Numbered from the stretch's first letter, positions 1 to 64,000 are shown. The stretch: DNA of 64,000 nucleotides from an uncultured bacterium (GCA_964499705.1 CAZCME010000017.1:1-64000), one strand, 5' to 3'. The notes: generated by a model not told the origin, from the sequence alone. Program-made: numbers and translations.

Positions 1-133
1 ACTTCATCCCCGTCGCCGTCAACGCCTCAGGCACCGTGATCGTCTGCGGCGCGAAGGTATCGTCGGCCAGGACGCTGCCGCAGACCAATAGAATGAGAGC
101 GCAGGAGAAAGCTGACAGGTAACGCACAGTCAC
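1..133 (-). CDS. Secreted protein, 5' end only (runs off the window)
   Basis: GTG at 133 opens MTVRYLSAFSCALILLVCGSVLA-DDTFAPQ..., a signal-peptide-like N-terminus. It starts 12 nt downstream of the stop of the 1426-aa gene, and the frame is open to the window edge. Confidence 0.55.
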   Translation of the reverse strand, partial: MTVRYLSAFSCALILLVCGSVLADDTFAPQTITVPEALTATGMK

Positions 134-145
134 TGCCGAATCTGC

Positions 146-3100
146 TTACTTCCCATACTCTTCCCCCATCTTGAAGAGGTCTGCCGCATCTATTTTTCCA
201 TCCGGCGGTGGCGCCACGTCAAACGCGGGATCGAACAATGCCGGCTTTCCATACCGCCCCATGATCATCTCAACGTCCGCGCGTCCGACTCGGCCGTCGC
301 CGCTGAAATCGGCGCGCGGCGTTACTCGGATCGCGCGAAACGTGTCCGCGCCGGTCCACCCCGAAACGTTTCCGGCGGAATCCTCCGCCGCGGCGCGCCA
401 GTACCAGGTGCCGCCGGGAATCCCTGACAACGCGACCGAATTGGAGCTGGAATACGAATCGAACGCGAGCGAGACAAATGATCCGGCGGAATCGATCTGG
501 ATTCGATACCGGCGAACTCCTGCCAGCGTATCGACCGACGCCGTGACGCGAAACGCTATCGGGTCGGCGGTAGTATCTTCGCCAGCGAAGGGTGAAATCT
601 TCGGCGTCGGCGTCGAGGGCGGCATCGTATCGAGAAGGATCGCGCGGATCGAAGTCGCCCTGCTGTTGTTCGCGTAATCTGTCGCGACGACATACCAGAA
701 GTACGTCTTCGTGCCCGCCAGCCGCACATCGATCCGGTTCGCGGACGCGGCAATCGTCGTGTCGAGGATGATCCCTGTCTTGCAGAACGTATCCGTGGAG
801 ATCCGGGCGCGGTACTTCCACACGCCCGATCGCGTGTCGGTCGTGAAATTCCACCGGAGCGAAATCGTGGCTGCGCCCGTGCAATGCGAGTCGCCGGGCA
901 AAAGAAGCGTGAAGCTGGCGGGCGGCACCGTGTCCCGAAGGCCCGGTGTCAGATCCACCGTGAATCGGAACCACGCGGATGTATCGCGGTTCCCCGCGTT
1001 ATCTTGCGCCATGATCCGCCAATAGTAGACGCGTGCCGCGAGCGACGTCGCCGCCTGTCGCGACGTTGCATTCACTGTCGCCTGCTCGATCAGGGACCCT
1101 CCCGACGAATCCGCGCGCAATTCCAGCGTGAACGTATCGCCTCCGGCCGAGAGCGCGTCCACGCTCCAAAGAAGCACCGGTCTTGTCTCCGTAGTCGTCG
1201 AGGAATCACCCGGTGAAAACAGCGTCACCGCGACGGATGTGTCGATCCGGATCGTTCTCGTGTCGGAATACGCGAAGCTCCCGCTCTCGTTCGTCACGCG
1301 GATCCGGATGTTGTACAACCCCGCAGAAAGCGACACGGCGCCGCTCGTCGACGTACCCGTCGAAGAATCCAGCAGCAAAGCGGAGAATGTCCCGGCAGTC
1401 TCAACCTGGATACAGTACTGCGTGATAGCCCAAAATGAATCCGTGCTCGCCGTCCAGGCGAAGAGAATCTGCGTCGATTGCGTCTCGGCGTTGTTGGCGG
1501 GCAGCAGAAAAGACGGAACCGTCGGGCCGCCGCCCCGCAACGTCACGCGCCGCGAATCCGAATTGGATAAGTTCCCGAGCTGATCCACCGCGAGGACGCG
1601 CCAGAGAAAGTTGGCGCCCGCCGCGAAGGTTCGGGAAGCGGCCGTCGAATCGCCCGTCGCCGAATCGACGAAGGGCGCAGCAAAGCTTCCCGCGGTATCG
1701 CACTGGAGCCGAAAAAAGCTGAATCCCGCTCCGGTATCGATAGTCGCGTTCCAGGCGAATCGGATCGTCGTCGCGGTCGTCTCTGTCAAGTTCGCGGGCG
1801 AGGCGAGGATGACTGTCGCCGGCGGCGCCGTGTCGATTACGATGAATCGCGCGGAGGACGCCGCCGTGTTCAAGGCGTTATCGATCGCGACGACGCGCCA
1901 GTAGTACGTGTCGTTCGCTGCCAGTGTTCGCGAAGCGCTCGTTGAGAAGACAAGCGAGTCGACGAGGAGCGACGTGAAGAGTCCGGATGTATCGAACTGG
2001 AGCCGGAACGTATCGACGCCTGATCCCGTGTCGCTCGACGTCCAGGAAAAGGTCACGAACACGTTGGTCGTCTCGTGAGCCGCCGCGGGCGCCGAAAGCG
2101 CGATCGAGGGCGGCGTCGTGTCCGTCACAAACCGGAACGCCGAGTTGATCGTCGTTGTGTTGCCCGCGTTATCGGTCGCGATGACGCGCCAGAAGAAACT
2201 GTCGTTGGACGGAGGAAAAACCAGGAAGAAAGTGTCGGTAAATCCGGATGAATCGACGACGTTCGAGACGAAACTTCCCGCCGTGTCCACCTGAACGCGA
2301 TATCGTACAGGCGGCGACGAATCATCGGCCGCATTCGACCATTGGAGAAGAAACGATGCGGCGCTCGTCTCCGCGCGGTCCACCGGCGCGGTCGCGAAGA
2401 AGGCGACCGGCCCCGTCGTATCGATATAGAGTATCCGGAAGGAATCGGGAACACCGGTCGAAATCGAGACATTCCCGGCGGTATCGTACGCGAGCACTCT
2501 CCAGAAGTACGTGTCCGGAGCCGACCTTGTGCTGAGATGATCCGTGTCTCCGGGCTGCAGCACGACGGATTCCAGAGGGCTGACGAATCCGCCGCCCGTG
2601 TCCACCTGGACGATGTAATACGCAAGGCCCGATATCGTGTCGATCGAGGCCGTCCACGCGAGCGTCACCGGCGTTATGAACGTGTCGCCATTCTTCCGCA
2701 TCAGAACGCTCTGCGTCGGCGGCGCTTGATCGATCCGGAAGAGCGAATCGCCGGCGGTCCGCTTATTGCCATAGGTGTCGGTCGCGATGACGCGCCAGCG
2801 ATAGGTGTCGCTGGATAAAAATGTCACGGTGGCAGACAAACCGCTGATCGTCGTCTCCACAAGTAGAGCCCCCGCCATGTCGGAATCGACGACGAGCGTA
2901 TACGTCAGCGGAGGCGAGGAATCCGACGAGGTCGACCAGGAAAAGGTGATCTGAAGCTGGTTTGTGTCGAGCCCGTTCGGGGGCGCCAGGAGCGCGAACG
3001 ACGTTGGAAAGGAAATCTCCCCCGTCGTCCCCGCCTCCTGGAGATCGGAATAGAAGGATTGATTCTCCATCGATGCGGAATCGACGGCCGTCACCCGGTA

Positions 3101-4426
3101 GAAATGCTCCGTGGCGGGCGACAACGGGGAATCGACGTGCGCGAACGTTGTGGCCCCGAGAGCAGCGATCTGGTACCAGGACGAGGTATCGCGGCTGAGC
3201 GACCGGAACAGCCTGTATCCCGCGGGCGCGACAAACGGCGCCGACTCCTCCGAAGCGGACGAGGCGGACCAGGTGACGCGAAGCGAGACGGTGTCCACGG
3301 CGATCACCGCGAGCGTATCGGGCGCCCGAGGCGCGACGGTATCGATGCCGATCGTTGTGTCGATCGTCCCGAGACGGAATGGAGTGTATTCGACAGTGAA
3401 CCGGCCCGTGCCCCGGATCTTCGAGAAGACCTGCCGCGTATCGATCGTGTTCCACCAGTTCCTGCGCAGGTCGATACCGGAAAAAGCGTTCACGAGAAAT
3501 GCGGAATCCAGCGACGCGCCCGCTCCGAAGGAATAGTTCTTCCGGAATTGAACCTGGGAGCAGGCCGTGTCCAGGCTGAATCCGTAGGACGCGTTCATAG
3601 CCGCGATATTCTGCGAGAAAGTGCAGAATCGGACCGCTGTCAGCTGGAATCCGTTCACCGTGTTCGACTGGCCGATGTTTCCGCGCACGGCCAGCGATGT
3701 GCAATTGAGAAAGTTGAAGCCCGACAAAGCATTCGCGAACGAGATGTTGTTCTCCAGCACGTGATTCACACCTGTTTCGACGGCGACGCCGAAGAGCCCG
3801 CAACCCTGAATGAAAAGATTCGAGAGCGTGATCCCCACGGTCGATTCCAGCTTCACTCCGTTCTTGGAGGGCGACTGCACTGTGCTCCAGGAGATCCTGT
3901 TTCCCGACGAACCGCTGTCCAGCAGGAACGCATGGTTCCCCGCATTCCTCACGCCGACACGTTCGACCGCTGACTGCCCCACCGTCCGCCACCAGATCCC
4001 GTTGAACGCGTTCTGAACGGAGAAATCCCGGAAGAGCATGCGCATCGCATTCTCCACGAAGATCGCGCGCGCGCCGGACGACGACGAGTCGGCGAAGTCG
4101 ATGATGGTGGAACGCGAGTCCATGCCGAGGATCGCAACGTCGCTCGCAAGGATCACGACGGTGTCGGGTTCCGGGTAATACCCCGAATCCACGAGGATCG
4201 TGTCGCCCGCGGCGACGAGCGTGTCGAGATCGTTCAGGAACCTCTTCGGAGTCGCAGGCGTGAGGCCATTGTTCGCCGTGGCGCCGACGGCGGAGGTGAA
4301 GGAATCTCCCACGGTGGAGTTGTCGTTGACATACCAGAGCGCCGCGCGAGCCGGACTCGCGGACGCGCCAAGAAAGGCGAAGACCAAGGCCGGGAGAAAC
4401 CAGCGAGAGGGAGTCCGTAGCTTCAT
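146..4426 (-). CDS. Large secreted surface protein: right-handed beta-helix, FN3/Ig-like tandem repeats, C-terminal dockerin-like duplicated Ca-binding loop
   Basis: Signal peptide (..ASPARA). N-terminal beta-helix repeats (NGxxGF..N). About nine ~100-aa repeats with WRVxAxDxAGN / FxLQxDTxGxF motifs. C-terminal ADFSGDGRVGRADV...DGKIDAADL. Confidence 0.8.
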   Translation of the reverse strand: MKLRTPSRWFLPALVFAFLGASASPARAALWYVNDNSTVGDSFTSAVGATANNGLTPATPKRFLNDLDTLVAAGDTILVDSGYYPEPDTVVILASDVAILGMDSRSTIIDFADSSSSGARAIFVENAMRMLFRDFSVQNAFNGIWWRTVGQSAVERVGVRNAGNHAFLLDSGSSGNRISWSTVQSPSKNGVKLESTVGITLSNLFIQGCGLFGVAVETGVNHVLENNISFANALSGFNFLNCTSLAVRGNIGQSNTVNGFQLTAVRFCTFSQNIAAMNASYGFSLDTACSQVQFRKNYSFGAGASLDSAFLVNAFSGIDLRRNWWNTIDTRQVFSKIRGTGRFTVEYTPFRLGTIDTTIGIDTVAPRAPDTLAVIAVDTVSLRVTWSASSASEESAPFVAPAGYRLFRSLSRDTSSWYQIAALGATTFAHVDSPLSPATEHFYRVTAVDSASMENQSFYSDLQEAGTTGEISFPTSFALLAPPNGLDTNQLQITFSWSTSSDSSPPLTYTLVVDSDMAGALLVETTISGLSATVTFLSSDTYRWRVIATDTYGNKRTAGDSLFRIDQAPPTQSVLMRKNGDTFITPVTLAWTASIDTISGLAYYIVQVDTGGGFVSPLESVVLQPGDTDHLSTRSAPDTYFWRVLAYDTAGNVSISTGVPDSFRILYIDTTGPVAFFATAPVDRAETSAASFLLQWSNAADDSSPPVRYRVQVDTAGSFVSNVVDSSGFTDTFFLVFPPSNDSFFWRVIATDNAGNTTTINSAFRFVTDTTPPSIALSAPAAAHETTNVFVTFSWTSSDTGSGVDTFRLQFDTSGLFTSLLVDSLVFSTSASRTLAANDTYYWRVVAIDNALNTAASSARFIVIDTAPPATVILASPANLTETTATTIRFAWNATIDTGAGFSFFRLQCDTAGSFAAPFVDSATGDSTAASRTFAAGANFLWRVLAVDQLGNLSNSDSRRVTLRGGGPTVPSFLLPANNAETQSTQILFAWTASTDSFWAITQYCIQVETAGTFSALLLDSSTGTSTSGAVSLSAGLYNIRIRVTNESGSFAYSDTRTIRIDTSVAVTLFSPGDSSTTTETRPVLLWSVDALSAGGDTFTLELRADSSGGSLIEQATVNATSRQAATSLAARVYYWRIMAQDNAGNRDTSAWFRFTVDLTPGLRDTVPPASFTLLLPGDSHCTGAATISLRWNFTTDTRSGVWKYRARISTDTFCKTGIILDTTIAASANRIDVRLAGTKTYFWYVVATDYANNSRATSIRAILLDTMPPSTPTPKISPFAGEDTTADPIAFRVTASVDTLAGVRRYRIQIDSAGSFVSLAFDSYSSSNSVALSGIPGGTWYWRAAAEDSAGNVSGWTGADTFRAIRVTPRADFSGDGRVGRADVEMIMGRYGKPALFDPAFDVAPPPDGKIDAADLFKMGEEYGK

Positions 4427-4497
4427 CGTCGCTACGCGTCCCCCCCCCGGATCACCTCGCGGGGAGCAGCGCGCTGCCCATCAACGACGATCCACCC

Positions 4498-4767
4498 TTA
4501 TTTCTTCTCCACGTAGAACTTGATGGCGGTCTTTTCCGCGCCGTCGATGTCGACGTCGACGAAGGCCGGCTTGCAGACGAGATCGATCCCATTGGGAGCG
4601 ACGTAGCCGCGGGCGATGGCGATGGCCTTGACCGCCTGGTTGATGGCGCCCGCGCCGATAGCCTGCATCTCCGCCCGACCGCTCTCCCTCATGATGCTGG
4701 CCAATGCTCCGGCGACCGAAGCCGGGTTCGATTTGGCTGATACCTTCAGAACCGTCAAAGCTGCCAT
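4498..4767 (-). CDS. spoVS: Stage V sporulation protein S family protein (89 aa)
   Basis: LKVSAKSNPASVAGALA...QAIGAGAINQAVKAIAIARG...CKPAF is the SpoVS signature. The start ATG at 4767 follows a GGAGGT SD; the ORF-track start at 5058 is too long. Confidence 0.93.
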   Translation of the reverse strand: MAALTVLKVSAKSNPASVAGALASIMRESGRAEMQAIGAGAINQAVKAIAIARGYVAPNGIDLVCKPAFVDVDIDGAEKTAIKFYVEKK

Positions 4768-5618
4768 ACCTCCTGCAATCGTTCGATCGAAAGTGCGCGT
4801 CCGTTGCTGTATCTGACCTTCACGAGAACTCCGTTCATCTCCACTTCGCCCGCGCGCGCCACCTCGTAACGGCGCGAAACACCGGTCAAAAGCTTCTCGA
4901 TGATGATCTTCTTGCTCATACCTATAACAGAATCCGTCGGTCCTGTCATCCCCGCATCTGAAATATACGCGGTTCCGCCCGGGAGCACTTTTTCGTCCGC
5001 GGTCTGAACATGCGTGTGCGTGCCGATGACGGCCGATACGCGGCCGTTCAGATACCACCCCATCGCCTGCTTTTCGGACGTCGCCTCCGCGTGGAAATCG
5101 ACGATCGAGACGTGCGTCCTCCTGCCGACCTCGGCGAGCGCGGTCTCCACGGAATCGAACGGAGACCCGGCCAGGAGATGCGGATCCATGAAGACGCGCC
5201 CCATGAGATTGATGACTCCGATCTCATGACCCGTGCGGCCACGAAAAACTCCGCAGCCGGAACCAGGCGTGCGTTTCGGAAAATTCGCGGGGCGCACGAG
5301 CCTTTTCCCGGATCCGAAGAGCTTGAAGACATCCTTCTTCGCCCAGATGTGGTTGCCCGATGTGAAGACGTCCACCCCGGCGTCATCGAGTTCCTTGTAG
5401 GCGTCGATCGTCAGTCCGCTACCGCCGGCGGCGTTCTCCACGTTCGCGATGATCAGTTCCGGCCGATACTTCGCGGCCCAGGAGTCCAGCTTCTGAGCAA
5501 CCGCACGGCGGCCGGGGCGGCCCACGATGTCGCCGATGAACATGATGGATACGAACCGGGATGGCTTGGTGTCCAGGGCGTCGGATGACCTGACTGCATC
5601 GGCGATGATCATGAGCAT
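4755..5618 (-). CDS. ymdB: YmdB/TIGR00282-family metallophosphoesterase (2',3'-cyclic nucleotide phosphodiesterase)
   Basis: FIGDIVG, ANVENAAGG, TSGNHIW, DFHAEATSEK, GTHTHVQT and DAGMTG motifs; lies directly upstream of spoVS. Exact start uncertain. Confidence 0.92.
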   Translation of the reverse strand: MLMIIADAVRSSDALDTKPSRFVSIMFIGDIVGRPGRRAVAQKLDSWAAKYRPELIIANVENAAGGSGLTIDAYKELDDAGVDVFTSGNHIWAKKDVFKLFGSGKRLVRPANFPKRTPGSGCGVFRGRTGHEIGVINLMGRVFMDPHLLAGSPFDSVETALAEVGRRTHVSIVDFHAEATSEKQAMGWYLNGRVSAVIGTHTHVQTADEKVLPGGTAYISDAGMTGPTDSVIGMSKKIIIEKLLTGVSRRYEVARAGEVEMNGVLVKVRYSNGRALSIERLQEVWQL

Positions 5619-5621
5619 GGA

Positions 5622-5653
5622 ATCTTACAGCGATCGTTCGCCGCCTGTAAGAT
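5622..5653. promoter_or_regulatory. Inverted repeat between divergent genes (possible operator or back-to-back -10 elements)
   Basis: ATCTTACAG-N14-CTGTAAGAT; each arm reads TAAGAT outward toward one of the divergent genes. Confidence 0.3.
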
Positions 5654-5728
5654 GAAATTTTCCGCAAAGACCCGAATATTCGCTATTCTTTGGCCGCCTG
5701 CGGGACGGATACCTTGGGAGGATAGGCA

Positions 5729-6520
5729 TTGAGCGAATCGGAGAATATGGGAAAGCGGACGGAACAATCACCCGATCGGGACCGGTCGCGCGCCCTTCTC
5801 GGCCGGCTGGGCCTCCTCCTGGCCGTTATTGCCGGAGCCTATGCGGCCTTCACATACATCTCCCGCCGCTATTTCGAGCCGAATCTCACGATCGAAAGCG
5901 TGCAGGCCGTCGAAGAATCCGTCGGAATCGGCGAGCCCGTGAAGTTCGGATTCAAGGTGTCCAATGACCGCTGGGGAGACGGCTCCGCTTTTGCCGTGCT
6001 GGTGATCGAAGGCGAAACGGAGATCGAAGGACCGGTCACCACCGTCCCGGCGCGCGAAAATGCGGACGTCATGGTGGAAGCTGTGCTGAAGCCCGGCTGG
6101 CGCACGGGCAGTCTCATCCTGTATGACGCCGGCCGCGACAACACGCTCATCGAAACGAAGAGCGGCCTTCCCGTGCGCGTGGGTTCCACCGATATCGTCG
6201 TCACGGCCGTGAACTATCCGGCGACCGCGCGGCGCGGCGAGACCGTCACGATCTCCATCGAGGTCTCGAACCGGACCGGTGCGATGGATGCGCGGCTGGT
6301 GCCGATTGTCGTCGTGCTGACGGAAAAAGCCGAGGAGGTCGCCGAAACCGACGGCCGCGCTTTCCTGTTGCCTGCCGGGGCGGATACGACGGTGAAGCTG
6401 GCGATGCCTACGCGCAAGCTGGAGAAGAACGACTATTTTCTCGCGGTCATCATGACGGATCCCGCCACCGGCAAAAAAATCGGCCAGGCCAAGTACCGGC
6501 AACCCTTGAGAATCAGATAG
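5729..6520 (+). CDS. Membrane-anchored hypothetical protein with two Ig/CARDB-like domains
   Basis: TTG start after GGGAGG; one N-terminal TM helix; two beta-rich repeats (GEPVKFGFKVSN / GETVTISIEVSN). Confidence 0.65.
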   Translation: MSESENMGKRTEQSPDRDRSRALLGRLGLLLAVIAGAYAAFTYISRRYFEPNLTIESVQAVEESVGIGEPVKFGFKVSNDRWGDGSAFAVLVIEGETEIEGPVTTVPARENADVMVEAVLKPGWRTGSLILYDAGRDNTLIETKSGLPVRVGSTDIVVTAVNYPATARRGETVTISIEVSNRTGAMDARLVPIVVVLTEKAEEVAETDGRAFLLPAGADTTVKLAMPTRKLEKNDYFLAVIMTDPATGKKIGQAKYRQPLRIR

Positions 6521-8554
6521 CTATCGGTATTCGTTCATGAAGCGGTCGGGAACCAGCTTCAGATCCCGCGCAAAGAGCGCGTTGCGCGCTTTGTACTCGT
6601 CGAACTCCGCGAGCAATTCCTTTCGCTTCGCCTCGTCCTCGACCGGCTCGATGTTCATCCTGTCCTTCACGTCGTAGAGCACATCCTCGTCCAGAAAATA
6701 CAATCCGGAAATATAATGGCGGAGATCGCCTATGGTCTGCTTCATCGGATATCGGTGAACATTCCGGAAGGCGATCGAGGTGTCGAGCCCGGATCCGACC
6801 CAGGGGACCGCCGTCGGAACGCGGAGCCCGTAGTTGTTGCGGAGGAAGGCCGTCAGCGAAGGGGCCAGGTCGAGATGCGAGGAGATGGACTTGAACGAAA
6901 CCGCGCGCTTCAGGAGCGGCGAGAAGATGATGAGCGGCACATGATACCGGTCGATCCGCGTCGACATCGGGATCTCCGGCAGGCGATGGTCGCCCGTGAT
7001 GATGAAGATCGTGTTGGCGTAGGCGGGCCGTTTTTCGAATGCGCCGAAGTACTCCCGCAACGCGTCATCCGTGTAGAGAATGGTGGAGAAGATATGCTTG
7101 CTGTTATTCCGCTCCTCTTTCTCCGAGGAGGATAATCGCAGCTTCGCGATGCGTTCGTCCACCCGCCGGAAGTACTCGGACTGTCCCGGCACGGCGTATG
7201 GCGTGTGCATGCTCATGGTCTGGATGACGGTGACGAAGGGCTGCCGTTTATCGCGAGCGTCGACATCCAGCGCCTTCATCAGGACTTCCCGGTCCGCATA
7301 TCCCCAGCTCGCTCCGCTCGAAGCCCGCCCCGGGCTTCTTGCGAATTTACTGTCCATGTCATTCATGCCCACCATCAGATCCAGTCCCTGGCGCTTGAGA
7401 AACGCGCGCTGGTTGTCGAAGTCGAGATCGAATCCCCCGATGAACGCGGAACGGTATCCATTTACCTTCAGGACGCTCAGGAGGGAATGATGCGGGGGCA
7501 TGCGCTCTCCGAGATCGTTGAATCCCTTTTCCCCGAAGGGAAGCGAGCCGAACATGGAGGGCAAAGCGGCGAATGTCCTCCCCTGCGCGGCGAGGAAATT
7601 CTCCCAGGTCAGGCTCTTCGCCCCCAGCTCGTCCAGGAAAGGCGTGAAGCTGCCGAGAGACGCGCGCGGACCGCTGAAGGCGCGTCCCAGTCCCTCGACG
7701 GAGAGGAAGACGAAGTTCGGCGGATGAGCGGGATCGATGCGAAAGTATGTTCCCAGGGCATCCGACGTCTCGTCGGCGCGGAGAAAGGGATATTCCGGAT
7801 CGAGATATTTGAATCCATCCTTGCCGGCGGTAATCGTTCCTTCCGCGCCGGACGCGCCGGCTCCTCTCAGGAAATAATCGCGGGATTTCACCGTGAAGAA
7901 CGCCAGCTTATTGACAGCCATGTTCCAGGCGAGCTCCCTGCGATAGGCGGCGCCGTCCGGCATCGCGTCGAGCCCGCAGGCCGCGACTCCCGCCGCCAGC
8001 AACGCGAGCGCCACGCGGGGCCCGGCAATCGGACCGCGGTTGAATCGAGCCGCCAGGAACCAGAGCGACGCGAGCGGGACGATCAAAAGCGCAATCGAGA
8101 TGAGATCGACGCCTCCGCCGGTGCGGATTGTCGTGAGGATATCCCGGAAGGAATACCCGTAGAGATCGGCGCCCAGGGGCGTGAGCGCGGTGATGAAATA
8201 CTTCACGAGCGCGAACTGGAGCAGCATCACGGGGGTGGCGAGAAGAAGGAATCCACGGACACGAATCGTCGGTGACGCAGTCCGAAGGCTGAGGAGACAG
8301 AACGGCACCAGGAGTACCGGGAGCATGCGCAGGTAGAAGGCGCCATCCCCCAGGAACGCGTGCATCAGGACCCTTGGAAATTCTCCGGGCAGCTTCACAC
8401 TCGCGGCCACGGCGGCGAACTCCAGGATGCGCATCACGATCATGGCCGCCAGGAGCGCGAACGACATGTTGATGAATGTTACCGAGGTCTCCAGGAGACA
8501 CGCGGGCGTTGGCGATCGATTTCCGCGATGCCCCTGATCTGAGGGCTGATCCAT
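6521..8554 (-). CDS. LTA synthase / phosphoglycerol-phosphoethanolamine transferase family (sulfatase fold) membrane protein
   Basis: About 5 N-terminal TM helices, then SVEGL, GRTF (Thr nucleophile), MSMHTPY and TGDH motifs. Start set at ATG 8554, which overlaps the upstream TAA (TAATG). Confidence 0.85.
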   Translation of the reverse strand: MDQPSDQGHRGNRSPTPACLLETSVTFINMSFALLAAMIVMRILEFAAVAASVKLPGEFPRVLMHAFLGDGAFYLRMLPVLLVPFCLLSLRTASPTIRVRGFLLLATPVMLLQFALVKYFITALTPLGADLYGYSFRDILTTIRTGGGVDLISIALLIVPLASLWFLAARFNRGPIAGPRVALALLAAGVAACGLDAMPDGAAYRRELAWNMAVNKLAFFTVKSRDYFLRGAGASGAEGTITAGKDGFKYLDPEYPFLRADETSDALGTYFRIDPAHPPNFVFLSVEGLGRAFSGPRASLGSFTPFLDELGAKSLTWENFLAAQGRTFAALPSMFGSLPFGEKGFNDLGERMPPHHSLLSVLKVNGYRSAFIGGFDLDFDNQRAFLKRQGLDLMVGMNDMDSKFARSPGRASSGASWGYADREVLMKALDVDARDKRQPFVTVIQTMSMHTPYAVPGQSEYFRRVDERIAKLRLSSSEKEERNNSKHIFSTILYTDDALREYFGAFEKRPAYANTIFIITGDHRLPEIPMSTRIDRYHVPLIIFSPLLKRAVSFKSISSHLDLAPSLTAFLRNNYGLRVPTAVPWVGSGLDTSIAFRNVHRYPMKQTIGDLRHYISGLYFLDEDVLYDVKDRMNIEPVEDEAKRKELLAEFDEYKARNALFARDLKLVPDRFMNEYR

Positions 8555-9855
8555 TACCAGCGCGCGGAGAGGCTCGCAGATATGCCGCGTTCGACAAAGT
8601 CGTTCTTGTCGTCGGAGTATGCGTATCCGAATTTGAATCCGATGTGCGGTGTCAGGTATCTGCTGATCGACGCTCCGACTGACCGACTCTGAGTCTTCTC
8701 GACGCTGTAGCCGTCGCGGCGGATCTGGCCTCCATGACCCGCTCCCGCATATGCCTCCAGGTAATCGTCGCCGTTGCCGGCGTAATACCATCGCACCATG
8801 GTCCGGTGGGAAATTCCCAGCGTCGGCGTCGATGGGATGAAGCTCGTCTTGTGGCGTATGTAGAAATTGCCGATATATTTCCCGAGCCCGGCGGCATAGA
8901 TGTCGACATCGCTCTCTCCGAACTGCAGATGATCGTAACTACCGGACATTTCCCACCCTTTTCCGAATCCCTGAAAGAGCTCCACCCGGTCGGAATAATC
9001 CGGATACAGCCTGTTATCCGGCGAATACTGGTACCTGAGATTGGCGTAGGCTCTCTTCCAGAGATCGATATAAGCGTCGAAGGCGATCGCGTCGTCGACC
9101 GTTGCAAAGTGATCCTCGGAGAGATACTCGACGGCCAGTGAACCGAAGTCCCAGTGGCGGCGGATCGAGATGCTGTAGTCGTCCCACTTGTCCTTTCGCT
9201 CCGGGGAAAACTCGCTCATGCCGTATGACGCGCTCATGGACCAATGAAATCCCTCCGGCACGACCGCTTCCGGATTCTGGCGCTTTTCTTTCAGAGAAGC
9301 GTTGAATCCGTCTATCTCGTCGCCTTTGGCGCCGCGCGCTCGAGCTGCCTCGAAGTCCGCTCTTGCTTTCGTAAAATCTCCCGATGTCCGAAACGCCTTG
9401 CCCCGCGCAATGTACGCATTCGGATCGTCCGGCTTCGACTCGATCCAGCGACCGTACGCGGCGGCGGCTTCGGACGGACGATCGCTCCAGCTGTACATAT
9501 CCCCGAGCGCCGACCAGGCGTCGGCATAACCGGGCGAACGGGATGTCACGGCGGAGAGATCGGCTTCCGCCTCCTTCCAGCGCCCTTCCCACGAATAGAC
9601 GCGGCCTCGACCCAGCAGAACATCGGAGTTGGTCGGACTTTTCGCAAGCAGTTCGGAATAGAGCCGGATCGCTTCATCGCGATGACCGGAAAAAGAGAGG
9701 ACACGCGCCAGCTTGTACTTGGGTTCGTACGCGGAGGAATCCTCCTCCAGCACGGCGCGATAATAACGGGCCGCTTCCGCATGATCGCCACGGGAGGCCG
9801 CCGAATCGCCGTCGGCCATGGACGCGATGACACCCCATATCAGTATCGTCAGCAT
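8554..9855 (-). CDS. TPR + YaiO-family outer-membrane beta-barrel protein
   Basis: Signal peptide, TPR repeats, then aromatic/Gly-rich amphipathic beta strands (FDAYIDLW..YANLRYQYS..LYP). C-terminal beta-signal SLSARW. Confidence 0.8.
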   Translation of the reverse strand: MLTILIWGVIASMADGDSAASRGDHAEAARYYRAVLEEDSSAYEPKYKLARVLSFSGHRDEAIRLYSELLAKSPTNSDVLLGRGRVYSWEGRWKEAEADLSAVTSRSPGYADAWSALGDMYSWSDRPSEAAAAYGRWIESKPDDPNAYIARGKAFRTSGDFTKARADFEAARARGAKGDEIDGFNASLKEKRQNPEAVVPEGFHWSMSASYGMSEFSPERKDKWDDYSISIRRHWDFGSLAVEYLSEDHFATVDDAIAFDAYIDLWKRAYANLRYQYSPDNRLYPDYSDRVELFQGFGKGWEMSGSYDHLQFGESDVDIYAAGLGKYIGNFYIRHKTSFIPSTPTLGISHRTMVRWYYAGNGDDYLEAYAGAGHGGQIRRDGYSVEKTQSRSVGASISRYLTPHIGFKFGYAYSDDKNDFVERGISASLSARW

Positions 9856-9919
9856 GCAAGCATCTTCCCGCGAATCATCCTACCAGCAAACGGGCGATAC
9901 GCCATGCCCTTAGCTGCCC

Positions 9920-11488
9920 TTACCGCGCGTAATCCGTGAACTTCGTCTCGCGGATCACCGTGACGCGGATCTGGCCGGGATACTCCAGTTCGTCCTCGAT
10001 CTTCTTCGCGATCGTTTTCGCCACCTGCTTGGCCTGGCCGTCGCTCACCTGCTGGTGATTGACGAGAATCCTCACTTCGCGTCCGGCCTGGATGGCGTAC
10101 GCCTTCTCCACACCCGGCTCGTTCTGCGCGATCTTCTCCAGGGCTTCGAGGCGCTTCACGTACATATCCGCGCTCTCCATCCGGACCCCGGGCCGCGACG
10201 CGGAAATCGCGTCGGCCACCTGGACGAGAATCGACTCCAGCGTCATCTCCACTTCGCCGTGATGTCCCGCGACGGCGGCGACGACGGTCGGCGACTCGCC
10301 GTATTTCTTCAGGAGCTCCGCTCCTACAATCGCGTGCGGCCCTTCCATCTCGTGATCGACGGCCTTGCCGATGTCGTGCAGGAGGCAGGACCGCTTGATG
10401 ACGGGCACATCCATCCCCATCTCCGCGGCGATCAGGCCGCCGATGTGCGCGACCTCCATGGAGTGCGCCAGGATATTCTGGCCGTAGCTCGTGCGATACT
10501 TCAGCCGACCGAGGATCTGCATGACTTCCGGCCGGAGGTTATGGATTCCCATCGCGTAGGCGGCCTCGTCGGCGGCTTTCCTGATGAGCTGATCGATCTC
10601 CTTCTTCGACTTCTCCAGCAGTTCCTCGATGCGCGAAGGATGAATCCTTCCGTCCGCGACAAGCTTCGTCAGAGCCAGTCTCGCGATCTCGCGCCGGACC
10701 GGATCGAAGCAGGAGAGATGCACCGCCTGGGGCGTGTCGTCGATGACAAGATCGACACCGGAGAGACGCTCGAACTCGCGGATGTTTCTCCCTTCCCTGC
10801 CGATGATCCTGCCTTTCAACTCGTCCGACGGCAGCGAGACCGAAGAAACGGTCCGCTCCGCGGTGACTTCCGACGCGTATCTCTGGATCGCCACCGTCAG
10901 GATCTTCTTGCTCCGCTCCTCCGCGTCGCGATCCGCTTCCTGCTCGATCATCCGGACGCGGCGCGCGGCCTCCGCCTGCGCTTCGTCCTCGATGGACTGG
11001 ATGAGCATGCTCCTGGCTTCGTCGGCGGTGAGGCTGGAGATCTTCTCGAGCTTCGCTTTCAGTTCTCCCGCGAAAGTTTCCGCGGCCTTCTGATCGACGA
11101 GCAGTTTCTCCTGCGAACGCTTGATCTCCTGCTCGGATTTCGAAAGCTCCTGCGAGCGCCGGTTCAACTGGTCTTCCTTCTGCTTGACCCTGTCCTCCAC
11201 GCGCTTGTGATCCAGCTTCTGCTTGTCCAGGTCGCGTGAGACGTTCTGCTGCTCCTTCAGGAGCTCCTCGCGCCCTTCCAGCATCAGCTTGCCCTTGATG
11301 AGCTCCGCTTCGCGCCGCGCGTTTTCGAGAATCTGGTCGCGCCGGAGCTCGGCGCTTCCAATGGTGTTTCGTTCCTGGTACCAGCGGTAGAGATATCCCA
11401 CGATCGCCGCAATAACGGCGGCGACCAGCATGGCCAGCCACTGGTCACGTGTCAGACCTTCCACAACAGATGCGTATTCCATATCCAT
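9920..11488 (-). CDS. rny: Ribonuclease Y
   Basis: N-terminal TM, coiled coil, KH domain (KGRIIGREGRNI), HD domain (LLHDIGK), C-terminal YPGQIRVTVIRE. Confidence 0.97.
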   Translation of the reverse strand: MDMEYASVVEGLTRDQWLAMLVAAVIAAIVGYLYRWYQERNTIGSAELRRDQILENARREAELIKGKLMLEGREELLKEQQNVSRDLDKQKLDHKRVEDRVKQKEDQLNRRSQELSKSEQEIKRSQEKLLVDQKAAETFAGELKAKLEKISSLTADEARSMLIQSIEDEAQAEAARRVRMIEQEADRDAEERSKKILTVAIQRYASEVTAERTVSSVSLPSDELKGRIIGREGRNIREFERLSGVDLVIDDTPQAVHLSCFDPVRREIARLALTKLVADGRIHPSRIEELLEKSKKEIDQLIRKAADEAAYAMGIHNLRPEVMQILGRLKYRTSYGQNILAHSMEVAHIGGLIAAEMGMDVPVIKRSCLLHDIGKAVDHEMEGPHAIVGAELLKKYGESPTVVAAVAGHHGEVEMTLESILVQVADAISASRPGVRMESADMYVKRLEALEKIAQNEPGVEKAYAIQAGREVRILVNHQQVSDGQAKQVAKTIAKKIEDELEYPGQIRVTVIRETKFTDYAR

Positions 11489-11507
11489 CGACCTCCAGAG
11501 TATTGGA

Positions 11508-11650
11508 GATCCCGTGATACGCGAGGGAGGGAACCCGGTTTACGTCTTCAGAACCTCTCGGGATGCACCCGTCGGAACCAGGAAGCGTGAATCGTGTTCA
11601 AGCATGAAAATCAGAAAAGTCATGGGCTCACTCATACGTACTACGGAATC
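11508..11650 (-). ncRNA. ssrS: Probable 6S RNA (rod-like structured RNA upstream of rny)
   Basis: On the minus strand, 5' GATTCCGTAGTACG pairs with 3' CGTATCACGGGATC and GAGTGAGCCC pairs with GGGTTCCCTC. Inside lie a U-rich bubble and an inner GAAC/GTTC stem. G-U pairs favour the minus strand. Ends uncertain (may extend to ~11706). Confidence 0.55.
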
Positions 11651-11707
11651 AATCCGGTCATAAACGGGCGCGACCGCAATCATCGGAGACGCCCCGAACA
11701 TCAGGAC

Positions 11708-13792
11708 TCAGCGACCCGAAGCTGAATCAAGCGCGGCAATACGGGCGGAAAGATCCTCGTTGCTCTCGCTGTCCAGCTCCATCGCCTTCTTGAAATGCGT
11801 CTTCGCATCGGCTTTCTTGCCGAGCGCTTCCGCGGAAAGTCCCCAGAGCCTGTGAAAGAACGCGGCCTGGGGGAGACTGTCATCGGTCAGAAACGCCTTG
11901 ATATCGTCGATCGTCCTGGCGTAATTTTTAAGCGTGTAGTTCAGATACGCGCGGGTGCGCCGAACGGGAGCAATGTCGGCGCCGGGATTGTCCTTCGCCA
12001 CCATCTCCACGTTCGCCAGCGCCAGCGATACATCGCGGTTCAGCTTCGCCGCGACCCAGCCGTGCGACAGGAGCGCCTCGGGATTGCGGGGCTCCATCGC
12101 GATCCAGGACTGCAGGACCTGGAAGGCCTCCGTTTCCGCGTCGGAGGCGAAGAGCGCGTTGGAGAAGAAGCGCTTTTCGCCGGTCCGGAGGCCGCCGTTC
12201 AGGAGTTCCTGCCTCGCCTTCATCTCGCTGTTGATCACCCGGTACATCCGGGCCAGGTCGCGATAGAAAGTCGGGTTCAGTGGATCCTTGTCACGGGCGG
12301 CTTCGATGCGGATGATGCCCTCGTTGACAATGCTGCGGGCCTTGTTGCGCTCCTCGCGCTGATCGTAGTACGTGTACAGCGCGACATAGGCCGCCGGATT
12401 CAGCTTATCCTTGTCGATGAGCCGCTTCAGTACGGCTTCGGCTTCCGTGCGGCGATTGGCGTCGGTCAGAATGCCGGCGCGGCGGATGTTCAATTCGAAG
12501 GCTTCCGGAGCATCGGGATTCGCGCGGAGCCAGCGGTCCAGGAGCATGAGAGCCTGGTCGTGCTTGCCGTTGCGGGCCAGGGCGACCGCCGTGCGATCGA
12601 GTATGTCGATTCGCTCCAGCCGTCCGCTCATCACGTCCATCGCCTTCATGTAATTCTCGGCGGCGCCGACGAAATCTCCGTCGGAAAAGGTGATGTCGCC
12701 GAGCCGGGGATAAGCGAGCTGATTGGCGGGATTGCGCTCCAGGGCCTTCTTATAGGCCGCCTTCGCCCCTTCCGTATCTCCCATGTGCCTCTTGAAATCG
12801 CCGAGGACGATGAGCGAATAGGAATGATACGGGTTTCCGGCGACCGCGGCTTCCGCGAGCTTCACCGCGTCATCCATCTTCTTGTCCTTCCACGCAAGGA
12901 GCGCGGCCTCGAGCCGGCCTTTCGTGGAATTTTCCATCAGGTCCTTGACGCGCGCGGCGCCCAGAACCTTGTCGAAGGTAATGAGCGTGTCGGAGCGATT
13001 GGACCGGCGGATCGCATTCAAAGCTTCGTTGATATCCATCTCGTCCCGTTCGAGGGACGTGATGAGCATGGTTTCCGTTTCGTCCTTTTTCCTGAGCTGG
13101 GCAAAGGCGGCGGCAAGATTCGTGAAGATGAGGCCGTCGTCGAGTCCCAGCGTGAGCGCGTTGCGGCTCTCCATGATGGATCGCTCGTATGACTTCATGT
13201 GGAAATATGCCGTCGCAAGATGCGCGTGGATGCGGGGATCCTCCGGCGCGAGGCTGGATGCAAGTTCCAGCAGTTTCACGCTCACATCGGGCTTTTCGAG
13301 ATCGATGGGCAGAGCGTACTGGAGGTAGCGGCCCACGAGAAACCGGCGGGTGATGTCGACGGTCGGCGCCTTGTCGGCGGCGGCATCGATGGTGAAACGG
13401 AAAGCGCACTGATAATGATAAAGCGAGAGGGCGGGATTGTTGGTCTCGAGAATGCGCCCTATCGCAAGATGGACTCTCGGGTCGTTGTAGCGGAGCTTCA
13501 GAGCCATGTCGTAATTCCGGAGGGCTTCCTGGAGATTACCGGCCTGTTCCGCCGCGACGCCTTTGGCGTAGAGATCGTCGGCCCGCTTGGCCGTCGTATC
13601 GCCGCTGGGGGCGGCGAAGATGCCGAAGAAAGTCCGGACCGCGTCCTCGACGCGGGCCGCTTCGGACACGGGAGCGGTCGGGGATGTAACGGCGTTAGCC
13701 TGGGCCAGGGCCGCGCCCGCGATGAAAAGGATCGCCAGGGCGGCGGAACCGAGATTGAGAGGAACTGCGAGAAAACGTTTTATGGTAACCAT
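11708..13792 (-). CDS. Secreted multi-TPR protein
   Basis: Signal peptide and many TPR repeats. Start ATG 13792 chosen for its GGAGA SD. Confidence 0.8.
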   Translation of the reverse strand: MVTIKRFLAVPLNLGSAALAILFIAGAALAQANAVTSPTAPVSEAARVEDAVRTFFGIFAAPSGDTTAKRADDLYAKGVAAEQAGNLQEALRNYDMALKLRYNDPRVHLAIGRILETNNPALSLYHYQCAFRFTIDAAADKAPTVDITRRFLVGRYLQYALPIDLEKPDVSVKLLELASSLAPEDPRIHAHLATAYFHMKSYERSIMESRNALTLGLDDGLIFTNLAAAFAQLRKKDETETMLITSLERDEMDINEALNAIRRSNRSDTLITFDKVLGAARVKDLMENSTKGRLEAALLAWKDKKMDDAVKLAEAAVAGNPYHSYSLIVLGDFKRHMGDTEGAKAAYKKALERNPANQLAYPRLGDITFSDGDFVGAAENYMKAMDVMSGRLERIDILDRTAVALARNGKHDQALMLLDRWLRANPDAPEAFELNIRRAGILTDANRRTEAEAVLKRLIDKDKLNPAAYVALYTYYDQREERNKARSIVNEGIIRIEAARDKDPLNPTFYRDLARMYRVINSEMKARQELLNGGLRTGEKRFFSNALFASDAETEAFQVLQSWIAMEPRNPEALLSHGWVAAKLNRDVSLALANVEMVAKDNPGADIAPVRRTRAYLNYTLKNYARTIDDIKAFLTDDSLPQAAFFHRLWGLSAEALGKKADAKTHFKKAMELDSESNEDLSARIAALDSASGR

Positions 13793-13935
13793 CTGTTGTG
13801 TATCTCCTGATTTAATTGGGACTTCACTGAAGAATTTCACAGTGTCTCTTGATCCAACTCCCTGTCAAGTGCATAATTTTTGACCCCCTTAGGGCTCCCC
13901 GGTTCCCGTTTTTTCCGGAGGAAGCCACACTTTTC

Positions 13936-13964
13936 TTGCGGCGCACGTCATGGCGCCGTACAAT
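13936..13964 (+). promoter_or_regulatory. sigma70-type promoter for lepB
   Basis: TTGCGG-N17-TACAAT. Confidence 0.5.
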
Positions 13965-13979
13965 TTGCGGTTATATCGC

Positions 13980-14636
13980 ATGAGCCCGGAAAATACCCAG
14001 GAAGCAGAACCGCCGACACCGGCCCTGAACTCCGTCGGATCGGGTCCGCCCGAGATCCTCATTGAACCCGAAGAGAGTGTCGGCGCGAAGGTCTTCTACA
14101 TCGTCAAGGAGATCGTCATCACGCTCCTGTTGTTCCTCGTCCTCCGCAATCTCGTCGTCCAGGCGCGTTTCATTCCCTCCGCCTCGATGCATCCGGGTCT
14201 CCTGGAAGGAGATCGGCTCCTCGTGGAAGTCGTCTCGAAGCATTTCGCCTCCGTCAAGCAGGGCGACATCCTGGTCTTCTACCGACCCGGCGAACCCAAG
14301 CCGACGCTGAAGGAATTGCTCCTGTCATCCTTCGGCATCCACGACGACCACGCGATGATCAAGCGCGTCATCGGATTGCCGGGCGATATCGTGGAGGTGA
14401 TCCCAAACGAAGGTGTGAAGGTGAACGGCCAGATGCTGAAGGAAAATTACACCGCCGAAGTCGCCAGCCAGCCGTATGGACCGAAACAGGTTCCCGCCGG
14501 GCATCTGCTGATGATGGGCGACAACAGGAACCAGTCGTCCGACGGCCGCATCTGGGGATTTCTGCCGTTGGAGAACATCATCGGAAAGGCGACGATTCGT
14601 TTCTATCCCTTCGACAGGATCGGGATGATCCGGTAG
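13980..14636 (+). CDS. lepB: Signal peptidase I
   Basis: IPSASMHP (catalytic Ser), MIKRVIGLPGD (Lys), MGDNRNQSSDGR, one TM. ATG 13980 is preferred over 13950 because 13950 lies inside the promoter. Confidence 0.93.
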   Translation: MSPENTQEAEPPTPALNSVGSGPPEILIEPEESVGAKVFYIVKEIVITLLLFLVLRNLVVQARFIPSASMHPGLLEGDRLLVEVVSKHFASVKQGDILVFYRPGEPKPTLKELLLSSFGIHDDHAMIKRVIGLPGDIVEVIPNEGVKVNGQMLKENYTAEVASQPYGPKQVPAGHLLMMGDNRNQSSDGRIWGFLPLENIIGKATIRFYPFDRIGMIR

Positions 14637-14669
14637 TAAGCTTACGGCCTTTCCGACGCGCCAAGCGTT

Positions 14670-17111
14670 TCAAGCAGATCGGCGCCAACCATAACACAGG
14701 CTTGCGATGACAAACACCGCCACGATCGCGGAAATCGGCGCGGCGATTCTAATCCCGGCTGGATCATAGCGGAATTCCACCTCGTGAAATCCCGGCGGGA
14801 CGAAGGCTCCTCGGAAAGCGTGATCGACCGGTTCCGCGCGAGCCGGAGAGCCGTCGACGATCGCCTGCCATCCCGGAGCGAAGGCATCGCGGAGAACAAC
14901 CAGCGCCGACTCCGTACCGTCCGTCTCCATGATGACGCGGTTGGGATTTTCGCTCACGATGCGAAGAAATCCCATTGCGAGCGAATTCGGAACCTGGCTT
15001 GCGGCGGCATTTCGAATGACGCGTACGCGGCTTGTATCCGACGCCGTCGAGGCGAGATCGGCGAGCAATGTTGCCGAGTCGGCAAACGTGATCCACGAAG
15101 TGAATCGTTCCACACGGGGCCTGACCGCATCAACTTCGAATACATTCATGCGGGTCCCCGACTCGCGCATGTGAAAGCCCTGCGGAGGAGACGTATCCGG
15201 TGAAACCAGGATGGCCAGTCCCGGAATGGCCGCCCAGGGGATCGCGGGCTTTCCGAGCGTGTACGCGCCCTGGGCACCCGGCGTGGCGGAAAGGTATTCG
15301 AGCACACGGCGCGGGATGATGCCGTAGAGGCCGTTGGTGTAATGCGCGCCGAAGAGCATGCCCGTGTTGGGAGGGACATTCCGCAATAACTCATCGAGGA
15401 TGATTGCGCGATCCTCCGTTTCGTCCGGGAGCTCGATCATGCCCATCGCCTTCATATCCGCCGGAAGCTGGAAGGGAACTCTTGTGGAGAGCGAGGATGT
15501 GAACGACCAGAGATACTGTTCCGACCAGATACGGCGCTCGGCCCTTGCGACATCCCATTTCCCGATCGAGGCTTCGACGGACGCGAGCGGCGCATCCGTG
15601 TAGAAGTTCACGGCGGGACGCAGAAGCGTGGAGCAGAGCGTCATCACGAGCATGCTCATGAAGAAGAAGCGATACGCGCGCGATTCCGCCGGCGATCGGA
15701 GCCACGCGATGATCAGGGCAAGACAGAAAAGCCAGTACAGGGATGCGCCGAGGAGCGCTTTCGAAATGACGGGGCCGACGGCGGCATGGTGAAGGTCAAG
15801 GTCGCGTCGGGACACGTGCCCGGGCATGGATTCCAGCGCATCCCGCACGCGTGATACCCAGTTGAATCGGGCGGCATCGAGCGCCAGCGTCGCCGTCCCC
15901 GCAAGAAGGAGGAGGATCGCGGCGAAGCATGCGAGAGCGTAGAATCCCCTCAGATACTTTCGTGATCGGTCCGTGAAGTCTTCAACCGGCGAGAGCACGG
16001 CGCCCGCGAGGATCAGGCAGACGAGTTCGAAGATGATTCCCCATGTCGCGTGATTGCGGACGAGCGCATACCCGGGAACGTAGTCGATAAATGAGGGATG
16101 AAGGGGAAGATGATGGCCCGCCGCAAGAAAGGCGGACGTGACCATGAGGATCGCCATCGCGCGTCCTCCGCGGCGAAGCATGACGAGACCGAGAGGCATG
16201 AGGGCAAGGACAGGAATCGGCAGGCCGGTGAACACGGGAGTGAATGACCAGACATTCTGCTGCGTGATCGTTCCGGTCATTCCCGGGATCACGGCGCAGA
16301 GAAATCCGAGAAGGCCGACCGAGCCGTCCGAACCCCAGGAGGTAGCCGGGTCAATCCGGGAAGTTGTCCGAAGGAATTCGTAAAAGGGAATCAGTTGAAT
16401 CGAGGCGAGCAGAAGTCCGGCGATAAAGGCCAGGATACCCGCGCCGACCGGTTTCCAAGTCCGCAGTTCGATCGCTCTCAGGAGAAGATACAGGATAAGA
16501 GCCAGCGAAAAGCGGTAGGCAAGATAAGAGGATACTCCCCAGATCCAGAGAAAACCGAAGCACGCCGCCCATCGCGCCGCGTTTTTCAGCGAAGCGTTCT
16601 CCGCCAGATCCTCCGTGAAGAGAAAGAGAAACGGCAGGAGCGCCATCGCCCAGAGCGAACTCGTGAGAGCCGCGCCGCTCGTGTTGTCCGCGGCGGCCAG
16701 GAGCGCGATCACGATGCGGGCCGGCGCCGACAGACCGAACCTCCCGCCCAGCAACGCCCATCCCCACGCCGCGAGCGCGGACAGGAGAATGATCTCCGCG
16801 ATGGCGGCGACCTGAAACGGCATCGCGACATACAGCAGCACGGTCGGCGAGAGCGGCGACAGGATCGCGTAAGCAAGCTGCGGCATCCCGAAGCAGGCGG
16901 TCGGATTCCAGAGCGGAAAGACGCCGCGCCGGATCCATTCCGCGGCGAATACCATCTGCGGCACGCTCGAGTCCATTCCGTCGGCCGTCATGTACTGTCC
17001 CGCGCCGCAAAGCCCCGGGAGATAGTTGATGGCAAGCAGGATCGCCGCAAGCAGCGGCGCGAGCAGATTGAAATGCGGGGACAGTATACTGATTCTTTTT
17101 CCGAGGCTCAT
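14670..17111 (-). CDS. YfhO-family multi-pass membrane protein (GT-C-like glycosyltransferase)
   Basis: FPLWNP..GMPQLA N-terminal motif, many TM helices, C-terminal DAFAPGWQAIVDG...FRGAFVPPGFHEVEFRY. The start lies inside the RAYT element. Confidence 0.8.
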   Translation of the reverse strand: MSLGKRISILSPHFNLLAPLLAAILLAINYLPGLCGAGQYMTADGMDSSVPQMVFAAEWIRRGVFPLWNPTACFGMPQLAYAILSPLSPTVLLYVAMPFQVAAIAEIILLSALAAWGWALLGGRFGLSAPARIVIALLAAADNTSGAALTSSLWAMALLPFLFLFTEDLAENASLKNAARWAACFGFLWIWGVSSYLAYRFSLALILYLLLRAIELRTWKPVGAGILAFIAGLLLASIQLIPFYEFLRTTSRIDPATSWGSDGSVGLLGFLCAVIPGMTGTITQQNVWSFTPVFTGLPIPVLALMPLGLVMLRRGGRAMAILMVTSAFLAAGHHLPLHPSFIDYVPGYALVRNHATWGIIFELVCLILAGAVLSPVEDFTDRSRKYLRGFYALACFAAILLLLAGTATLALDAARFNWVSRVRDALESMPGHVSRRDLDLHHAAVGPVISKALLGASLYWLFCLALIIAWLRSPAESRAYRFFFMSMLVMTLCSTLLRPAVNFYTDAPLASVEASIGKWDVARAERRIWSEQYLWSFTSSLSTRVPFQLPADMKAMGMIELPDETEDRAIILDELLRNVPPNTGMLFGAHYTNGLYGIIPRRVLEYLSATPGAQGAYTLGKPAIPWAAIPGLAILVSPDTSPPQGFHMRESGTRMNVFEVDAVRPRVERFTSWITFADSATLLADLASTASDTSRVRVIRNAAASQVPNSLAMGFLRIVSENPNRVIMETDGTESALVVLRDAFAPGWQAIVDGSPARAEPVDHAFRGAFVPPGFHEVEFRYDPAGIRIAAPISAIVAVFVIASLCYGWRRSA

Positions 17112-17864
17112 GCGTGGTGGCGGATACGGCGCGCCGGAATCAGGATTTCTCCTTCGGCCGTCCCGACGGTTTTGCCAGCAGGGGCCGTCTCAACTTTCGT
17201 TCAAGCTTCTTGACCCACGCCTGGTCTCCGAACGGCCGCCCCGTCCTCGTGTGCCTGCGGATATCATCGATTACAGGATCCGTCCTGGCGCGGAGCTGAT
17301 CCTTCCAGTCCGGCGCCAGGTCGCGGACAGGACTATTCCGGACCAGCGGATCCGGCTTTCCCAGGGCGTGATGCGCCGCGCTGGACCAGGCGTAGGCATG
17401 AGCCTGGTTCGAAAGGCCGGCGCGAACGGGATTGAGTTCGACGTAGCGGACAACATTCAGAAGATGCCCGTCGTGCTGAATCGGAAACGAGTGAAACCTC
17501 TCCTGGAAGAGGTGGCCGGCCACGCCGGCCCGCGCGTTGATGTGGCGAGTGAACCGGCGATGCGCCTCGCCGATGCCGCGGGCCAGGGCGTCCGGATCGG
17601 ACGGCACGGCGACGAGGTGGACGTGATTGGTCATGAGACACCAGGCCCAGAATTCGATTCCGAACTGCTCGGCATGCTCCATCAAAAGCCCGAGATACAA
17701 TTTCCGATCCGCGTCGGACGCGAAGATCGGCAGCGAGCGTACACCGCGCTGAATCACGTGATGCGGACAATCCGGAATGACGATTCTAGCCAGCCTGGCC
17801 ATGCCCGGATGGTGTAACCGGCTCAGGCGGGCGTCAAGATAATTAGTATACTGTCCCCATATTT
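17071..17864. mobile_element. RAYT (REP-associated tyrosine transposase) element bounded by 24-bp imperfect inverted repeats
   Basis: Left end AAATGCGGGGACAGTATACTGATT (17071-17094). Right end is the reverse complement of AAATATGGGGACAGTATACTAATT (17841-17864). The two match at 21/24. Confidence 0.75.
17140..17802 (-). CDS. REP-associated / IS200-like Y1 (HUH) tyrosine transposase
   Basis: HHVIQRG, CLMTNHVHL (HUH), FQERF, YVELNPVRAG (catalytic Tyr) and WSS motifs. Upstream TTGACG-N17-CACCAT ends 6 nt before the ATG, so the mRNA may be leaderless. Confidence 0.9.
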   Translation of the reverse strand: MARLARIVIPDCPHHVIQRGVRSLPIFASDADRKLYLGLLMEHAEQFGIEFWAWCLMTNHVHLVAVPSDPDALARGIGEAHRRFTRHINARAGVAGHLFQERFHSFPIQHDGHLLNVVRYVELNPVRAGLSNQAHAYAWSSAAHHALGKPDPLVRNSPVRDLAPDWKDQLRARTDPVIDDIRRHTRTGRPFGDQAWVKKLERKLRRPLLAKPSGRPKEKS

Positions 17865-18661
17865 AATTCCTCCAGCTTCAGGAGCTGGACGTGACGGAGA
17901 GGGGAACCGAGGAAGCGTTTGCCCTGGGAGGAAAATCCGTCGGGATTGTCGGTACAGTAGTAGCGGATGCGTCCGGATGCGGGCGGATCGGATGACGAGG
18001 CCAGGCCCGATTCGCGCAGCAGGTCCTCCAGTGAACGGGCCGTCGCCAGCGCGGAATCGATGACGGTCACGGATGATCCGACGTGCGCCTTGATTCTCTC
18101 TTCGAGGAGCGGATAGTGCGTGCATCCGAGGACGAGCGTGTCGATCTTTTTGTCCAGGAGCGGATCGATATAACGATGCAGAGCCAGGTCCACGAACGCA
18201 TCATCCAGGTGGCCTTCCTCGACGAGGGGCACGAGGAGCGGAGCCGCGGCGGCGAAGACTTTCGCATCGCGACGAATCGCGAGGATCGCGTTCTGATACG
18301 CCTCCGAGGCCACGGTGCCGCGCGTGCCGATGATCCCGATCCGCCCGGTTTGCGAGGCGGCGGCCGCGGCATCGGCCCCGGGTCCGACCACGCCCAGGAC
18401 CGGAACAGGCAGCGTCGCCGACAAGGCGGAGAGTCCAAAGGACGAGGCCGTGTTGCAGGCAATGACGACGACCTTGGCTCCGAGCGAGACGAGATAATTC
18501 CCGATCTCCAGCGAGAACCTCCGGACAACGGCCGGGCTTTTCGGTCCATAGGGAATTCTCGCCGTGTCGCCGAAGTAGACGATCGACTCGCGCGGCAGAA
18601 GCTCCGCGATCCGCTTCATGACCGTCAATCCGCCGATACCGGAATCGAAGATGCCGATCAT
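17843..18661 (-). CDS. murI: Glutamate racemase
   Basis: IGIFDSGIGGLTV, PYG, IACNTAS and LGCTHYP motifs. ATG 18661 overlaps the rarA stop (ATGA). Confidence 0.95.
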   Translation of the reverse strand: MIGIFDSGIGGLTVMKRIAELLPRESIVYFGDTARIPYGPKSPAVVRRFSLEIGNYLVSLGAKVVVIACNTASSFGLSALSATLPVPVLGVVGPGADAAAAASQTGRIGIIGTRGTVASEAYQNAILAIRRDAKVFAAAAPLLVPLVEEGHLDDAFVDLALHRYIDPLLDKKIDTLVLGCTHYPLLEERIKAHVGSSVTVIDSALATARSLEDLLRESGLASSSDPPASGRIRYYCTDNPDGFSSQGKRFLGSPLRHVQLLKLEELNMGTVY

Positions 18662-19932
18662 CGCGGCCACTTCCCCCACCAGGCCCTCAATCGCTCCCCG
18701 ATTTTCTTCTCCTCGCCGTTCCCCGTCGGCTCGTAGAAGGACCGGGATTCCGCGAGATAATCCTGCTTCACGAATCCGCCATGCCGATGCGGATCGACAT
18801 AGCCTTCTCCCCTGCCGAGCCTCTCCGCATCGCGATACCCGCTTCCGCGGAGATGATTGGGCACTTCGAGAATGCGGCCCGACTCGATATCGGCCAGCGC
18901 TTTCTCGATGGCGTAGTACGCCGCTTTCGACTTGGGAGCCGAAGCCAGGTATGTCGCGGCCTGCGCCAGGATGATTCTCGCCTCGGGCATCCCGACATGC
19001 TCCAGCGCCTGCGCCGCCGCCGTCGCCAGGACGAGCGCGCGCGGATCGGCGTTGCCGACGTCCTCGCTCGCCAGGATCATCATCCGGCGCGCGATGAAGC
19101 GCGGATCGTCGCCGCCTTCGATAAGCCTCGCCATGTAGTACACCGCCGCGTCGGGATCGCCGCCGCGCATAGACTTGATGAAGGCGCTCGCGATGTCATA
19201 GTGGAGATCCTCATCGCGGTCATGAGCCACGATCTTGCGGCCCAAGGCTTCCTCGATGTGCTTCACCGAGATCTCGCCACCGGTCGCGGGCGCCGAGAGC
19301 CCGATCCGTTCCAGGGCCGTCAACGCGCGCCGCGCGTCGCCGTCGCAGAGCCGAGCGAGCGCGGAAATCGCATCCGGAGAAAAGTTCAGCTTCAGTTTCC
19401 CCAGCCCCTGCTCCTCGTCCGCCAGCGCGCGCTCGAGAAGCTGGCGGATCGCATCGACGCCCAGGGGCTTGAATTCCACGAAGACGGTCCGCGACGCGAG
19501 AGCGCCCGTCACGTAGAACGATGGATTATGCGTCGTCGCGCCGATCAGGATCAGGCGGCCGTTCTCCACGTCCGGCAGGAGCGCATCCTGCTGCGCCTTG
19601 TTGAAGCGATGGATCTCGTCGATGAAGAGGAGCGTCCTCCGGCTCCGCATGCGCAACCGGTCATCCGCTTCCTGGGACACGCGGCGAATATCGGCGACCC
19701 CCGACGTCACCGCGTTCAGGACGATGAACTCCGCATCGAATCGCTCCGCCAGCAGATGCGCGACCGCCGTCTTTCCGGTGCCGGGCGGGCCGAAGATGAT
19801 CATGGACGAAAGTTGTCCCGAAGCGATGATCCGCCCCAGCGGTCTGGTCGGCCCCATCACATGCTCCTGCCCGACAAAATCCTCCAGCTTCCGCGGCCGC
19901 ATCCGCCGCGCCAGGGGCTGGGCCGATTCCAT
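18658..19932 (-). CDS. rarA: Replication-associated recombination protein A (MgsA/RarA AAA+ ATPase)
   Basis: PLARRMRP, GPPGTGKT, FIDEIHRFNKAQQD, SAFIKSMRG and ASEDVGNAD motifs. Confidence 0.95.
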   Translation of the reverse strand: MESAQPLARRMRPRKLEDFVGQEHVMGPTRPLGRIIASGQLSSMIIFGPPGTGKTAVAHLLAERFDAEFIVLNAVTSGVADIRRVSQEADDRLRMRSRRTLLFIDEIHRFNKAQQDALLPDVENGRLILIGATTHNPSFYVTGALASRTVFVEFKPLGVDAIRQLLERALADEEQGLGKLKLNFSPDAISALARLCDGDARRALTALERIGLSAPATGGEISVKHIEEALGRKIVAHDRDEDLHYDIASAFIKSMRGGDPDAAVYYMARLIEGGDDPRFIARRMMILASEDVGNADPRALVLATAAAQALEHVGMPEARIILAQAATYLASAPKSKAAYYAIEKALADIESGRILEVPNHLRGSGYRDAERLGRGEGYVDPHRHGGFVKQDYLAESRSFYEPTGNGEEKKIGERLRAWWGKWPR

Positions 19933-20000
19933 GCTCGGATTCGAATCGAAGAGGCTGGCCTCCCCGAGGCCGGCCGCACTGCGGTTCGCCGGAGCCGCGC

Positions 20001-21356
20001 TCAGCCGATCACCGCCGTATCGCGGTCGAACTCCTCATCCTCCGCCGCCGATTCGAACCGCATCAGCTCCCCGATGAAGATCATCCGGATCGTTCCCGTC
20101 TCGCCGTTCCGGTGCTTCCTGATCAGGAGCTCCGCTTCGCCCGAGAGGCCGCTCCCGCCCGAACCGGCGTAATCCTCGCGATGCACGAACGCCACCATGT
20201 CCGCGTCCTGCTCGATGGCGCCCGAATCCCGCAGGTCCGAGAGCTGGGGCCGCGCGTCCTTCCGCTGGGCCGGAGCGCGCGACAACTGCGACAGAACAAG
20301 CATCGGCACTTCCATCTCGCGCGCGACGCTCTTCAGTGTGCGCGAGAGCTCCGACACTTCCTGCACGCGGTTGTCGATCGCGCGGGAGGAATTCATGAGC
20401 TGAAGGTAATCGACGCAGATCATGCCGATCTCCCCGACCTGCGACGCGAGCCGCCTGCAGCGCGAGCGCAATTCCAGGGGCGTGAGGCTGGACGTGTCAT
20501 CGATATAGAGCTTGGCCTTCCCCAGCTCCAAAGTAGCGCGCGCGAGTTCGCCCTTCTGATCCTCCGTGAGGCGCCCCGTCTTGATCTGCCCGAACGGCAC
20601 GCGCGCGGTCGACGCGAGAAACCGCATCACGACCGACTCGACTCCCATTTCCAGCGAGAAGAAGACGACGGGCTTTTTCTCCTTCAACGCGACGGCCTCC
20701 ATCATGTTGATGGCGAGCGAGGTCTTCCCCATGGAAGGCCGGCCGGCGAGAATGATCATGTCGGATCTCTGGAAGCCCGATGTCATCTTGTTCAGGTCGG
20801 GAAATCCGGTATCGACGCCGGTCAATCGCCCCTTCAGCGCCTGGAGCTGATCGATCCGCTCCCACGTCCGCGACAGAAGATCCGAGATCGCGACCGGCTC
20901 GCGCGACGTATGCTTGGAGGCGATCTGGAAGATTTCCCGTTCCGCGTTCTCTATGATCTCCCGCGCCGGCGCGCCGCTGCCCGTCACCGACTGGCGGATC
21001 CGCTCCGTCGCATCCAGGAGGCGGCGCAACTGGGCTTTTTCGGAGATGAGCCGGCAGTGCCCCTCTATATTCGCGGAGGTGCCCGTCTCCGCGGCCATCT
21101 CCCCCAGCGCCGACACGCCGCCCGCGCGGTCGATGATCCCGCGATCGCGGAGATGATCCGCGAGCGTGACGATATCAATCGGCCGATCGAGCTGCGCGAG
21201 GGCGACGACGGATTCGAAGATGAGCCTGTGCCCGTCGCGATAGAAGTCGGCGGCGCGCACGAGATCGACCGCGCGATTGACCGCATGGGAATCCAGGAGA
21301 ATCGCGCCGATGACGGCGCGTTCCGCTTCTACGGCATTAGGGAAGAAGGGTTCCAT
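20001..21356 (-). CDS. dnaB: Replicative DNA helicase
   Basis: EAERAVIGA, AGRPSMGKT, FSLEM, VDYLQL, LSQLSR and DLRDSGAIEQDAD motifs; no intein. Confidence 0.97.
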   Translation of the reverse strand: MEPFFPNAVEAERAVIGAILLDSHAVNRAVDLVRAADFYRDGHRLIFESVVALAQLDRPIDIVTLADHLRDRGIIDRAGGVSALGEMAAETGTSANIEGHCRLISEKAQLRRLLDATERIRQSVTGSGAPAREIIENAEREIFQIASKHTSREPVAISDLLSRTWERIDQLQALKGRLTGVDTGFPDLNKMTSGFQRSDMIILAGRPSMGKTSLAINMMEAVALKEKKPVVFFSLEMGVESVVMRFLASTARVPFGQIKTGRLTEDQKGELARATLELGKAKLYIDDTSSLTPLELRSRCRRLASQVGEIGMICVDYLQLMNSSRAIDNRVQEVSELSRTLKSVAREMEVPMLVLSQLSRAPAQRKDARPQLSDLRDSGAIEQDADMVAFVHREDYAGSGGSGLSGEAELLIRKHRNGETGTIRMIFIGELMRFESAAEDEEFDRDTAVIG

Positions 21357-21366
21357 GGAAGGGCAA

Positions 21367-21419
21367 GTATGAAGGATGAGGTATGAAGTATGAAGGAGAA
21401 ATATCCTTCATACTTCATA
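21367..21419. repeat. Heptamer-periodic palindrome between rplI and dnaB
   Basis: ATGAAG(T/G)-type 7-mers; perfect 16-bp stem TATGAAGTATGAAGGA / TCCTTCATACTTCATA with a 6-nt loop. Confidence 0.8.
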
Positions 21420-21427
21420 ACCTGTGG

Positions 21428-21880
21428 TTACTTTTCCTCTTCCTTTTCAACCGTCAACGCGATGTCCACCGTGACTTCCGGATGGATCCGGATCGGGATC
21501 GTGTAGGCTCCCAGCGCGCGGATCGGCTCGGGCAGAAGCACCTGCTTCTTCTCGATCTCGTACCCGGCTTTCCCGAGGAGCTCGGCGACGTCGGAAACGC
21601 CGACGGAACCGTACAGCTGGCCCTCATCGCTAACCTTGACGGCCTTTGTCAGCGCAATCTTCGCGAGCTTCTCGCCGGTCTTCTTCGCTTCTTCCAGCTC
21701 CAGTGCCTTCGCCTTGGCGATCTTGTCGCGGCGGGATTCGAACTTCTTGATCTCGCCTTCCGTCGCCAGGACGGCCTTGCCGCGCGGAAAGAGGAAATTG
21801 CGCGCGAAGCCGTCCTTCACCACCACCACGTCGCCGATCAATCCCAGGTTCTCAACGCTCTCCTGCAATATCACTCTCAT
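21428..21880 (-). CDS. rplI: 50S ribosomal protein L9
   Basis: MRVILQESVENLG..GDVVVVKDGFARNFLFP and LYGSV motifs; true start ATG 21880. Confidence 0.96.
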   Translation of the reverse strand: MRVILQESVENLGLIGDVVVVKDGFARNFLFPRGKAVLATEGEIKKFESRRDKIAKAKALELEEAKKTGEKLAKIALTKAVKVSDEGQLYGSVGVSDVAELLGKAGYEIEKKQVLLPEPIRALGAYTIPIRIHPEVTVDIALTVEKEEEK

Positions 21881-21882
21881 GA

Positions 21883-22338
21883 CTATCGCTCCGAGGACGC
21901 CGAACGCGCGGGACGTTCGCCGCGGTCGCCGCGGTCGTATCCGCCGCCGCCGTGCCTGTGCTCCCGATCGCCTCGGTCGTAACGCTCGCCGCGATCGTAC
22001 CGATCTCCGCGCTCGCGCTCGCCGCTGCCGATGTACGGCAGAAGGGCCATGGTGCGGGCCTTCCGGATGACGGTCGTCAGCTCGCGATGATGCTTCGCGC
22101 ACGTGCCGGCGATCCGGCGCGGAACGATCTTGCCGCGGTCGGAAAGGAACCGCTTCAGCCGGTCGACGGCCTTGTAGTCGATCATCGTGGAGATCTTGTC
22201 CTTGCAGAACTGGCACGCCTTCTTGCGCCGGCGCTTGCCGGACATCATGCTGGAACGCTGCTTCGTGAAACCGCCGCCTTCTCCATCGTCGCCGCTGGGG
22301 CGAGGACGGGGACGGTATTCGCCTTCTTCTCTCTTCAT
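21883..22338 (-). CDS. rpsR: 30S ribosomal protein S18 (Zn-ribbon form) with N- and C-terminal extensions
   Basis: [28 protein letters not shown]...[17 protein letters not shown]. Confidence 0.93.
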
Positions 22339-22370
22339 CTCAATTCACCTCGGAAATTTCTGGTCGTGTG

Positions 22371-22799
22371 CTAAAACGGAATGTCTTCATCTTCAAGCCC
22401 GGACGCCGGAACATCGCTGTCGGAAACGGGCGGGGCCGATTCGTCGCCGGATGCGGCGGATGCGCCGCGCGGCTTTTCGAGGAACCGGACCGATTGGGCG
22501 CGGATGTCGTAGGTGATGCGCTTTTCCTTGTTCGCGGTCTCCCACTGGCGCATGTTGATGCTGCCCTCCACGAGAATCCGCTGCCCCTTCACAAGGTATT
22601 CCGCGCATGTCTCGGCCTGCTTGTCCCATACGGAGACATCGATGAAGCACGTCTCCTCCTTTTCGTCGCCGGCCTTGCTCTTGAATTTCTTGGAGCAGGC
22701 CAGTCGCAGCGTCGCGACGGCGGTGCCGCCCGGAGTGAACCGGAGCTCCGGCTTGGCCGTCAGGCGGCCCATCATGATGACCTTGTTGAAGTCGCTCAT
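22371..22799 (-). CDS. ssb: Single-stranded DNA-binding protein
   Basis: NKVIMMGRLT..PELRFT OB fold and acidic C-terminal tail EDEDIPF. Confidence 0.96.
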   Translation of the reverse strand: MSDFNKVIMMGRLTAKPELRFTPGGTAVATLRLACSKKFKSKAGDEKEETCFIDVSVWDKQAETCAEYLVKGQRILVEGSINMRQWETANKEKRITYDIRAQSVRFLEKPRGASAASGDESAPPVSDSDVPASGLEDEDIPF

Positions 22800-22800
22800 G

Positions 22801-23235
22801 CTATTGTTCCACGGTCGTCAGGAAGCGCATGATCGTTTCCTTGTGCCGCAGGTCGCGCTCGATCAAGGCGATGGCGGACGGCAGGGCGGAGTAGACGAAG
22901 TTGACGTAGATGCCCTCAGTGAACTTGCCGATCTTGTAGGCGAGGACGCGCCGGCCCATGCTGTCGGCGGAAATGATCGCGACTCCGGCGGCTTCCAAAA
23001 CGGCGCGGAGATCCTTGGTAACGCCTTCGAGCGTTTCTCCCTCAAATTGCGGAACGATCATGACGAGCGTGCTGTAGCGGCGGCCTCCGGGAACGGACGG
23101 AACAACAACCACGGGCGCCGCTACTTGCGGTGTTTCGGTGCGTTCGATGGACGGAGCCGACGACGCGAGAGCGTCGCCTGACGCTTGTGCCGGTACCGCT
23201 TGCGTCGATGACGCCGTTGCGGACGATTCAGACAT
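22801..23235 (-). CDS. rpsF: 30S ribosomal protein S6 with N-terminal low-complexity extension
   Basis: YSTLVMIVP...MGRRVLAYKI.KFTEGIY...IMRFL; first gene of rpsF-ssb-rpsR-rplI; ATG 23235 follows GAGGAGGT. Confidence 0.9.
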   Translation of the reverse strand: MSESSATASSTQAVPAQASGDALASSAPSIERTETPQVAAPVVVVPSVPGGRRYSTLVMIVPQFEGETLEGVTKDLRAVLEAAGVAIISADSMGRRVLAYKIGKFTEGIYVNFVYSALPSAIALIERDLRHKETIMRFLTTVEQ

Positions 23236-23341
23236 ATAACTACCTCCTCGGATCTCCCGCCGGCACTGAAGCTGCGACGGGGAGCCCACCTCCAGGGTGA
23301 GCGAAAGTCAACCCATGTGAATGGGGAGCCCCTTTCGGGGA
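23236..23341 (-). promoter_or_regulatory. Structured 5' leader of the rpsF operon (candidate S6:S18 autoregulatory element)
   Basis: Four consecutive hairpins (CCCC-GAAA-GGGG; CCCAT..ATGGG; GCTCACC..GGTGGGC; CTCCC..GGGAG) just before the SD. Confidence 0.5.
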
Positions 23342-23347
23342 CGGAGG

Positions 23348-23376
23348 ATCATAAGGGAGATGCTCCGGAAAGTGAA
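23348..23376 (-). promoter_or_regulatory. sigma70-type promoter of the rpsF operon
   Basis: TTCACT-N17-TATGAT on the minus strand. Confidence 0.6.
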
Positions 23377-23417
23377 GCGAATTCGGATTGCGGGCGGGAG
23401 AGTTCGGAAGATCGGAT

Positions 23418-24866
23418 TCAGGAAAGCCGTGGATCCCGGGGCAGTCGCACCGTAAACCGCACTCCCTGGGCGGGAAGCGGGAGATTTTCGGCGTTGACTT
23501 GTCCTGCATGAGCCTGGGTCAGCGCCTGGACGATCGACAGTCCCAATCCGACATTCCCGTCGCTGGAAGGGCCCGCGGAACGCGAAAATCGGTCAAAGAG
23601 TCGGGGCATATGAGCCTCCGCGATGAATTCACCATCATTTTCCACCATCAGCACGTAATGCGATCCGCCGTCCTCCGAGAGCAGGATGCGTATGTTCCGC
23701 TTGGCGTGGCGGATCGAATTGTCCAGAAGATTCGTGACGATCTGCGTCACGCGATCCTGGTCCGCCCGCATCACCAGGGGCTCGCGGGGTTGCTCATACG
23801 ATAGCACTCGCCCCGCCCTGGCAGCCATGTCCCGCAATGTGTCCACGGCGAGCCCGACCGGTTTCCTGAGATCGAGTTCCGCCAGGTTCAGAGCGAACCG
23901 ACCGCCTTCGATCTGAGACATATCGAGCAGGTTTTCGATGAGCCGCGACAGGCGGGAATTGTTCCGGCTCATGATCTCCATCATCCTCACCTGCTTTTCC
24001 GCCAGAGGCCCCGCGGTTCCTGTCATGAGATTTTCGAGGGCTCCGTTCATCGCGGCCAGCGGAGTGCGCAACTCATGGGAGATCATCGCGAGAAATTCGC
24101 TTTTCTGCACATCCAGTTCCTTCAGTTTCTCGTTCGCTTTTTTCAGGTATTCATTGGCCGACATCAGCTGGCCGGCCAGGTCACGGGTCTTGTCCTCCGC
24201 GAGCTTTCGCTCCGTGATATCCACCATGACACCGCGAAGAAACGCGGGCGCGCGCCCGCGCTCGTCGAGGACGACGCTCACGATGTCCTGGATCCAGACG
24301 ACGCGGCCGTCCAGCGCGATCATGCGGTAGATGAAATCGTGATGCTGCTTCTTCCTGGTCTCGGCCACGCAGTAATTGAAGGCCCATTCGCGGTCATCCG
24401 GATGCATGTGATTGACCCAGAAATCCTTTTCCGCGATCCACTGGTTCGCGGGATATCCGAGCAGTCGTTCCGCCTGCGGGCTCACGAACGTGAATTGCAG
24501 CGTCGCGAGATCAACTTCCCAGATGATGAAGTTGGCGGGATTCACGAGCGAGATCAGCCGATCGTTGGCGAGACGCATCTGGCGCAGGGTCGGGACGAGG
24601 AGGATCATCGCCGTGATGGCGCAGACGGAGATGATGAGCGCGACGATTTCCGCGGCAGCATCGGCCTGATACGCGCCCGGCCTCAGGAGAAGATGAGAAA
24701 ATGTCACGGAACGACGAACCGCCATCAGGAGGAGCGCGACGGCCAGAAGGATCCAGCCCATACGGCTTCCTGCGTAGCGAATCATCCGAAGCGCGAGGAT
24801 GGCCGCAAGAATCTGAAGCGCCAACGACACGGCAAGCACGACTATCAAGAAGTTCCCCTCCTTCAC
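23418..24866 (-). CDS. Membrane sensor histidine kinase (3 TM, PAS, HisKA, HATPase)
   Basis: PAS (W..HMHPDDRE, DGRVVWI, DITERK), ISHELRTPL H-box, NLLDNS N-box, GLGL G2 box. No adjacent response regulator. Confidence 0.92.
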   Translation of the reverse strand: MKEGNFLIVVLAVSLALQILAAILALRMIRYAGSRMGWILLAVALLLMAVRRSVTFSHLLLRPGAYQADAAAEIVALIISVCAITAMILLVPTLRQMRLANDRLISLVNPANFIIWEVDLATLQFTFVSPQAERLLGYPANQWIAEKDFWVNHMHPDDREWAFNYCVAETRKKQHHDFIYRMIALDGRVVWIQDIVSVVLDERGRAPAFLRGVMVDITERKLAEDKTRDLAGQLMSANEYLKKANEKLKELDVQKSEFLAMISHELRTPLAAMNGALENLMTGTAGPLAEKQVRMMEIMSRNNSRLSRLIENLLDMSQIEGGRFALNLAELDLRKPVGLAVDTLRDMAARAGRVLSYEQPREPLVMRADQDRVTQIVTNLLDNSIRHAKRNIRILLSEDGGSHYVLMVENDGEFIAEAHMPRLFDRFSRSAGPSSDGNVGLGLSIVQALTQAHAGQVNAENLPLPAQGVRFTVRLPRDPRLS

Positions 24867-24894
24867 GGTTCACAGAGGTACAGCTTTCCAATGC

Positions 24895-24923
24895 AGTGTA
24901 CGACGTTTGCTTCTGGAACTCAA
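24895..24923 (-). promoter_or_regulatory. sigma70-type promoter for the histidine kinase
   Basis: TTGAGT-N17-TACACT on the minus strand. Confidence 0.5.
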
Positions 24924-25023
24924 ACTTCTGATCCGGGCACATGGGAGATTTGCAAATGGCGCTTCTCATTCATTCCTGTTCCCTGCTGCCTGAAACGCGT
25001 CCGTATGGTAACCTGACAACATC

Positions 25024-25995
25024 ATGGACCTGCCGGCCCTCCTGCTTGGATTCCTGTTGCCGTGGAAATTTTCGATCGCGCTCCACTCGCGCGCCATTCT
25101 CGTCTCGCTCTTCGACCTGGCCTCCCCTCTCCTCTTTGCCGGCATCCTCCTCGGAAAGGCAGGGTCATGGCGTCACACCCGGCCCGCGCTCATCCTCCCG
25201 CTGCTCTTCACCGGCCTTCTCGCCACGCATCTGGGGGGAGATTCGGCGGTCCACGCGGGCGCCACGATCTACGCGCTCTGGGCCGGCATGGCACTGGCCG
25301 CCCTTTCCCGCGAAGCGATCTTTTCCGGTCTTCGATCCGGACTGCTTCTCTCGGCGGGGCTCGCCCTGCCGCTCTGGTTTTTCGCGCCGCGTTTTGTCAC
25401 CGATCATCATTACTTCAGCGCGTTCGCCGGTTCCAAGAACGGCCTCGCCTTCCTGGCGGGTCTGGCCGCGTTCTCCGCCACGAATCCCGCTCGTTCCGCC
25501 CCGGGTGCCATGCCCTGGTTCATGATGCTCCTCATCCTCCTCTCCGGTTCGCGAGCCGGCATGCTCGCGATGACGGCGGCGGTCCTCGTGAGCCTGCTTC
25601 GTTCCACCACGCCGCGCAGAAATGCCCTGCTCCTGGCCTGCGCCGTAACAGGCGCGACCGCATGGCTGCTTGCCAGGACCGATCTTCCCGCGGATCGATG
25701 GGAGTTCGCTTCCATGATCGTCCAGTACGCGGGAACAATTCCCTGGAACGGGATCGGTCCCGGTTCCGGCTACGGGCTCGATCTCTTCTTCAAGTCGTGG
25801 CTGGAAACCGGGCCGGTCGGATTCATCGTCCTCATGGCCCTCATCACGCGTTCACTTTTCTTGAATGGATTGACGCCCGCTTTGGCTTTCATGCTCGTCT
25901 TCGGCATCGCGCATGATCCGCTGCGGTGGCCGCTCTTCTGGATGATGATCTTCGCGGAGGAAAAATCGGCCATTGGGCGAGGAGCGGCATCGTGA
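25024..25995 (+). CDS. O-antigen ligase/Wzy_C-like multi-pass membrane protein
   Basis: About 10 hydrophobic segments; KNGLA, LSGSRAG, GIGPG and WLETGPVG motifs. Confidence 0.6.
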   Translation: MDLPALLLGFLLPWKFSIALHSRAILVSLFDLASPLLFAGILLGKAGSWRHTRPALILPLLFTGLLATHLGGDSAVHAGATIYALWAGMALAALSREAIFSGLRSGLLLSAGLALPLWFFAPRFVTDHHYFSAFAGSKNGLAFLAGLAAFSATNPARSAPGAMPWFMMLLILLSGSRAGMLAMTAAVLVSLLRSTTPRRNALLLACAVTGATAWLLARTDLPADRWEFASMIVQYAGTIPWNGIGPGSGYGLDLFFKSWLETGPVGFIVLMALITRSLFLNGLTPALAFMLVFGIAHDPLRWPLFWMMIFAEEKSAIGRGAAS

Positions 25996-26011
25996 TATCG
26001 TATCCGCCGAC

Positions 26012-27421
26012 ATGAGCAGCGACCACGTCTGGTACCTCTACACGGCCGACGGACAGCAGGGGCCTTATTCATCAAGCGATCTGAAAACCTGGCTCGACGA
26101 GGGATCGATCACCGGAGCATGGTATGCCTGGCGCGAAGGCCTGTCGGAGTGGCAGGCGATCTCAAGCTGCCCGGAGCTCATGCCTCCGGCATCACCCGGC
26201 CTTCCCCCGTCGCCTCCTCCCGCGCCCGAACCCTTCGCGAGCGCAACGGCGATCCGGCAAAGGTCGAAGCTCACCTGGAAGGACCGCATGCCGCTCCCCT
26301 CGCGCGGCATGCAGATCGCGCTCGCGCTTCTCGTCATTCTCGCCGCGGCGTCCGCCGGCGCCTGGCAATTCTACCCGGCGGCATTCGGCCTCTCTCCCGC
26401 GCCGGCTCCGATCGTCGCGAAGAAGATTCCCCCGATATCACTCCCTGCCGCGCCGCCGGAGACAACGCTCGCCGCGACGGATTCCGAAGCCGCCGACGAA
26501 TCGCCTGTTCTCCCGAATGGTCCTCCACGGCCCTTTCTCTGGAAGGTGGAATCTCCCGATCCTCAACCGGGCGCTCGTTCCTCCTGGCTCTTCGGCACGA
26601 TGCACGTCGCCGATTCGCGCATCGTGAACATGCCGTCTTCCGTCCGCGACGCCATCAAATCCAGCGGCGCCCTGTTCACGGAAATCCCGATGGACATGAG
26701 CCTGAGCCTCACGAGCATGCAGAACATGACCCTGCCCGGAGATAAAACGCTGAAGGACATCGTGCCGCCGGATCTTTACGGACGCCTCTCCCTTTTCTTG
26801 CGGGACAAGGGCACGCCCATCGAGACTTTCGGCAAATTCAAGATCTGGGCGATCGCGATGATGCTGCAGCAGCTGGACGAGATGAAGCGCGCCACCGACA
26901 GGATCAAGGCGGGCGTCGCTCCGAACCAGGCTCCGTCCCGCGACCAGATCGAGATGATGATCCCGCTGGACATGAAGCTCTACACGGATGCCGTCTCGGC
27001 GGGAAAGAAAACGGGCGGCCTGGAGACGATCCACGAGCAGTTCGGAGTCCTGGATGCGCTGACGATCACGGAGCAGGTCGCGTTCCTGAAGGACACGCTG
27101 GACAAGATGGAGGAGTACGACAGGACCGGGAAGAACATGACCGAGGAGATGATCCGGCTTTATCTGCGGGGAGATCTCGAGGCTCTCTATTCGCACAGCA
27201 TGTCCGACGTGGATCCGGACGATCCGATGGACCGGAAATTCCTGCGGCTCCTCATCTTCGACCGCAACGTCCGCATGACCGACCGGATCGAGGAGAAACT
27301 GAAGAAGGATCGGAAAACGTCCCACTTCTTCGCCGTCGGCGCCGCGCATTACCCCGGCGACAGCGGCATCGTTTCCCTGCTGCGCGCGAAAGGCTACACG
27401 GTCACGCGCGTCGAGAATTAA
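26012..27421 (+). CDS. GYF_2 domain + TM + TraB/GumN (Tiki-like) family protein
   Basis: [14 protein letters not shown]...WREGLSEW (GYF_2), Pro-rich linker, TM, then [19 protein letters not shown] and AVGAAHYPG (TraB). Confidence 0.85.
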
Positions 27422-28179
27422 GCGCTCTTCTTCCCGCCCAGGACGTTCAGGATGTCGATCGGCATCGGGAAGAGAATCGTCGTCGACTTGCCCGCTGATA
27501 TTTCCACGAGCGTCTGCAGGTATCGGAGCTGCAGCGCGGATGATGTCGACTCGATGACGCGCGCGGCGTCGGCGAGGCGCGCGGACGCCTGGAACTCGCC
27601 GTCGGCGGCGATGATCTTGGCCCGCTTCTCGCGCTCGGCTTCGGCCTGCCGCGACATGACGCGGCGCATCTCCTCGGGGAGCTCGATGTCCTTGATCTCC
27701 ACGACGGAAACTTTCACGCCCCACGCGGCGACCTGCTCGTCGATGATCTTCTGCAGGGCCTGGCTGATCTTGTCGCGCTCCGCGAGGATCTCGTCGAGCT
27801 CATGCTGGCCGAGCACATTCCGGAGGGTCGTCTGCGCGAATAGGCTCGTGGCGATGAAGTGGTTGGCGACCTTGAGGATCGCGGCAACGGGATCCATCAC
27901 GTTGAAGTAGACCACCGCGTTCACGCGGATCGTGACGTTGTCCTTCGTGATCACTTCCTGGGCCGGAACATCGAGAGTCACGGTGCGGAGATCGACCTTC
28001 ACCATGCGGTCGATGAAGGGAATGAGGAACCGGAGGCCGGCGGTCTTGGTGGCCGCGATCCTGCCGAGCCGGAAGATGACGCCCCGCTCGTATTCGTTGA
28101 TGATCCGCACCGCCATCGAGACGATGATGAGGAAGAAGAATCCCACCGTGAAAATTGCCATTACGATCAAGCCGCCCAT
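27418..28179 (-). CDS. SPFH/stomatin-like (slipin) membrane protein
   Basis: [38 protein letters not shown] and LQLRYLQTL motifs. Confidence 0.95.
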
Positions 28180-28209
28180 GTCATTGCCTCCCGATTTTCC
28201 GTTCTAATT

Positions 28210-29526
28210 TTATGATGCAACTTTGTCGTCCCGGTTCGGCTCGACGACCAGCCGATCGGGATTGTCCTGCACCTTCGTCACCCTGACGGAGACCCCCTTA
28301 TCGATCCTGCCGGATTCGCTCCGCACCTGCCAGAGCGCTCCATCGATGAAGGCCATGCCTTCTTCCTCGATATCCGTCTTCGCGGTTCCCGTCATCCCCA
28401 CGAGCGACGGCATTCCCATGCGCTGGGGCGAACCGAGCGCGCGGGCGGTCAGGGCGAGGAAGAAGAACATCGTGCCGACGATGGCCACGATGAGCGGCAG
28501 GACGACGCCGAACTTGATCTGCTGCACGGCGCCATAGTATTTTCCCGCGTCCACGAGGACAAAGGATCCCAGAACGAGGGCGGTCGCTCCGCCGATCGTT
28601 AATAGGCCATGCGACTGGATCTTCAGTTCGAGAACAAGCATGACGAGGCCGAGGAGCAGCAGGAGAATTCCGCCCAGGTGGATCGGCAGGGCCGAGAGGG
28701 ACAGGAGCCCGAGGATGAGACAGATGGAGCCGACGATGGCTCCGAGTCCGACGCCCGGGCTCCCGAATTCGTAGATGAGCCCCATGACCCCGAGCGTCAT
28801 CAGGATATAGGCGACGCTCGGATTCGCGATGGCATCGAGAAATTCCTCCGTCCTCGACAGCGGCAGTTCCACGATCGCGGCGCCCGCGGTCGTGATGGTG
28901 TCATGCCGGTTCTCATGATCGATGTAGTAGCCGTCCAGTTTCCCCAGGAGATCCTGGAAGTCGCCGGCGAGGATCTCGATCACCTTCGTCTCCTTCGCGG
29001 CTTCCGCCGTCAGGTTCATCGACGATTTCACGGCCTGCTCCGCGAAGTGCACGTTCCTGTTCCGGCGTTCCGCGAGCGACCTGGACTGGGAGACGAGAAC
29101 GTTGACGATCTTCTCCTCCATCGGCCCCTCGATCTTCTCGCCCTGGCCGCCGACCGGATGCGCGGAGCCGATCGTCGTCCCGGGAACCATCGCCGCGACA
29201 TCGCCTGCCTGGACGATGAACGTCCCCGCCGATGTCGCCATCGCCGCCTGCGGCTCCACGAACGTGACGACCGGCACAGGCGAGTTCACCATCAGCCCGA
29301 TGATCTTCTCCGTCGAATCCACAAGCCCGCCCGGGGTATTGATGGAGATGATGACGAGCCGCGCGCCTTCGTCTTTCGCCCGCTGCATGGCGTTCTCCAT
29401 GTAACGCGCCTTGATGGGATTGATGACGCCGGTGAGATGGAGATGAAAGATGGGACCGTCGGGAAGACTGAGCGCCGGCTGAAGAAGCAGGAAAAATCCC
29501 AGCACAAACGAAATTCTCATGAGCAT
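28210..29526 (-). CDS. nfeD: NfeD-family membrane-bound ClpP-class protease (long form)
   Basis: INTPGGL and ATSAG (Ser) motifs, TM bundle, C-terminal OB fold (GMTGTA...IDGALW); upstream of stomatin. Start at 29526 or 29520; extended -10 TGCTACACT at 29545-29553. Confidence 0.9.
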   Translation of the reverse strand: MLMRISFVLGFFLLLQPALSLPDGPIFHLHLTGVINPIKARYMENAMQRAKDEGARLVIISINTPGGLVDSTEKIIGLMVNSPVPVVTFVEPQAAMATSAGTFIVQAGDVAAMVPGTTIGSAHPVGGQGEKIEGPMEEKIVNVLVSQSRSLAERRNRNVHFAEQAVKSSMNLTAEAAKETKVIEILAGDFQDLLGKLDGYYIDHENRHDTITTAGAAIVELPLSRTEEFLDAIANPSVAYILMTLGVMGLIYEFGSPGVGLGAIVGSICLILGLLSLSALPIHLGGILLLLLGLVMLVLELKIQSHGLLTIGGATALVLGSFVLVDAGKYYGAVQQIKFGVVLPLIVAIVGTMFFFLALTARALGSPQRMGMPSLVGMTGTAKTDIEEEGMAFIDGALWQVRSESGRIDKGVSVRVTKVQDNPDRLVVEPNRDDKVAS

Positions 29527-29574
29527 CCTGGTTCGCACGAGCTGAGTGTAGCACGAAAAACGCAAATGCCATGG

Positions 29575-29616
29575 AAATCCTAAATTGGGATTTAAGATTC
29601 CGGATTCCGGATTTAA
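29575..29616. repeat. Heptamer tandem array (GATTTAA/GATTCCG x4) with a short inverted arm
   Basis: GATTTAA GATTCCG GATTCCG GATTTAA preceded by AAATCCTAAAT; the cyclase stop codon lies in the last unit. Confidence 0.6.
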
Positions 29617-31244
29617 TCGTGTTTCAGCAGAAACTCCGACAGCGGCGGAGGATCCTGCTGGAAGTAGACGCGGTAGCGGCGCTTGAAGGCGGGGGGGGGA
29701 TTTTCGCCGTTGCCGTTCAGCAGGTTCGGAACAATTCCCTTGGCGAAGAACATGTCGAGTTCCTTCTTCTCCTTCGTCAGGACTTTCCCCCGCGCCTCGC
29801 ATTCGATGAAGTCCTTCACGCGGATGTAGGTCCGCTCCGAGATGTTCACTTTCATCGGCTCGCTCGAAGATTCCATCCGCGAGGCGTAATTGACGGTATC
29901 GCCCCAGATGTCGAAAGCGAATTTCCTCGTGCCCACGACGCCGGCGATGACGGAGCCTGTGTGGACGCCGATCCGGACCTCCCATTTCGCCGGAGCATCT
30001 TTCCTGTTGTGCTCCTCGACGGCGCGTGCCATCTCCAGGGCGGCCAGGACGACGTCGACGGGGTGCGATGGTTTCCGGTCCGGAATTCCGCCGGCGCACA
30101 TGTAGGAATCGCCGATCGTCTTGATCTTCTCGATGCCGTACCGCTTCACGATCTCGTCAAAAGCGGAGAAGTGCTCATGAAGCATGTACACCAGTTCCTC
30201 GGCGGCTAGCTTCTCGGTCGCCAGGGTAAATCCCCGGAAATCCGTGAAGAGAATCGTGACGTCCTCGAAATACTTCGGCTCGACCTGCCCCGACGTCTGG
30301 AGCTCCTCGGCAACCTGGACCGGGAGAATGTTCAGAAGCAGCGACATCGCCATCTCCTGCTGCTTCTCCACTTCCTTCTTCCCTCGATCGAGCTCGACGT
30401 TGGCTTCGGTCAACTGGTTGTGAGCGGCCAGGAGCTTATCGGCCATGTCGTTGAAGGATTTCGCGAGGTCGCCGAGCTCGTCCTTGTTCGCAAGCTTCAA
30501 GCGCATCTCGAGCTGTCCGCTCCCCAGGGCCGCCGCTCCCGCTTCCAGCTCGGACAGCCCCCGGGTCAGATACCGCGAGACGTGAAAGGCAACGACGACG
30601 GCGACCAGGAGCGACGCAAGGAAGATTCCGACCGTCAGAGCCTTGGTGACCGAGGAGACGGAGGTGTAATTCTGCGTGGCGATCTGCGCCTGAGACCTTT
30701 CGAATTCTTCGAGCTCGGGCAGGAGCGTCTCCCGGACATACTGACTGAGCGGTTCGGCGGTGACGGACAACTCGGTGATCGCGCGCGTGACGGAATCGGA
30801 GTTCGAGCCGAAATTCTCATGGACGATGAGCCAGGATGCGGCGAGCTGGGCGCATGATTCCGACAGGTTGCGGACCGGCCCCTGCGCGTCCACGTTGGAT
30901 ATCCGGATGATCGCGGCGAGCTTGGAGTCTAGTTCCTGCAGTTGGCCTCGGAACCTGGATTGTTCGAGTTTCTCCGCTTCCGAAGGCGCGCCCTCGTCCG
31001 ATTCCGCCTCCCCTCCCGCGATCACGGTGGCGCTGAAGACATTTCCCGTCAGCGTCACCTGCTTATGGATGTCGTTGATGTCCTCGCCGACGTTGGCGAT
31101 GAGGAGCTGGCGGTCCTTGGCGCGCTGGAGCGCCTCGACGGCACCGGAGAGCCGGGCGCTGGCGACGAAATAGATGGCGAGGTTCAGACCGAAGAGAAAG
31201 AGTATGGAGAGGAAAGCGTAGACAAGCCGCCGTCGTATGGTCAA
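29613..31244 (-). CDS. Membrane class III adenylate cyclase (TM-sensor-TM-HAMP-cyclase)
   Basis: FTDFRGFT, KIKTIGDSYM and FDIWGDTVNYASRMES, with Lys/Asp ATP-specifying residues; HAMP DELGDLAKSFN. TTG start at 31244 (MTIRRRL) is supported by the paralog starting at 52067. Confidence 0.9.
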   Translation of the reverse strand: MTIRRRLVYAFLSILFLFGLNLAIYFVASARLSGAVEALQRAKDRQLLIANVGEDINDIHKQVTLTGNVFSATVIAGGEAESDEGAPSEAEKLEQSRFRGQLQELDSKLAAIIRISNVDAQGPVRNLSESCAQLAASWLIVHENFGSNSDSVTRAITELSVTAEPLSQYVRETLLPELEEFERSQAQIATQNYTSVSSVTKALTVGIFLASLLVAVVVAFHVSRYLTRGLSELEAGAAALGSGQLEMRLKLANKDELGDLAKSFNDMADKLLAAHNQLTEANVELDRGKKEVEKQQEMAMSLLLNILPVQVAEELQTSGQVEPKYFEDVTILFTDFRGFTLATEKLAAEELVYMLHEHFSAFDEIVKRYGIEKIKTIGDSYMCAGGIPDRKPSHPVDVVLAALEMARAVEEHNRKDAPAKWEVRIGVHTGSVIAGVVGTRKFAFDIWGDTVNYASRMESSSEPMKVNISERTYIRVKDFIECEARGKVLTKEKKELDMFFAKGIVPNLLNGNGENPPPAFKRRYRVYFQQDPPPLSEFLLKHD

Positions 31245-31252
31245 CAGCCGGC

Positions 31253-31732
31253 CTAGTAGGTCAGCCGATAACCGCCGTCGCCGGGCTTCTTGCCATCCAC
31301 CTTGAGCACCTTGAATCCAGGCGGCACATCCGCGGAAGCGACGAGAGCAATGCTGCCCGGGATCGCCTTGACGAGATCGCACGCCATCTTGTTCGACGTG
31401 ACGATCTTGGGGCCCGACGTGGCTTCCGCCCGGAAGACCTTGGCGATCCAGTACTGCTTGTACTGAGCCTCGCTCATCTGGTAGATCTTATCCAGTAGCA
31501 CGGTTCGCTCCGGAGCCTTCGCCGCGCGCACAAGGAGCGTCACGCGCTGGTTGTTGCCCTCCCAGAATTGTTTGTCGCCGAGAAGAATTCTACGCAGGTC
31601 ATCGAAGGAAATATTTTCAGCGGAAACCTTGGAGTTGACGACAACCGATACGCTCGAACCCGATTCCACATGCCCCGGTAACGCGATGACAAACGCGAAG
31701 AGAAGGAGAGTAGATGCAAGAATCTGTCGCAT
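31253..31732 (-). CDS. Small periplasmic PBP-like protein (single-lobe, phosphate-ABC substrate-binding-like)
   Basis: Signal peptide; VSVVVN...DDLRRILLG.KQFW and VKAIPGSIALV...KVL motifs. Start could be 31744. Confidence 0.75.
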   Translation of the reverse strand: MRQILASTLLLFAFVIALPGHVESGSSVSVVVNSKVSAENISFDDLRRILLGDKQFWEGNNQRVTLLVRAAKAPERTVLLDKIYQMSEAQYKQYWIAKVFRAEATSGPKIVTSNKMACDLVKAIPGSIALVASADVPPGFKVLKVDGKKPGDGGYRLTY

Positions 31733-31754
31733 GGTCGAGGACATTATAGCACGA

Positions 31755-32897
31755 TCAGAACGCATAGGAGATCTGCGCGTTGAAGGAATTTACGTAAGGC
31801 TCCTGCGTGACGCTCGTCGTCCTCTGCCGCCGATATTCGCCCTTGATCGCGAGGAGTTCCGCGAAGTCCCAGCGGACGCCCAGCAGGTAGCCCTTCCGGC
31901 TGAACATCGTGGATGTGTAGACCGGATCCAGCAGATCGGTCTTGATGTTCTCGTAGCGGGCGTAGGGCTTGTATTTCTCGTCCCACCACGGCAGGCGATA
32001 GGCCACCTGGACGTAATAGGCATGGCTGTTCGATGTGCGGTTCGTCAGGAGATCGCGGTGATCGATGTTGGCGTACTCCGCGATGACCTCGGGTCGCTCC
32101 CTGGTCCAGGCGACATGCGCCGCCGTGATCATCTCCCGGTGATTCCGGGTCGTCGCCGGCGTGGTGCCGATCGTCAGCTTGTCGCGATAGACGGATCCGC
32201 CGACCTGGAGAGGATAGAACCGGTCGGGGCGGACGAAGACCGTCGCCAGGAGCGCGCGGTTGTTGTTGAAGTCGAAGGCATCGCCGCCCTGCGTAATCGT
32301 CTGCTCGCGGCCGTTGCCGACGCCCAGTTGATAATTCAGGTTCCAGCCATGGGCCGGAACGGATCCTTCGAGGAGCCCTCCGACGAAATGCACCGGGATG
32401 AGCGCTCCGCCGAAGCGCGTCATGTCGGGACGGCTGATGGATGTCTGGAGCCACTGACCGTGGTGGAAGGCGGTGTTCCAGTAATTGATCGGAGCATGGT
32501 ATCGGCCGAAGGAGAGCTTGATCATATTGTTGTGATCGTACTTGATGATGGACCGCTCGACCGTTGGAGTGAAGACTCCGGCGTTCCGCGCCGTGAGGCT
32601 CAGTTCACCGAAAAAACTGAGGCGCGAAGAGAGTTCCGACGTGAAATGAAGGACGAACTGCCCTTCGCTGAATCCGCCATTGGAGAGCTGTCCGGGGCTG
32701 TCCGAGACGCCGAAGTTGATGTCGGTGAAGCCGCCGATCTTCAGGTTGGGGTAGGTCTGCTCCGGCATTTCCGTTTCCTCGGCAGCTGCTTCATCCGAGG
32801 AGGGCTCCTGCGCCCATGAACCGGCCGAACCGAAAATCCCCATGAACAGGCCGAAAAGGGCAAGCCAGACAATGCGAGTGCGTGTCATCACAGGCAT
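31755..32897 (-). CDS. Outer-membrane porin-like beta-barrel
   Basis: Signal peptide; IGGFTDI, ER..IKY, GRYHAPINYWN and KGEY motifs; C-terminal beta-signal QISYAF. Confidence 0.8.
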   Translation of the reverse strand: MPVMTRTRIVWLALFGLFMGIFGSAGSWAQEPSSDEAAAEETEMPEQTYPNLKIGGFTDINFGVSDSPGQLSNGGFSEGQFVLHFTSELSSRLSFFGELSLTARNAGVFTPTVERSIIKYDHNNMIKLSFGRYHAPINYWNTAFHHGQWLQTSISRPDMTRFGGALIPVHFVGGLLEGSVPAHGWNLNYQLGVGNGREQTITQGGDAFDFNNNRALLATVFVRPDRFYPLQVGGSVYRDKLTIGTTPATTRNHREMITAAHVAWTRERPEVIAEYANIDHRDLLTNRTSNSHAYYVQVAYRLPWWDEKYKPYARYENIKTDLLDPVYTSTMFSRKGYLLGVRWDFAELLAIKGEYRRQRTTSVTQEPYVNSFNAQISYAF

Positions 32898-32932
32898 ATT
32901 TTGTGATTACTGGCACGGCGTCAACAATAAAA

Positions 32933-33409
32933 CTAGGGATTTTTTGCCGGAATGATGATGTTCAGGGGGGACGTATCCCGTCCTCCCGGGCCCAGGAGGG
33001 CGTCGAAATCACGCCCGGAATATTCCTTCTGGTCCGTCAGCAACGAGGCAGGCCGGCCGGCTCGAAAGAGAAGCTGGACCATCGGGCGATGCGGAGGCGT
33101 AATTTCCACCACGGTGAAATCTCTCTTCATGGCTTCCGCCGGGATCACCACCATTCCTGCGGTGTCCGATTTCATCATCGTCCGGCGGGCTATGGAACAG
33201 CAGCGAGGATCGATGTAGCGACCTCGGATGATGATAAGTGTCGAGTGGTTCCAGCCCTTGGAGGCGATAGCCGCGCCGACGATCGGCTCTTGCGTGACGG
33301 GATCGATGATCCGGAGCGTTCGGGCGGAATATTCAACAGCGCCGCCTGCCGGCAGGCCAAGAAAGATCAGAGCCGCGACGACAACAAGGGTGGCTTTTTT
33401 CATCGGCAA
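32933..33409 (-). CDS. Hypothetical secreted protein
   Basis: Signal peptide (MKKATLVV...); IIDPVTQEPIVGA resembles a carboxypeptidase-regulatory-like beta domain start. Confidence 0.5.
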   Translation of the reverse strand: MPMKKATLVVVAALIFLGLPAGGAVEYSARTLRIIDPVTQEPIVGAAIASKGWNHSTLIIIRGRYIDPRCCSIARRTMMKSDTAGMVVIPAEAMKRDFTVVEITPPHRPMVQLLFRAGRPASLLTDQKEYSGRDFDALLGPGGRDTSPLNIIIPAKNP

Positions 33410-33427
33410 AAGTGTATCACCTTTCGG

Positions 33428-33456
33428 TTGTCAGAAGGCAGGCGGAAGGCTATAAT
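33428..33456 (+). promoter_or_regulatory. Near-consensus sigma70 promoter for the ferredoxin (possibly also polA)
   Basis: TTGTCA-N17-TATAAT; GGAGG SD at 33488. Confidence 0.7.
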
Positions 33457-33504
33457 TCTAATTCGTACTGAATTTGTCCTTATATACGGAGGTTACTTTT
33501 AGTC

Positions 33505-33735
33505 ATGTCAAATGCCGCTGAAAGCTGGGAAGACAACGCCACCGGCTCCTGGTATGTCGATAAATCCTGCATTCTCTGCAGCCTGTGTGTTCAACTCGCC
33601 CCCAACAATTTCAAGGAATCCGACGCGGGCGATCACGATTTCGTCTACAAGCAGCCTGATACCGAAGATGAGCTCGCGCAATGCGAGGAAGCCAAGATCC
33701 AGTGTCCCGTGGAAGCGATCGGCAGCGATCGGTAA
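33505..33735 (+). CDS. Ferredoxin (single Fe-S cluster type)
   Basis: YVD..CILCSLC...AP and CPVEAIG motifs; SD present. Confidence 0.9.
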   Translation: MSNAAESWEDNATGSWYVDKSCILCSLCVQLAPNNFKESDAGDHDFVYKQPDTEDELAQCEEAKIQCPVEAIGSDR

Positions 33736-33759
33736 CCCGGTCGAAAACATTCTTCATCC

Positions 33760-33830
33760 GTCATTGTTCATTGTTCATTAATCACTAAAATCAAGGTCAA
33801 CTGCCCCATGAACAATGACTGATGAACAAT
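33760..33830. repeat. Heptamer array with inverted copy upstream of polA
   Basis: TCATTGT TCATTGT TCATTAA TCACTAA; 12-bp inverted repeat GTCATTGTTCAT / ATGAACAATGAC. The polA start ATGAACAAT is another unit. Confidence 0.7.
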
Positions 33831-36542
33831 CTCTTCTTTCTCATCGACGGCCACGCCCTCGTCTACCGCGCCTACTACGCCATTCCGAATCTCACGGGAC
33901 CTGACGGCAAACCGACCGGAGCGATCCTCGGATTCCTGCGCAAAATCCTGAAAGTCTGCCGCGAAGAAAAGCCCGGTTCGCTCGCCATCATTTTCGACGC
34001 GCCGGGGCCGACATTCCGGGACGAGCTGAGCGCGGACTACAAGGCAACGCGCCAGGCGATGCCGGAAGATCTCTCGCACCAGATCGGCGTGATTCTCAAT
34101 CTTCTCCCCATGCTCGGTTGCCGCGTCCTCTCCATCCCCGGGTTCGAAGCGGACGACGTCATCGCCACGATCGCCGTGCGCGCGGCCTCCGAAGAAGGAT
34201 GCGACGTCCGGATTCTCTCCGGCGACAAGGATCTCGCCGCTCTCGTCGGCACCGTCGGATCCGGATCGGTCACGGTCCTCGCGCCGTCGCGGGATCTCGA
34301 TACGGAGCGGATTCTCGACAGCGCCGGCGTCCGGGAGAAGTTCGGCGTCACTCCCGGGCAGATCCCGGATTACCTGGCTCTCCTCGGAGACTCCTCCGAC
34401 AATATCGCGGGCGTACCGGGCGTCGGAGCCAAGACCGCGGCGAAACTGTTGAACGAACACGGTTCGATCGAAGGGATCCTGGCCGCGACAGACAAGTTGA
34501 CGCCGAAGATCAGGGAGGCCTTCGAGAAGAACGGCGAGACTCTTGCGCTCGCCCGGAAGCTCGTCGCGCTCCGCAGGGACGTTCCTTTGCCCGACGATTC
34601 GCCGGCCCGATCCTTCGCAACCCGCATCAAGCCGACACCCGAGGCTCTCGCCGTCTTCGATCAACTGGGTTTCAAGACCATCCGGAAAGAATACGAAGAC
34701 CTGTCGCTTGATGAGGGAACAGCATCGACCTCGACCGAACAGGAATCGTTAGCTCCCCAATCTTCGCTCGCGGTTCCCCGCCCGCTCATCCTCGACTCGG
34801 CCACGTTATCCGGCTATCTCGAACGAGCCTCCACAAGGCTCACCGCGTTCGACACGGAAACGACCGCGCTGGCGCCGCACGACGCGGAGCTGGTCGGTGT
34901 CTCGTTCGCGCCCGAAGGGATGGATCCGGCCTATCTGCCGCTGTCCCATTCCGAAGGCATGACATTCTTCGGAGAAGTCTCCCTGCCCACGCTGAAGAAA
35001 TACCTCGAGGACGAATCGGCGAAGAAGTGCGGTCACAACGTGAAGTTCGACCTCCAGATGATCCGCGCGGCCGGCATCACCGGGCGCGGATTCGCTTTCG
35101 ACACCATGATCGCCGCGGCGCTCCTGAATCCTCTCCGCCGGTCCCATTCGCTCGATGCGCTTGCTCTCGAATTCTTCCAGCTCCGCAAGATCTCCTTCGA
35201 CGAGATCGCGCCCGATGGGAATTTTCGCGCGGTCTCCGTCGAGCGCGCCGCCGAATATTCCGGGGAGGACGCGTTCGTCACGCTGGAGCTGTACAAGCTC
35301 CTGGCGCGCCAGCTGGACGAAGCTCCCCATCTCCGGAAAGTCTACCGCGAAATCGAGCATCCGCTCATCGAGGTCCTGGCCGACATGGAATGGCGCGGCA
35401 TTCACGTCGACAGCGCGCGGCTCGACGCGCTCGCCGGCGATTTCCACAAGGAGCTCGACGCCCTGCGGGATCTTGCCATGACGACCGCGGGAGAAGAGTT
35501 CAACCCGGATTCGCCGAAGCAGGTGGCCGTCATTCTCTTCGAGAAATTGAAACTCCCCACTGTCCGCAAAACGAAGACCGGATTCTCCACCGACCAGGAA
35601 ACCCTGGAGGAACTCCGCGCGCATCACGAGCTTCCGGGAATTCTCCTGGAGTACCGCGAAGTCGCCAAGCTCCTGAACACCTACGTCGAAGCGCTTCCCC
35701 AGCTGATCAACGCGAAGACGGGGCGGCTCCACACGAACTTCTCGCAGGCCCGGACCGCGACCGGGCGCCTCGCCTCCATCAATCCCAACCTGCAGAACAT
35801 CCCGGTCCGCTCCGATCGGGGCCGGACGATCCGCGCCGCGTTCACCGCGCCGAGCGGCCGGGCGCTTGTCGCCGCCGACTATGCGCAGATCGAATTCCGG
35901 ATCGCGGCGCATTTTTCGGGGGACGAGACGCTCCTGAGGGCGTTCCGCGAGGGACTCGATCTGCATGCCGTCACGGCGGAACGGCTCTTCGGCGACGCAA
36001 AAGATCCGACGGCCCGGCGTAAAGCCAAGACCGTGAACTTCGGGATCCTTTACGGGCAGTCCGCGTTCGGCCTCGCGCGCCAGCTCGGCATTTCCCGCAA
36101 GGAAGCCGGGGAGATGATCGAAGGATACTTCTCGGCCTTCCCGAAGCTCCGCGCCTGGATGGACGGCGTGATCGAGAAGGCGCGCGACACCGGATATGTC
36201 GAGACGCTGTTCGGGAGGCGGCGCGTGATCGAGGAGATCAAGTCGAGAAATCATAATCTTCGTGCGGCGGGCGAGCGGATCGCGGTGAACACGCCGGTGC
36301 AGGGAACCGCGGCGGAAATCATCAAGCTCGCGATGGTCCGCGCTCATCAGTGTTTGTCGAAACTCGACCGTACTGGTATCGTTCTGCAGGTGCACGACGA
36401 GCTGGTCGTCGAAACGGACGCCTCGAGCGTCGCGGAAACAACGGAGACACTGAAGAACTGCATGATGAACATTTCGCCATTGGAGGAACTCCTGGAAGTG
36501 CATACCGGCTCGGGCGCCGACTGGCTCGAAGCAGGCCATTGA
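33822..36542 (+). CDS. polA: DNA polymerase I
   Basis: 5'-3' exonuclease (LIDGHALVYRAY, EADD, GDKD), 3'-5' exonuclease (FDTET), polymerase motifs ADYAQIEFR, KTVNFGILYG and QVHDEL. Confidence 0.98.
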   Translation: MNNLFFLIDGHALVYRAYYAIPNLTGPDGKPTGAILGFLRKILKVCREEKPGSLAIIFDAPGPTFRDELSADYKATRQAMPEDLSHQIGVILNLLPMLGCRVLSIPGFEADDVIATIAVRAASEEGCDVRILSGDKDLAALVGTVGSGSVTVLAPSRDLDTERILDSAGVREKFGVTPGQIPDYLALLGDSSDNIAGVPGVGAKTAAKLLNEHGSIEGILAATDKLTPKIREAFEKNGETLALARKLVALRRDVPLPDDSPARSFATRIKPTPEALAVFDQLGFKTIRKEYEDLSLDEGTASTSTEQESLAPQSSLAVPRPLILDSATLSGYLERASTRLTAFDTETTALAPHDAELVGVSFAPEGMDPAYLPLSHSEGMTFFGEVSLPTLKKYLEDESAKKCGHNVKFDLQMIRAAGITGRGFAFDTMIAAALLNPLRRSHSLDALALEFFQLRKISFDEIAPDGNFRAVSVERAAEYSGEDAFVTLELYKLLARQLDEAPHLRKVYREIEHPLIEVLADMEWRGIHVDSARLDALAGDFHKELDALRDLAMTTAGEEFNPDSPKQVAVILFEKLKLPTVRKTKTGFSTDQETLEELRAHHELPGILLEYREVAKLLNTYVEALPQLINAKTGRLHTNFSQARTATGRLASINPNLQNIPVRSDRGRTIRAAFTAPSGRALVAADYAQIEFRIAAHFSGDETLLRAFREGLDLHAVTAERLFGDAKDPTARRKAKTVNFGILYGQSAFGLARQLGISRKEAGEMIEGYFSAFPKLRAWMDGVIEKARDTGYVETLFGRRRVIEEIKSRNHNLRAAGERIAVNTPVQGTAAEIIKLAMVRAHQCLSKLDRTGIVLQVHDELVVETDASSVAETTETLKNCMMNISPLEELLEVHTGSGADWLEAGH

Positions 36543-37648
36543 TGCGCTCCCCGCTCCTTCTCGCACTCGCGATTCTGCTGCCTTGTTCGGCACACGCGCG
36601 GGAATATCACTCCTCCGAGCGCATCCACGCGCTAGTCCGCGAAGCCTCCGGCGCCTCCTCTCCCCTCGAAATCGACAGGATTCTCCGGCACGCCATCGAG
36701 GACACTTCGATCGAGCCTGCCCCGGACTCCCGCGCGTATGCGACCGTGTCCTTCGACAACTGGAATCCCCGGGCGCGGGTCTGGATCAAGGACATCGAGG
36801 CGGAATCGCTCTTTCGGGATGTGCTCCTCGACCACTTTCTCCTCGACGGCACCGCCATCGAGGGACGCGTCGACCTGGAACTGGAAATCCGCGCGGGTTC
36901 TCCGGGGACCATGAAGGGCACGATCCATCTCCGCGGAGCAAACCTCCACTGGAAGGAAGGAAATTTCGCCCTCCAGGGCGTCACGGGAAAAGTCCCCTTC
37001 GCCCGCGTGATCGGCATCGTCGCTCCGCCCCGGCTGCCCAGTTCCACCGAGAATATCACAATCGACACGATGATCTGGTCGAACCATCCGGCCGCGACGA
37101 ACCTTACGGCCGCCGCGACGTACGAGAACAACATTCTCCGGTTCGACCGGATGAAGATGAAGATCATGGGAGGCGCCGGTGTCGGCACGATCGTGATGGA
37201 TCATCGCAGCACGCGCTGGCGCATCGCAACGATGATCAAGTTCGAGAAGGTGGACCTGAAGAGACTGAACGAGCTCCTGCCCGGGCTTCCGCTCTTCGCG
37301 CGCGTGACGGAAGCGGAACTGGAAGGCCACATCGGCCTCATCTTCGAGGCGCCCAACCGGATCGCGCTCTCCGGCAAGATCAATTCGACGGGACCGGGGG
37401 TCATCGAGCTCTCGCCGAAGATGCACCAGGTTGTCCGCGGGTTCATCACGCAGCGCGTCGTGAAGTTCCAGCATCTCCAGCTTCAGCTCGGGCATGACGA
37501 CGCCGGCAATCTCGAGGCGCGCATCGATCTCTACCGGCGCACCGCGAAATCGCTCCTCGAACTCTTCCGCGGCATGCCGTTCGCGCCTCTCATGGTGACG
37601 ATCCGGATCCCGATTCTGCCTTTCGTGCAGGAACTGTCCCGGAATTGA
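36542..37648 (+). CDS. Hypothetical exported beta-rich protein (AsmA/YdbH-like)
   Basis: ATG overlaps the polA TGA; signal-like N-terminus; repeated Gly/hydrophobic beta strands. Confidence 0.55.
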   Translation: MRSPLLLALAILLPCSAHAREYHSSERIHALVREASGASSPLEIDRILRHAIEDTSIEPAPDSRAYATVSFDNWNPRARVWIKDIEAESLFRDVLLDHFLLDGTAIEGRVDLELEIRAGSPGTMKGTIHLRGANLHWKEGNFALQGVTGKVPFARVIGIVAPPRLPSSTENITIDTMIWSNHPAATNLTAAATYENNILRFDRMKMKIMGGAGVGTIVMDHRSTRWRIATMIKFEKVDLKRLNELLPGLPLFARVTEAELEGHIGLIFEAPNRIALSGKINSTGPGVIELSPKMHQVVRGFITQRVVKFQHLQLQLGHDDAGNLEARIDLYRRTAKSLLELFRGMPFAPLMVTIRIPILPFVQELSRN

Positions 37649-39780
37649 CGAAACGGGTGGTTCCTGCAGTTCGATTTCATTTTTCACATTTCAGCTCGCG
37701 CATGGCGCATTTCGGATCCTGCCTGGTCCTCTTCGCGATCCTGTCGGGATCGGTTCCAGCACGATCCGAGGACGCCGCGGCGCCGCGAAAGACCGCCGCC
37801 TGGGAGGCTCTGAAGGAGGACATCGCGATCGCGCGCGATCGCGTCTTCCCCTCGCTCATCAACATCCGCGTCGTCATCGAGGAGTATGAGGAGGGAGGCA
37901 TCAGGAAGGAGCAGGTCATAGGGAGCGGTGTCATCGTGGGCCTGGAGGAAACCTCCGCGCTCGCTCTCACGAATTACCATGTCGCGGGACGCGCCGTGAA
38001 ACTCATCTGCACGCTCCATAACCAGGAGGAAGTTCCGGCCGAGTTGCTCGGCGAGGATCCTCTCACGGATCTCGCGCTCCTTCGACTCGATCTCTCCTCC
38101 GTTTCCCCCGAGGCGCGCCCCCCCGCCGCCGTGCTCGGCAACTCCGACGATCTCGACGTGGGCGACTACGTGATGGCGATGGGCAGCCCCTGGGCTCTCG
38201 CGCGCTCCGTCACGCTCGGTATCGTCTCCAACAAGGCCCGCGTCTTCGCGAGCGACGAAGGAGACGATTATGAACTGGAGAACGGGGAGCAGACGGGACT
38301 GCTGACCCGATGGATCCAGCACGACGCTTCGATCTCCCCGGGAAATTCCGGAGGCCCGCTCGTCAACCTGAAGGGCGAGGTCATCGGCATCAACGAGCTG
38401 GCGAACATGATCGGCGGCGACATGGGATTCGCGATCCCGTCGAATCTCGCGCGCGACGTCATGCGGAAGCTTGCGGACAGCGGCGAAGTCGAGCGGAGCT
38501 GGATCGGAATCGATGTCCGGCCGATCAACCGCACGGAATTCACGCGAGGCGTCCTGGTCAGCTCCGTCGTCGAAAGCTCCCCCGCCGATATCGCCGGCAT
38601 CCGCGCGGGAGATCTCATCGTCGGGATCGACGGAGCCGAATTCACGGCGCGCTTTCCGGAACACATGCCGCTCTTTCATGCCCGTATCTCCGATAATCCT
38701 CCGGGATCCTCCATCCGTCTCCAGGTGGAACGCGACAGCCGCGTCGAGGAGCGGACCGTCGTCACGGAGAAGCTGAACGACTGGCTCGGCCGCGAGGGCA
38801 TGATCAAGCGGTGGGGGATCACCATCTGCGAGATCACGGAACCCCTGGCGCGCGAGGAGCGGATCGACGATCCGCAGGGCGTCATGGTGACCGACCTCCG
38901 GCAGGGAGGCCCGGCCGTGAAGGCCAATCCGCCGCTCATCCCCGAGGACATCATCCGCCGCGTGAACGGTCACGGCGTGTCGAGCGTGGAAGAACTCCTC
39001 GACCTCGCGGCCGACACCGCGATCGAGAAGGAGGGGAAGATCCTCCTCGACGTGGAGCGGAACCGCGCCCGGCTCATCGTCCTCCTCAAGCCCGAGGATC
39101 CGGAGGAAGTCGTCGACCGGGCGCGCGAATTCAGGAAGGCGTGGCTGGGCGTCGAGGTCCAGGCGATGACGCCCGAATTATCCAGGCGCATCGCGCCGGG
39201 CCAGGCAAGCGGCGTGCGCATCGCGCGCGTGTATGAAGGCACGACCGCCGAAGCCGCGGGCCTTGCCGTGGGCGATATCATCACGGCCCTGAACGGAGAG
39301 CCGCTCCGGATCCGCTACGAACATGAAGCCGGCAACTTCCAGTCGATCCTTTCGGGCATGCGCATCGGCGGCACCACGAAGATCGCGCTTCTGCGGAACG
39401 GAGAGAAGCAGGAGCTCGAAGCGACGCTCGAAGCCGCCCCGCTGCGGGTGGAGGACGCTCGCCGCTTCAAGGACAACACCTTCGACATCGGCGTCCGGGA
39501 GATCACGTTCTACGACCGGATGCGGATGAGGTGGAGCGGCAGGATCGCGGGCGTGCTCGTGGAAAGTTCCGAGCCGGGCGGATGGGCGGGACTGGCCGGA
39601 CTTTCGAGCGGCGACCTGATCGAGAAGATCAACGGGGAGACGACGCCGACGATCGCCGCATTCCGGGCCGTGCTCGATCGCGTCAAGGATGCCCGGTTGA
39701 AGCGCTTCGTTGTCGTCGCGCGCAGGAAGAACAGCACGGATCTTCTGTATGTGGAACCCGAATGGGAGGAGAATGAATGA
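37645..39780 (+). CDS. HtrA/DegP-family serine protease with multiple (about 4) PDZ domains
   Basis: TNYHV, TDLALL and GNSGGP catalytic triad; repeated W(I/L)G PDZ starts. Start may be ATG 37702. Confidence 0.9.
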   Translation: MTKRVVPAVRFHFSHFSSRMAHFGSCLVLFAILSGSVPARSEDAAAPRKTAAWEALKEDIAIARDRVFPSLINIRVVIEEYEEGGIRKEQVIGSGVIVGLEETSALALTNYHVAGRAVKLICTLHNQEEVPAELLGEDPLTDLALLRLDLSSVSPEARPPAAVLGNSDDLDVGDYVMAMGSPWALARSVTLGIVSNKARVFASDEGDDYELENGEQTGLLTRWIQHDASISPGNSGGPLVNLKGEVIGINELANMIGGDMGFAIPSNLARDVMRKLADSGEVERSWIGIDVRPINRTEFTRGVLVSSVVESSPADIAGIRAGDLIVGIDGAEFTARFPEHMPLFHARISDNPPGSSIRLQVERDSRVEERTVVTEKLNDWLGREGMIKRWGITICEITEPLAREERIDDPQGVMVTDLRQGGPAVKANPPLIPEDIIRRVNGHGVSSVEELLDLAADTAIEKEGKILLDVERNRARLIVLLKPEDPEEVVDRAREFRKAWLGVEVQAMTPELSRRIAPGQASGVRIARVYEGTTAEAAGLAVGDIITALNGEPLRIRYEHEAGNFQSILSGMRIGGTTKIALLRNGEKQELEATLEAAPLRVEDARRFKDNTFDIGVREITFYDRMRMRWSGRIAGVLVESSEPGGWAGLAGLSSGDLIEKINGETTPTIAAFRAVLDRVKDARLKRFVVVARRKNSTDLLYVEPEWEENE

Positions 39781-40679
39781 TGACCATCACGAGGAATGCT
39801 CTCGCCGCGACCCTGGTGCTGGCGATCGGCTCCCTGTCCGGAACCGGCATGGCCGCGGACACCGATAAACTTTCCACCGACACCCATGCCGTCATCATCC
39901 CCGCCGCGACGTCGCCCTCCGCTCCGCGTTCCTTCATGCAATCGCTCATGGACCGCACCGCCCCTTCCATCGTCACCGTCTCCTTCACCATCCGGATGAA
40001 GATGAACTTCGGCGCGGAGATGGGCGGCGGGGAACCGCAGGAGATGCATCATGAGATCAACGGCGTGCTCGTGCAGGACGGCATCGTCGTTGTCTCGCTG
40101 ACGCAGTTGAACGGGCCGGCCGGAATGTTCGCGGGCATGATGGCGGGACAGGGAATGCAGATGGAGATCGTTCCGTCGGAATTTCTCGTCGTCTTTCCTG
40201 ACGGCACGGAACTCTCCGCCGAATTGAAAGCCAAGGATTCCGATCTCGATCTCGCCTTCATCCAGCTCACCGGTCCGCGGCGCGAGGACTTCACGGTTTC
40301 GCCGCTCGACCTGTCGGTCACCGGCGCCGAGCCCGAGGCGGGGGACGAAGTCATTCTCGTGAACCGATTTTCGCGCGAGCTGAATTACGAACCGATCTGC
40401 TTCACGACCCGCGTCAGCGGCGTCATCCGGAATCCACGGACACTTCTCGCGATCATGAACACGAGCGACGCCTTCGGATCCTTCACCGCTTCCCCCGCGT
40501 TCAACGCGGAAGGAAAGCTGGTCGGCATCGTCACGTTCCGGCCTTCGCCGGATAACGGATCGGTCCTACCGACGGGACGCGGAGCCCAGCCGAACATGAA
40601 CGCGATGATGAACGCCATCCGGCTCTTCATCCTGCCCGTCGCCGACCTTGTCCGCGCCGTGGAGAAGGCGAAGAGCTAG
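39777..40679 (+). CDS. Trypsin-like peptidase-fold protein lacking catalytic His/Ser (probable pseudoprotease)
   Basis: APSIVTV, DSDLDLAFI and SPAFNAEGKLVGIV match the HtrA fold, but TNxH and GNSGG are absent. ATGA overlap with the upstream protease. Confidence 0.7.
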   Translation: MMTITRNALAATLVLAIGSLSGTGMAADTDKLSTDTHAVIIPAATSPSAPRSFMQSLMDRTAPSIVTVSFTIRMKMNFGAEMGGGEPQEMHHEINGVLVQDGIVVVSLTQLNGPAGMFAGMMAGQGMQMEIVPSEFLVVFPDGTELSAELKAKDSDLDLAFIQLTGPRREDFTVSPLDLSVTGAEPEAGDEVILVNRFSRELNYEPICFTTRVSGVIRNPRTLLAIMNTSDAFGSFTASPAFNAEGKLVGIVTFRPSPDNGSVLPTGRGAQPNMNAMMNAIRLFILPVADLVRAVEKAKS

Positions 40680-40692
40680 AGGATCGGCGGGC

Positions 40693-42522
40693 ATGTCCCG
40701 CGCCATTCTCTTCACGCAGTGCCTCCAGAACGATTTCGTGCAGCCCCTGGGCGCAAACGATCCGTTGCCGAATCTCCTGCATGTCGGTCACGAGGAATCC
40801 CGGCGGCTCCTCGGTGAAAACCCCGCGGACGGGCCCATCGCGCGGCTCATGTCCTGGGCCTACGGCCGGCCCCTCGAACAGCTTGAACTCATTCATCTCC
40901 GCGACTGGCACGATCCCGCCGATCCGCACCAGGCCGCGCATCTGCGGCAGTTCGGCAACCACTGCCTGAAGGAAACAGCGGGCGCGGCGTTCGCATTCCC
41001 CGTTCCGCCCCACGATGGCGCCACCGTCATCGACTCCCTGTCTCTCAACGATTTCGACCGGACTTCCCTCTCCGACCGGCTTGCTCCATACGCCGGCCGG
41101 TCCTTGAAGGTCGGAATCGCGGGCGTCTGGACCGAGGCGAAAGTTTTCTTTCTCGCCTACGAACTCGCGACACGCTTTCCGACATTCTCGATCGCGATCT
41201 GTTCCGCCCTGACCGCCAGTTCCTCCCGCAGCCAGCACTTCATCGCGCTCGACCAGATCGCGCGCCTGCTGGGCGTGGCCGTCATCCCGTCCCAGGGAGG
41301 ATTCATGGAGTTTCTGGGCGGAGATGAAACTTCGTGGGCCTCATGCCGCGCTCCGGCCACGGACCTGCCGCGCGTGGAATTCGAGGACTGGAACAAGACC
41401 GGAGAGGCGGACCGCAACCTCCTTCGCTACATCTTCCGGGACTGCAAGAGCGTCACGCTGCGCGCGCTTGCGGGAGGATTCTCGGGCAACCTGGTCCTGG
41501 GCGCCGAGAGCACGGACCTCTTCGGCCACCGACAGGCGCCGCACGTCGTGAAGATCGGCCCCCGGGATGCGATCGGCCGCGAGCGAACCGCGTTCGAAAG
41601 AATCGAGTCCGTCCTCGGGAATACCGCGCCGCGCATCGCGGACTTCGCGGACTCCGGGGAGCGGGGCGCGCTGAAGTACCGCTATGCATCGATGAGCGGA
41701 GGAGCTTCGACGACGATCCAGAAGCTCTACCGGGACGGAATCCCGGTGGACGAGCTTCGCGGGATTCTCCGCACCGTCTTCGTGGAACAGCTCGGCCGTT
41801 TCTATTCCGCCGCGACTCGCGAATCCGTCAATCTCCTCGACTACTACTCCTTCAGACCGGATATGGCTCCGCGAGTGCGCGAGCGCGTCGAGGCGATACT
41901 CGGCGCTCCCGCCGCCGGCGAATCGCTCACCCTGCCGGGAAGGATCACGTGTCCCAATCTCTGCCTCTTCTATGAAAACGATCTCGCCCGATTTCCCTCG
42001 ACGCGGCGGGACGCCTGTCTCTTCTCGTACGTTCACGGGGACTTGAACGGGGCGAATATCATCGTGGATGGGAACAGGAACGTCTGGATCATCGATTTTT
42101 TCCACGCGCATCGCGGCCACGCGCTGCGCGACCTGGCGAAATTCGAAAACGATCTCCTCTATATTTTCACGCCGGTCACGAACGAGGACGATCTGCGCGA
42201 ATCGGCGCGGTTGTCGGACCTCATCCTCGGCGTGGAGAACCTCCATCTTCCCCTGCCGCCCGTGGAAACGGTCGGGCTGACCCGGCCGGCGATGATCCGC
42301 GCCTATGAAACCATCCTGCTCCTGCGATCCTTCTACTCCGGCCTCCTGCCCTCGGACGGCGATCCGCTGCAATTGCTGATCGCCCAGTTGCGATATGCGG
42401 TCCATACGTTATCCTTCGACGAACCCGACGCCCTTCAGAAGAAATGGGCGCTTTACACCGCGGGCTGTTGCAGCGCCGCCGTCAGGAACCGGATGACGAA
42501 GAGGGCGGAGATGAAAGGATGA
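40693..42522 (+). CDS. Isochorismatase/nicotinamidase-like domain fused to an APH/protein-kinase-like phosphotransferase
   Basis: N-terminal QCLQNDF, RDWH, HCL and GVWTEAKV; C-terminal GGFSG, VVK, HGDLNGANI and IIDF. Confidence 0.8.
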   Translation: MSRAILFTQCLQNDFVQPLGANDPLPNLLHVGHEESRRLLGENPADGPIARLMSWAYGRPLEQLELIHLRDWHDPADPHQAAHLRQFGNHCLKETAGAAFAFPVPPHDGATVIDSLSLNDFDRTSLSDRLAPYAGRSLKVGIAGVWTEAKVFFLAYELATRFPTFSIAICSALTASSSRSQHFIALDQIARLLGVAVIPSQGGFMEFLGGDETSWASCRAPATDLPRVEFEDWNKTGEADRNLLRYIFRDCKSVTLRALAGGFSGNLVLGAESTDLFGHRQAPHVVKIGPRDAIGRERTAFERIESVLGNTAPRIADFADSGERGALKYRYASMSGGASTTIQKLYRDGIPVDELRGILRTVFVEQLGRFYSAATRESVNLLDYYSFRPDMAPRVRERVEAILGAPAAGESLTLPGRITCPNLCLFYENDLARFPSTRRDACLFSYVHGDLNGANIIVDGNRNVWIIDFFHAHRGHALRDLAKFENDLLYIFTPVTNEDDLRESARLSDLILGVENLHLPLPPVETVGLTRPAMIRAYETILLLRSFYSGLLPSDGDPLQLLIAQLRYAVHTLSFDEPDALQKKWALYTAGCCSAAVRNRMTKRAEMKG

Positions 42523-42526
42523 TCTT

Positions 42527-44128
42527 GTGATCGAGTTGAATTGGCCGGATGCTCCGGCGGACCGGGATCCGGGGACATACCGCGGCGGAATGCGGTTTCT
42601 CGTGGATGGGGAGATCCGGGAGTGGACCGGCGCATCGGTGAACGTGATGTCGCCGCTTTACCAGAGAAGCGCCCAAGGACTCGAACAACGCCTGCTGGGA
42701 CCGAGCGCGCTGCCGGACGCCTCGTGCGCGAAGGCCGCCCTGAGCGCGGCTGTGAAGGCCTTCGGGCGCGGCCGAGGATCCTGGCCGACGGCGCCGGTCG
42801 CGGAACGAATCCGCGCTACGGAAAAATTTCTCGACGGCATGAAGGCCCGACGCCTGGAAATGGCGCGGCTCATCACGTGGGAAATTTCAAAACCGTGGAA
42901 GGACTCGCTCGCGGAAGTCGACCGGACGATCGAATACGGCGTGGCGACGATCGAGGCCCTGAAGGATGTGGACCGCGTCTCCAGCCGGTTCGTTCTCGAA
43001 TCCGGTTTTCTCGCCCAGATCCGGCGATCTCCCATCGGCGTCGCGCTCTGCATGGGTCCGTACAACTATCCGCTGAACGAAACCTTCACGACGCTGCTGC
43101 CCGCGCTCATCATGGGCAATACCGTCATCGCGAAGCTCCCCCGCTTCGGTCTCCTCTGCCAGATGCCGCTCCTTGAAGCCTTCGCCGAATCGTTTCCGCC
43201 CGGCGTCATCAACATCCTGCCCGGCGACGGACAGACGGTCATCACGCCGATCATCGCGTCCGGCGAAATCGATCTCCTCGCCTTCATCGGTTCCGCGCGG
43301 GTCGCCAACATCCTGAAGCAGCAGCATCCGCGCCCGAACAAGCTGAGGAGCGTTCTGGGGCTTGGAGCGAAGAACGCGGCCGTCGTCCTGGCGGACGCCG
43401 ATCTCGAAAAGGCCGTTCCCGAATGCGTAAGCGGAGCGCTCACGTTCAACGGGCAGCGCTGCACGGCATTGAAGGTCTTCTTCGTCCAGAGAAAGATCGC
43501 CGACGAATTTGCGCGACGGGTCGCGGAAGGCGTGGCGCAGCTGAAACATGGCCTGCCCTTCGAGGACGGCGTCTCCTTGACACCCCTGCCCGATCATGCG
43601 ACGGTTTCCAACATGACGAAGATGATGGAGGACGCGGTCTCCAGGGGCGCGCGAATCGTCAATGAAAACGGAGGTTCGACGGACAGGACCTACTTCCACC
43701 CGGCCGTCGTGTATCCCGTGACGGAATCGATGGAGCTCTGGCGGCGGGAGCAGTTCGGCCCGATCGTCCCGATCGCGGTCTTCGACGAGATCGACGAGAT
43801 CTTCGAATACCTCGCCGGATCGGCGCACGGCCAGCAGGCCTCCGTCTTCGGCAAGGATCCCGCCGTGATCGGACGGCTTGTCGACGAGCTCGCCAACCAG
43901 GTCTGCCGCGTCAACCTGAACAGCCAGTGCCGCCGGGGCCCGGACGCGTTCCCCTTCGGCGGCCGGAAAGATTCCGCGGAAGGCACGCTCTCCGTCTCCG
44001 ATGCGCTCCGCGTCTTCTCCATCCGCACGCTCGTGGCCGCCGTGGAGAACGACGCGAACACGGAGCTGGTGCAGGAGATCGTGCGCGGACGGACCTCCCG
44101 GTTTCTGACGACGGATTATCTCTTCTGA
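42527..44128 (+). CDS. gapN: Aldehyde dehydrogenase, probable NADP-dependent non-phosphorylating GAPDH
   Basis: MGPYNYPLNET, FIGS, FNGQRCTA (Cys), EQFGP, NSQCRRGPD.FPFGGRKDS and TLSVSDALRVFS motifs. Confidence 0.85.
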   Translation: MIELNWPDAPADRDPGTYRGGMRFLVDGEIREWTGASVNVMSPLYQRSAQGLEQRLLGPSALPDASCAKAALSAAVKAFGRGRGSWPTAPVAERIRATEKFLDGMKARRLEMARLITWEISKPWKDSLAEVDRTIEYGVATIEALKDVDRVSSRFVLESGFLAQIRRSPIGVALCMGPYNYPLNETFTTLLPALIMGNTVIAKLPRFGLLCQMPLLEAFAESFPPGVINILPGDGQTVITPIIASGEIDLLAFIGSARVANILKQQHPRPNKLRSVLGLGAKNAAVVLADADLEKAVPECVSGALTFNGQRCTALKVFFVQRKIADEFARRVAEGVAQLKHGLPFEDGVSLTPLPDHATVSNMTKMMEDAVSRGARIVNENGGSTDRTYFHPAVVYPVTESMELWRREQFGPIVPIAVFDEIDEIFEYLAGSAHGQQASVFGKDPAVIGRLVDELANQVCRVNLNSQCRRGPDAFPFGGRKDSAEGTLSVSDALRVFSIRTLVAAVENDANTELVQEIVRGRTSRFLTTDYLF

Positions 44129-44601
44129 TGAAGGTCCAGAATGTCGCTCCGTTCGTCGACGCCGCCGCTTATGTGCTCGAACAATGCATCCCGGACGCGC
44201 GGATCAGGAGAGGCGAACTGAAGTTCAGCACCGATCCCCACATATCCGCCGGCATCACGACCTTCATCGGCCTCACCGGAACTCTTCGTGGTCGCGTCGT
44301 GTACGACATGAGCAAGCAGACGGCGATCTCCATCGCGTCGGAGATGAACAACGAGAAGCAGGTCGGCATGAACACGCTCGTGCGATCCACCATCAGCGAG
44401 CTGGCGAACATGATGACCGGCAATGCCGCGACGCGCCTGAACCAGTCAGGCCAGGATGTCGACATCACGCCTCCCACTTTCATCATCGGAACGGAGACGG
44501 AGGTCTACTCGTACAAATCGATGGGCCACCTCATCGTCCCGATCGAGACCCGGTGCGGACTGCTCATACTGTCGCTTTCCGTGACGGATGAGCAGGGCTG
44601 A
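44128..44601 (+). CDS. cheX: CheX-family phosphatase
   Basis: PFVDAA, IGLTGTLRG, SELANMMTG (ExxN) and DITPP motifs; ATG overlaps the gapN TGA. Confidence 0.88.
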   Translation: MKVQNVAPFVDAAAYVLEQCIPDARIRRGELKFSTDPHISAGITTFIGLTGTLRGRVVYDMSKQTAISIASEMNNEKQVGMNTLVRSTISELANMMTGNAATRLNQSGQDVDITPPTFIIGTETEVYSYKSMGHLIVPIETRCGLLILSLSVTDEQG

Positions 44602-44623
44602 TCCGCTCTCCTATTTTTTTTCG
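44525..44623 (+). repeat. 99-bp direct repeat, copy 1 (cheX 3' end plus convergent junction)
   Basis: Identical to 50101-50199 except at 4 positions. Confidence 0.95.
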
Positions 44624-44742
44624 AGTTAGCACGGCCGTTTTTTCCGAAAAGCGGCGCGCTTACGTGATTAATATCACCTTTTTTGTAGCTTGCCTTGAGA
44701 TAACGGTCACACCTAAGATCCTGTCATGGTTCTATTCGACCG

Positions 44743-47226
44743 ATGGTATCCTTGACACGTCCGCACCGATGGTCGCTCGTTATCCTTTTCTCGCTTTCTT
44801 CCTCGATCTCCGCGGGCGCCGTGGTGCCGACCTCGGCGGACCTGCGCGTCAACGCGGCGTGGGGACTTCCGACACCGATTCCGATCGGTGCTCCATTTCA
44901 GCTCAACAACATCCAGGTCATCAATAACGGCCGCGATACGGTCGTCGAGGCGCAACTCGTCCTGACGGTGACCAGGAACGGAGCCACGGTCTTCACTTCG
45001 ACGCAGATCATCCGGAATCTGCTCCGACGGATGTCGGCGCTGCGGAACTGCACCGGCATCATCCTGCCCGAACCCGGGGATTACACCTTCCGGGTCGAGG
45101 CGCGTTTCAGCGGCGCGAGCGCGGGCATGACGGACACGAATCGCGCGAACAACGTGATGACGATGACACGCAACGTGGCGCTGCAATCGGCGGATATCGC
45201 CATCACCGGCATCTCCGTGCCGGAACAGATCACGATCGGCCGGCCCCTGCCGGATGTCACAGCGACGCTCCGAAATCACGGGCCCACCGTGGTGTCGATA
45301 AGCCACATGGTGCTCACCATCCTGCGGGATGGCGGGATCGTGGATACGAGGATTTTCGCGTGCTATAACCTCGCGTCCGGTCAGCAGGCTGATCATCTCT
45401 TCTCGGGCCTCCCTTTCGCCGACGCGGGCGAGTACACTTTTCAGTGCGAGGCCCGGTTCAGCGGCGCCAGCACCGCTCTGATCGACGAAAACGCGGCGAA
45501 TAATACACGTTCCGAGATCAGGTCGGCTCTTCTCCCCGTCGCGGATCTCGAGGTCACGGAGATCACCGTTCCCGCGACGATCATCGCCGGGCAGAGTTAT
45601 GCGAATGTAACCGCCAGTCTCAGGAATAACGGTCCGTATCCGGTGACGGCGTGCACCTTCACATCGACTCTTCTTCGATCGGGGAATCAGCAGATTAATC
45701 AGAACGCCATTCCGAATCTGAATCTCGCGTCCGGTCAGCAATCCACTCTTGTCTTTCGAAATCCCTTTGTCGCGGAACCGGGCGAATATACCTTTTCGCT
45801 CGAAGTCGCGCTCTCGCCGGGCAGTTCCCCGACGATCGACACGAATCCCGCGAACAACGTGAAGTCCGTCAACCGCACGGTCGCGGAGCCTCCGCCAGCG
45901 GCGGCCGATCTCGAGGTCGTTCACGTTGGATTCCAGCGTTCGCCCAACCTCGGTCCTGGCAACATCTTGACGATGAGAATCAGGAACAACGGGCCCGCCA
46001 CCACTCCCGGTGACGGCGTATTGCTTGCCGCGCGGCTGGAAAAGGATGGCGAACGGATCTTCGCCAATCAAACAACGTGCGGGCTGGCGTTGACGCCCGG
46101 CGCTTTCTGGAGCTTCTCGACGCCGCCGTTCGAGATCAGCACGGAGCCGGACGTTTACACTCTCGTTGGCGAGGCGACGCTGACGGGGCCGGGCGCCGCC
46201 CTCTCCGACACGAACGAGGCGAATTCCGCGAGGCGCGAAACCGCGTCGATCGGGCTGGCGGATGGATCGAGGCTCGCGCGGATCCGTGTCGCGCGGCTTG
46301 ATGTGCCGCCGGCCGGGAGCACGAACGGCCAGACCGGTTTCGAAGTTGCGATCGCCAATGGAGACAGAAACATGGCGAATCCTCCGGTTGCCGGCTTCTC
46401 GCTCGTGACGCGGATCTGCCCGGCTGGGAATCCCGGCCGCGTCGTTTTCGAGCGAAGGGAACCGGACCTATCTCTGGATCCCGGACAGAATCGCTCCTTC
46501 TCCTACACCCATCAGTTCGAGGAGGGCGACGTCTACTCGGTGACATGCCAGATCGAGACCACTCCCGCGATCGTTCTCGCCAACGCCGCTACCGCGAAAA
46601 GGACTTCTTCTATCAATATTCGGTTCATCGCGAGAGCTCCGGTTTCGGCCGATCTGGCGATCGAATCCGTCGATTCGCTGGGGCGTCCACGAGTCGGTAG
46701 CGGGAATCAGGCGCGCGTGGTTGTGAAAAATAATGGGCCGGACACGGTCGCGGACGGATATATCTTCGTTCAAGGCCGGGATGCCGGAAAGAATATCATA
46801 GGAGGCGGCGCGCGCGTCGGCTTCGAAAAACCTCTGAAGCCGGGGGAGACAGTGGCGCTCGTCGCGCGCGATCTCCAAGTGGCGCAGGGCAACGGCGGCT
46901 CTTTCGCGGCTGAGGTCGACTTCGCGGGCGCGGCCGCGGGCATGATCGACGCCGTTCCCGCGAATAACCGGCGAAGCAGGTCCTTCACGAGGATCGAGAT
47001 GGCATTTCAACCGATGAGGTTCGCCGTCGAAAGATTCGAGTTCACCGGCCGGGATCAGGAGCGCGTACAGATAGAATTCGCCCCCATGAATCTCCGGCTT
47101 CAACCCTTTCAATTTACCGGGCGCGGATTTCAGCCGATCACGCTGACAACGCGCCCTTATGAATTCACGGGCGAGGATGCTTTGCCCAACGATCTGGCTC
47201 CGAACAATCAGGAGGTATTGCGATGA
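44743..47226 (+). CDS. Secreted CARDB/Ig-repeat protein
   Basis: Signal peptide; about 6 repeats starting ADL/ADI, containing NNG/NHG and PGEYTF and ending D.NxANN; three short C-terminal FxP..(F/Y)xFTG repeats. Confidence 0.8.
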   Translation: MVSLTRPHRWSLVILFSLSSSISAGAVVPTSADLRVNAAWGLPTPIPIGAPFQLNNIQVINNGRDTVVEAQLVLTVTRNGATVFTSTQIIRNLLRRMSALRNCTGIILPEPGDYTFRVEARFSGASAGMTDTNRANNVMTMTRNVALQSADIAITGISVPEQITIGRPLPDVTATLRNHGPTVVSISHMVLTILRDGGIVDTRIFACYNLASGQQADHLFSGLPFADAGEYTFQCEARFSGASTALIDENAANNTRSEIRSALLPVADLEVTEITVPATIIAGQSYANVTASLRNNGPYPVTACTFTSTLLRSGNQQINQNAIPNLNLASGQQSTLVFRNPFVAEPGEYTFSLEVALSPGSSPTIDTNPANNVKSVNRTVAEPPPAAADLEVVHVGFQRSPNLGPGNILTMRIRNNGPATTPGDGVLLAARLEKDGERIFANQTTCGLALTPGAFWSFSTPPFEISTEPDVYTLVGEATLTGPGAALSDTNEANSARRETASIGLADGSRLARIRVARLDVPPAGSTNGQTGFEVAIANGDRNMANPPVAGFSLVTRICPAGNPGRVVFERREPDLSLDPGQNRSFSYTHQFEEGDVYSVTCQIETTPAIVLANAATAKRTSSINIRFIARAPVSADLAIESVDSLGRPRVGSGNQARVVVKNNGPDTVADGYIFVQGRDAGKNIIGGGARVGFEKPLKPGETVALVARDLQVAQGNGGSFAAEVDFAGAAAGMIDAVPANNRRSRSFTRIEMAFQPMRFAVERFEFTGRDQERVQIEFAPMNLRLQPFQFTGRGFQPITLTTRPYEFTGEDALPNDLAPNNQEVLR

Positions 47227-47795
47227 AAAAATGGCGCTTTTGGGAATTTTCGTTTGTGATCGTCGGGATGGCGATCCTCTTTTTCGCGTCGGGCGGCGAT
47301 GCCGGAAAAAAATTCTACTCGGGGGGTGATGATCAGGCACAGGCCAATCGTCAGAATATCCTCATCGAGGTGGGAGACGGATCGGACTTCGTCGCCACGG
47401 TTCCAGTCAACTTGCACAATATCCATCCTCTTGTCCGCGCGGTTGTGCTCACCGCCTCTCTGCAGAATTTTCTCGAACGCGACGGCCAGAACGCGTCGGG
47501 CGCGGCGGATGGAGCCCGTGTGACGGTCTCCCGAAGCGTCGTATTGCCACGGGACACGGATATCGTTCGCGATGTCGTGATCGGCATGGCGATCCCGGAT
47601 ACCTATACGAATTCGGATCTACCGTACTATGACGTCACGATGGAGTTCGAGGTGACGGAGGCGGGCGATACAGTGTACCGCGTTCCCATTCCCGCGGATG
47701 ATCAACGCGCCGGTGCGGCGGCAAATCGCCATCTCACGGCGCGTGGCGGAGCGCCGTTGTATTTCACCGAGAACGGAAACGCCCCGCAGCCGTGA
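47223..47795 (+). CDS. Hypothetical exported protein
   Basis: GGAGG SD, ATGA overlap with the upstream gene, N-terminal hydrophobic segment. Confidence 0.65.
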   Translation: MKKWRFWEFSFVIVGMAILFFASGGDAGKKFYSGGDDQAQANRQNILIEVGDGSDFVATVPVNLHNIHPLVRAVVLTASLQNFLERDGQNASGAADGARVTVSRSVVLPRDTDIVRDVVIGMAIPDTYTNSDLPYYDVTMEFEVTEAGDTVYRVPIPADDQRAGAAANRHLTARGGAPLYFTENGNAPQP

Positions 47796-47895
47796 CGGTG
47801 GCTGCGCCTGGCGAATAGTCGAAACGCGTTCGACCGGAGTCCGTAGCCCTTTGCATCCGTTGAGCGCCGTCGTCTCCCGACAAATCGAGACCTGA

Positions 47896-50064
47896 ATGCC
47901 GCTCTTTTCAATCTCGATCTTCCTCGGCTCGTTTCTTCTCTTCGTGGTCCAGCCCATGGCCTCGAAGATGCTGCTCCCGTCTTACGGAGGCAGCGCTTCG
48001 GTCTGGTTGACGTGCATGGTCTTTTTTCAGGCGATGCTCGTCGCGGGCTATGGATATGTTCACGTGACGACGAGAAGGCTCTCGGCGTCGCGGCAAAAAA
48101 CCGTCCATTTTTTCTTGTGGATCGCGGCCTTGTTCTTTCTGCCGATCCACCCTTCCGCCGAAGGCGAGATCCAGGCAGGCGCACCCGCCTTTGCCATTCT
48201 GCGCGAGTTGACGAGAACCACGGCCGTCCCCTTCATCGCTCTCGCGGCCACCGCGCCACTCCTCCAGCGATGGCTCGGCGCTTCGACTCTCAAGGGGGCG
48301 GACAATCCTTATCCTCTCTATTCGGTCAGCAATATCGGAAGTCTCCTGGGACTATTCGCCTATCCGTTCATCGTCGAACCCTGGTTCGCTTTCTCGGAGC
48401 AGGCGCGCCTCTTCGCGTCAATGTTCGCGTTCGCCGGCATCCTTGTGGCGGGCTGCGCGATGATTTCGTCGCTGCGAGGCGAGGCGGCGGTCGCACAGGA
48501 GGAACCCGCTCTCATTTCAAGAGTGTCCCGGTTGCGATGGCTCGTGCTCTCATTCGTACCGTCGAGCCTTCTTCTGGGAGTGACGAGCGTCATCACCACC
48601 GACATCGCCGCAATCCCGCTCATCTGGGTCATCCCGCTGGGAATCTATCTCGTTACCTTCGTTCTCGCGTTCGCGCGACGGCCGGTCCTTTCCTACCTGC
48701 ATGCGGCACGCCTCGCGGCGCCGGCGATCCTCCTGGTCACGGCATGGACCGCGTCGAACGCGATCGCCTCCACGTTGACCGTCGTTCCATTTCTCCTTTA
48801 TCTCGCGCTGCTCTTTCTCGTCGGGCTCTCGTGCCACGGAGAATTGGCGTCGCTGGCGCCGGGGAGAACCCTGATGACGGAGTATTACCTGTGGATCTCG
48901 CTGGGCGGAATGCTGGGCGGCGTCTTCAATTCTCTCCTCGCTCCGATTCTCTTCGATCGCATCGTGGAGTTACCGCTCGTTATTGTCGCGTCGGCTTTTC
49001 TCGCCGCCAAGGCGGCGGCGGGCAGCGAGAGAAGGATGAGATTTTCCGACCTTGCGATCCCATTCACGATCATTCTCCTTTTTCTACCGTGGAATCTCGC
49101 GGTCCGAGCGTGTCGCTCCATCTTCGAGGAGAGAACCACATTCGTCGTCATGGCCGTCCCCGCTGCATTAGGCCTAGCGCTCGTCCGAAAACCTCTCGGC
49201 TTTGCCGCCGGGGTCGCGGTCGTGCTCTCTTTCGGCGCGATCTTCGGATCCGAGGGAAGCGTCATTCATCGCTCCCGGAGTTTTTTCGGCATCTCGAAAG
49301 TACTCAGGCTGGAAAATCCGGTGATGCACGTCTTTCAGCACGGGACGACGATCCACGGGAGGCAGAGATTCGATCGGGGAATGATAGACACAGCGCTCTC
49401 GTATTACCATCCGTCCGGACCGATCGGAATGCTTTTCACGGATTTCGCGGACCGGGACACAATCTCGCGTGTCGCCGTCGTCGGGCTCGGTGTAGGAACC
49501 CTTGCCGCCTACGCGGATGAAGGCCGGCGTATGGATTTTTACGAGATCGATCCGTCGATCGAACGCATCGCCCGCGACCCGGATCTCTTTCAGTATCTTG
49601 CTCGCTCGCGCGGAACGATCAGCGTCACGATCGGCGACGGCCGTCTGGCGCTGCGCGATTCCCGCGATTCCTACGGGCTCATCATTCTCGACGCCTTCAG
49701 CTCCGACGCTGTCCCGGTTCACCTCCTCACGAAAGAAGCCGTGGGCTGCTATGTGGAACATCTGACCGATTCGGGCATCCTCGTCTTCAACATTTCGAAC
49801 CGCTATCTCGACCTCGCTCCCGTTCTCGCAGGCATCGCCGCGGCATATCGCCTGGACGGTTATACCTGCAGCGACGTGAGAGACGCCCGCATGGAGCGGG
49901 AAGGGTACTCCTCGGCGGCCTGGTTCGTGATGGCGAGACCGTCGGCGATGCTCGGCCGGTTGAAAGAGCGCGCGCCGAACTGGACGCCGGCGGTCGCGGA
50001 CACCCGGATGAGAATCTGGACCGACGAATATTCGCCGATCACGTCGATCTGCAGGTGGATGTAG
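47896..50064 (+). CDS. Fused MFS-like membrane domain / spermidine-synthase-like SAM-dependent transferase
   Basis: FLLFVVQPM and FFQAML in ~12 TM helices; then HGTTIHG, VGLGVGTLA, YEIDP, GDGR, LDAFSSDAVP and WTDEYS motifs. Confidence 0.9.
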   Translation: MPLFSISIFLGSFLLFVVQPMASKMLLPSYGGSASVWLTCMVFFQAMLVAGYGYVHVTTRRLSASRQKTVHFFLWIAALFFLPIHPSAEGEIQAGAPAFAILRELTRTTAVPFIALAATAPLLQRWLGASTLKGADNPYPLYSVSNIGSLLGLFAYPFIVEPWFAFSEQARLFASMFAFAGILVAGCAMISSLRGEAAVAQEEPALISRVSRLRWLVLSFVPSSLLLGVTSVITTDIAAIPLIWVIPLGIYLVTFVLAFARRPVLSYLHAARLAAPAILLVTAWTASNAIASTLTVVPFLLYLALLFLVGLSCHGELASLAPGRTLMTEYYLWISLGGMLGGVFNSLLAPILFDRIVELPLVIVASAFLAAKAAAGSERRMRFSDLAIPFTIILLFLPWNLAVRACRSIFEERTTFVVMAVPAALGLALVRKPLGFAAGVAVVLSFGAIFGSEGSVIHRSRSFFGISKVLRLENPVMHVFQHGTTIHGRQRFDRGMIDTALSYYHPSGPIGMLFTDFADRDTISRVAVVGLGVGTLAAYADEGRRMDFYEIDPSIERIARDPDLFQYLARSRGTISVTIGDGRLALRDSRDSYGLIILDAFSSDAVPVHLLTKEAVGCYVEHLTDSGILVFNISNRYLDLAPVLAGIAAAYRLDGYTCSDVRDARMEREGYSSAAWFVMARPSAMLGRLKERAPNWTPAVADTRMRIWTDEYSPITSICRWM

Positions 50065-50100
50065 ATAATACGTAATACGTAATTGCTTTCTCAGATCATC

Positions 50101-50199
50101 GCCACCTCATCGTCCCGATCAAGACCCGGTGCGGACTGCTCATACTGTCGCTCTCCGTGACGGATGAGCAGGGCTGATCCGCTCTCTTATTTTTTCTCG
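50101..50199 (+). repeat. 99-bp direct repeat, copy 2 (orphan cheX 3' fragment plus stop of the sensor-HPt gene)
   Basis: Matches 44525-44623 at 95/99. Confidence 0.95.
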
Positions 50200-52067
50200 C
50201 TCCACGCCGCCTGCAGGCGCTTCAATCCCGCGAACAGCTCCGGAAGCGAATCCTCCAGGATGTCGCATCGGCTCCGGATTTCCTCCGCGTCGTTTTTCCG
50301 GGCCGCGGTCACAAGCGCGGCGGCGTGATCCGAAATGCTGGGAGCCTGGAAGTAGCAGAGCATGCCTTTCAGGGTGCGGGCGGCCTTGATTGCGGCCTCG
50401 GTATCGGTACCCGTCAAGCCGGCTCGTATGCGCGCGAGATGAGCCGCCGCATCGTCCCGGGAAGCGGTGACCAGGCGGTTCAGGAATCCCGGATCGCCGT
50501 CGAGCCGATCCCAGAGCGCCTCCTCGTCGATGAGGCCGCGGGTCGCGCCCGTCTGCGGAGCCGCGTGCGCGAAGTGCGCGGAATCCCGGGTCGCCGGTGT
50601 CGTTGTCGCTCGGGTGGCCGGAGCGGTCACGTCCTCAGCGGACCTGCCGACCGGCTGTGTCTCCGGCGGCGCGGTTGAAGACACCCGTTCCGGAGCGGCC
50701 ATTGTCGCCGCGGAAATTCCGGTTGTGCCTCGCGCCCTGTCGAGATCCCTTTTGACACGGTGAAGTTCCGCGCGACCGAGCGCCTGCGCGGCAAGATGCG
50801 AAACGCCGATCAGGAAGGTCTGTTCATCCGGGAGCCATTTCCTCGGGGTGCCCGCATGTTCCACGCCCAGAACTCTCGAGACGCCATCGTCGCCATGGAT
50901 CGGCACGTACATCAAGGCGCCGATACCGGCCGCGGCGAAATATCCCGACGGCATTTCCCTGGTCCTGACATCCGAGGATACATCGTCGATGACGAGGATA
51001 TCGCCGGCATTCAATGCATGGAAAAAAACCGGGTATTCGCCCACGACAAGCTGGGCGCCCAGCTCGTGCGTATCGGTCTGCAGCCGATACAGGTCTTCAC
51101 TGCTGAACAGGTCGCGCTTCCTTGAAAATCGCCACACGATGACGCGGGAACACTCGATCGTCCTCGCCAGCAATTCATTCACCTGCTTCAGATACTCCTG
51201 AACTCCCTCCGATCCGAATTCCCCGTTCCGCGCGAGAGCCTTCAACGCCGCCTGCTGTCGCACGTAACGCCGCTGGTTCTGCCGCATCTGGTCCTCGATC
51301 ACCTTGCGCCGTTCCGCCATCTTGTTGAAGGCTTCGCCGAGCGCGCCCAGCTCGTCGGTCGTCTTCACTTCGATCCTGTGTTCCAGTTCCCCCATTCCCA
51401 GCCGGACCGCGCCCTTCTTCAATCGCGCCAGTCCCTGCGTGACATACGTCGAGATCTTGTACGCCATGCCCGCCGCGAGGACCGCGGATACGATAAACGT
51501 GATGAACGCGATGCGGTCGTTCGTCTGCGACGCGGCATGGAAATTCTCCCTCGCCCGCGCGGCGCGCTCCTGTTCCTCCCGGACAAGCCGCGGAAGGAGC
51601 GTCTCGATGATGCTCTGCGAGAGCGGTTCCGCGGTGACGGAGAGCTCGGTGATGGCCGCGGTGGGCTCGCTGCTGAAATTCTCGATCACGAGGGTCCACG
51701 ACGCGAGCAGCTTGTCGCACTCCGCCAGGTCGGCGGCCAGTGAAGACGCGCCCGCGCCGCGAACGAGCACATTAAGCTTCGGCCGGATCTGGTGAAGCCG
51801 GTCCCCGAGCGCCAGGATCTCCGGCGGCGTCTCGACCACGGTCTCCATCGCCTGGGAGAAGACGCCCGAAAGGAGCGACAATTCGCGCTGGAAATCGTGG
51901 ATGTTCGTCTTCAGTTCGTTGATCGACTTTTCCTGTTCCAGCGCGCGGCCCAATTCCTCGAATCCGCGGTTGCGCTCCTCGCGGCCCATGACGAAGACGG
52001 TGATGTTGAGGGCGAAGAGCACCATGATGCCCAGGAACGTGAGCGCAAGGCGGCGTTGTATCGTCAC
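50187..52067 (-). CDS. Membrane sensor-HAMP-GAF protein with degenerate C-terminal HPt domain and no kinase
   Basis: Two TM helices around a helical sensor; HAMP DELGALGEAFN; GAF (IDDV..D.RT...RKWLPDEQTF); HPt-like IDEEAL..RLDGD...AARTLKG. Confidence 0.8.
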   Translation of the reverse strand: MTIQRRLALTFLGIMVLFALNITVFVMGREERNRGFEELGRALEQEKSINELKTNIHDFQRELSLLSGVFSQAMETVVETPPEILALGDRLHQIRPKLNVLVRGAGASSLAADLAECDKLLASWTLVIENFSSEPTAAITELSVTAEPLSQSIIETLLPRLVREEQERAARARENFHAASQTNDRIAFITFIVSAVLAAGMAYKISTYVTQGLARLKKGAVRLGMGELEHRIEVKTTDELGALGEAFNKMAERRKVIEDQMRQNQRRYVRQQAALKALARNGEFGSEGVQEYLKQVNELLARTIECSRVIVWRFSRKRDLFSSEDLYRLQTDTHELGAQLVVGEYPVFFHALNAGDILVIDDVSSDVRTREMPSGYFAAAGIGALMYVPIHGDDGVSRVLGVEHAGTPRKWLPDEQTFLIGVSHLAAQALGRAELHRVKRDLDRARGTTGISAATMAAPERVSSTAPPETQPVGRSAEDVTAPATRATTTPATRDSAHFAHAAPQTGATRGLIDEEALWDRLDGDPGFLNRLVTASRDDAAAHLARIRAGLTGTDTEAAIKAARTLKGMLCYFQAPSISDHAAALVTAARKNDAEEIRSRCDILEDSLPELFAGLKRLQAAWSEKK

Positions 52068-52474
52068 TCGCTCTTTGCTGTCAACCTTTCCAGCAGGGAC
52101 CGGACGATCGGAAAGATGATCGACGGATTATCGAGAATGAGCTTCCTGAAGTGGTCGTTGGAAATGGAGAGCGCGTTCACATCCTCGATGACCTCGATCG
52201 TGGCGTTCCTCTTTCCGCTCCCGAGGATCGCCATCTCCCCGAAATGCGCGGGCGGCGAGAGATCGACATCCTCGAGGCCGGAATAAACGCGCACCTTGCC
52301 GTTTTCGAGGATGAAGAGCTCCGACCCTTCCTCCCCCGCCCGCATGATGAGATCGCCCGCGGAAAATGTCACCTCGCGGCAGATCGCGCTGACGCGCCGC
52401 AGCTCGTCCGTCGTCAGGTCTCGGAAGAAAGGGACTTCCCTCAACAGGAGAATCTTCTCGAAGGTGGATAGCAT
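52064..52474 (-). CDS. Stand-alone cyclic-nucleotide-binding domain protein
   Basis: EKILLLREVPFF, GEEGSELFI and the phosphate-binding cassette FGEMAIL...RNAT; no HTH. Confidence 0.92.
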   Translation of the reverse strand: MLSTFEKILLLREVPFFRDLTTDELRRVSAICREVTFSAGDLIMRAGEEGSELFILENGKVRVYSGLEDVDLSPPAHFGEMAILGSGKRNATIEVIEDVNALSISNDHFRKLILDNPSIIFPIVRSLLERLTAKSE

Positions 52475-52477
52475 GGT

Positions 52478-55285
52478 CTAGGCCGCCCTGGCCGGCAGCA
52501 GCGACAGCGCTTCCAGAGCGAAGGGGTCACGAAGGAGCGAAGGCCGCAGCCGGGATTCCATCTCGCCTCTCGTGACGCGGAACGTCCGCGCATGCCTCCC
52601 CAGGTCGGACAACGCGACGGCGACGAGCCAGGGATCGCGATCCGAAGCCAGGCGCACAAGCACATCGCGGCATGTCTCCAGCCCGGCGCGATCCGCCGCG
52701 GAGGGCGACGATGACGGAGCGGGCTCGGTGTTTATCGCGGATGTCCAGCCTCTCAAGGACGCGAAGAGGTCGCGCAGTTCCTTCACGACGGCCGCATCGG
52801 CCACGCCCCCCGAGTTCTCGATTGTCTCCATCGCCCGGTCCACCGTTCCCTTCTCGTGCGAAATCAAACCTTGGTATACCGAGTCGAAAGCGTCAAGCGG
52901 CATGATGACGAGCGCCTTCCAGGCGAGAGATTTATCGACAAGCTGGAGCATCCTTTCCTTCAGGACGATCGCCGTCAGATTTTTATCGGAAGCGGTCGAG
53001 AGAAAAGCGGAAACCGCCGCGTAATCGGCGCGCGCCTGGTCCAGTGATCCCAGCAGATTCGCCGTGATCCGTTCTTCGTGCGCCGCCTTCGTCTTCGAAG
53101 GATCCAGGCTCTTCCACGTCGTACAGCACAGGAGAAACAGATCCGCCGGAAGCGCCGCGGTCGTCAACAGCGGCGCCAGTTCCTCGGCGCCGAGAAGCCG
53201 GCCCCGGCTTCCCATCCGCAGGACGATCTCCTGCTCCTGCTTCGGCAGTTCCCCGAAAGCCTCCCAGAGATCTCCGAACGTATCATGAGCCGGGATCCGC
53301 TCGAGAATTTTCAACGCGGTGCGCCGACGCGCGACATTATCCGTCCGGAACAGTTTCAAAAGCGTCGCCGCGAAAATGTCGTCGCGGCCATCCTCCAGTT
53401 TTTCCATGAGCATCAGCCATGCGTCGATGACATCGGGCTCTGAAAGAAACGACTCGAATTCCTTCATCAGTTTCCGCTCTTCCAGGTTCCGCACGATCTC
53501 CAGCGCCCACAACAGCTCATCCTTATCTCCCGAATGAATCGTCTCCTTCAGCTTGAGATGGCCCTTGTAGGCGAAATACTGGCTCGGGGAGAGGCAGAGG
53601 TGATAGAGCGCCGCGCGCTTCAGGCGGCGGCTGGATCCGGCGTCGCCCATCAGGTCCAGGGCCTGCTCCGAGATGAACGGTTCCATGAAATCGCCATGCA
53701 CCATGAACAGGGCCGATACCGATTCCTCGTCGGTCGACCGCAGGAGACTTTCGAGCCAGGGACGGTCCTTTTCGCGCATGCGGGCCCGCACGGTCTTCAC
53801 GATCGCGCCGCGCACGCGATCAGACGAGCGGGCGTGCAGTTCCGGCAGCCGGTCGATCACGCCGTCGGAGAGCACGTTCCGATATTCCTCGAAGAGGAGC
53901 ATCGCGACATCGTCGTCGGCCTTCTCCAGCGTGGCGATGTAATGGTCCGGATGAATATCGACCTCCATGACGCCGTGCGAAAACGAAGTGCTCTCCGAGA
54001 ATCCGGACCTCCCCTTGCCGATCTGCTCGATGAGGCAGGCGACGTATTTCCTGCGGAGGATGAACGCGGTGCAGATGAATGTGATGCCGAAGAAAACCGT
54101 GAGCATCGCGATGTCGCCGAGCCCGCCCGCGTCCTGCACGGCGAGAATGACAAGGCTCGCCACGATCGTCGTGACGGCCGCGATCGGGCCTTTCAGGAGC
54201 GACCGCATCCGGCTCCGTTCCTGCGGATGCAGCGCGTTCAGGAGAATGTCGACGAGCACCGTGAAAAAGCTTCCTTTCAGATAGCGCCGCGTGAAGGCTC
54301 CGGAGACGGCTGCCGGGAGCCCCGGCCAGCGCGCGAGAAAGAGGCCGGCGCCCGCGGTGCAGAGTGGAAAAATGAACGCGGCGTTTCCGGCGCCGATCTT
54401 CCGGACCAGTGGCGACAGGATGAGCGTTTGCAGCAGGAGCCCCGCCACGAAGGAAAGGCTGGTGAAAAGCCCGAGGAATCGCGCCAGCTCGGCGGGCGAG
54501 GAGTACACCTCGCCGAAGACGAACTGGCTCTGGAAATCCAGAAGCTGCGTCAGCACCGCGCCCAGGATCACGTAGACGCAGACGATCAGGAGAAAGGCCT
54601 GGGAAAAGAAGGTCCGGATCCGGAGATGCGTGCGGCGGAGGAATGTTCCGCGGGCATGCTCGGGTTTATCATCCGTCGGTTTCCAGATCTCGACGGCGGT
54701 GCCTCCGCGCTCGATGGCGGCGATGATGAAGGGCATCATGAGGAGTCCGAAGAGCCAGAGCGCAAGAGCATGCACGGGAGAAGTGACGCCCGAAATGAGC
54801 GTGACTCCCGCGCCGCCAATGGCGCCGCCCAGGCTTCCGCCCGCGGCGATCAGCGGAAAGTTCTTCTTGCTCTCGGAGAAATCGAAATGGCGCGACGCCA
54901 GGTTCCAGACCTGCGAGAAGATGACGAACGCGGCCAGCTCCGGAAGAATATACAGGAGAACCGTCGCCGCGCGGAAGTTCGCGGCGATCCCCGACCAGAC
55001 GAGGACGATCGCGGCCATGCAGGCGTACAGCGAGAAGCTCAGCAGTTTCATGGGCTCGATCCGCTGTTCCAGCTTCCGGAGAATGCGCTCCGCCGCGATC
55101 GCGACGAGGGCCACCAGCACGAAGGCATGCGGCAGGTATTTCGCTCCGTAAGTTTCGAGAAAGAGCGCCGTGCCGAGATTGGATCCGATGACGATGCCGG
55201 AAACGGCGAGGAGGTTCAGGATGAAGAAAAGGCGGGAGGCCATGACGCGGCGGGATGCATCGGACGCTTCTGCAGGCGCGGACAT
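52478..55285 (-). CDS. NTT/TLC-like (ADP/ATP carrier-like) MFS membrane domain fused to HEAT-like repeats
   Basis: ALFLETYGAKYLP, QVWNLA..FD..ESKK.FP.I..GGSLG, QLLDFQ and LARFLG in ~12 TM helices, followed by ~500 aa of helical repeats ending DRDPW. Confidence 0.8.
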   Translation of the reverse strand: MSAPAEASDASRRVMASRLFFILNLLAVSGIVIGSNLGTALFLETYGAKYLPHAFVLVALVAIAAERILRKLEQRIEPMKLLSFSLYACMAAIVLVWSGIAANFRAATVLLYILPELAAFVIFSQVWNLASRHFDFSESKKNFPLIAAGGSLGGAIGGAGVTLISGVTSPVHALALWLFGLLMMPFIIAAIERGGTAVEIWKPTDDKPEHARGTFLRRTHLRIRTFFSQAFLLIVCVYVILGAVLTQLLDFQSQFVFGEVYSSPAELARFLGLFTSLSFVAGLLLQTLILSPLVRKIGAGNAAFIFPLCTAGAGLFLARWPGLPAAVSGAFTRRYLKGSFFTVLVDILLNALHPQERSRMRSLLKGPIAAVTTIVASLVILAVQDAGGLGDIAMLTVFFGITFICTAFILRRKYVACLIEQIGKGRSGFSESTSFSHGVMEVDIHPDHYIATLEKADDDVAMLLFEEYRNVLSDGVIDRLPELHARSSDRVRGAIVKTVRARMREKDRPWLESLLRSTDEESVSALFMVHGDFMEPFISEQALDLMGDAGSSRRLKRAALYHLCLSPSQYFAYKGHLKLKETIHSGDKDELLWALEIVRNLEERKLMKEFESFLSEPDVIDAWLMLMEKLEDGRDDIFAATLLKLFRTDNVARRRTALKILERIPAHDTFGDLWEAFGELPKQEQEIVLRMGSRGRLLGAEELAPLLTTAALPADLFLLCCTTWKSLDPSKTKAAHEERITANLLGSLDQARADYAAVSAFLSTASDKNLTAIVLKERMLQLVDKSLAWKALVIMPLDAFDSVYQGLISHEKGTVDRAMETIENSGGVADAAVVKELRDLFASLRGWTSAINTEPAPSSSPSAADRAGLETCRDVLVRLASDRDPWLVAVALSDLGRHARTFRVTRGEMESRLRPSLLRDPFALEALSLLPARAA

Positions 55286-57468
55286 TACTGGAGAAACGTC
55301 GGTTCCTCGGGCATCGGCTTTGATTCTCGGATCAGGGGAGCCTGGATGAAGGGCGCGGACACAAGGTTGTGGCGGCGCGCGAAATCGATGTACATCAGGT
55401 AGACGGCGTCGGGGATCGTGCCCTGGTGCCGGGCCACGATGAGAAGCTGCTTGACCGTTATCCCCTGTTCCTTCGCCAGTTTATCCATCTCCGCCGCCAG
55501 CCCGCCGTCGTGGTCGATGAGCTGCTTCAGGAGCTCCATATTCGACCATTCCTGCACAACCTTGATCCGCGACCGGATGCGGCCCTTGAAGGCCTTTTCT
55601 ATGAGGGCCAGTTTCTCCGGCGTGAACTTCTCGTGGATCTCCTCGAAATAGCCGCCGCCCGGACGATAGAGAATTTCCGAGGACCAGTCCGATGTCTTCA
55701 GGGGATGCTCGAAGATGCTGTCGTTGACCTTGCCGCCCAGCTCGATCGGGCGCAGCGGCTTGGAGATAACGAACTGCGCGGCCTTGTATTCGTAGGCTTC
55801 CCGGATCTTGTCGTTCCGCTTCGGCTTGACGACGGAGATCCGCAGGAGCGCCAGTCGCTCGGTCTTGCCCAGGTCGGACTGCTCCGAGCGGAAAAGATTC
55901 TTGATGATCGGAATGGAGCCGAGGATGGGAATGCGCGAGAAATTCGTCGTGCGATCCTCATTGACGGCGCCCCCGATCAGGATCAGTTCGCCGTCCTCCA
56001 CGATCTGGGGCGACTCGAAGAGAACCTCCGTGGAGAAGAACGCGATATTGCCGGCGCCGGCGGATGCGACCTGGTCGCCCCGGCGGCCATCCTTCAACTG
56101 GAGCCGGTCGAGGATGATCTTGTAGGGCCGGCTGCCGTCCTCGGCCGCTTCCCCCTCCGCCACCGCGATGCCGCTCACCTTCAGCACGAGACCGGTCCGG
56201 ATGAAGGAGACGTTCGTGCCGTTCTGGGAGACGGTGAGCTGCGGGATGTTCTCGTTCTGCTCGAAGGTCCCCTCGCCGCCCGAAAGAAATGTGATGTGCG
56301 GCTTCAGAACGATCTCCGCGGCGCCCTCGGTAATGAGCGTGCCGAGCGACGCGGTGAAGACCTTGCCGCCGGCCGTCGTCCATTGGTACTGGAGGTTCGG
56401 GAGATCGTTCGCGAGGAGATCCATGGAGAGATTCTCCCGCGTCGTGCGATCGCGCCGGGGAGGAGGCGTGCCGTCGGAACGGGTGATCGTGGAGGTGACT
56501 TCCGTTCCGAGCCGGCGGGCCTTGGAATGCCGGACCGAAAGGATGGTGCCCTCGACGATGATGGTCGGAGGTTCGGCGTCATAGGTGCTCAGAAATTCGC
56601 GGATCTTGTCCAGCTGGGGCGTCGCCGCCGTGATGATAAGTGTGCGATTCGAGTCGGACTGTTCGAGAATCGAAGGACGGTAGTGAGCCTTTATGATCCG
56701 GATCGCTTCGCTGAGCGGATGGTAATAGACAGGAAACACTTCCGTCTGCTCCATCGCGAATCCTTTCGTGTCCTCGATGTCGATTTCCTTCAACACGTTG
56801 GAAACGAGGTCGAGAATGCGCGGGGCCGCGGAGACGATGACCGCGTTCTTGTCGGTATCCGTCGAAACGCTGAACGTCCGGTGGATTTTGATGTAGTGCT
56901 CGCGGATGTAATCCTGCGCGCGCGCCGCCGCCATGTGCTTCAACCAGAAGATTCTCGTCCGCAAAGGCGGATCTCCGGTGGCGATCTCGTCCCGATAGGA
57001 ATTGTATTCGCGATCGAGCTGCTGAAGCAGAAGAGCGATCTGGAGGTGGCTGTCGCCCGGCGCCATGATGAGGAGACTGTTGTTAACCTTGTCGCCGATG
57101 AGAATCTTCGGCGCGAATTGCTTGGAGATCAGTTCCTTCGCATCTTCGACGGACAGGTAGCGCACGGGATAGGAAAGTGTGAAGACGCCTTCCTGATCGA
57201 AATGTCGAAGCGATGAAAAGACCGAATCCGGCGAAACGGACATGCCTGAGAATATGATCATCCTCGTGTCGTCGCCCATGATGAACTCGGGACCGTAGAG
57301 TGCCGTGAGATAGCGGGACATGAGAGCGGGATCCACCCACTCGACCCGGAGCTGGTATTCTTCAGGTGGACGCAACTCGCCCAAAGCCGCGCGCGACAGA
57401 GTGCTGAAAATCACAAGGCTGACAAAGGCTGCCAGCATGAAGCCCATGGAAGTGCAACGTCGTCGCAT
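55285..57468 (-). CDS. Secretin (GspD/PulD-like outer-membrane channel) with repeated N domains and a C-terminal extension
   Basis: Signal peptide; about 4 Secretin_N-type repeats (e.g. IFWLKH...DTDKNAVIVSA); core IIVEGTIL, TGLVLKV, DGELILIGG and IPILGSIPIIKNLFRS. Confidence 0.85.
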   Translation of the reverse strand: MRRRCTSMGFMLAAFVSLVIFSTLSRAALGELRPPEEYQLRVEWVDPALMSRYLTALYGPEFIMGDDTRMIIFSGMSVSPDSVFSSLRHFDQEGVFTLSYPVRYLSVEDAKELISKQFAPKILIGDKVNNSLLIMAPGDSHLQIALLLQQLDREYNSYRDEIATGDPPLRTRIFWLKHMAAARAQDYIREHYIKIHRTFSVSTDTDKNAVIVSAAPRILDLVSNVLKEIDIEDTKGFAMEQTEVFPVYYHPLSEAIRIIKAHYRPSILEQSDSNRTLIITAATPQLDKIREFLSTYDAEPPTIIVEGTILSVRHSKARRLGTEVTSTITRSDGTPPPRRDRTTRENLSMDLLANDLPNLQYQWTTAGGKVFTASLGTLITEGAAEIVLKPHITFLSGGEGTFEQNENIPQLTVSQNGTNVSFIRTGLVLKVSGIAVAEGEAAEDGSRPYKIILDRLQLKDGRRGDQVASAGAGNIAFFSTEVLFESPQIVEDGELILIGGAVNEDRTTNFSRIPILGSIPIIKNLFRSEQSDLGKTERLALLRISVVKPKRNDKIREAYEYKAAQFVISKPLRPIELGGKVNDSIFEHPLKTSDWSSEILYRPGGGYFEEIHEKFTPEKLALIEKAFKGRIRSRIKVVQEWSNMELLKQLIDHDGGLAAEMDKLAKEQGITVKQLLIVARHQGTIPDAVYLMYIDFARRHNLVSAPFIQAPLIRESKPMPEEPTFLQ

Positions 57469-57596
57469 GCCGGAGCAGCTTAGCCCGGATCAACTGGGTT
57501 GAAAAGAGTTCTCTTCATCACCGGCAGCCATAAATCCATAAATTCCTTTGCATACCGGCTCTAAAGTGCGGCAACTTTGCATCCGATAGAAAAGCC

Positions 57597-59204
57597 ATGA
57601 AGACACGAACGATTACCCGCGAAGAAGCCCTCAGCCGCCTGTCTCTGCCGATCGACCCGTCGTCCTTCGATCATGGCATCTGCCATCTCTATGCTCATGC
57701 GCTCATCGACCGCGCCGTCGGAGCCGGCACGACATCACTCCGGGAGGAAGACCTGGTCGCGATCGACCGCTATTTCCAGCTCCTGTCCCAGGGATTGGAC
57801 CGCGGAGCCGCGATCCGGCAGATCGAGGCCGAAGAAGGGCGTGAAGTTCCCGCGGCGCAGGAGCCTCGCGCAGGCTCTTCCCGGGCCAGTTCTGCCGTCG
57901 CCGCAATCGCGACGACCGTTCCGGCGGTTCTTCCTCAGGTCTCCCCGACGCCCGCTCCCCGATCCCGCGATAACGCGACCGACCTCCGCTTCGCTCTGGA
58001 AGACGAGGTGGACCGCGCCGTCGCCCGGGCCCGCGACCGGTTGAAGCTCGATCTCCACGAGGCCTGCCACACGATCGCGGCCGACGCGGAACGATTGAGC
58101 GCCAAGCAGGGAATCGAGCTTAGGGCCCGCGTTGAAACCGCGACGCGTGAAGCTCTGGAAGTGATCGACCATGCCAGGAAGAACGCGGGCGAGCGCGTCT
58201 GGAAGGCCGCGCTGGCCGATGTCCAGACCCAGATCAAGTCGTCCATCGCCGATGCCGCCACGGAAATCGCCGGGATCCGCAGATTCGAGGCGGATGAAGC
58301 CGTCTTCGAGATTCGCGAATCCGGCGATGCGCTCGCCAAGAAAGCCGCCGAGACACTGGAGAAGAAGATCAAGGAGAGCGAGAATTATTTCCGCGCCTTC
58401 TGCGAAGTCGAGGTCCGCACCCGCGCCGAAGTCGCGGCCGAAAGCATGCGCGCCGATTTCCGAACGCGCATCGACGCGTCGCTCGCCGAAGCCGCGAGGA
58501 TCCTGTCGGAGCTCAACAAGACCGCCGGCGAAACCGCGAACCGGACCGTAGACGACGTCGCCGCGCGGGCCGCGAAGTCCGCCGAGGACGCGATCGTCCG
58601 CCGCGCCGCGGTCATCGAATCCGATCTCCGCGAAGTCGCCCGCGACGTCACATCCTCGGCGGCGCGGGCCGCGGAGCAGATTCAACCGGCGTTCCAGGCC
58701 GTCGCCGAGTCCACGCTCCGCGATGCCGTGGACCGGATCGGAACGATGTCGAAGGATGTCGAGGATCAGGTCCGCCGGCTGGCGGATTCCGAGGTGCGCG
58801 CGCGCATCGACGCGACGATCCAGGAAAGCCTCGCGATCGCCCGCGCCAGGATCGAAGACAAGTACCTGGAATCAGCCCATCAGTCGATCCAGAAGGATCT
58901 GCTGGAATCCGAGCAGAGACTATCCGAGCGAATCGAAAAGGAGATCGTGCGGTTCGAGACGAGGATCCACACCTGCTTCGAACTGGCGCGCGAAGTGAAC
59001 AATCCCGTCCCGCCCCGCAACAGGGTCGAATCCTTCCACGCGTTCCTCTCGGGCTTGACGGATCTCCTCTGGCCCCTCTGGAGCATGATCGCCGGTCCCG
59101 GCCGCGTCTACGCAGCTCGCGCCCAGCAAAATGCCGCAGCCCAGAATACAGCCCAGAACGTGGTGACCTTCCCCGCATCGAGCGAGATAGAAAAGGCCGC
59201 ATAA
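57597..59204 (+). CDS. Hypothetical long alpha-helical/coiled-coil protein
   Basis: About 350 aa Ala/Glu/Arg-rich helical stretch almost free of Pro; divergent from the secretin operon. Confidence 0.7.
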   Translation: MKTRTITREEALSRLSLPIDPSSFDHGICHLYAHALIDRAVGAGTTSLREEDLVAIDRYFQLLSQGLDRGAAIRQIEAEEGREVPAAQEPRAGSSRASSAVAAIATTVPAVLPQVSPTPAPRSRDNATDLRFALEDEVDRAVARARDRLKLDLHEACHTIAADAERLSAKQGIELRARVETATREALEVIDHARKNAGERVWKAALADVQTQIKSSIADAATEIAGIRRFEADEAVFEIRESGDALAKKAAETLEKKIKESENYFRAFCEVEVRTRAEVAAESMRADFRTRIDASLAEAARILSELNKTAGETANRTVDDVAARAAKSAEDAIVRRAAVIESDLREVARDVTSSAARAAEQIQPAFQAVAESTLRDAVDRIGTMSKDVEDQVRRLADSEVRARIDATIQESLAIARARIEDKYLESAHQSIQKDLLESEQRLSERIEKEIVRFETRIHTCFELAREVNNPVPPRNRVESFHAFLSGLTDLLWPLWSMIAGPGRVYAARAQQNAAAQNTAQNVVTFPASSEIEKAA

Positions 59205-59208
59205 GAAG

Positions 59209-59235
59209 AGGATGAAGGAAGCCTTCCTTCATCCT
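59209..59235. terminator. Hairpin between convergent genes (possible bidirectional terminator; heptamer-type unit)
   Basis: AGGATGAAGGAA-GCC-TTCCTTCATCCT, a perfect 12-bp stem. Confidence 0.55.
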
Positions 59236-59240
59236 TCTCT

Positions 59241-59570
59241 TCACATCATGTTCAACTGCAACTTCGCTGCCTCCGACATCTTGGACGGCTCCCACGGCGG
59301 TTCCCAGACAATCTCCACACGCGCCGATTTCACCCCGGGTACGGCCGCGCATTTCCGCTCCACGGAACCGGGAAGCGACTGCGCTTCCGGGCAATGCGGC
59401 GACGTGAGCGTCATCCGGACATGGACGGCATTCTCGGGATCGATGTCGACGCCGTAGATCAGGCCGAGATCGTAAATGTTAACCGGGATCTCCGGATCGA
59501 ACACGGACGCGAGGGCCTTGATGACTTCCTCCTTCAGATCCGTCACTGCGGGCGCTGATTCAATGGACAT
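59241..59570 (-). CDS. sufT: SUF Fe-S assembly protein, DUF59/MIP18 family
   Basis: DPEIPVNIYDLGLIY, MTLTSPHCP and VWEPPW motifs. Confidence 0.92.
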   Translation of the reverse strand: MSIESAPAVTDLKEEVIKALASVFDPEIPVNIYDLGLIYGVDIDPENAVHVRMTLTSPHCPEAQSLPGSVERKCAAVPGVKSARVEIVWEPPWEPSKMSEAAKLQLNMM

Positions 59571-59594
59571 GTTGCGTCTCCCTGAATGAAATCC

Positions 59595-60050
59595 TCATTC
59601 CGTTGAAATCGTATCCTTGTTGCCTTCCAAAGCCGCCTTCAGCGTATGCCACGCCAGGCTCGCGCACTTCACGCGGGCGGGATATTCGCTGACGTTGGCG
59701 AAGACGGCGAGATTGCCGAGCGCCTCCTCGTCGATCTCCTTCACGTGCCCGGTCACGAGCTGATGGAAGCGCTCGAATATGAGCTCCGCTTCCTCCTTCG
59801 TCTTTCCTTTCATCTTCGTCGTCATGATCGAAGCGGATGACTTGGAGATGGCGCATCCGGCTCCTTCGAAGCGGATATCCTCGATGATGTTGTTCTCCAT
59901 CCGGAGATAGATGGTGTATCGGTCTCCGCAGAGCGGATTGAAGCCGTCGACACGACGGTTTGCGTTCTCCATGACGCCGAAATTGCGGGGCTTTTTGTTG
60001 TGGTCCAGGATCACTTCCTGGTACAGGTCCCGCAGATGATGCTCGCTCAT
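59595..60050 (-). CDS. sufU: SUF system NifU-like scaffold / sulfur transfer protein
   Basis: LYQEVILDH, NPLCGD, GCAISKSSAS and RVKCASL motifs. Confidence 0.95.
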   Translation of the reverse strand: MSEHHLRDLYQEVILDHNKKPRNFGVMENANRRVDGFNPLCGDRYTIYLRMENNIIEDIRFEGAGCAISKSSASIMTTKMKGKTKEEAELIFERFHQLVTGHVKEIDEEALGNLAVFANVSEYPARVKCASLAWHTLKAALEGNKDTISTE

Positions 60051-61303
60051 CGGAACACCTCCCCGACCCTGTGAATCCCCCGCACGAGCGCTTCGATTTC
60101 GTCTTTTATATTATACAAGGCGAACGAAGCGCGCGCCGTGGCCGGCACACCGAACCTTTGCATCACCGGCTGCGTGCAGTGGTGGCCGGTCCGGATCGCC
60201 ACGCCTTCCCTGTCCATGATCGTCCCGATGTCGTGCGCGTGCACGCCGTCGATGACGAAGGAGAGCACCGCTGCTTTTTCGGCGGCGGTGCCGATCAATC
60301 TCACGCCCGGCAGATTTCCCACGACCGCCGTGGCCAGCGCGAGCAGCTCGGATTCGTGCGCGGCGACCGCATCGAGCCCGATCTTCTCGAGATACTCGAT
60401 CGCGGCTCCGAGCCCGATCACGCCGGCGATATGCGGAGTTCCCGCTTCGAAACGGAACGGCGGATCCTGGTACAGGGTTTGTTCGAACGTCACGGAGCGA
60501 ATCATGTCGCCGCCGTACTGATACGGAGGCATCTTCTCCAGGATCTCGTATTTTCCATACAGCGCGCCGACGCCGGTGGGGCCGAAGAGCTTATGGCCCG
60601 AAAGCACGAAGAAATCGCAGTCGAGTTCCTGCACGTCGACCTTCAGGTGCGAAACCGCCTGCGCGCCGTCGACGACGGCAATGGCTCCATGGTCATGCGC
60701 CTTCTTCACGATCTCCCGGATCGGATTGATGGTGCCGAGGGAATTCGAGACCCAGACGACGGAGACGACTTTCGTGCGCGGATTCAGCAGTTTTTCGTAT
60801 TCGTCCATCAGGAGCTCGCCGCGGTCGTTCATCGGGATCACCCGGAGAACGGCGCCCTTCTGCAGGCACAGGGCCTGCCACGGAACGATGTTGGAGTGAT
60901 GTTCCATCGCGGAAATGACGACCTCGTCGCCCTCTCCGATGTTGGCGCCGCCCCAGCTCCACGCAATCAGGTTCAACGCTTCCGTCGCTCCGCGGACGAA
61001 GACGATCTCCTTCTCCGCCTTCGTATGCAGGAACCGCTTCAGGCTGCCTCGAACTTTCTCATAGGCGAAGGTGGCCTGCTCGGAGAGATGATGGACGCCG
61101 CGGTGGATGTTGGAATTCTCGCGCTGGTAGTAGCGGTTCAGGACGTCGATGACCGCCTGGGGTTTCTGCGTCGTCGCGGCGTTGTCGAGATACACGAGCG
61201 GCTTGCCGTGGATGAGCTGATTCAGGGCGGGAAAGTCGGAGCGGATCCGCTGGACCGGGAACACGGGCGCGGATGCGGTCATGCGGTCCGCTGCGGGCGT
61301 CAC
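60047..61303 (-). CDS. sufS: Cysteine desulfurase (SufS, type II)
   Basis: YLDNAATTQKP, EHHSN, SGHK (PLP Lys) and RTGHHC motifs. Start is GTG 61303 or ATG 61282. Confidence 0.95.
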   Translation of the reverse strand: MTPAADRMTASAPVFPVQRIRSDFPALNQLIHGKPLVYLDNAATTQKPQAVIDVLNRYYQRENSNIHRGVHHLSEQATFAYEKVRGSLKRFLHTKAEKEIVFVRGATEALNLIAWSWGGANIGEGDEVVISAMEHHSNIVPWQALCLQKGAVLRVIPMNDRGELLMDEYEKLLNPRTKVVSVVWVSNSLGTINPIREIVKKAHDHGAIAVVDGAQAVSHLKVDVQELDCDFFVLSGHKLFGPTGVGALYGKYEILEKMPPYQYGGDMIRSVTFEQTLYQDPPFRFEAGTPHIAGVIGLGAAIEYLEKIGLDAVAAHESELLALATAVVGNLPGVRLIGTAAEKAAVLSFVIDGVHAHDIGTIMDREGVAIRTGHHCTQPVMQRFGVPATARASFALYNIKDEIEALVRGIHRVGEVFR

Positions 61304-61310
61304 AGGGACC

Positions 61311-62693
61311 TCAGTTCGTCTCGATCTCGGCAAGGACGGCGCCGAACCGGCTCCGCAGCCCCTCGAAGAGGGCGCGTTCGAGCGTTTCCCTCAGGGACTT
61401 GACCTTGATCCTCTTCAGGACGTCGTCGGCGAATCCGTACGTGAGAAGACTCCTGGCCGCCTCCTCGCCGATGCCGCGGCTCTGGAGATAGAAGAGCGCG
61501 TTCTCGTCAAGCTGGCCGATGGTGGCTCCGTGCGTGCACTTCACGTCGTCGGCGAAGATCTCGAGCTGAGGCTTGGTGTCGACGATGGCGTCATCGGAGA
61601 GAATCAGGTTGCGGTTCGTCTGCTTGGCGTCGGTCTTCTGAGCGTCCTTCCGGACGAAGACCTTGCCGTTGAAGACCGCGCGGCTCCGGCCGTCCAGGAT
61701 GCCCTTGTACAATTCGTGGCTGTCGCAGTGCGGCTGGGCGTGATCGATCGACGTGTGGTTGTCGACAAGCTGATCGCCGGAGACGAAATACAGGCCGTTC
61801 ATCGTGCACTCGATATCCCGGCCGTTCAACGTCGCTCCGGCCGTGTTGCGGCAGAACCTGGTGCCGATCGTGATCGTGTGCGTGGAGAAATGGGCGCCGC
61901 GGGCCAGGACGACCTGCGTCGCGCCGATATGATACGAGTGCGGTTCGTTCGTCTGGATGAGGTAATGATCCACGTTGGAATCCGCCGCCGCGACGACTTC
62001 CGTCGCCGCGTTCACGAAGGCCGGAGCTTGCGCATCCGCAAGGGAAGCGTAGCTCTCGATGATGGTCGCCCGGGCCTGTTCGCCGACGACGATGAGCGTG
62101 CGGGGATGCGTCACGCGACCGCCGGATGTGGCTGTGGCGACATGGAGAATACAGATCGGATCGTCGACCGACGCCTTGGACGACACGTGAACATAGGCGC
62201 CGTCGTTCAGGAACGCGGTGTTCAGGGCGGCGAAGGCGTTGGAATCCGTAGGAGCATGCCAGCCGAGATGCTCCTCGATCCGGGAAGCCAGCGTCCCGCC
62301 TTTGGCCAGGGCCTCGGCGATGCCGGCCAGGGTGACGCCGTCGGCATTGCCGAGCCGCGAAAGATCCGGCGCATACGTTCCGTCGACGAAGACGATGACA
62401 TTCCTGGAGGCTTTTTCACCCGCGGGCAACAGGCTCGAGATATCCCCGGCATGAATTCCGGACGAAGAACGGATCGGTTCCGGCGCGAACGGGATCGTCG
62501 TCAGTGGAACGATGTTCGTGTACTTCCATTCCTCGTGCTTCGTCGTCGGAAAACCCAGCTTCTCGAACCGTTCCATCCCCCGCGCGCGCGCGGCGTGCAT
62601 GAAGGAAGGCTGATGCTTCAAGGGGGAAAGCGTCACGAACTGGTCGTAGGCCCGGCGGTATTGCGCCGTGTCCATGGGAGCCAAGGCTGTCAT
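61311..62693 (-). CDS. sufD: Fe-S cluster assembly protein SufD
   Basis: EEWKYT, FAALNTA, FNGKVFV and KPQLEIFADDVKCTHGAT motifs. Confidence 0.95.
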   Translation of the reverse strand: MTALAPMDTAQYRRAYDQFVTLSPLKHQPSFMHAARARGMERFEKLGFPTTKHEEWKYTNIVPLTTIPFAPEPIRSSSGIHAGDISSLLPAGEKASRNVIVFVDGTYAPDLSRLGNADGVTLAGIAEALAKGGTLASRIEEHLGWHAPTDSNAFAALNTAFLNDGAYVHVSSKASVDDPICILHVATATSGGRVTHPRTLIVVGEQARATIIESYASLADAQAPAFVNAATEVVAAADSNVDHYLIQTNEPHSYHIGATQVVLARGAHFSTHTITIGTRFCRNTAGATLNGRDIECTMNGLYFVSGDQLVDNHTSIDHAQPHCDSHELYKGILDGRSRAVFNGKVFVRKDAQKTDAKQTNRNLILSDDAIVDTKPQLEIFADDVKCTHGATIGQLDENALFYLQSRGIGEEAARSLLTYGFADDVLKRIKVKSLRETLERALFEGLRSRFGAVLAEIETN

Positions 62694-62702
62694 CGGATTT
62701 TC

Positions 62703-63467
62703 CTACCGCGCCGCCGCGGTCGCGACGTCTTCCTTGACCCAGTCGTAGCCGCGCTCCTCCAGCTCGAGCGCCAGTTCCTTGCCGCCCGATTTCACGATCC
62801 TGCCGCTCACCATCACGTGGACGAAGTCCGGGACGATGTAGTTGAGGAGCCGCTGGTAATGCGTCACGACGATCGTCGCGTTGTCCTTCCGCTTCAGGCG
62901 GTTCACGCCGGCGGAGACCACCTTCAGCGCGTCGATGTCGAGACCGGAATCGGTCTCGTCGAGAACGGCGAGTTTCGGATCCATGACGGCCATCTGGAGA
63001 ATCTCGTTCCGTTTCTTCTCGCCGCCGGAGAAGCCTTCATTGACGGAGCGGGAGAGGAACGACGAATCCATCTCCACGATCTTCAGTTTTTCCTTCAGAA
63101 GAGTCAGGAATTCCATCGCGTCGAGTTCATCCTGCCCGCGGTGCTTCCTGATCTCGTTGAATCCGGCGCGGAGAAAATACGCGTTGGAGACGCCCGCGAT
63201 CTCGATGGGATATTGGAACGCGAGAAAGAGTCCCTCGCGGGCCCGGTCCTCCGGATCCATGTCCAGGAGGTCCTGCCCCCCGTAGGAGACTTCTCCGCCC
63301 GTGACTTCGTATGCGGGGTGACCCGCGAGCACCTGGGCGAACGTGCTCTTGCCGGAGCCGTTCGGCCCCATGATCGCATGCACTTCGCCGGCGTTCACTT
63401 CCAGGTTGATGCCCTTCAATATTTCGTTGCCCGCGACACTCGCGTGCAGATTGGTGACCTTAAGCAT
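62703..63467 (-). CDS. sufC: Fe-S cluster assembly ATPase SufC
   Basis: GPNGSGKST, FQYP, NEGFSGGEKKR and LDETDSGLDID motifs. Confidence 0.97.
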   Translation of the reverse strand: MLKVTNLHASVAGNEILKGINLEVNAGEVHAIMGPNGSGKSTFAQVLAGHPAYEVTGGEVSYGGQDLLDMDPEDRAREGLFLAFQYPIEIAGVSNAYFLRAGFNEIRKHRGQDELDAMEFLTLLKEKLKIVEMDSSFLSRSVNEGFSGGEKKRNEILQMAVMDPKLAVLDETDSGLDIDALKVVSAGVNRLKRKDNATIVVTHYQRLLNYIVPDFVHVMVSGRIVKSGGKELALELEERGYDWVKEDVATAAAR

Positions 63468-63492
63468 GGTTCTCCTCGTTATCTGATTATGA

Positions 63493-64000
63493 TCAGCCGA
63501 CGCTGCCTTCGAGGCTGATGCCCAGAAGTTTCGTGGCTTCGACGGCGAATTCCATCGGCAGGTTGTTGAAGACCTGCTTGCAGAATCCGTTCACGACCAT
63601 CGAGACGGCGTTCTCCGCGCTGATGCCGCGCTGGCGGCAGTAGAAAAGCTGGTCCTCGCTGATCTTCGAGGTCGACGCCTCGTGCTCCACGCGCGACGAC
63701 TTGTTCTGCACCTCGATATACGGAAACGTATGCGCTCCGCACTTGTCGCCGATCAGCAGCGAATCGCACTGCGTATAGTTCCGGGCCTTCTCCGCCTTCG
63801 GCAGGACCTTCACGAGGCCGCGATACGAGTTGTTCGATACGCCCGCGGAGATTCCCTTGGAGACGATCGTCGACTTCGTGTTCTTTCCGACGTGGATCAT
63901 CTTTGTACCGGTGTCCGCCTGCTGGTGCTTGTTGGTGACGGCGACGGAATAGAATTCTCCGATCGAGTTGTCGCCCTGCAGAATGACGCTGGGGTACTTC
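63493..64000 (-). CDS. sufB: Fe-S cluster assembly protein SufB, 3' part (5' end outside the window)
   Basis: [33 protein letters not shown] and LPMEFAVEA...LEGSVG motifs. Confidence 0.95.

Follow-up and report, generated by a model that had tools for sequence, protein, structure and literature searches.

Secretins are textbook components of four types of machine and, to our knowledge, every characterised secretin works together with an inner-membrane machine. The pIV protein of filamentous phages is a secretin that uses a minimal set of inner-membrane partners and not a full pilus machine.

NTT-HEAT proteins with a cNMP-binding domain (cNBD), encoded either in fused form or by a separate gene a few nucleotides downstream, were described by Major, Embley and Williams in 2017 (PMC5381601). 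NTT-HEAT(-cNBD) proteins are widespread, being reported by that survey from cyanobacteria, chlamydiae and oomycetes. No function is known for any of them, and in the part of the survey considered here no member of the fused NTT-HEAT-cNBD family is reported as assayed for nucleotide transport.

A compact four-gene locus with a secretin and an NTT-HEAT-like protein

The locus under study belongs to an uncultured bacterium from groundwater and lies in a 64-kb window (i.e., the whole stretch of DNA analysed, 64,000 nucleotides). It comprises four minus-strand ORFs, preceded by a short intergenic region:

57469–57596, no strand: intergenic region of 128 bp between the secretin gene and a divergent 535-aa ORF, presumed promoter region
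55285–57468, minus strand: secretin P0001, ORF of 727 aa
52478–55285, minus strand: P0002, ORF of 935 aa, with a divergent NTT(TLC)-like MFS domain (predicted membrane part, residues 1 to ~412) and a HEAT-like domain (~520 aa, predicted helical and cytoplasmic)
52064–52474, minus strand: cNMP-binding protein P0003, ORF of 136 aa
50187–52067, minus strand: membrane sensor P0004, ORF of 626 aa, with predicted TM1, a ~155-aa periplasmic domain, TM2, HAMP, GAF, a Pro/Thr/Ala-rich linker and an Hpt-like domain

Upon re-reading of the sequence, the four ORFs and three junctions were found exactly as the first-pass annotation had placed them, i.e., start and stop codons overlapping as TAATG at 55285 (secretin/MFS-HEAT), a 3-nt gap at 52475–52477 (TAG ACC ATG; MFS-HEAT/cNBD), and a GTGA overlap at 52064–52067 (cNBD/sensor). 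The domains claimed for the four proteins were likewise recovered, with Pfam matches for Secretin, TLC, cNMP_binding, HAMP, GAF and Hpt. The database gene call starts the secretin at Met8 (720 aa) and the sensor at Met15 (612 aa). The latter start would abolish the GTGA overlap, and the GTG start is favoured by the hydropathy prediction of TM1 at residues 9–27 (TM2 being predicted at residues 186–204). Of the two genes bordering the locus, one is divergently and the other convergently oriented. The four genes of the locus probably form a co-translated operon that joins two modules.

The 128-bp intergenic region contains two copies of ATGCAAAG; neither a sigma-70-like site nor an inverted repeat was detected within it. 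The divergent ORF on its far side (57597–59204, plus strand) is unannotated and coiled-coil-like, and matched no family in the scan of window ORFs.

The carrier-like protein and the cNBD correspond to a described pair

P0002 resembles the NTT-HEAT proteins of PMC5381601 in that an NTT/TLC-like membrane domain is followed by a C-terminal region, putatively made of helical repeats in P0002, and a separate cNBD gene lies closely downstream in both cases (3 nt here). The TLC match of P0002 is weak and partial (25.2 bits vs. a Pfam cut-off of 21, profile positions 148–362 of 491), although three of the four subfamily members yield one; a weak MFS_1 match was obtained as well, and HEAT_2 scored 18.1 bits, i.e., under its cut-off of 27.7. 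The MFS-HEAT profile (A1) matched chloroplast NTT1 (9j3j) with an E-value of 1.3e-5 over the family signature region, and homology of P0002 to NTT is, as judged from these profile comparisons, weak but real. Hydropathy revealed ten peaks within residues 19–410 and short periplasmic loops throughout the MFS part, making a direct contact between the secretin and this part unlikely. The distant homologues of P0002 are MFS-HEAT(-cNMP) proteins with clear HEAT domains. Compared with these typical members, to which P0002 is 21–27% identical, its subfamily is highly divergent, and only three close relatives were present in 5.8 billion clusters.

P0003 carries a clear cNMP_binding domain (PF00027, 64.2 bits vs. 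a Pfam cut-off of 27.5) and is 35–36% identical over 134–138 aa to the C-terminal cNBD of two fused MFS-HEAT-cNMP proteins (L018 and L019). Judging by this alignment, it is the split-off third domain of the NTT-HEAT-cNBD proteins. Its FGE...RNAT segment, read by eye, is presumably the phosphate-binding cassette.

The first-pass annotation had not recognised the gene combination from any described system. This holds for one part of it: whereas an NTT-HEAT protein with an adjacent or fused cNBD had already been published, the part of that paper considered here (PMC5381601) mentions neither a secretin before this pair nor a HAMP-GAF-Hpt-like sensor after it. What the present locus adds to the published pair is a rare secretin subfamily joined to NTT-HEAT in a few relatives.

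A lineage-specific sensor

In the sensor P0004, Pfam identified HAMP (46.4 bits), GAF (35.7 bits) and, at residues 532–611, Hpt (PF01627, 28.1 bits vs. a cut-off of 24.6); PDB sequence searches with this protein returned no Hpt match. Read by eye, the Hpt-like domain carries AARTLKG, in which we take an Arg to replace the usual His of the H-x-L-K-G motif (pseudo-HPt). The closest ESM Atlas clusters are sensor-HAMP-GAF proteins (0.93–0.94), which P0004 resembles in having a periplasmic domain flanked by two TM segments, then a HAMP and a GAF domain, and no kinase, cyclase or GGDEF output. It differs from them by the addition of the long low-complexity linker and the Hpt-like four-helix domain. 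No homologue of the sensor was detected in 5.8 billion clusters, so that the four-part system envisaged by the first-pass annotation is not supported as a conserved unit.

The secretin represents a rare GspD-like subfamily

The secretin P0001 could be divided into three regions:

56581–57360, minus strand: predicted periplasmic N-domains, four alpha/beta modules (residues ~37–296; AF2, pLDDT 80–92)
55828–56391, minus strand: predicted beta-barrel core (residues ~360–547; AF2 strands 360–547; Pfam Secretin 378–547)
55288–55827, minus strand: subfamily-specific C-terminal extension (residues 548–727), with a conserved linker motif and a predicted helical domain at ~604–700

The Pfam Secretin match covers nearly the entire profile (69.8 bits vs. 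a cut-off of 27.5, positions 2–168 of 169; 73.4 bits in the genome-wide scan), and two stretches of the N-domain region match Secretin_N (62.8 bits). When the AF2 model (mean pLDDT of 72.9) was searched with Foldseek, T2SS GspD structures came out best (E-value of 5.9e-23, with 5wq8, 5zdh and 6hcg at ~1e-22), and of the 52 PDB fold matches at E ≤ 0.001, those listed were either secretins or N-domains of secretins, headed by GspD. The N-domains by themselves matched the N-terminal domains of GspD/XcpQ (E-values of 2e-5 to 1e-4), and the profile of the secretin family (A2) matched GspD chains in the PDB with up to 100 bits (best, 6hcg). With both the barrel domain and the N-domain fold present, P0001 is a member of the secretin superfamily (PF00263).

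Regarding its placement relative to the GspD and PilQ types, a question raised by the first-pass annotation, the NCBIfam scores fell far under all four cut-offs: 84.3 bits vs. 238.45 for T3SS SctC (TIGR02516, the top score), 77.8 vs. 284.35 for T4P PilQ (TIGR02515), 75.2 vs. 351.35 for T2SS GspD (TIGR02517), and 53 vs. 250 for MshL. Tad RcpA (8odn) was the weakest PDB profile match (E-value of 6e-4), which does not place P0001 among the RcpA proteins.

The C-terminal extension (~170–180 aa) is 48–49% identical across two phyla, vs. ~34% for the whole secretin. It was matched by only 17 proteins among 1.84 billion representatives, with a Secretin domain directly preceding it in each of the 14 newly found ones. 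Structure searches yielded no fold match for the extension, and none of the PDB sequence matches of the secretin reached past approximately profile position 573. On these alignments, the C-terminal domain is both rare and conserved, and P0001 is best assigned to a rare subfamily of GspD-like secretins that is marked by this domain. Like GspD/PulD, it combines a Sec-type signal peptide with repeated N-domains and a barrel towards the C-terminus; unlike in GspD/PulD, the conserved ~180-aa extension with its helical domain replaces the short S-domain, and gspC-M, pilin or ATPase genes are absent nearby.

P0001 also shows similarity to the pIV protein of fd/M13-type phages, whose structure 7ofh was hit in both the sequence-profile and the fold searches. 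The secretin could therefore be left over from a filamentous phage (pIV-type) or another mobile module. We consider such an origin very improbable, given that the 30 phage records are only 22–24% identical over 43–54% of the protein, with none closer, and that phage gene families are absent among the scanned window ORFs. Moreover, GC3 is 0.79–0.81 in all four ORFs and resembles that of the housekeeping genes of the contig, while the tetranucleotide distance of the operon equals the genome median (51% of 300 random windows being at least as distant), so that by composition the operon is native to the genome. It also differs from the pIV system in lacking a pI/pXI-like ATPase and in its chromosomal housekeeping context, with the Suf operon, PolA and DnaB encoded in the flanks.

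Co-location of the secretin and MFS-HEAT genes in relatives

In the secretin tree, the window protein forms a clade with P0028, P0029 and P0039 (SH-aLRT of 96). A related MFS-HEAT gene shares a contig with the secretin in all three testable clade members, a count that includes the source genome of the window itself (G000) next to two Logan contigs. One of these (8197 bp) carries P0028 and P0006, 55 and 66% identical to the window proteins, and the other (8408 bp) carries P0039 and P0007, 38 and 36% identical; in both cases co-location was deduced from matching contig size and concerns contig-level linkage of two genes only. In a relative with ~91% DNA identity, contigs bridge both the cNMP/MFS and the MFS/secretin junction, and sensor sequence is present as well. 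With regard to conservation in relatives, the criterion set by the first-pass annotation, co-location of the secretin and MFS-HEAT is thus retained within the clade.

In another small phylum, three of the four genomes encode a secretin orthologue (~550 bits), there followed by a Peptidase_S8 subtilase and a PorV/PorQ-like protein and not by MFS-HEAT, with an 861-aa protein without assigned family among the further neighbours. Neither G041 nor G044 contains a match to the A1 profile, and the matches in G043 are all distant and located on other contigs. The existence of such orthologues without MFS-HEAT indicates that the secretin can do without this partner. A secretin orthologue is missing from the four nearest genomes (same family or order), in which the best match reaches 62 bits and covers the core only. 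Among 40 other genomes, including these four, MFS-HEAT was matched only in G002 (same family) and G028, in both cases by distant fused paralogues.

These variable neighbours (MFS-HEAT in one clade vs. the 861-aa protein, S8 subtilase and PorV/PorQ-like protein in another) are what would be expected if the secretin were an autonomous or otherwise-partnered pore without any tie to NTT-HEAT, the synteny being inherited and the TAATG junction reflecting ordinary compaction. That the C-terminal domain outconserves the rest of the secretin points in the same direction, as it suggests a function independent of neighbouring genes, and the linkage is known from only three or four related lineages, which as kin are not independent. 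Nevertheless, the synteny is kept down to ~37% protein identity, which is seldom neutral in bacteria, and the start and stop codons of the secretin and MFS genes overlap, so that we regard an autonomous pore as unlikely.

Secretion machines in the window and the genome

The first-pass annotation had noted no T2SS, T4P, Tad or T3SS part nearby, and the scans agree. T2SSE, T2SSF and pilin families were absent from the 13 + 36 scanned window ORFs and the four operon proteins, and a six-frame search of the window with our own regular expression found no prepilin-like motif. With respect to a GspD context, the ORFs scanned in the 64-kb window include no gspE/F, pseudopilin or gspC-like families; with respect to a PilQ context, they include no pilMNOP-like genes, and the position upstream of the secretin is taken by the divergent ORF without family. 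On this contig, the T2SSE-type match closest to the operon is PilT-like and lies ~14.6 kb away (C17:72066–73130), with the Suf operon and further unrelated genes in between. In the three other genomes (G041, G043 and G044), no T2SSE is present on the contig of the secretin. In the four genomes with visible context, this secretin subfamily is therefore encoded apart from pilus/secretion ATPases.

The genome as a whole holds 21 T2SSE and 9 T2SSF matches in five platform loci. A Tad-like locus on C13 carries its own secretin, T4P genes on C1 (two PilB-like, one PilT-like and one PilC-like) adjoin none, and a GspE(MshEN)-GspF pair is truncated where contig C41 ends. With no secretin thus visible next to at least two machines, components that work with P0001 may be encoded elsewhere. 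P0001 might then be the outer-membrane part of a T2SS/T4P-like machine, sharing its transcript with an unrelated NTT-HEAT/cNBD/sensor module. Its top sequence and fold matches to T2SS GspD fit this possibility, as do the orthologous secretins that adjoin unrelated genes in other genomes. Weighing against it are the co-location with MFS-HEAT down to 36–38% identity, the lack of an ATPase on the secretin's contig in all three other genomes, the NCBIfam scores far under every machine-type cut-off, the conserved C-terminal domain unique to the subfamily, and the absence of pilMNOP-like and gspC-like neighbours. On balance, a machine elsewhere seems to us rather unlikely, if less so than an autonomous pore.

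A possible two-step route across the envelope

We tentatively favour, while rating it somewhat short of probable, a two-module operon that encodes a two-step envelope route via the secretin and a cNMP-gated NTT-like carrier. The first module would reside in the inner membrane and cytoplasm, and consist of the NTT-like 12-TM carrier with its cytoplasmic HEAT-like arm, the cNBD and the sensor. As in the fused relatives, the split-off cNBD probably docks on the HEAT-like arm, and the lineage-specific sensor (periplasmic domain-HAMP-GAF-Hpt-like), devoid of enzymatic output, would belong to this module as well. We read the module as a carrier or transceptor that is gated by cNMP and acts on a nucleotide-like anion. 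The second module would be the GspD-like secretin with its own C-terminal domain. One solute might then cross the envelope in two steps, through the gated secretin in the outer membrane and the NTT-like carrier in the inner membrane, with cytoplasmic cNMP acting via the cNBD, and possibly also the GAF domain, and with the periplasmic domain of the sensor supplying the outside signal. Transport as such, its substrate and direction, gating by cNMP, the protein contacts and a piston-free opening of the secretin are all elements that we infer. Arguments against the route are the secretin orthologues without MFS-HEAT, the sensor without homologues, the short periplasmic loops of the MFS part, and the presence in this genome of inner-membrane machines such as those with which characterised secretins work.

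A more far-reaching version, which we put forward as a long shot, holds that the secretin subfamily needs no pilus, pseudopilus or needle machine to function, since its C-terminal domain takes over from pilotin/gating partners. In this clade, nucleotides or similar anions would then follow a route under cNMP control, with the secretin as the gate in the outer membrane and the NTT-HEAT carrier in the inner membrane, and the periplasmic domain of the sensor would link both membranes.

For NTT-HEAT(-cNBD) proteins, clues such as a conserved partner gene are rare, even though this one is limited to a divergent branch. A secretin subfamily encoded apart from the known machines in four genomes raises the question of whether some secretins act alone or with new partners. 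If a cNMP-controlled secretin/NTT-HEAT route indeed exists, it would provide the first functional context for NTT-HEAT-cNBD proteins and the first secretin used in small-solute traffic. In line with control by cNMP, the genome contains 15 class III cyclase matches, the best of which is a HAMP-cyclase encoded inside the window (29613–31382).

Gene order and coding quality of the secretin operon

An ORF listing recovered, to the nucleotide, the four minus-strand ORFs that the first-pass annotation had proposed as an operon for a trans-envelope cyclic-nucleotide system.

Genes of the operon and its flanks (window coordinates)
57597-59204, plus strand, flanking ORF, divergent from the operon
55285-57468, minus strand, secretin (P0001), ORF of 727 aa
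52478-55285, minus strand, NTT/TLC-like MFS-HEAT protein (P0002), ORF of 935 aa
52064-52474, minus strand, cNBD protein (P0003), ORF of 136 aa
50187-52067, minus strand, sensor (P0004), ORF of 626 aa
47896-50064, plus strand, flanking ORF, convergent with the operon, fused membrane/spermidine-synthase-like protein

The three junctions described for these genes could also be read directly, i.e., the secretin/MFS-HEAT overlap as CAG-TAATG-TCC at 55285, the 3-nt gap between the MFS-HEAT and cNBD genes as TAG-ACC-ATG, and the GTGA overlap of the cNBD and sensor genes as GAGTGA with a GTG start within, the sensor start being uncertain. In the public gene calls, Met8 is the first residue of the secretin and Met15 that of the sensor; the secretin start is likewise uncertain. 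Since the first hydrophobic segment of the sensor comprises residues 9-27, the GTG start (and hence the GTGA overlap) is favoured. The GC3 of the four ORFs (0.79-0.81) is like that of the PolA, DnaB and Suf genes of the contig and the tetranucleotide profile of the operon is at the genome median, so that the operon genes look real and native.

A promoter and terminator scan performed no better than on shuffled sequence (3 vs. 1.2±1.2 promoter-like and 8 vs. 6.4±2.9 terminator-like sites), and no promoter-like or terminator-like site or inverted repeat was present in the gap at 57469-57596. Two copies of the octamer ATGCAAAG lie in this stretch between the divergent genes, upstream of the secretin (57540-57590, starts 30 bases apart); they may mark a regulator site or have arisen by chance. 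The divergent ORF encodes a 535-aa, Ala/Glu/Arg-rich, coiled-coil-like protein that lacks TM segments and belongs to no family in Pfam or NCBIfam. In a relative of ca. 91% identity, a contig spans the counterpart of this ORF and then 1082 bases upstream that do not align.

Domain content of the four proteins

A Pfam scan bore out the domain calls of the first-pass annotation. P0001 matched Secretin (69.8 bits) and Secretin_N, P0002 matched TLC (25.2 bits, cut-off 21) with HEAT_2 and MFS_1 below threshold, P0003 matched cNMP_binding (64.2 bits), and P0004 matched HAMP, GAF and Hpt (28.1 bits, cut-off 24.6). In the sensor, two TM segments flank a periplasmic stretch of ca. 155 aa; HAMP and GAF domains come next, and a long linker rich in Pro, Thr and Ala leads to the Hpt-like end. 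As the loops of the MFS protein are short, no other inner-membrane protein encoded by the operon has a substantial periplasmic portion. By eye, its Hpt-like site reads AARTLKG, with an Arg standing where, on our own reading rather than that of a tool, we take the phospho-accepting His to belong. The Atlas clusters closest to the sensor are output-less sensor-HAMP-GAF proteins (0.93-0.94), a homologue search of 5.8 billion clusters returned the self-match only, and PDB sequence searches with the sensor and its Hpt-like end gave nothing meaningful (top match an anti-CRISPR protein, E about 1).

The secretin subfamily and its C-terminal extension

P0001 scored far under the NCBIfam cut-offs (238-351), reaching 84 bits for SctC, 78 for PilQ, 75 for GspD and 53 for MshL. 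Both by profile (6hcg, 100 bits) and by fold (5wq8, E 5.9e-23), its nearest match is T2SS GspD. Behind the barrel, ca. 180 residues aligned to no PDB sequence in a profile search. This extension is 48-49% identical across two phyla, where the whole protein is ca. 34% identical, and its profile matched no more than 17 of 1.84 billion representative proteins; the Secretin domain directly precedes it in all 14 of the 14 newly found proteins. AF2 predicted a confident helical domain at ca. 604-700 and left the most conserved linker motif unmodelled in the monomer. A fold search with the C-terminal domain gave no Foldseek match at E<=0.001, and the top VIA Z of 5.7 (1sed YhaL, rmsd 4.3, 89 aligned) is within the stated noise range for helical models.

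In a quick tree of the subfamily and the genome's five other secretins only, which has long branches and no canonical GspD/PilQ/RcpA/SctC references, the 21 subfamily members were split from those five by one branch (SH-aLRT 98). A search for related loci with the secretin alignment yielded one in genome_contigs and none in metagenome_contigs. That the secretin is a phage remnant is highly improbable, given an identity to pIV of merely 22-24%.

Secretins and machines in the window and the genome

The claim that no secretion or pilus machine accompanies the secretin was upheld for T2SS, T4P, Tad and T3SS parts among the 49 further window ORFs scanned. These are housekeeping or unrelated genes (RNase Y, DnaB, L9, PolA, proteases, aldehyde dehydrogenase, a CARDB protein, the Suf operon and others), and our own prepilin regex had no match in the six frames of the window.

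The genome (4.67 Mb in 45 contigs, completeness 96%) yielded six secretin hits, with P0001 the lowest (73 vs. 132-163 bits), as well as 21 T2SSE hits and platform proteins at five loci. An ATPase adjoins four of the five other secretins (contigs C4, C7, C13 and C35). The T4P genes on contig C1 have no adjacent secretin, and the end of contig C41 truncates a GspE(MshEN)/GspF pair; P0001 could therefore serve a machine encoded elsewhere in the genome, which we regard as possible but doubtful.

Some secretin ORFs in these genomes are giant. Outside the window, a 3382-aa ORF on C1 (479546-489694) carries a secretin domain close to its end, with a tail of ComEA-like helix-hairpin-helix type, and a locus from G002, a genome of the same family, encodes a fusion of a secretin with four HHH_3 repeats (L018:10-2670). 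Open frames of 1961-2818 aa surround secretin hits in genomes G003 and G004 and in G041-G044, the latter from a different small phylum; giant secretin ORFs are present in both phyla. Such proteins may combine a secretin with DNA-binding domains of its own.

The MFS-HEAT and cNBD pair

The available part of Major, Embley and Williams 2017 (PMC5381601) describes NTT-HEAT proteins as a monophyletic, widespread family of unknown function, with some NTT-HEAT genes having a cNBD gene 'several nucleotides' downstream and other members being fused as NTT-HEAT-cNBD. Distant homologues of P0002 likewise include MFS-HEAT-cNMP fusions. Two that were fetched (L018 from G002 and L019 from genome G028) both have HEAT and cNMP_binding domains; TLC was matched in L019, and the MFS part of L018 is visible only as homology to P0002. 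Over its full length, P0003 is 35-36% identical to the C-terminal cNBD of these fusions.

The P0002 subfamily profile matched chloroplast NTT1 (9j3j) with an E of 1.3e-5 across the shared motif region, and the NTT relationship of P0002 is, judged from sequence, weak but real. Only three close relatives were present in 5.8 billion clusters (69, 66 and 36% identity), and the MFS-HEAT alignment retrieved no related locus from genome_contigs or metagenome_contigs. A reading as energy parasite was rejected, as the genome has no canonical TLC transporter and one sub-threshold match.

Conservation of the secretin/MFS-HEAT linkage

Of the conserved gene order that was expected, co-location on one contig held for secretin and MFS-HEAT protein within one clade, in 3/3 testable members, and failed for the orthologues of the different small phylum, which lack the MFS-HEAT partner. 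The clade (SH-aLRT 96) unites the window secretin with its relatives P0028, P0029 and P0039, of which P0029 was left out of the count because it is cut by a contig end. P0028 (55% identity) and the MFS-HEAT relative P0006 (66%) are each on one Logan contig of 8197 bp, and P0039 (38%) and P0007 (36%) each on one of 8408 bp, the shared contigs being deduced indirectly from these equal lengths. In the groundwater relative of ca. 91% identity, contigs bridge two of the three operon junctions.

The secretin orthologue is absent from the four nearest genomes and present in three of the four genomes of the different small phylum (ca. 550 bits). There, the MFS-HEAT profile had no match in G041, G042 and G044 and only distant matches, on other contigs, in G043, and no T2SSE hit fell on the secretin-orthologue contigs (3 genomes). 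The two genes behind the orthologue in G043 and G044, the first of them 35-37 nt away, encode a subtilase bearing a weakly T9SS-like tail and a PorV/PorQ-family protein, in that order; the gene behind it in G041 opens with a signal-peptide-like sequence, after which the contig ends. A convergent secretin-HHH fusion/MFS-HEAT-cNMP pair in G002 was rejected as a second linkage, involving a different secretin type, the opposite strand and a distant paralogue.

As the most likely reading, which we hold tentatively, the three downstream genes would form an NTT-like carrier or transceptor responsive to cNMP, with a functional tie to the secretin, which would handle the same solute at the outer membrane. 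It is synteny and translational coupling alone that suggest this tie, and we consider it rather unlikely that the secretin/MFS-HEAT synteny was simply inherited, with no shared function.

The novelty that the first-pass annotation saw in the gene combination does not extend to the NTT-HEAT/cNBD pair, which is already known from the available part of PMC5381601, and stands for the secretin linkage in the literature searched. No publication found there brings together a secretin, a nucleotide transporter and a HEAT repeat, and orphan secretin led to an unrelated neuropeptide context only. As far as the searches and that part of the paper reach, the subfamily of secretins is new, and so are the C-terminal domain that it carries and its linkage to NTT-HEAT within the clade.

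Further observations

A HAMP-class III adenylate/guanylate cyclase in the window (29613-31382, minus strand, 178 bits) is the best-scoring of the genome's 15 cyclase hits, and cNMP signalling is therefore plentiful. Since its 3′ part overlaps a long ORF for an NfeD-like protein (28210-30099), the latter must start further downstream. In G044, the second gene upstream of the orthologous secretin, in divergent orientation, encodes a TPR-adenylate/guanylate cyclase (L035:2905-5676, minus strand); this is a second cNMP-related neighbour of the subfamily, though perhaps a coincidental one.

One gene pair recurs in several copies in both lineages. Its first member encodes a protein whose C-terminal domain of ca. 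150 aa gives weak T9SS-sorting-like matches, and its second a PorV/PorQ-family protein (ca. 300 aa, 118 bits, cut-off 90). The pair is a hint that these uncultured groups sort cargo in a T9SS-like manner.

Positions of the recurring PorV/PorQ pair
L034:9166-12870, fetched locus
L035:11053-14765, fetched locus (G044)
C1:4662-6106, source genome
C1:69306-70732, source genome
C26:15331-16691, source genome
C26:38273-39770, source genome
C33:1321-3029, source genome
C10:96230-97614, source genome

Elsewhere in the window, one plus-strand run (37645-42522) combines a trypsin-like protease carrying two PDZ domains, another trypsin-like ORF and a protein of 624 aa with ternary-complex-associated domain 9 (TCAD9, 201 bits); these genes may act as a system for conflict or for signalling. 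An IS200-like (Y1_Tnp) transposase ORF (17140-17802, minus strand) lies amid housekeeping genes. Directly preceding the convergent membrane/spermidine-synthase-like gene, a plus-strand stretch (44743-47795) encodes a secreted protein of 827 aa in which a CARDB-like module is repeated, and then a 190-aa ORF of no family with one N-terminal hydrophobic segment.
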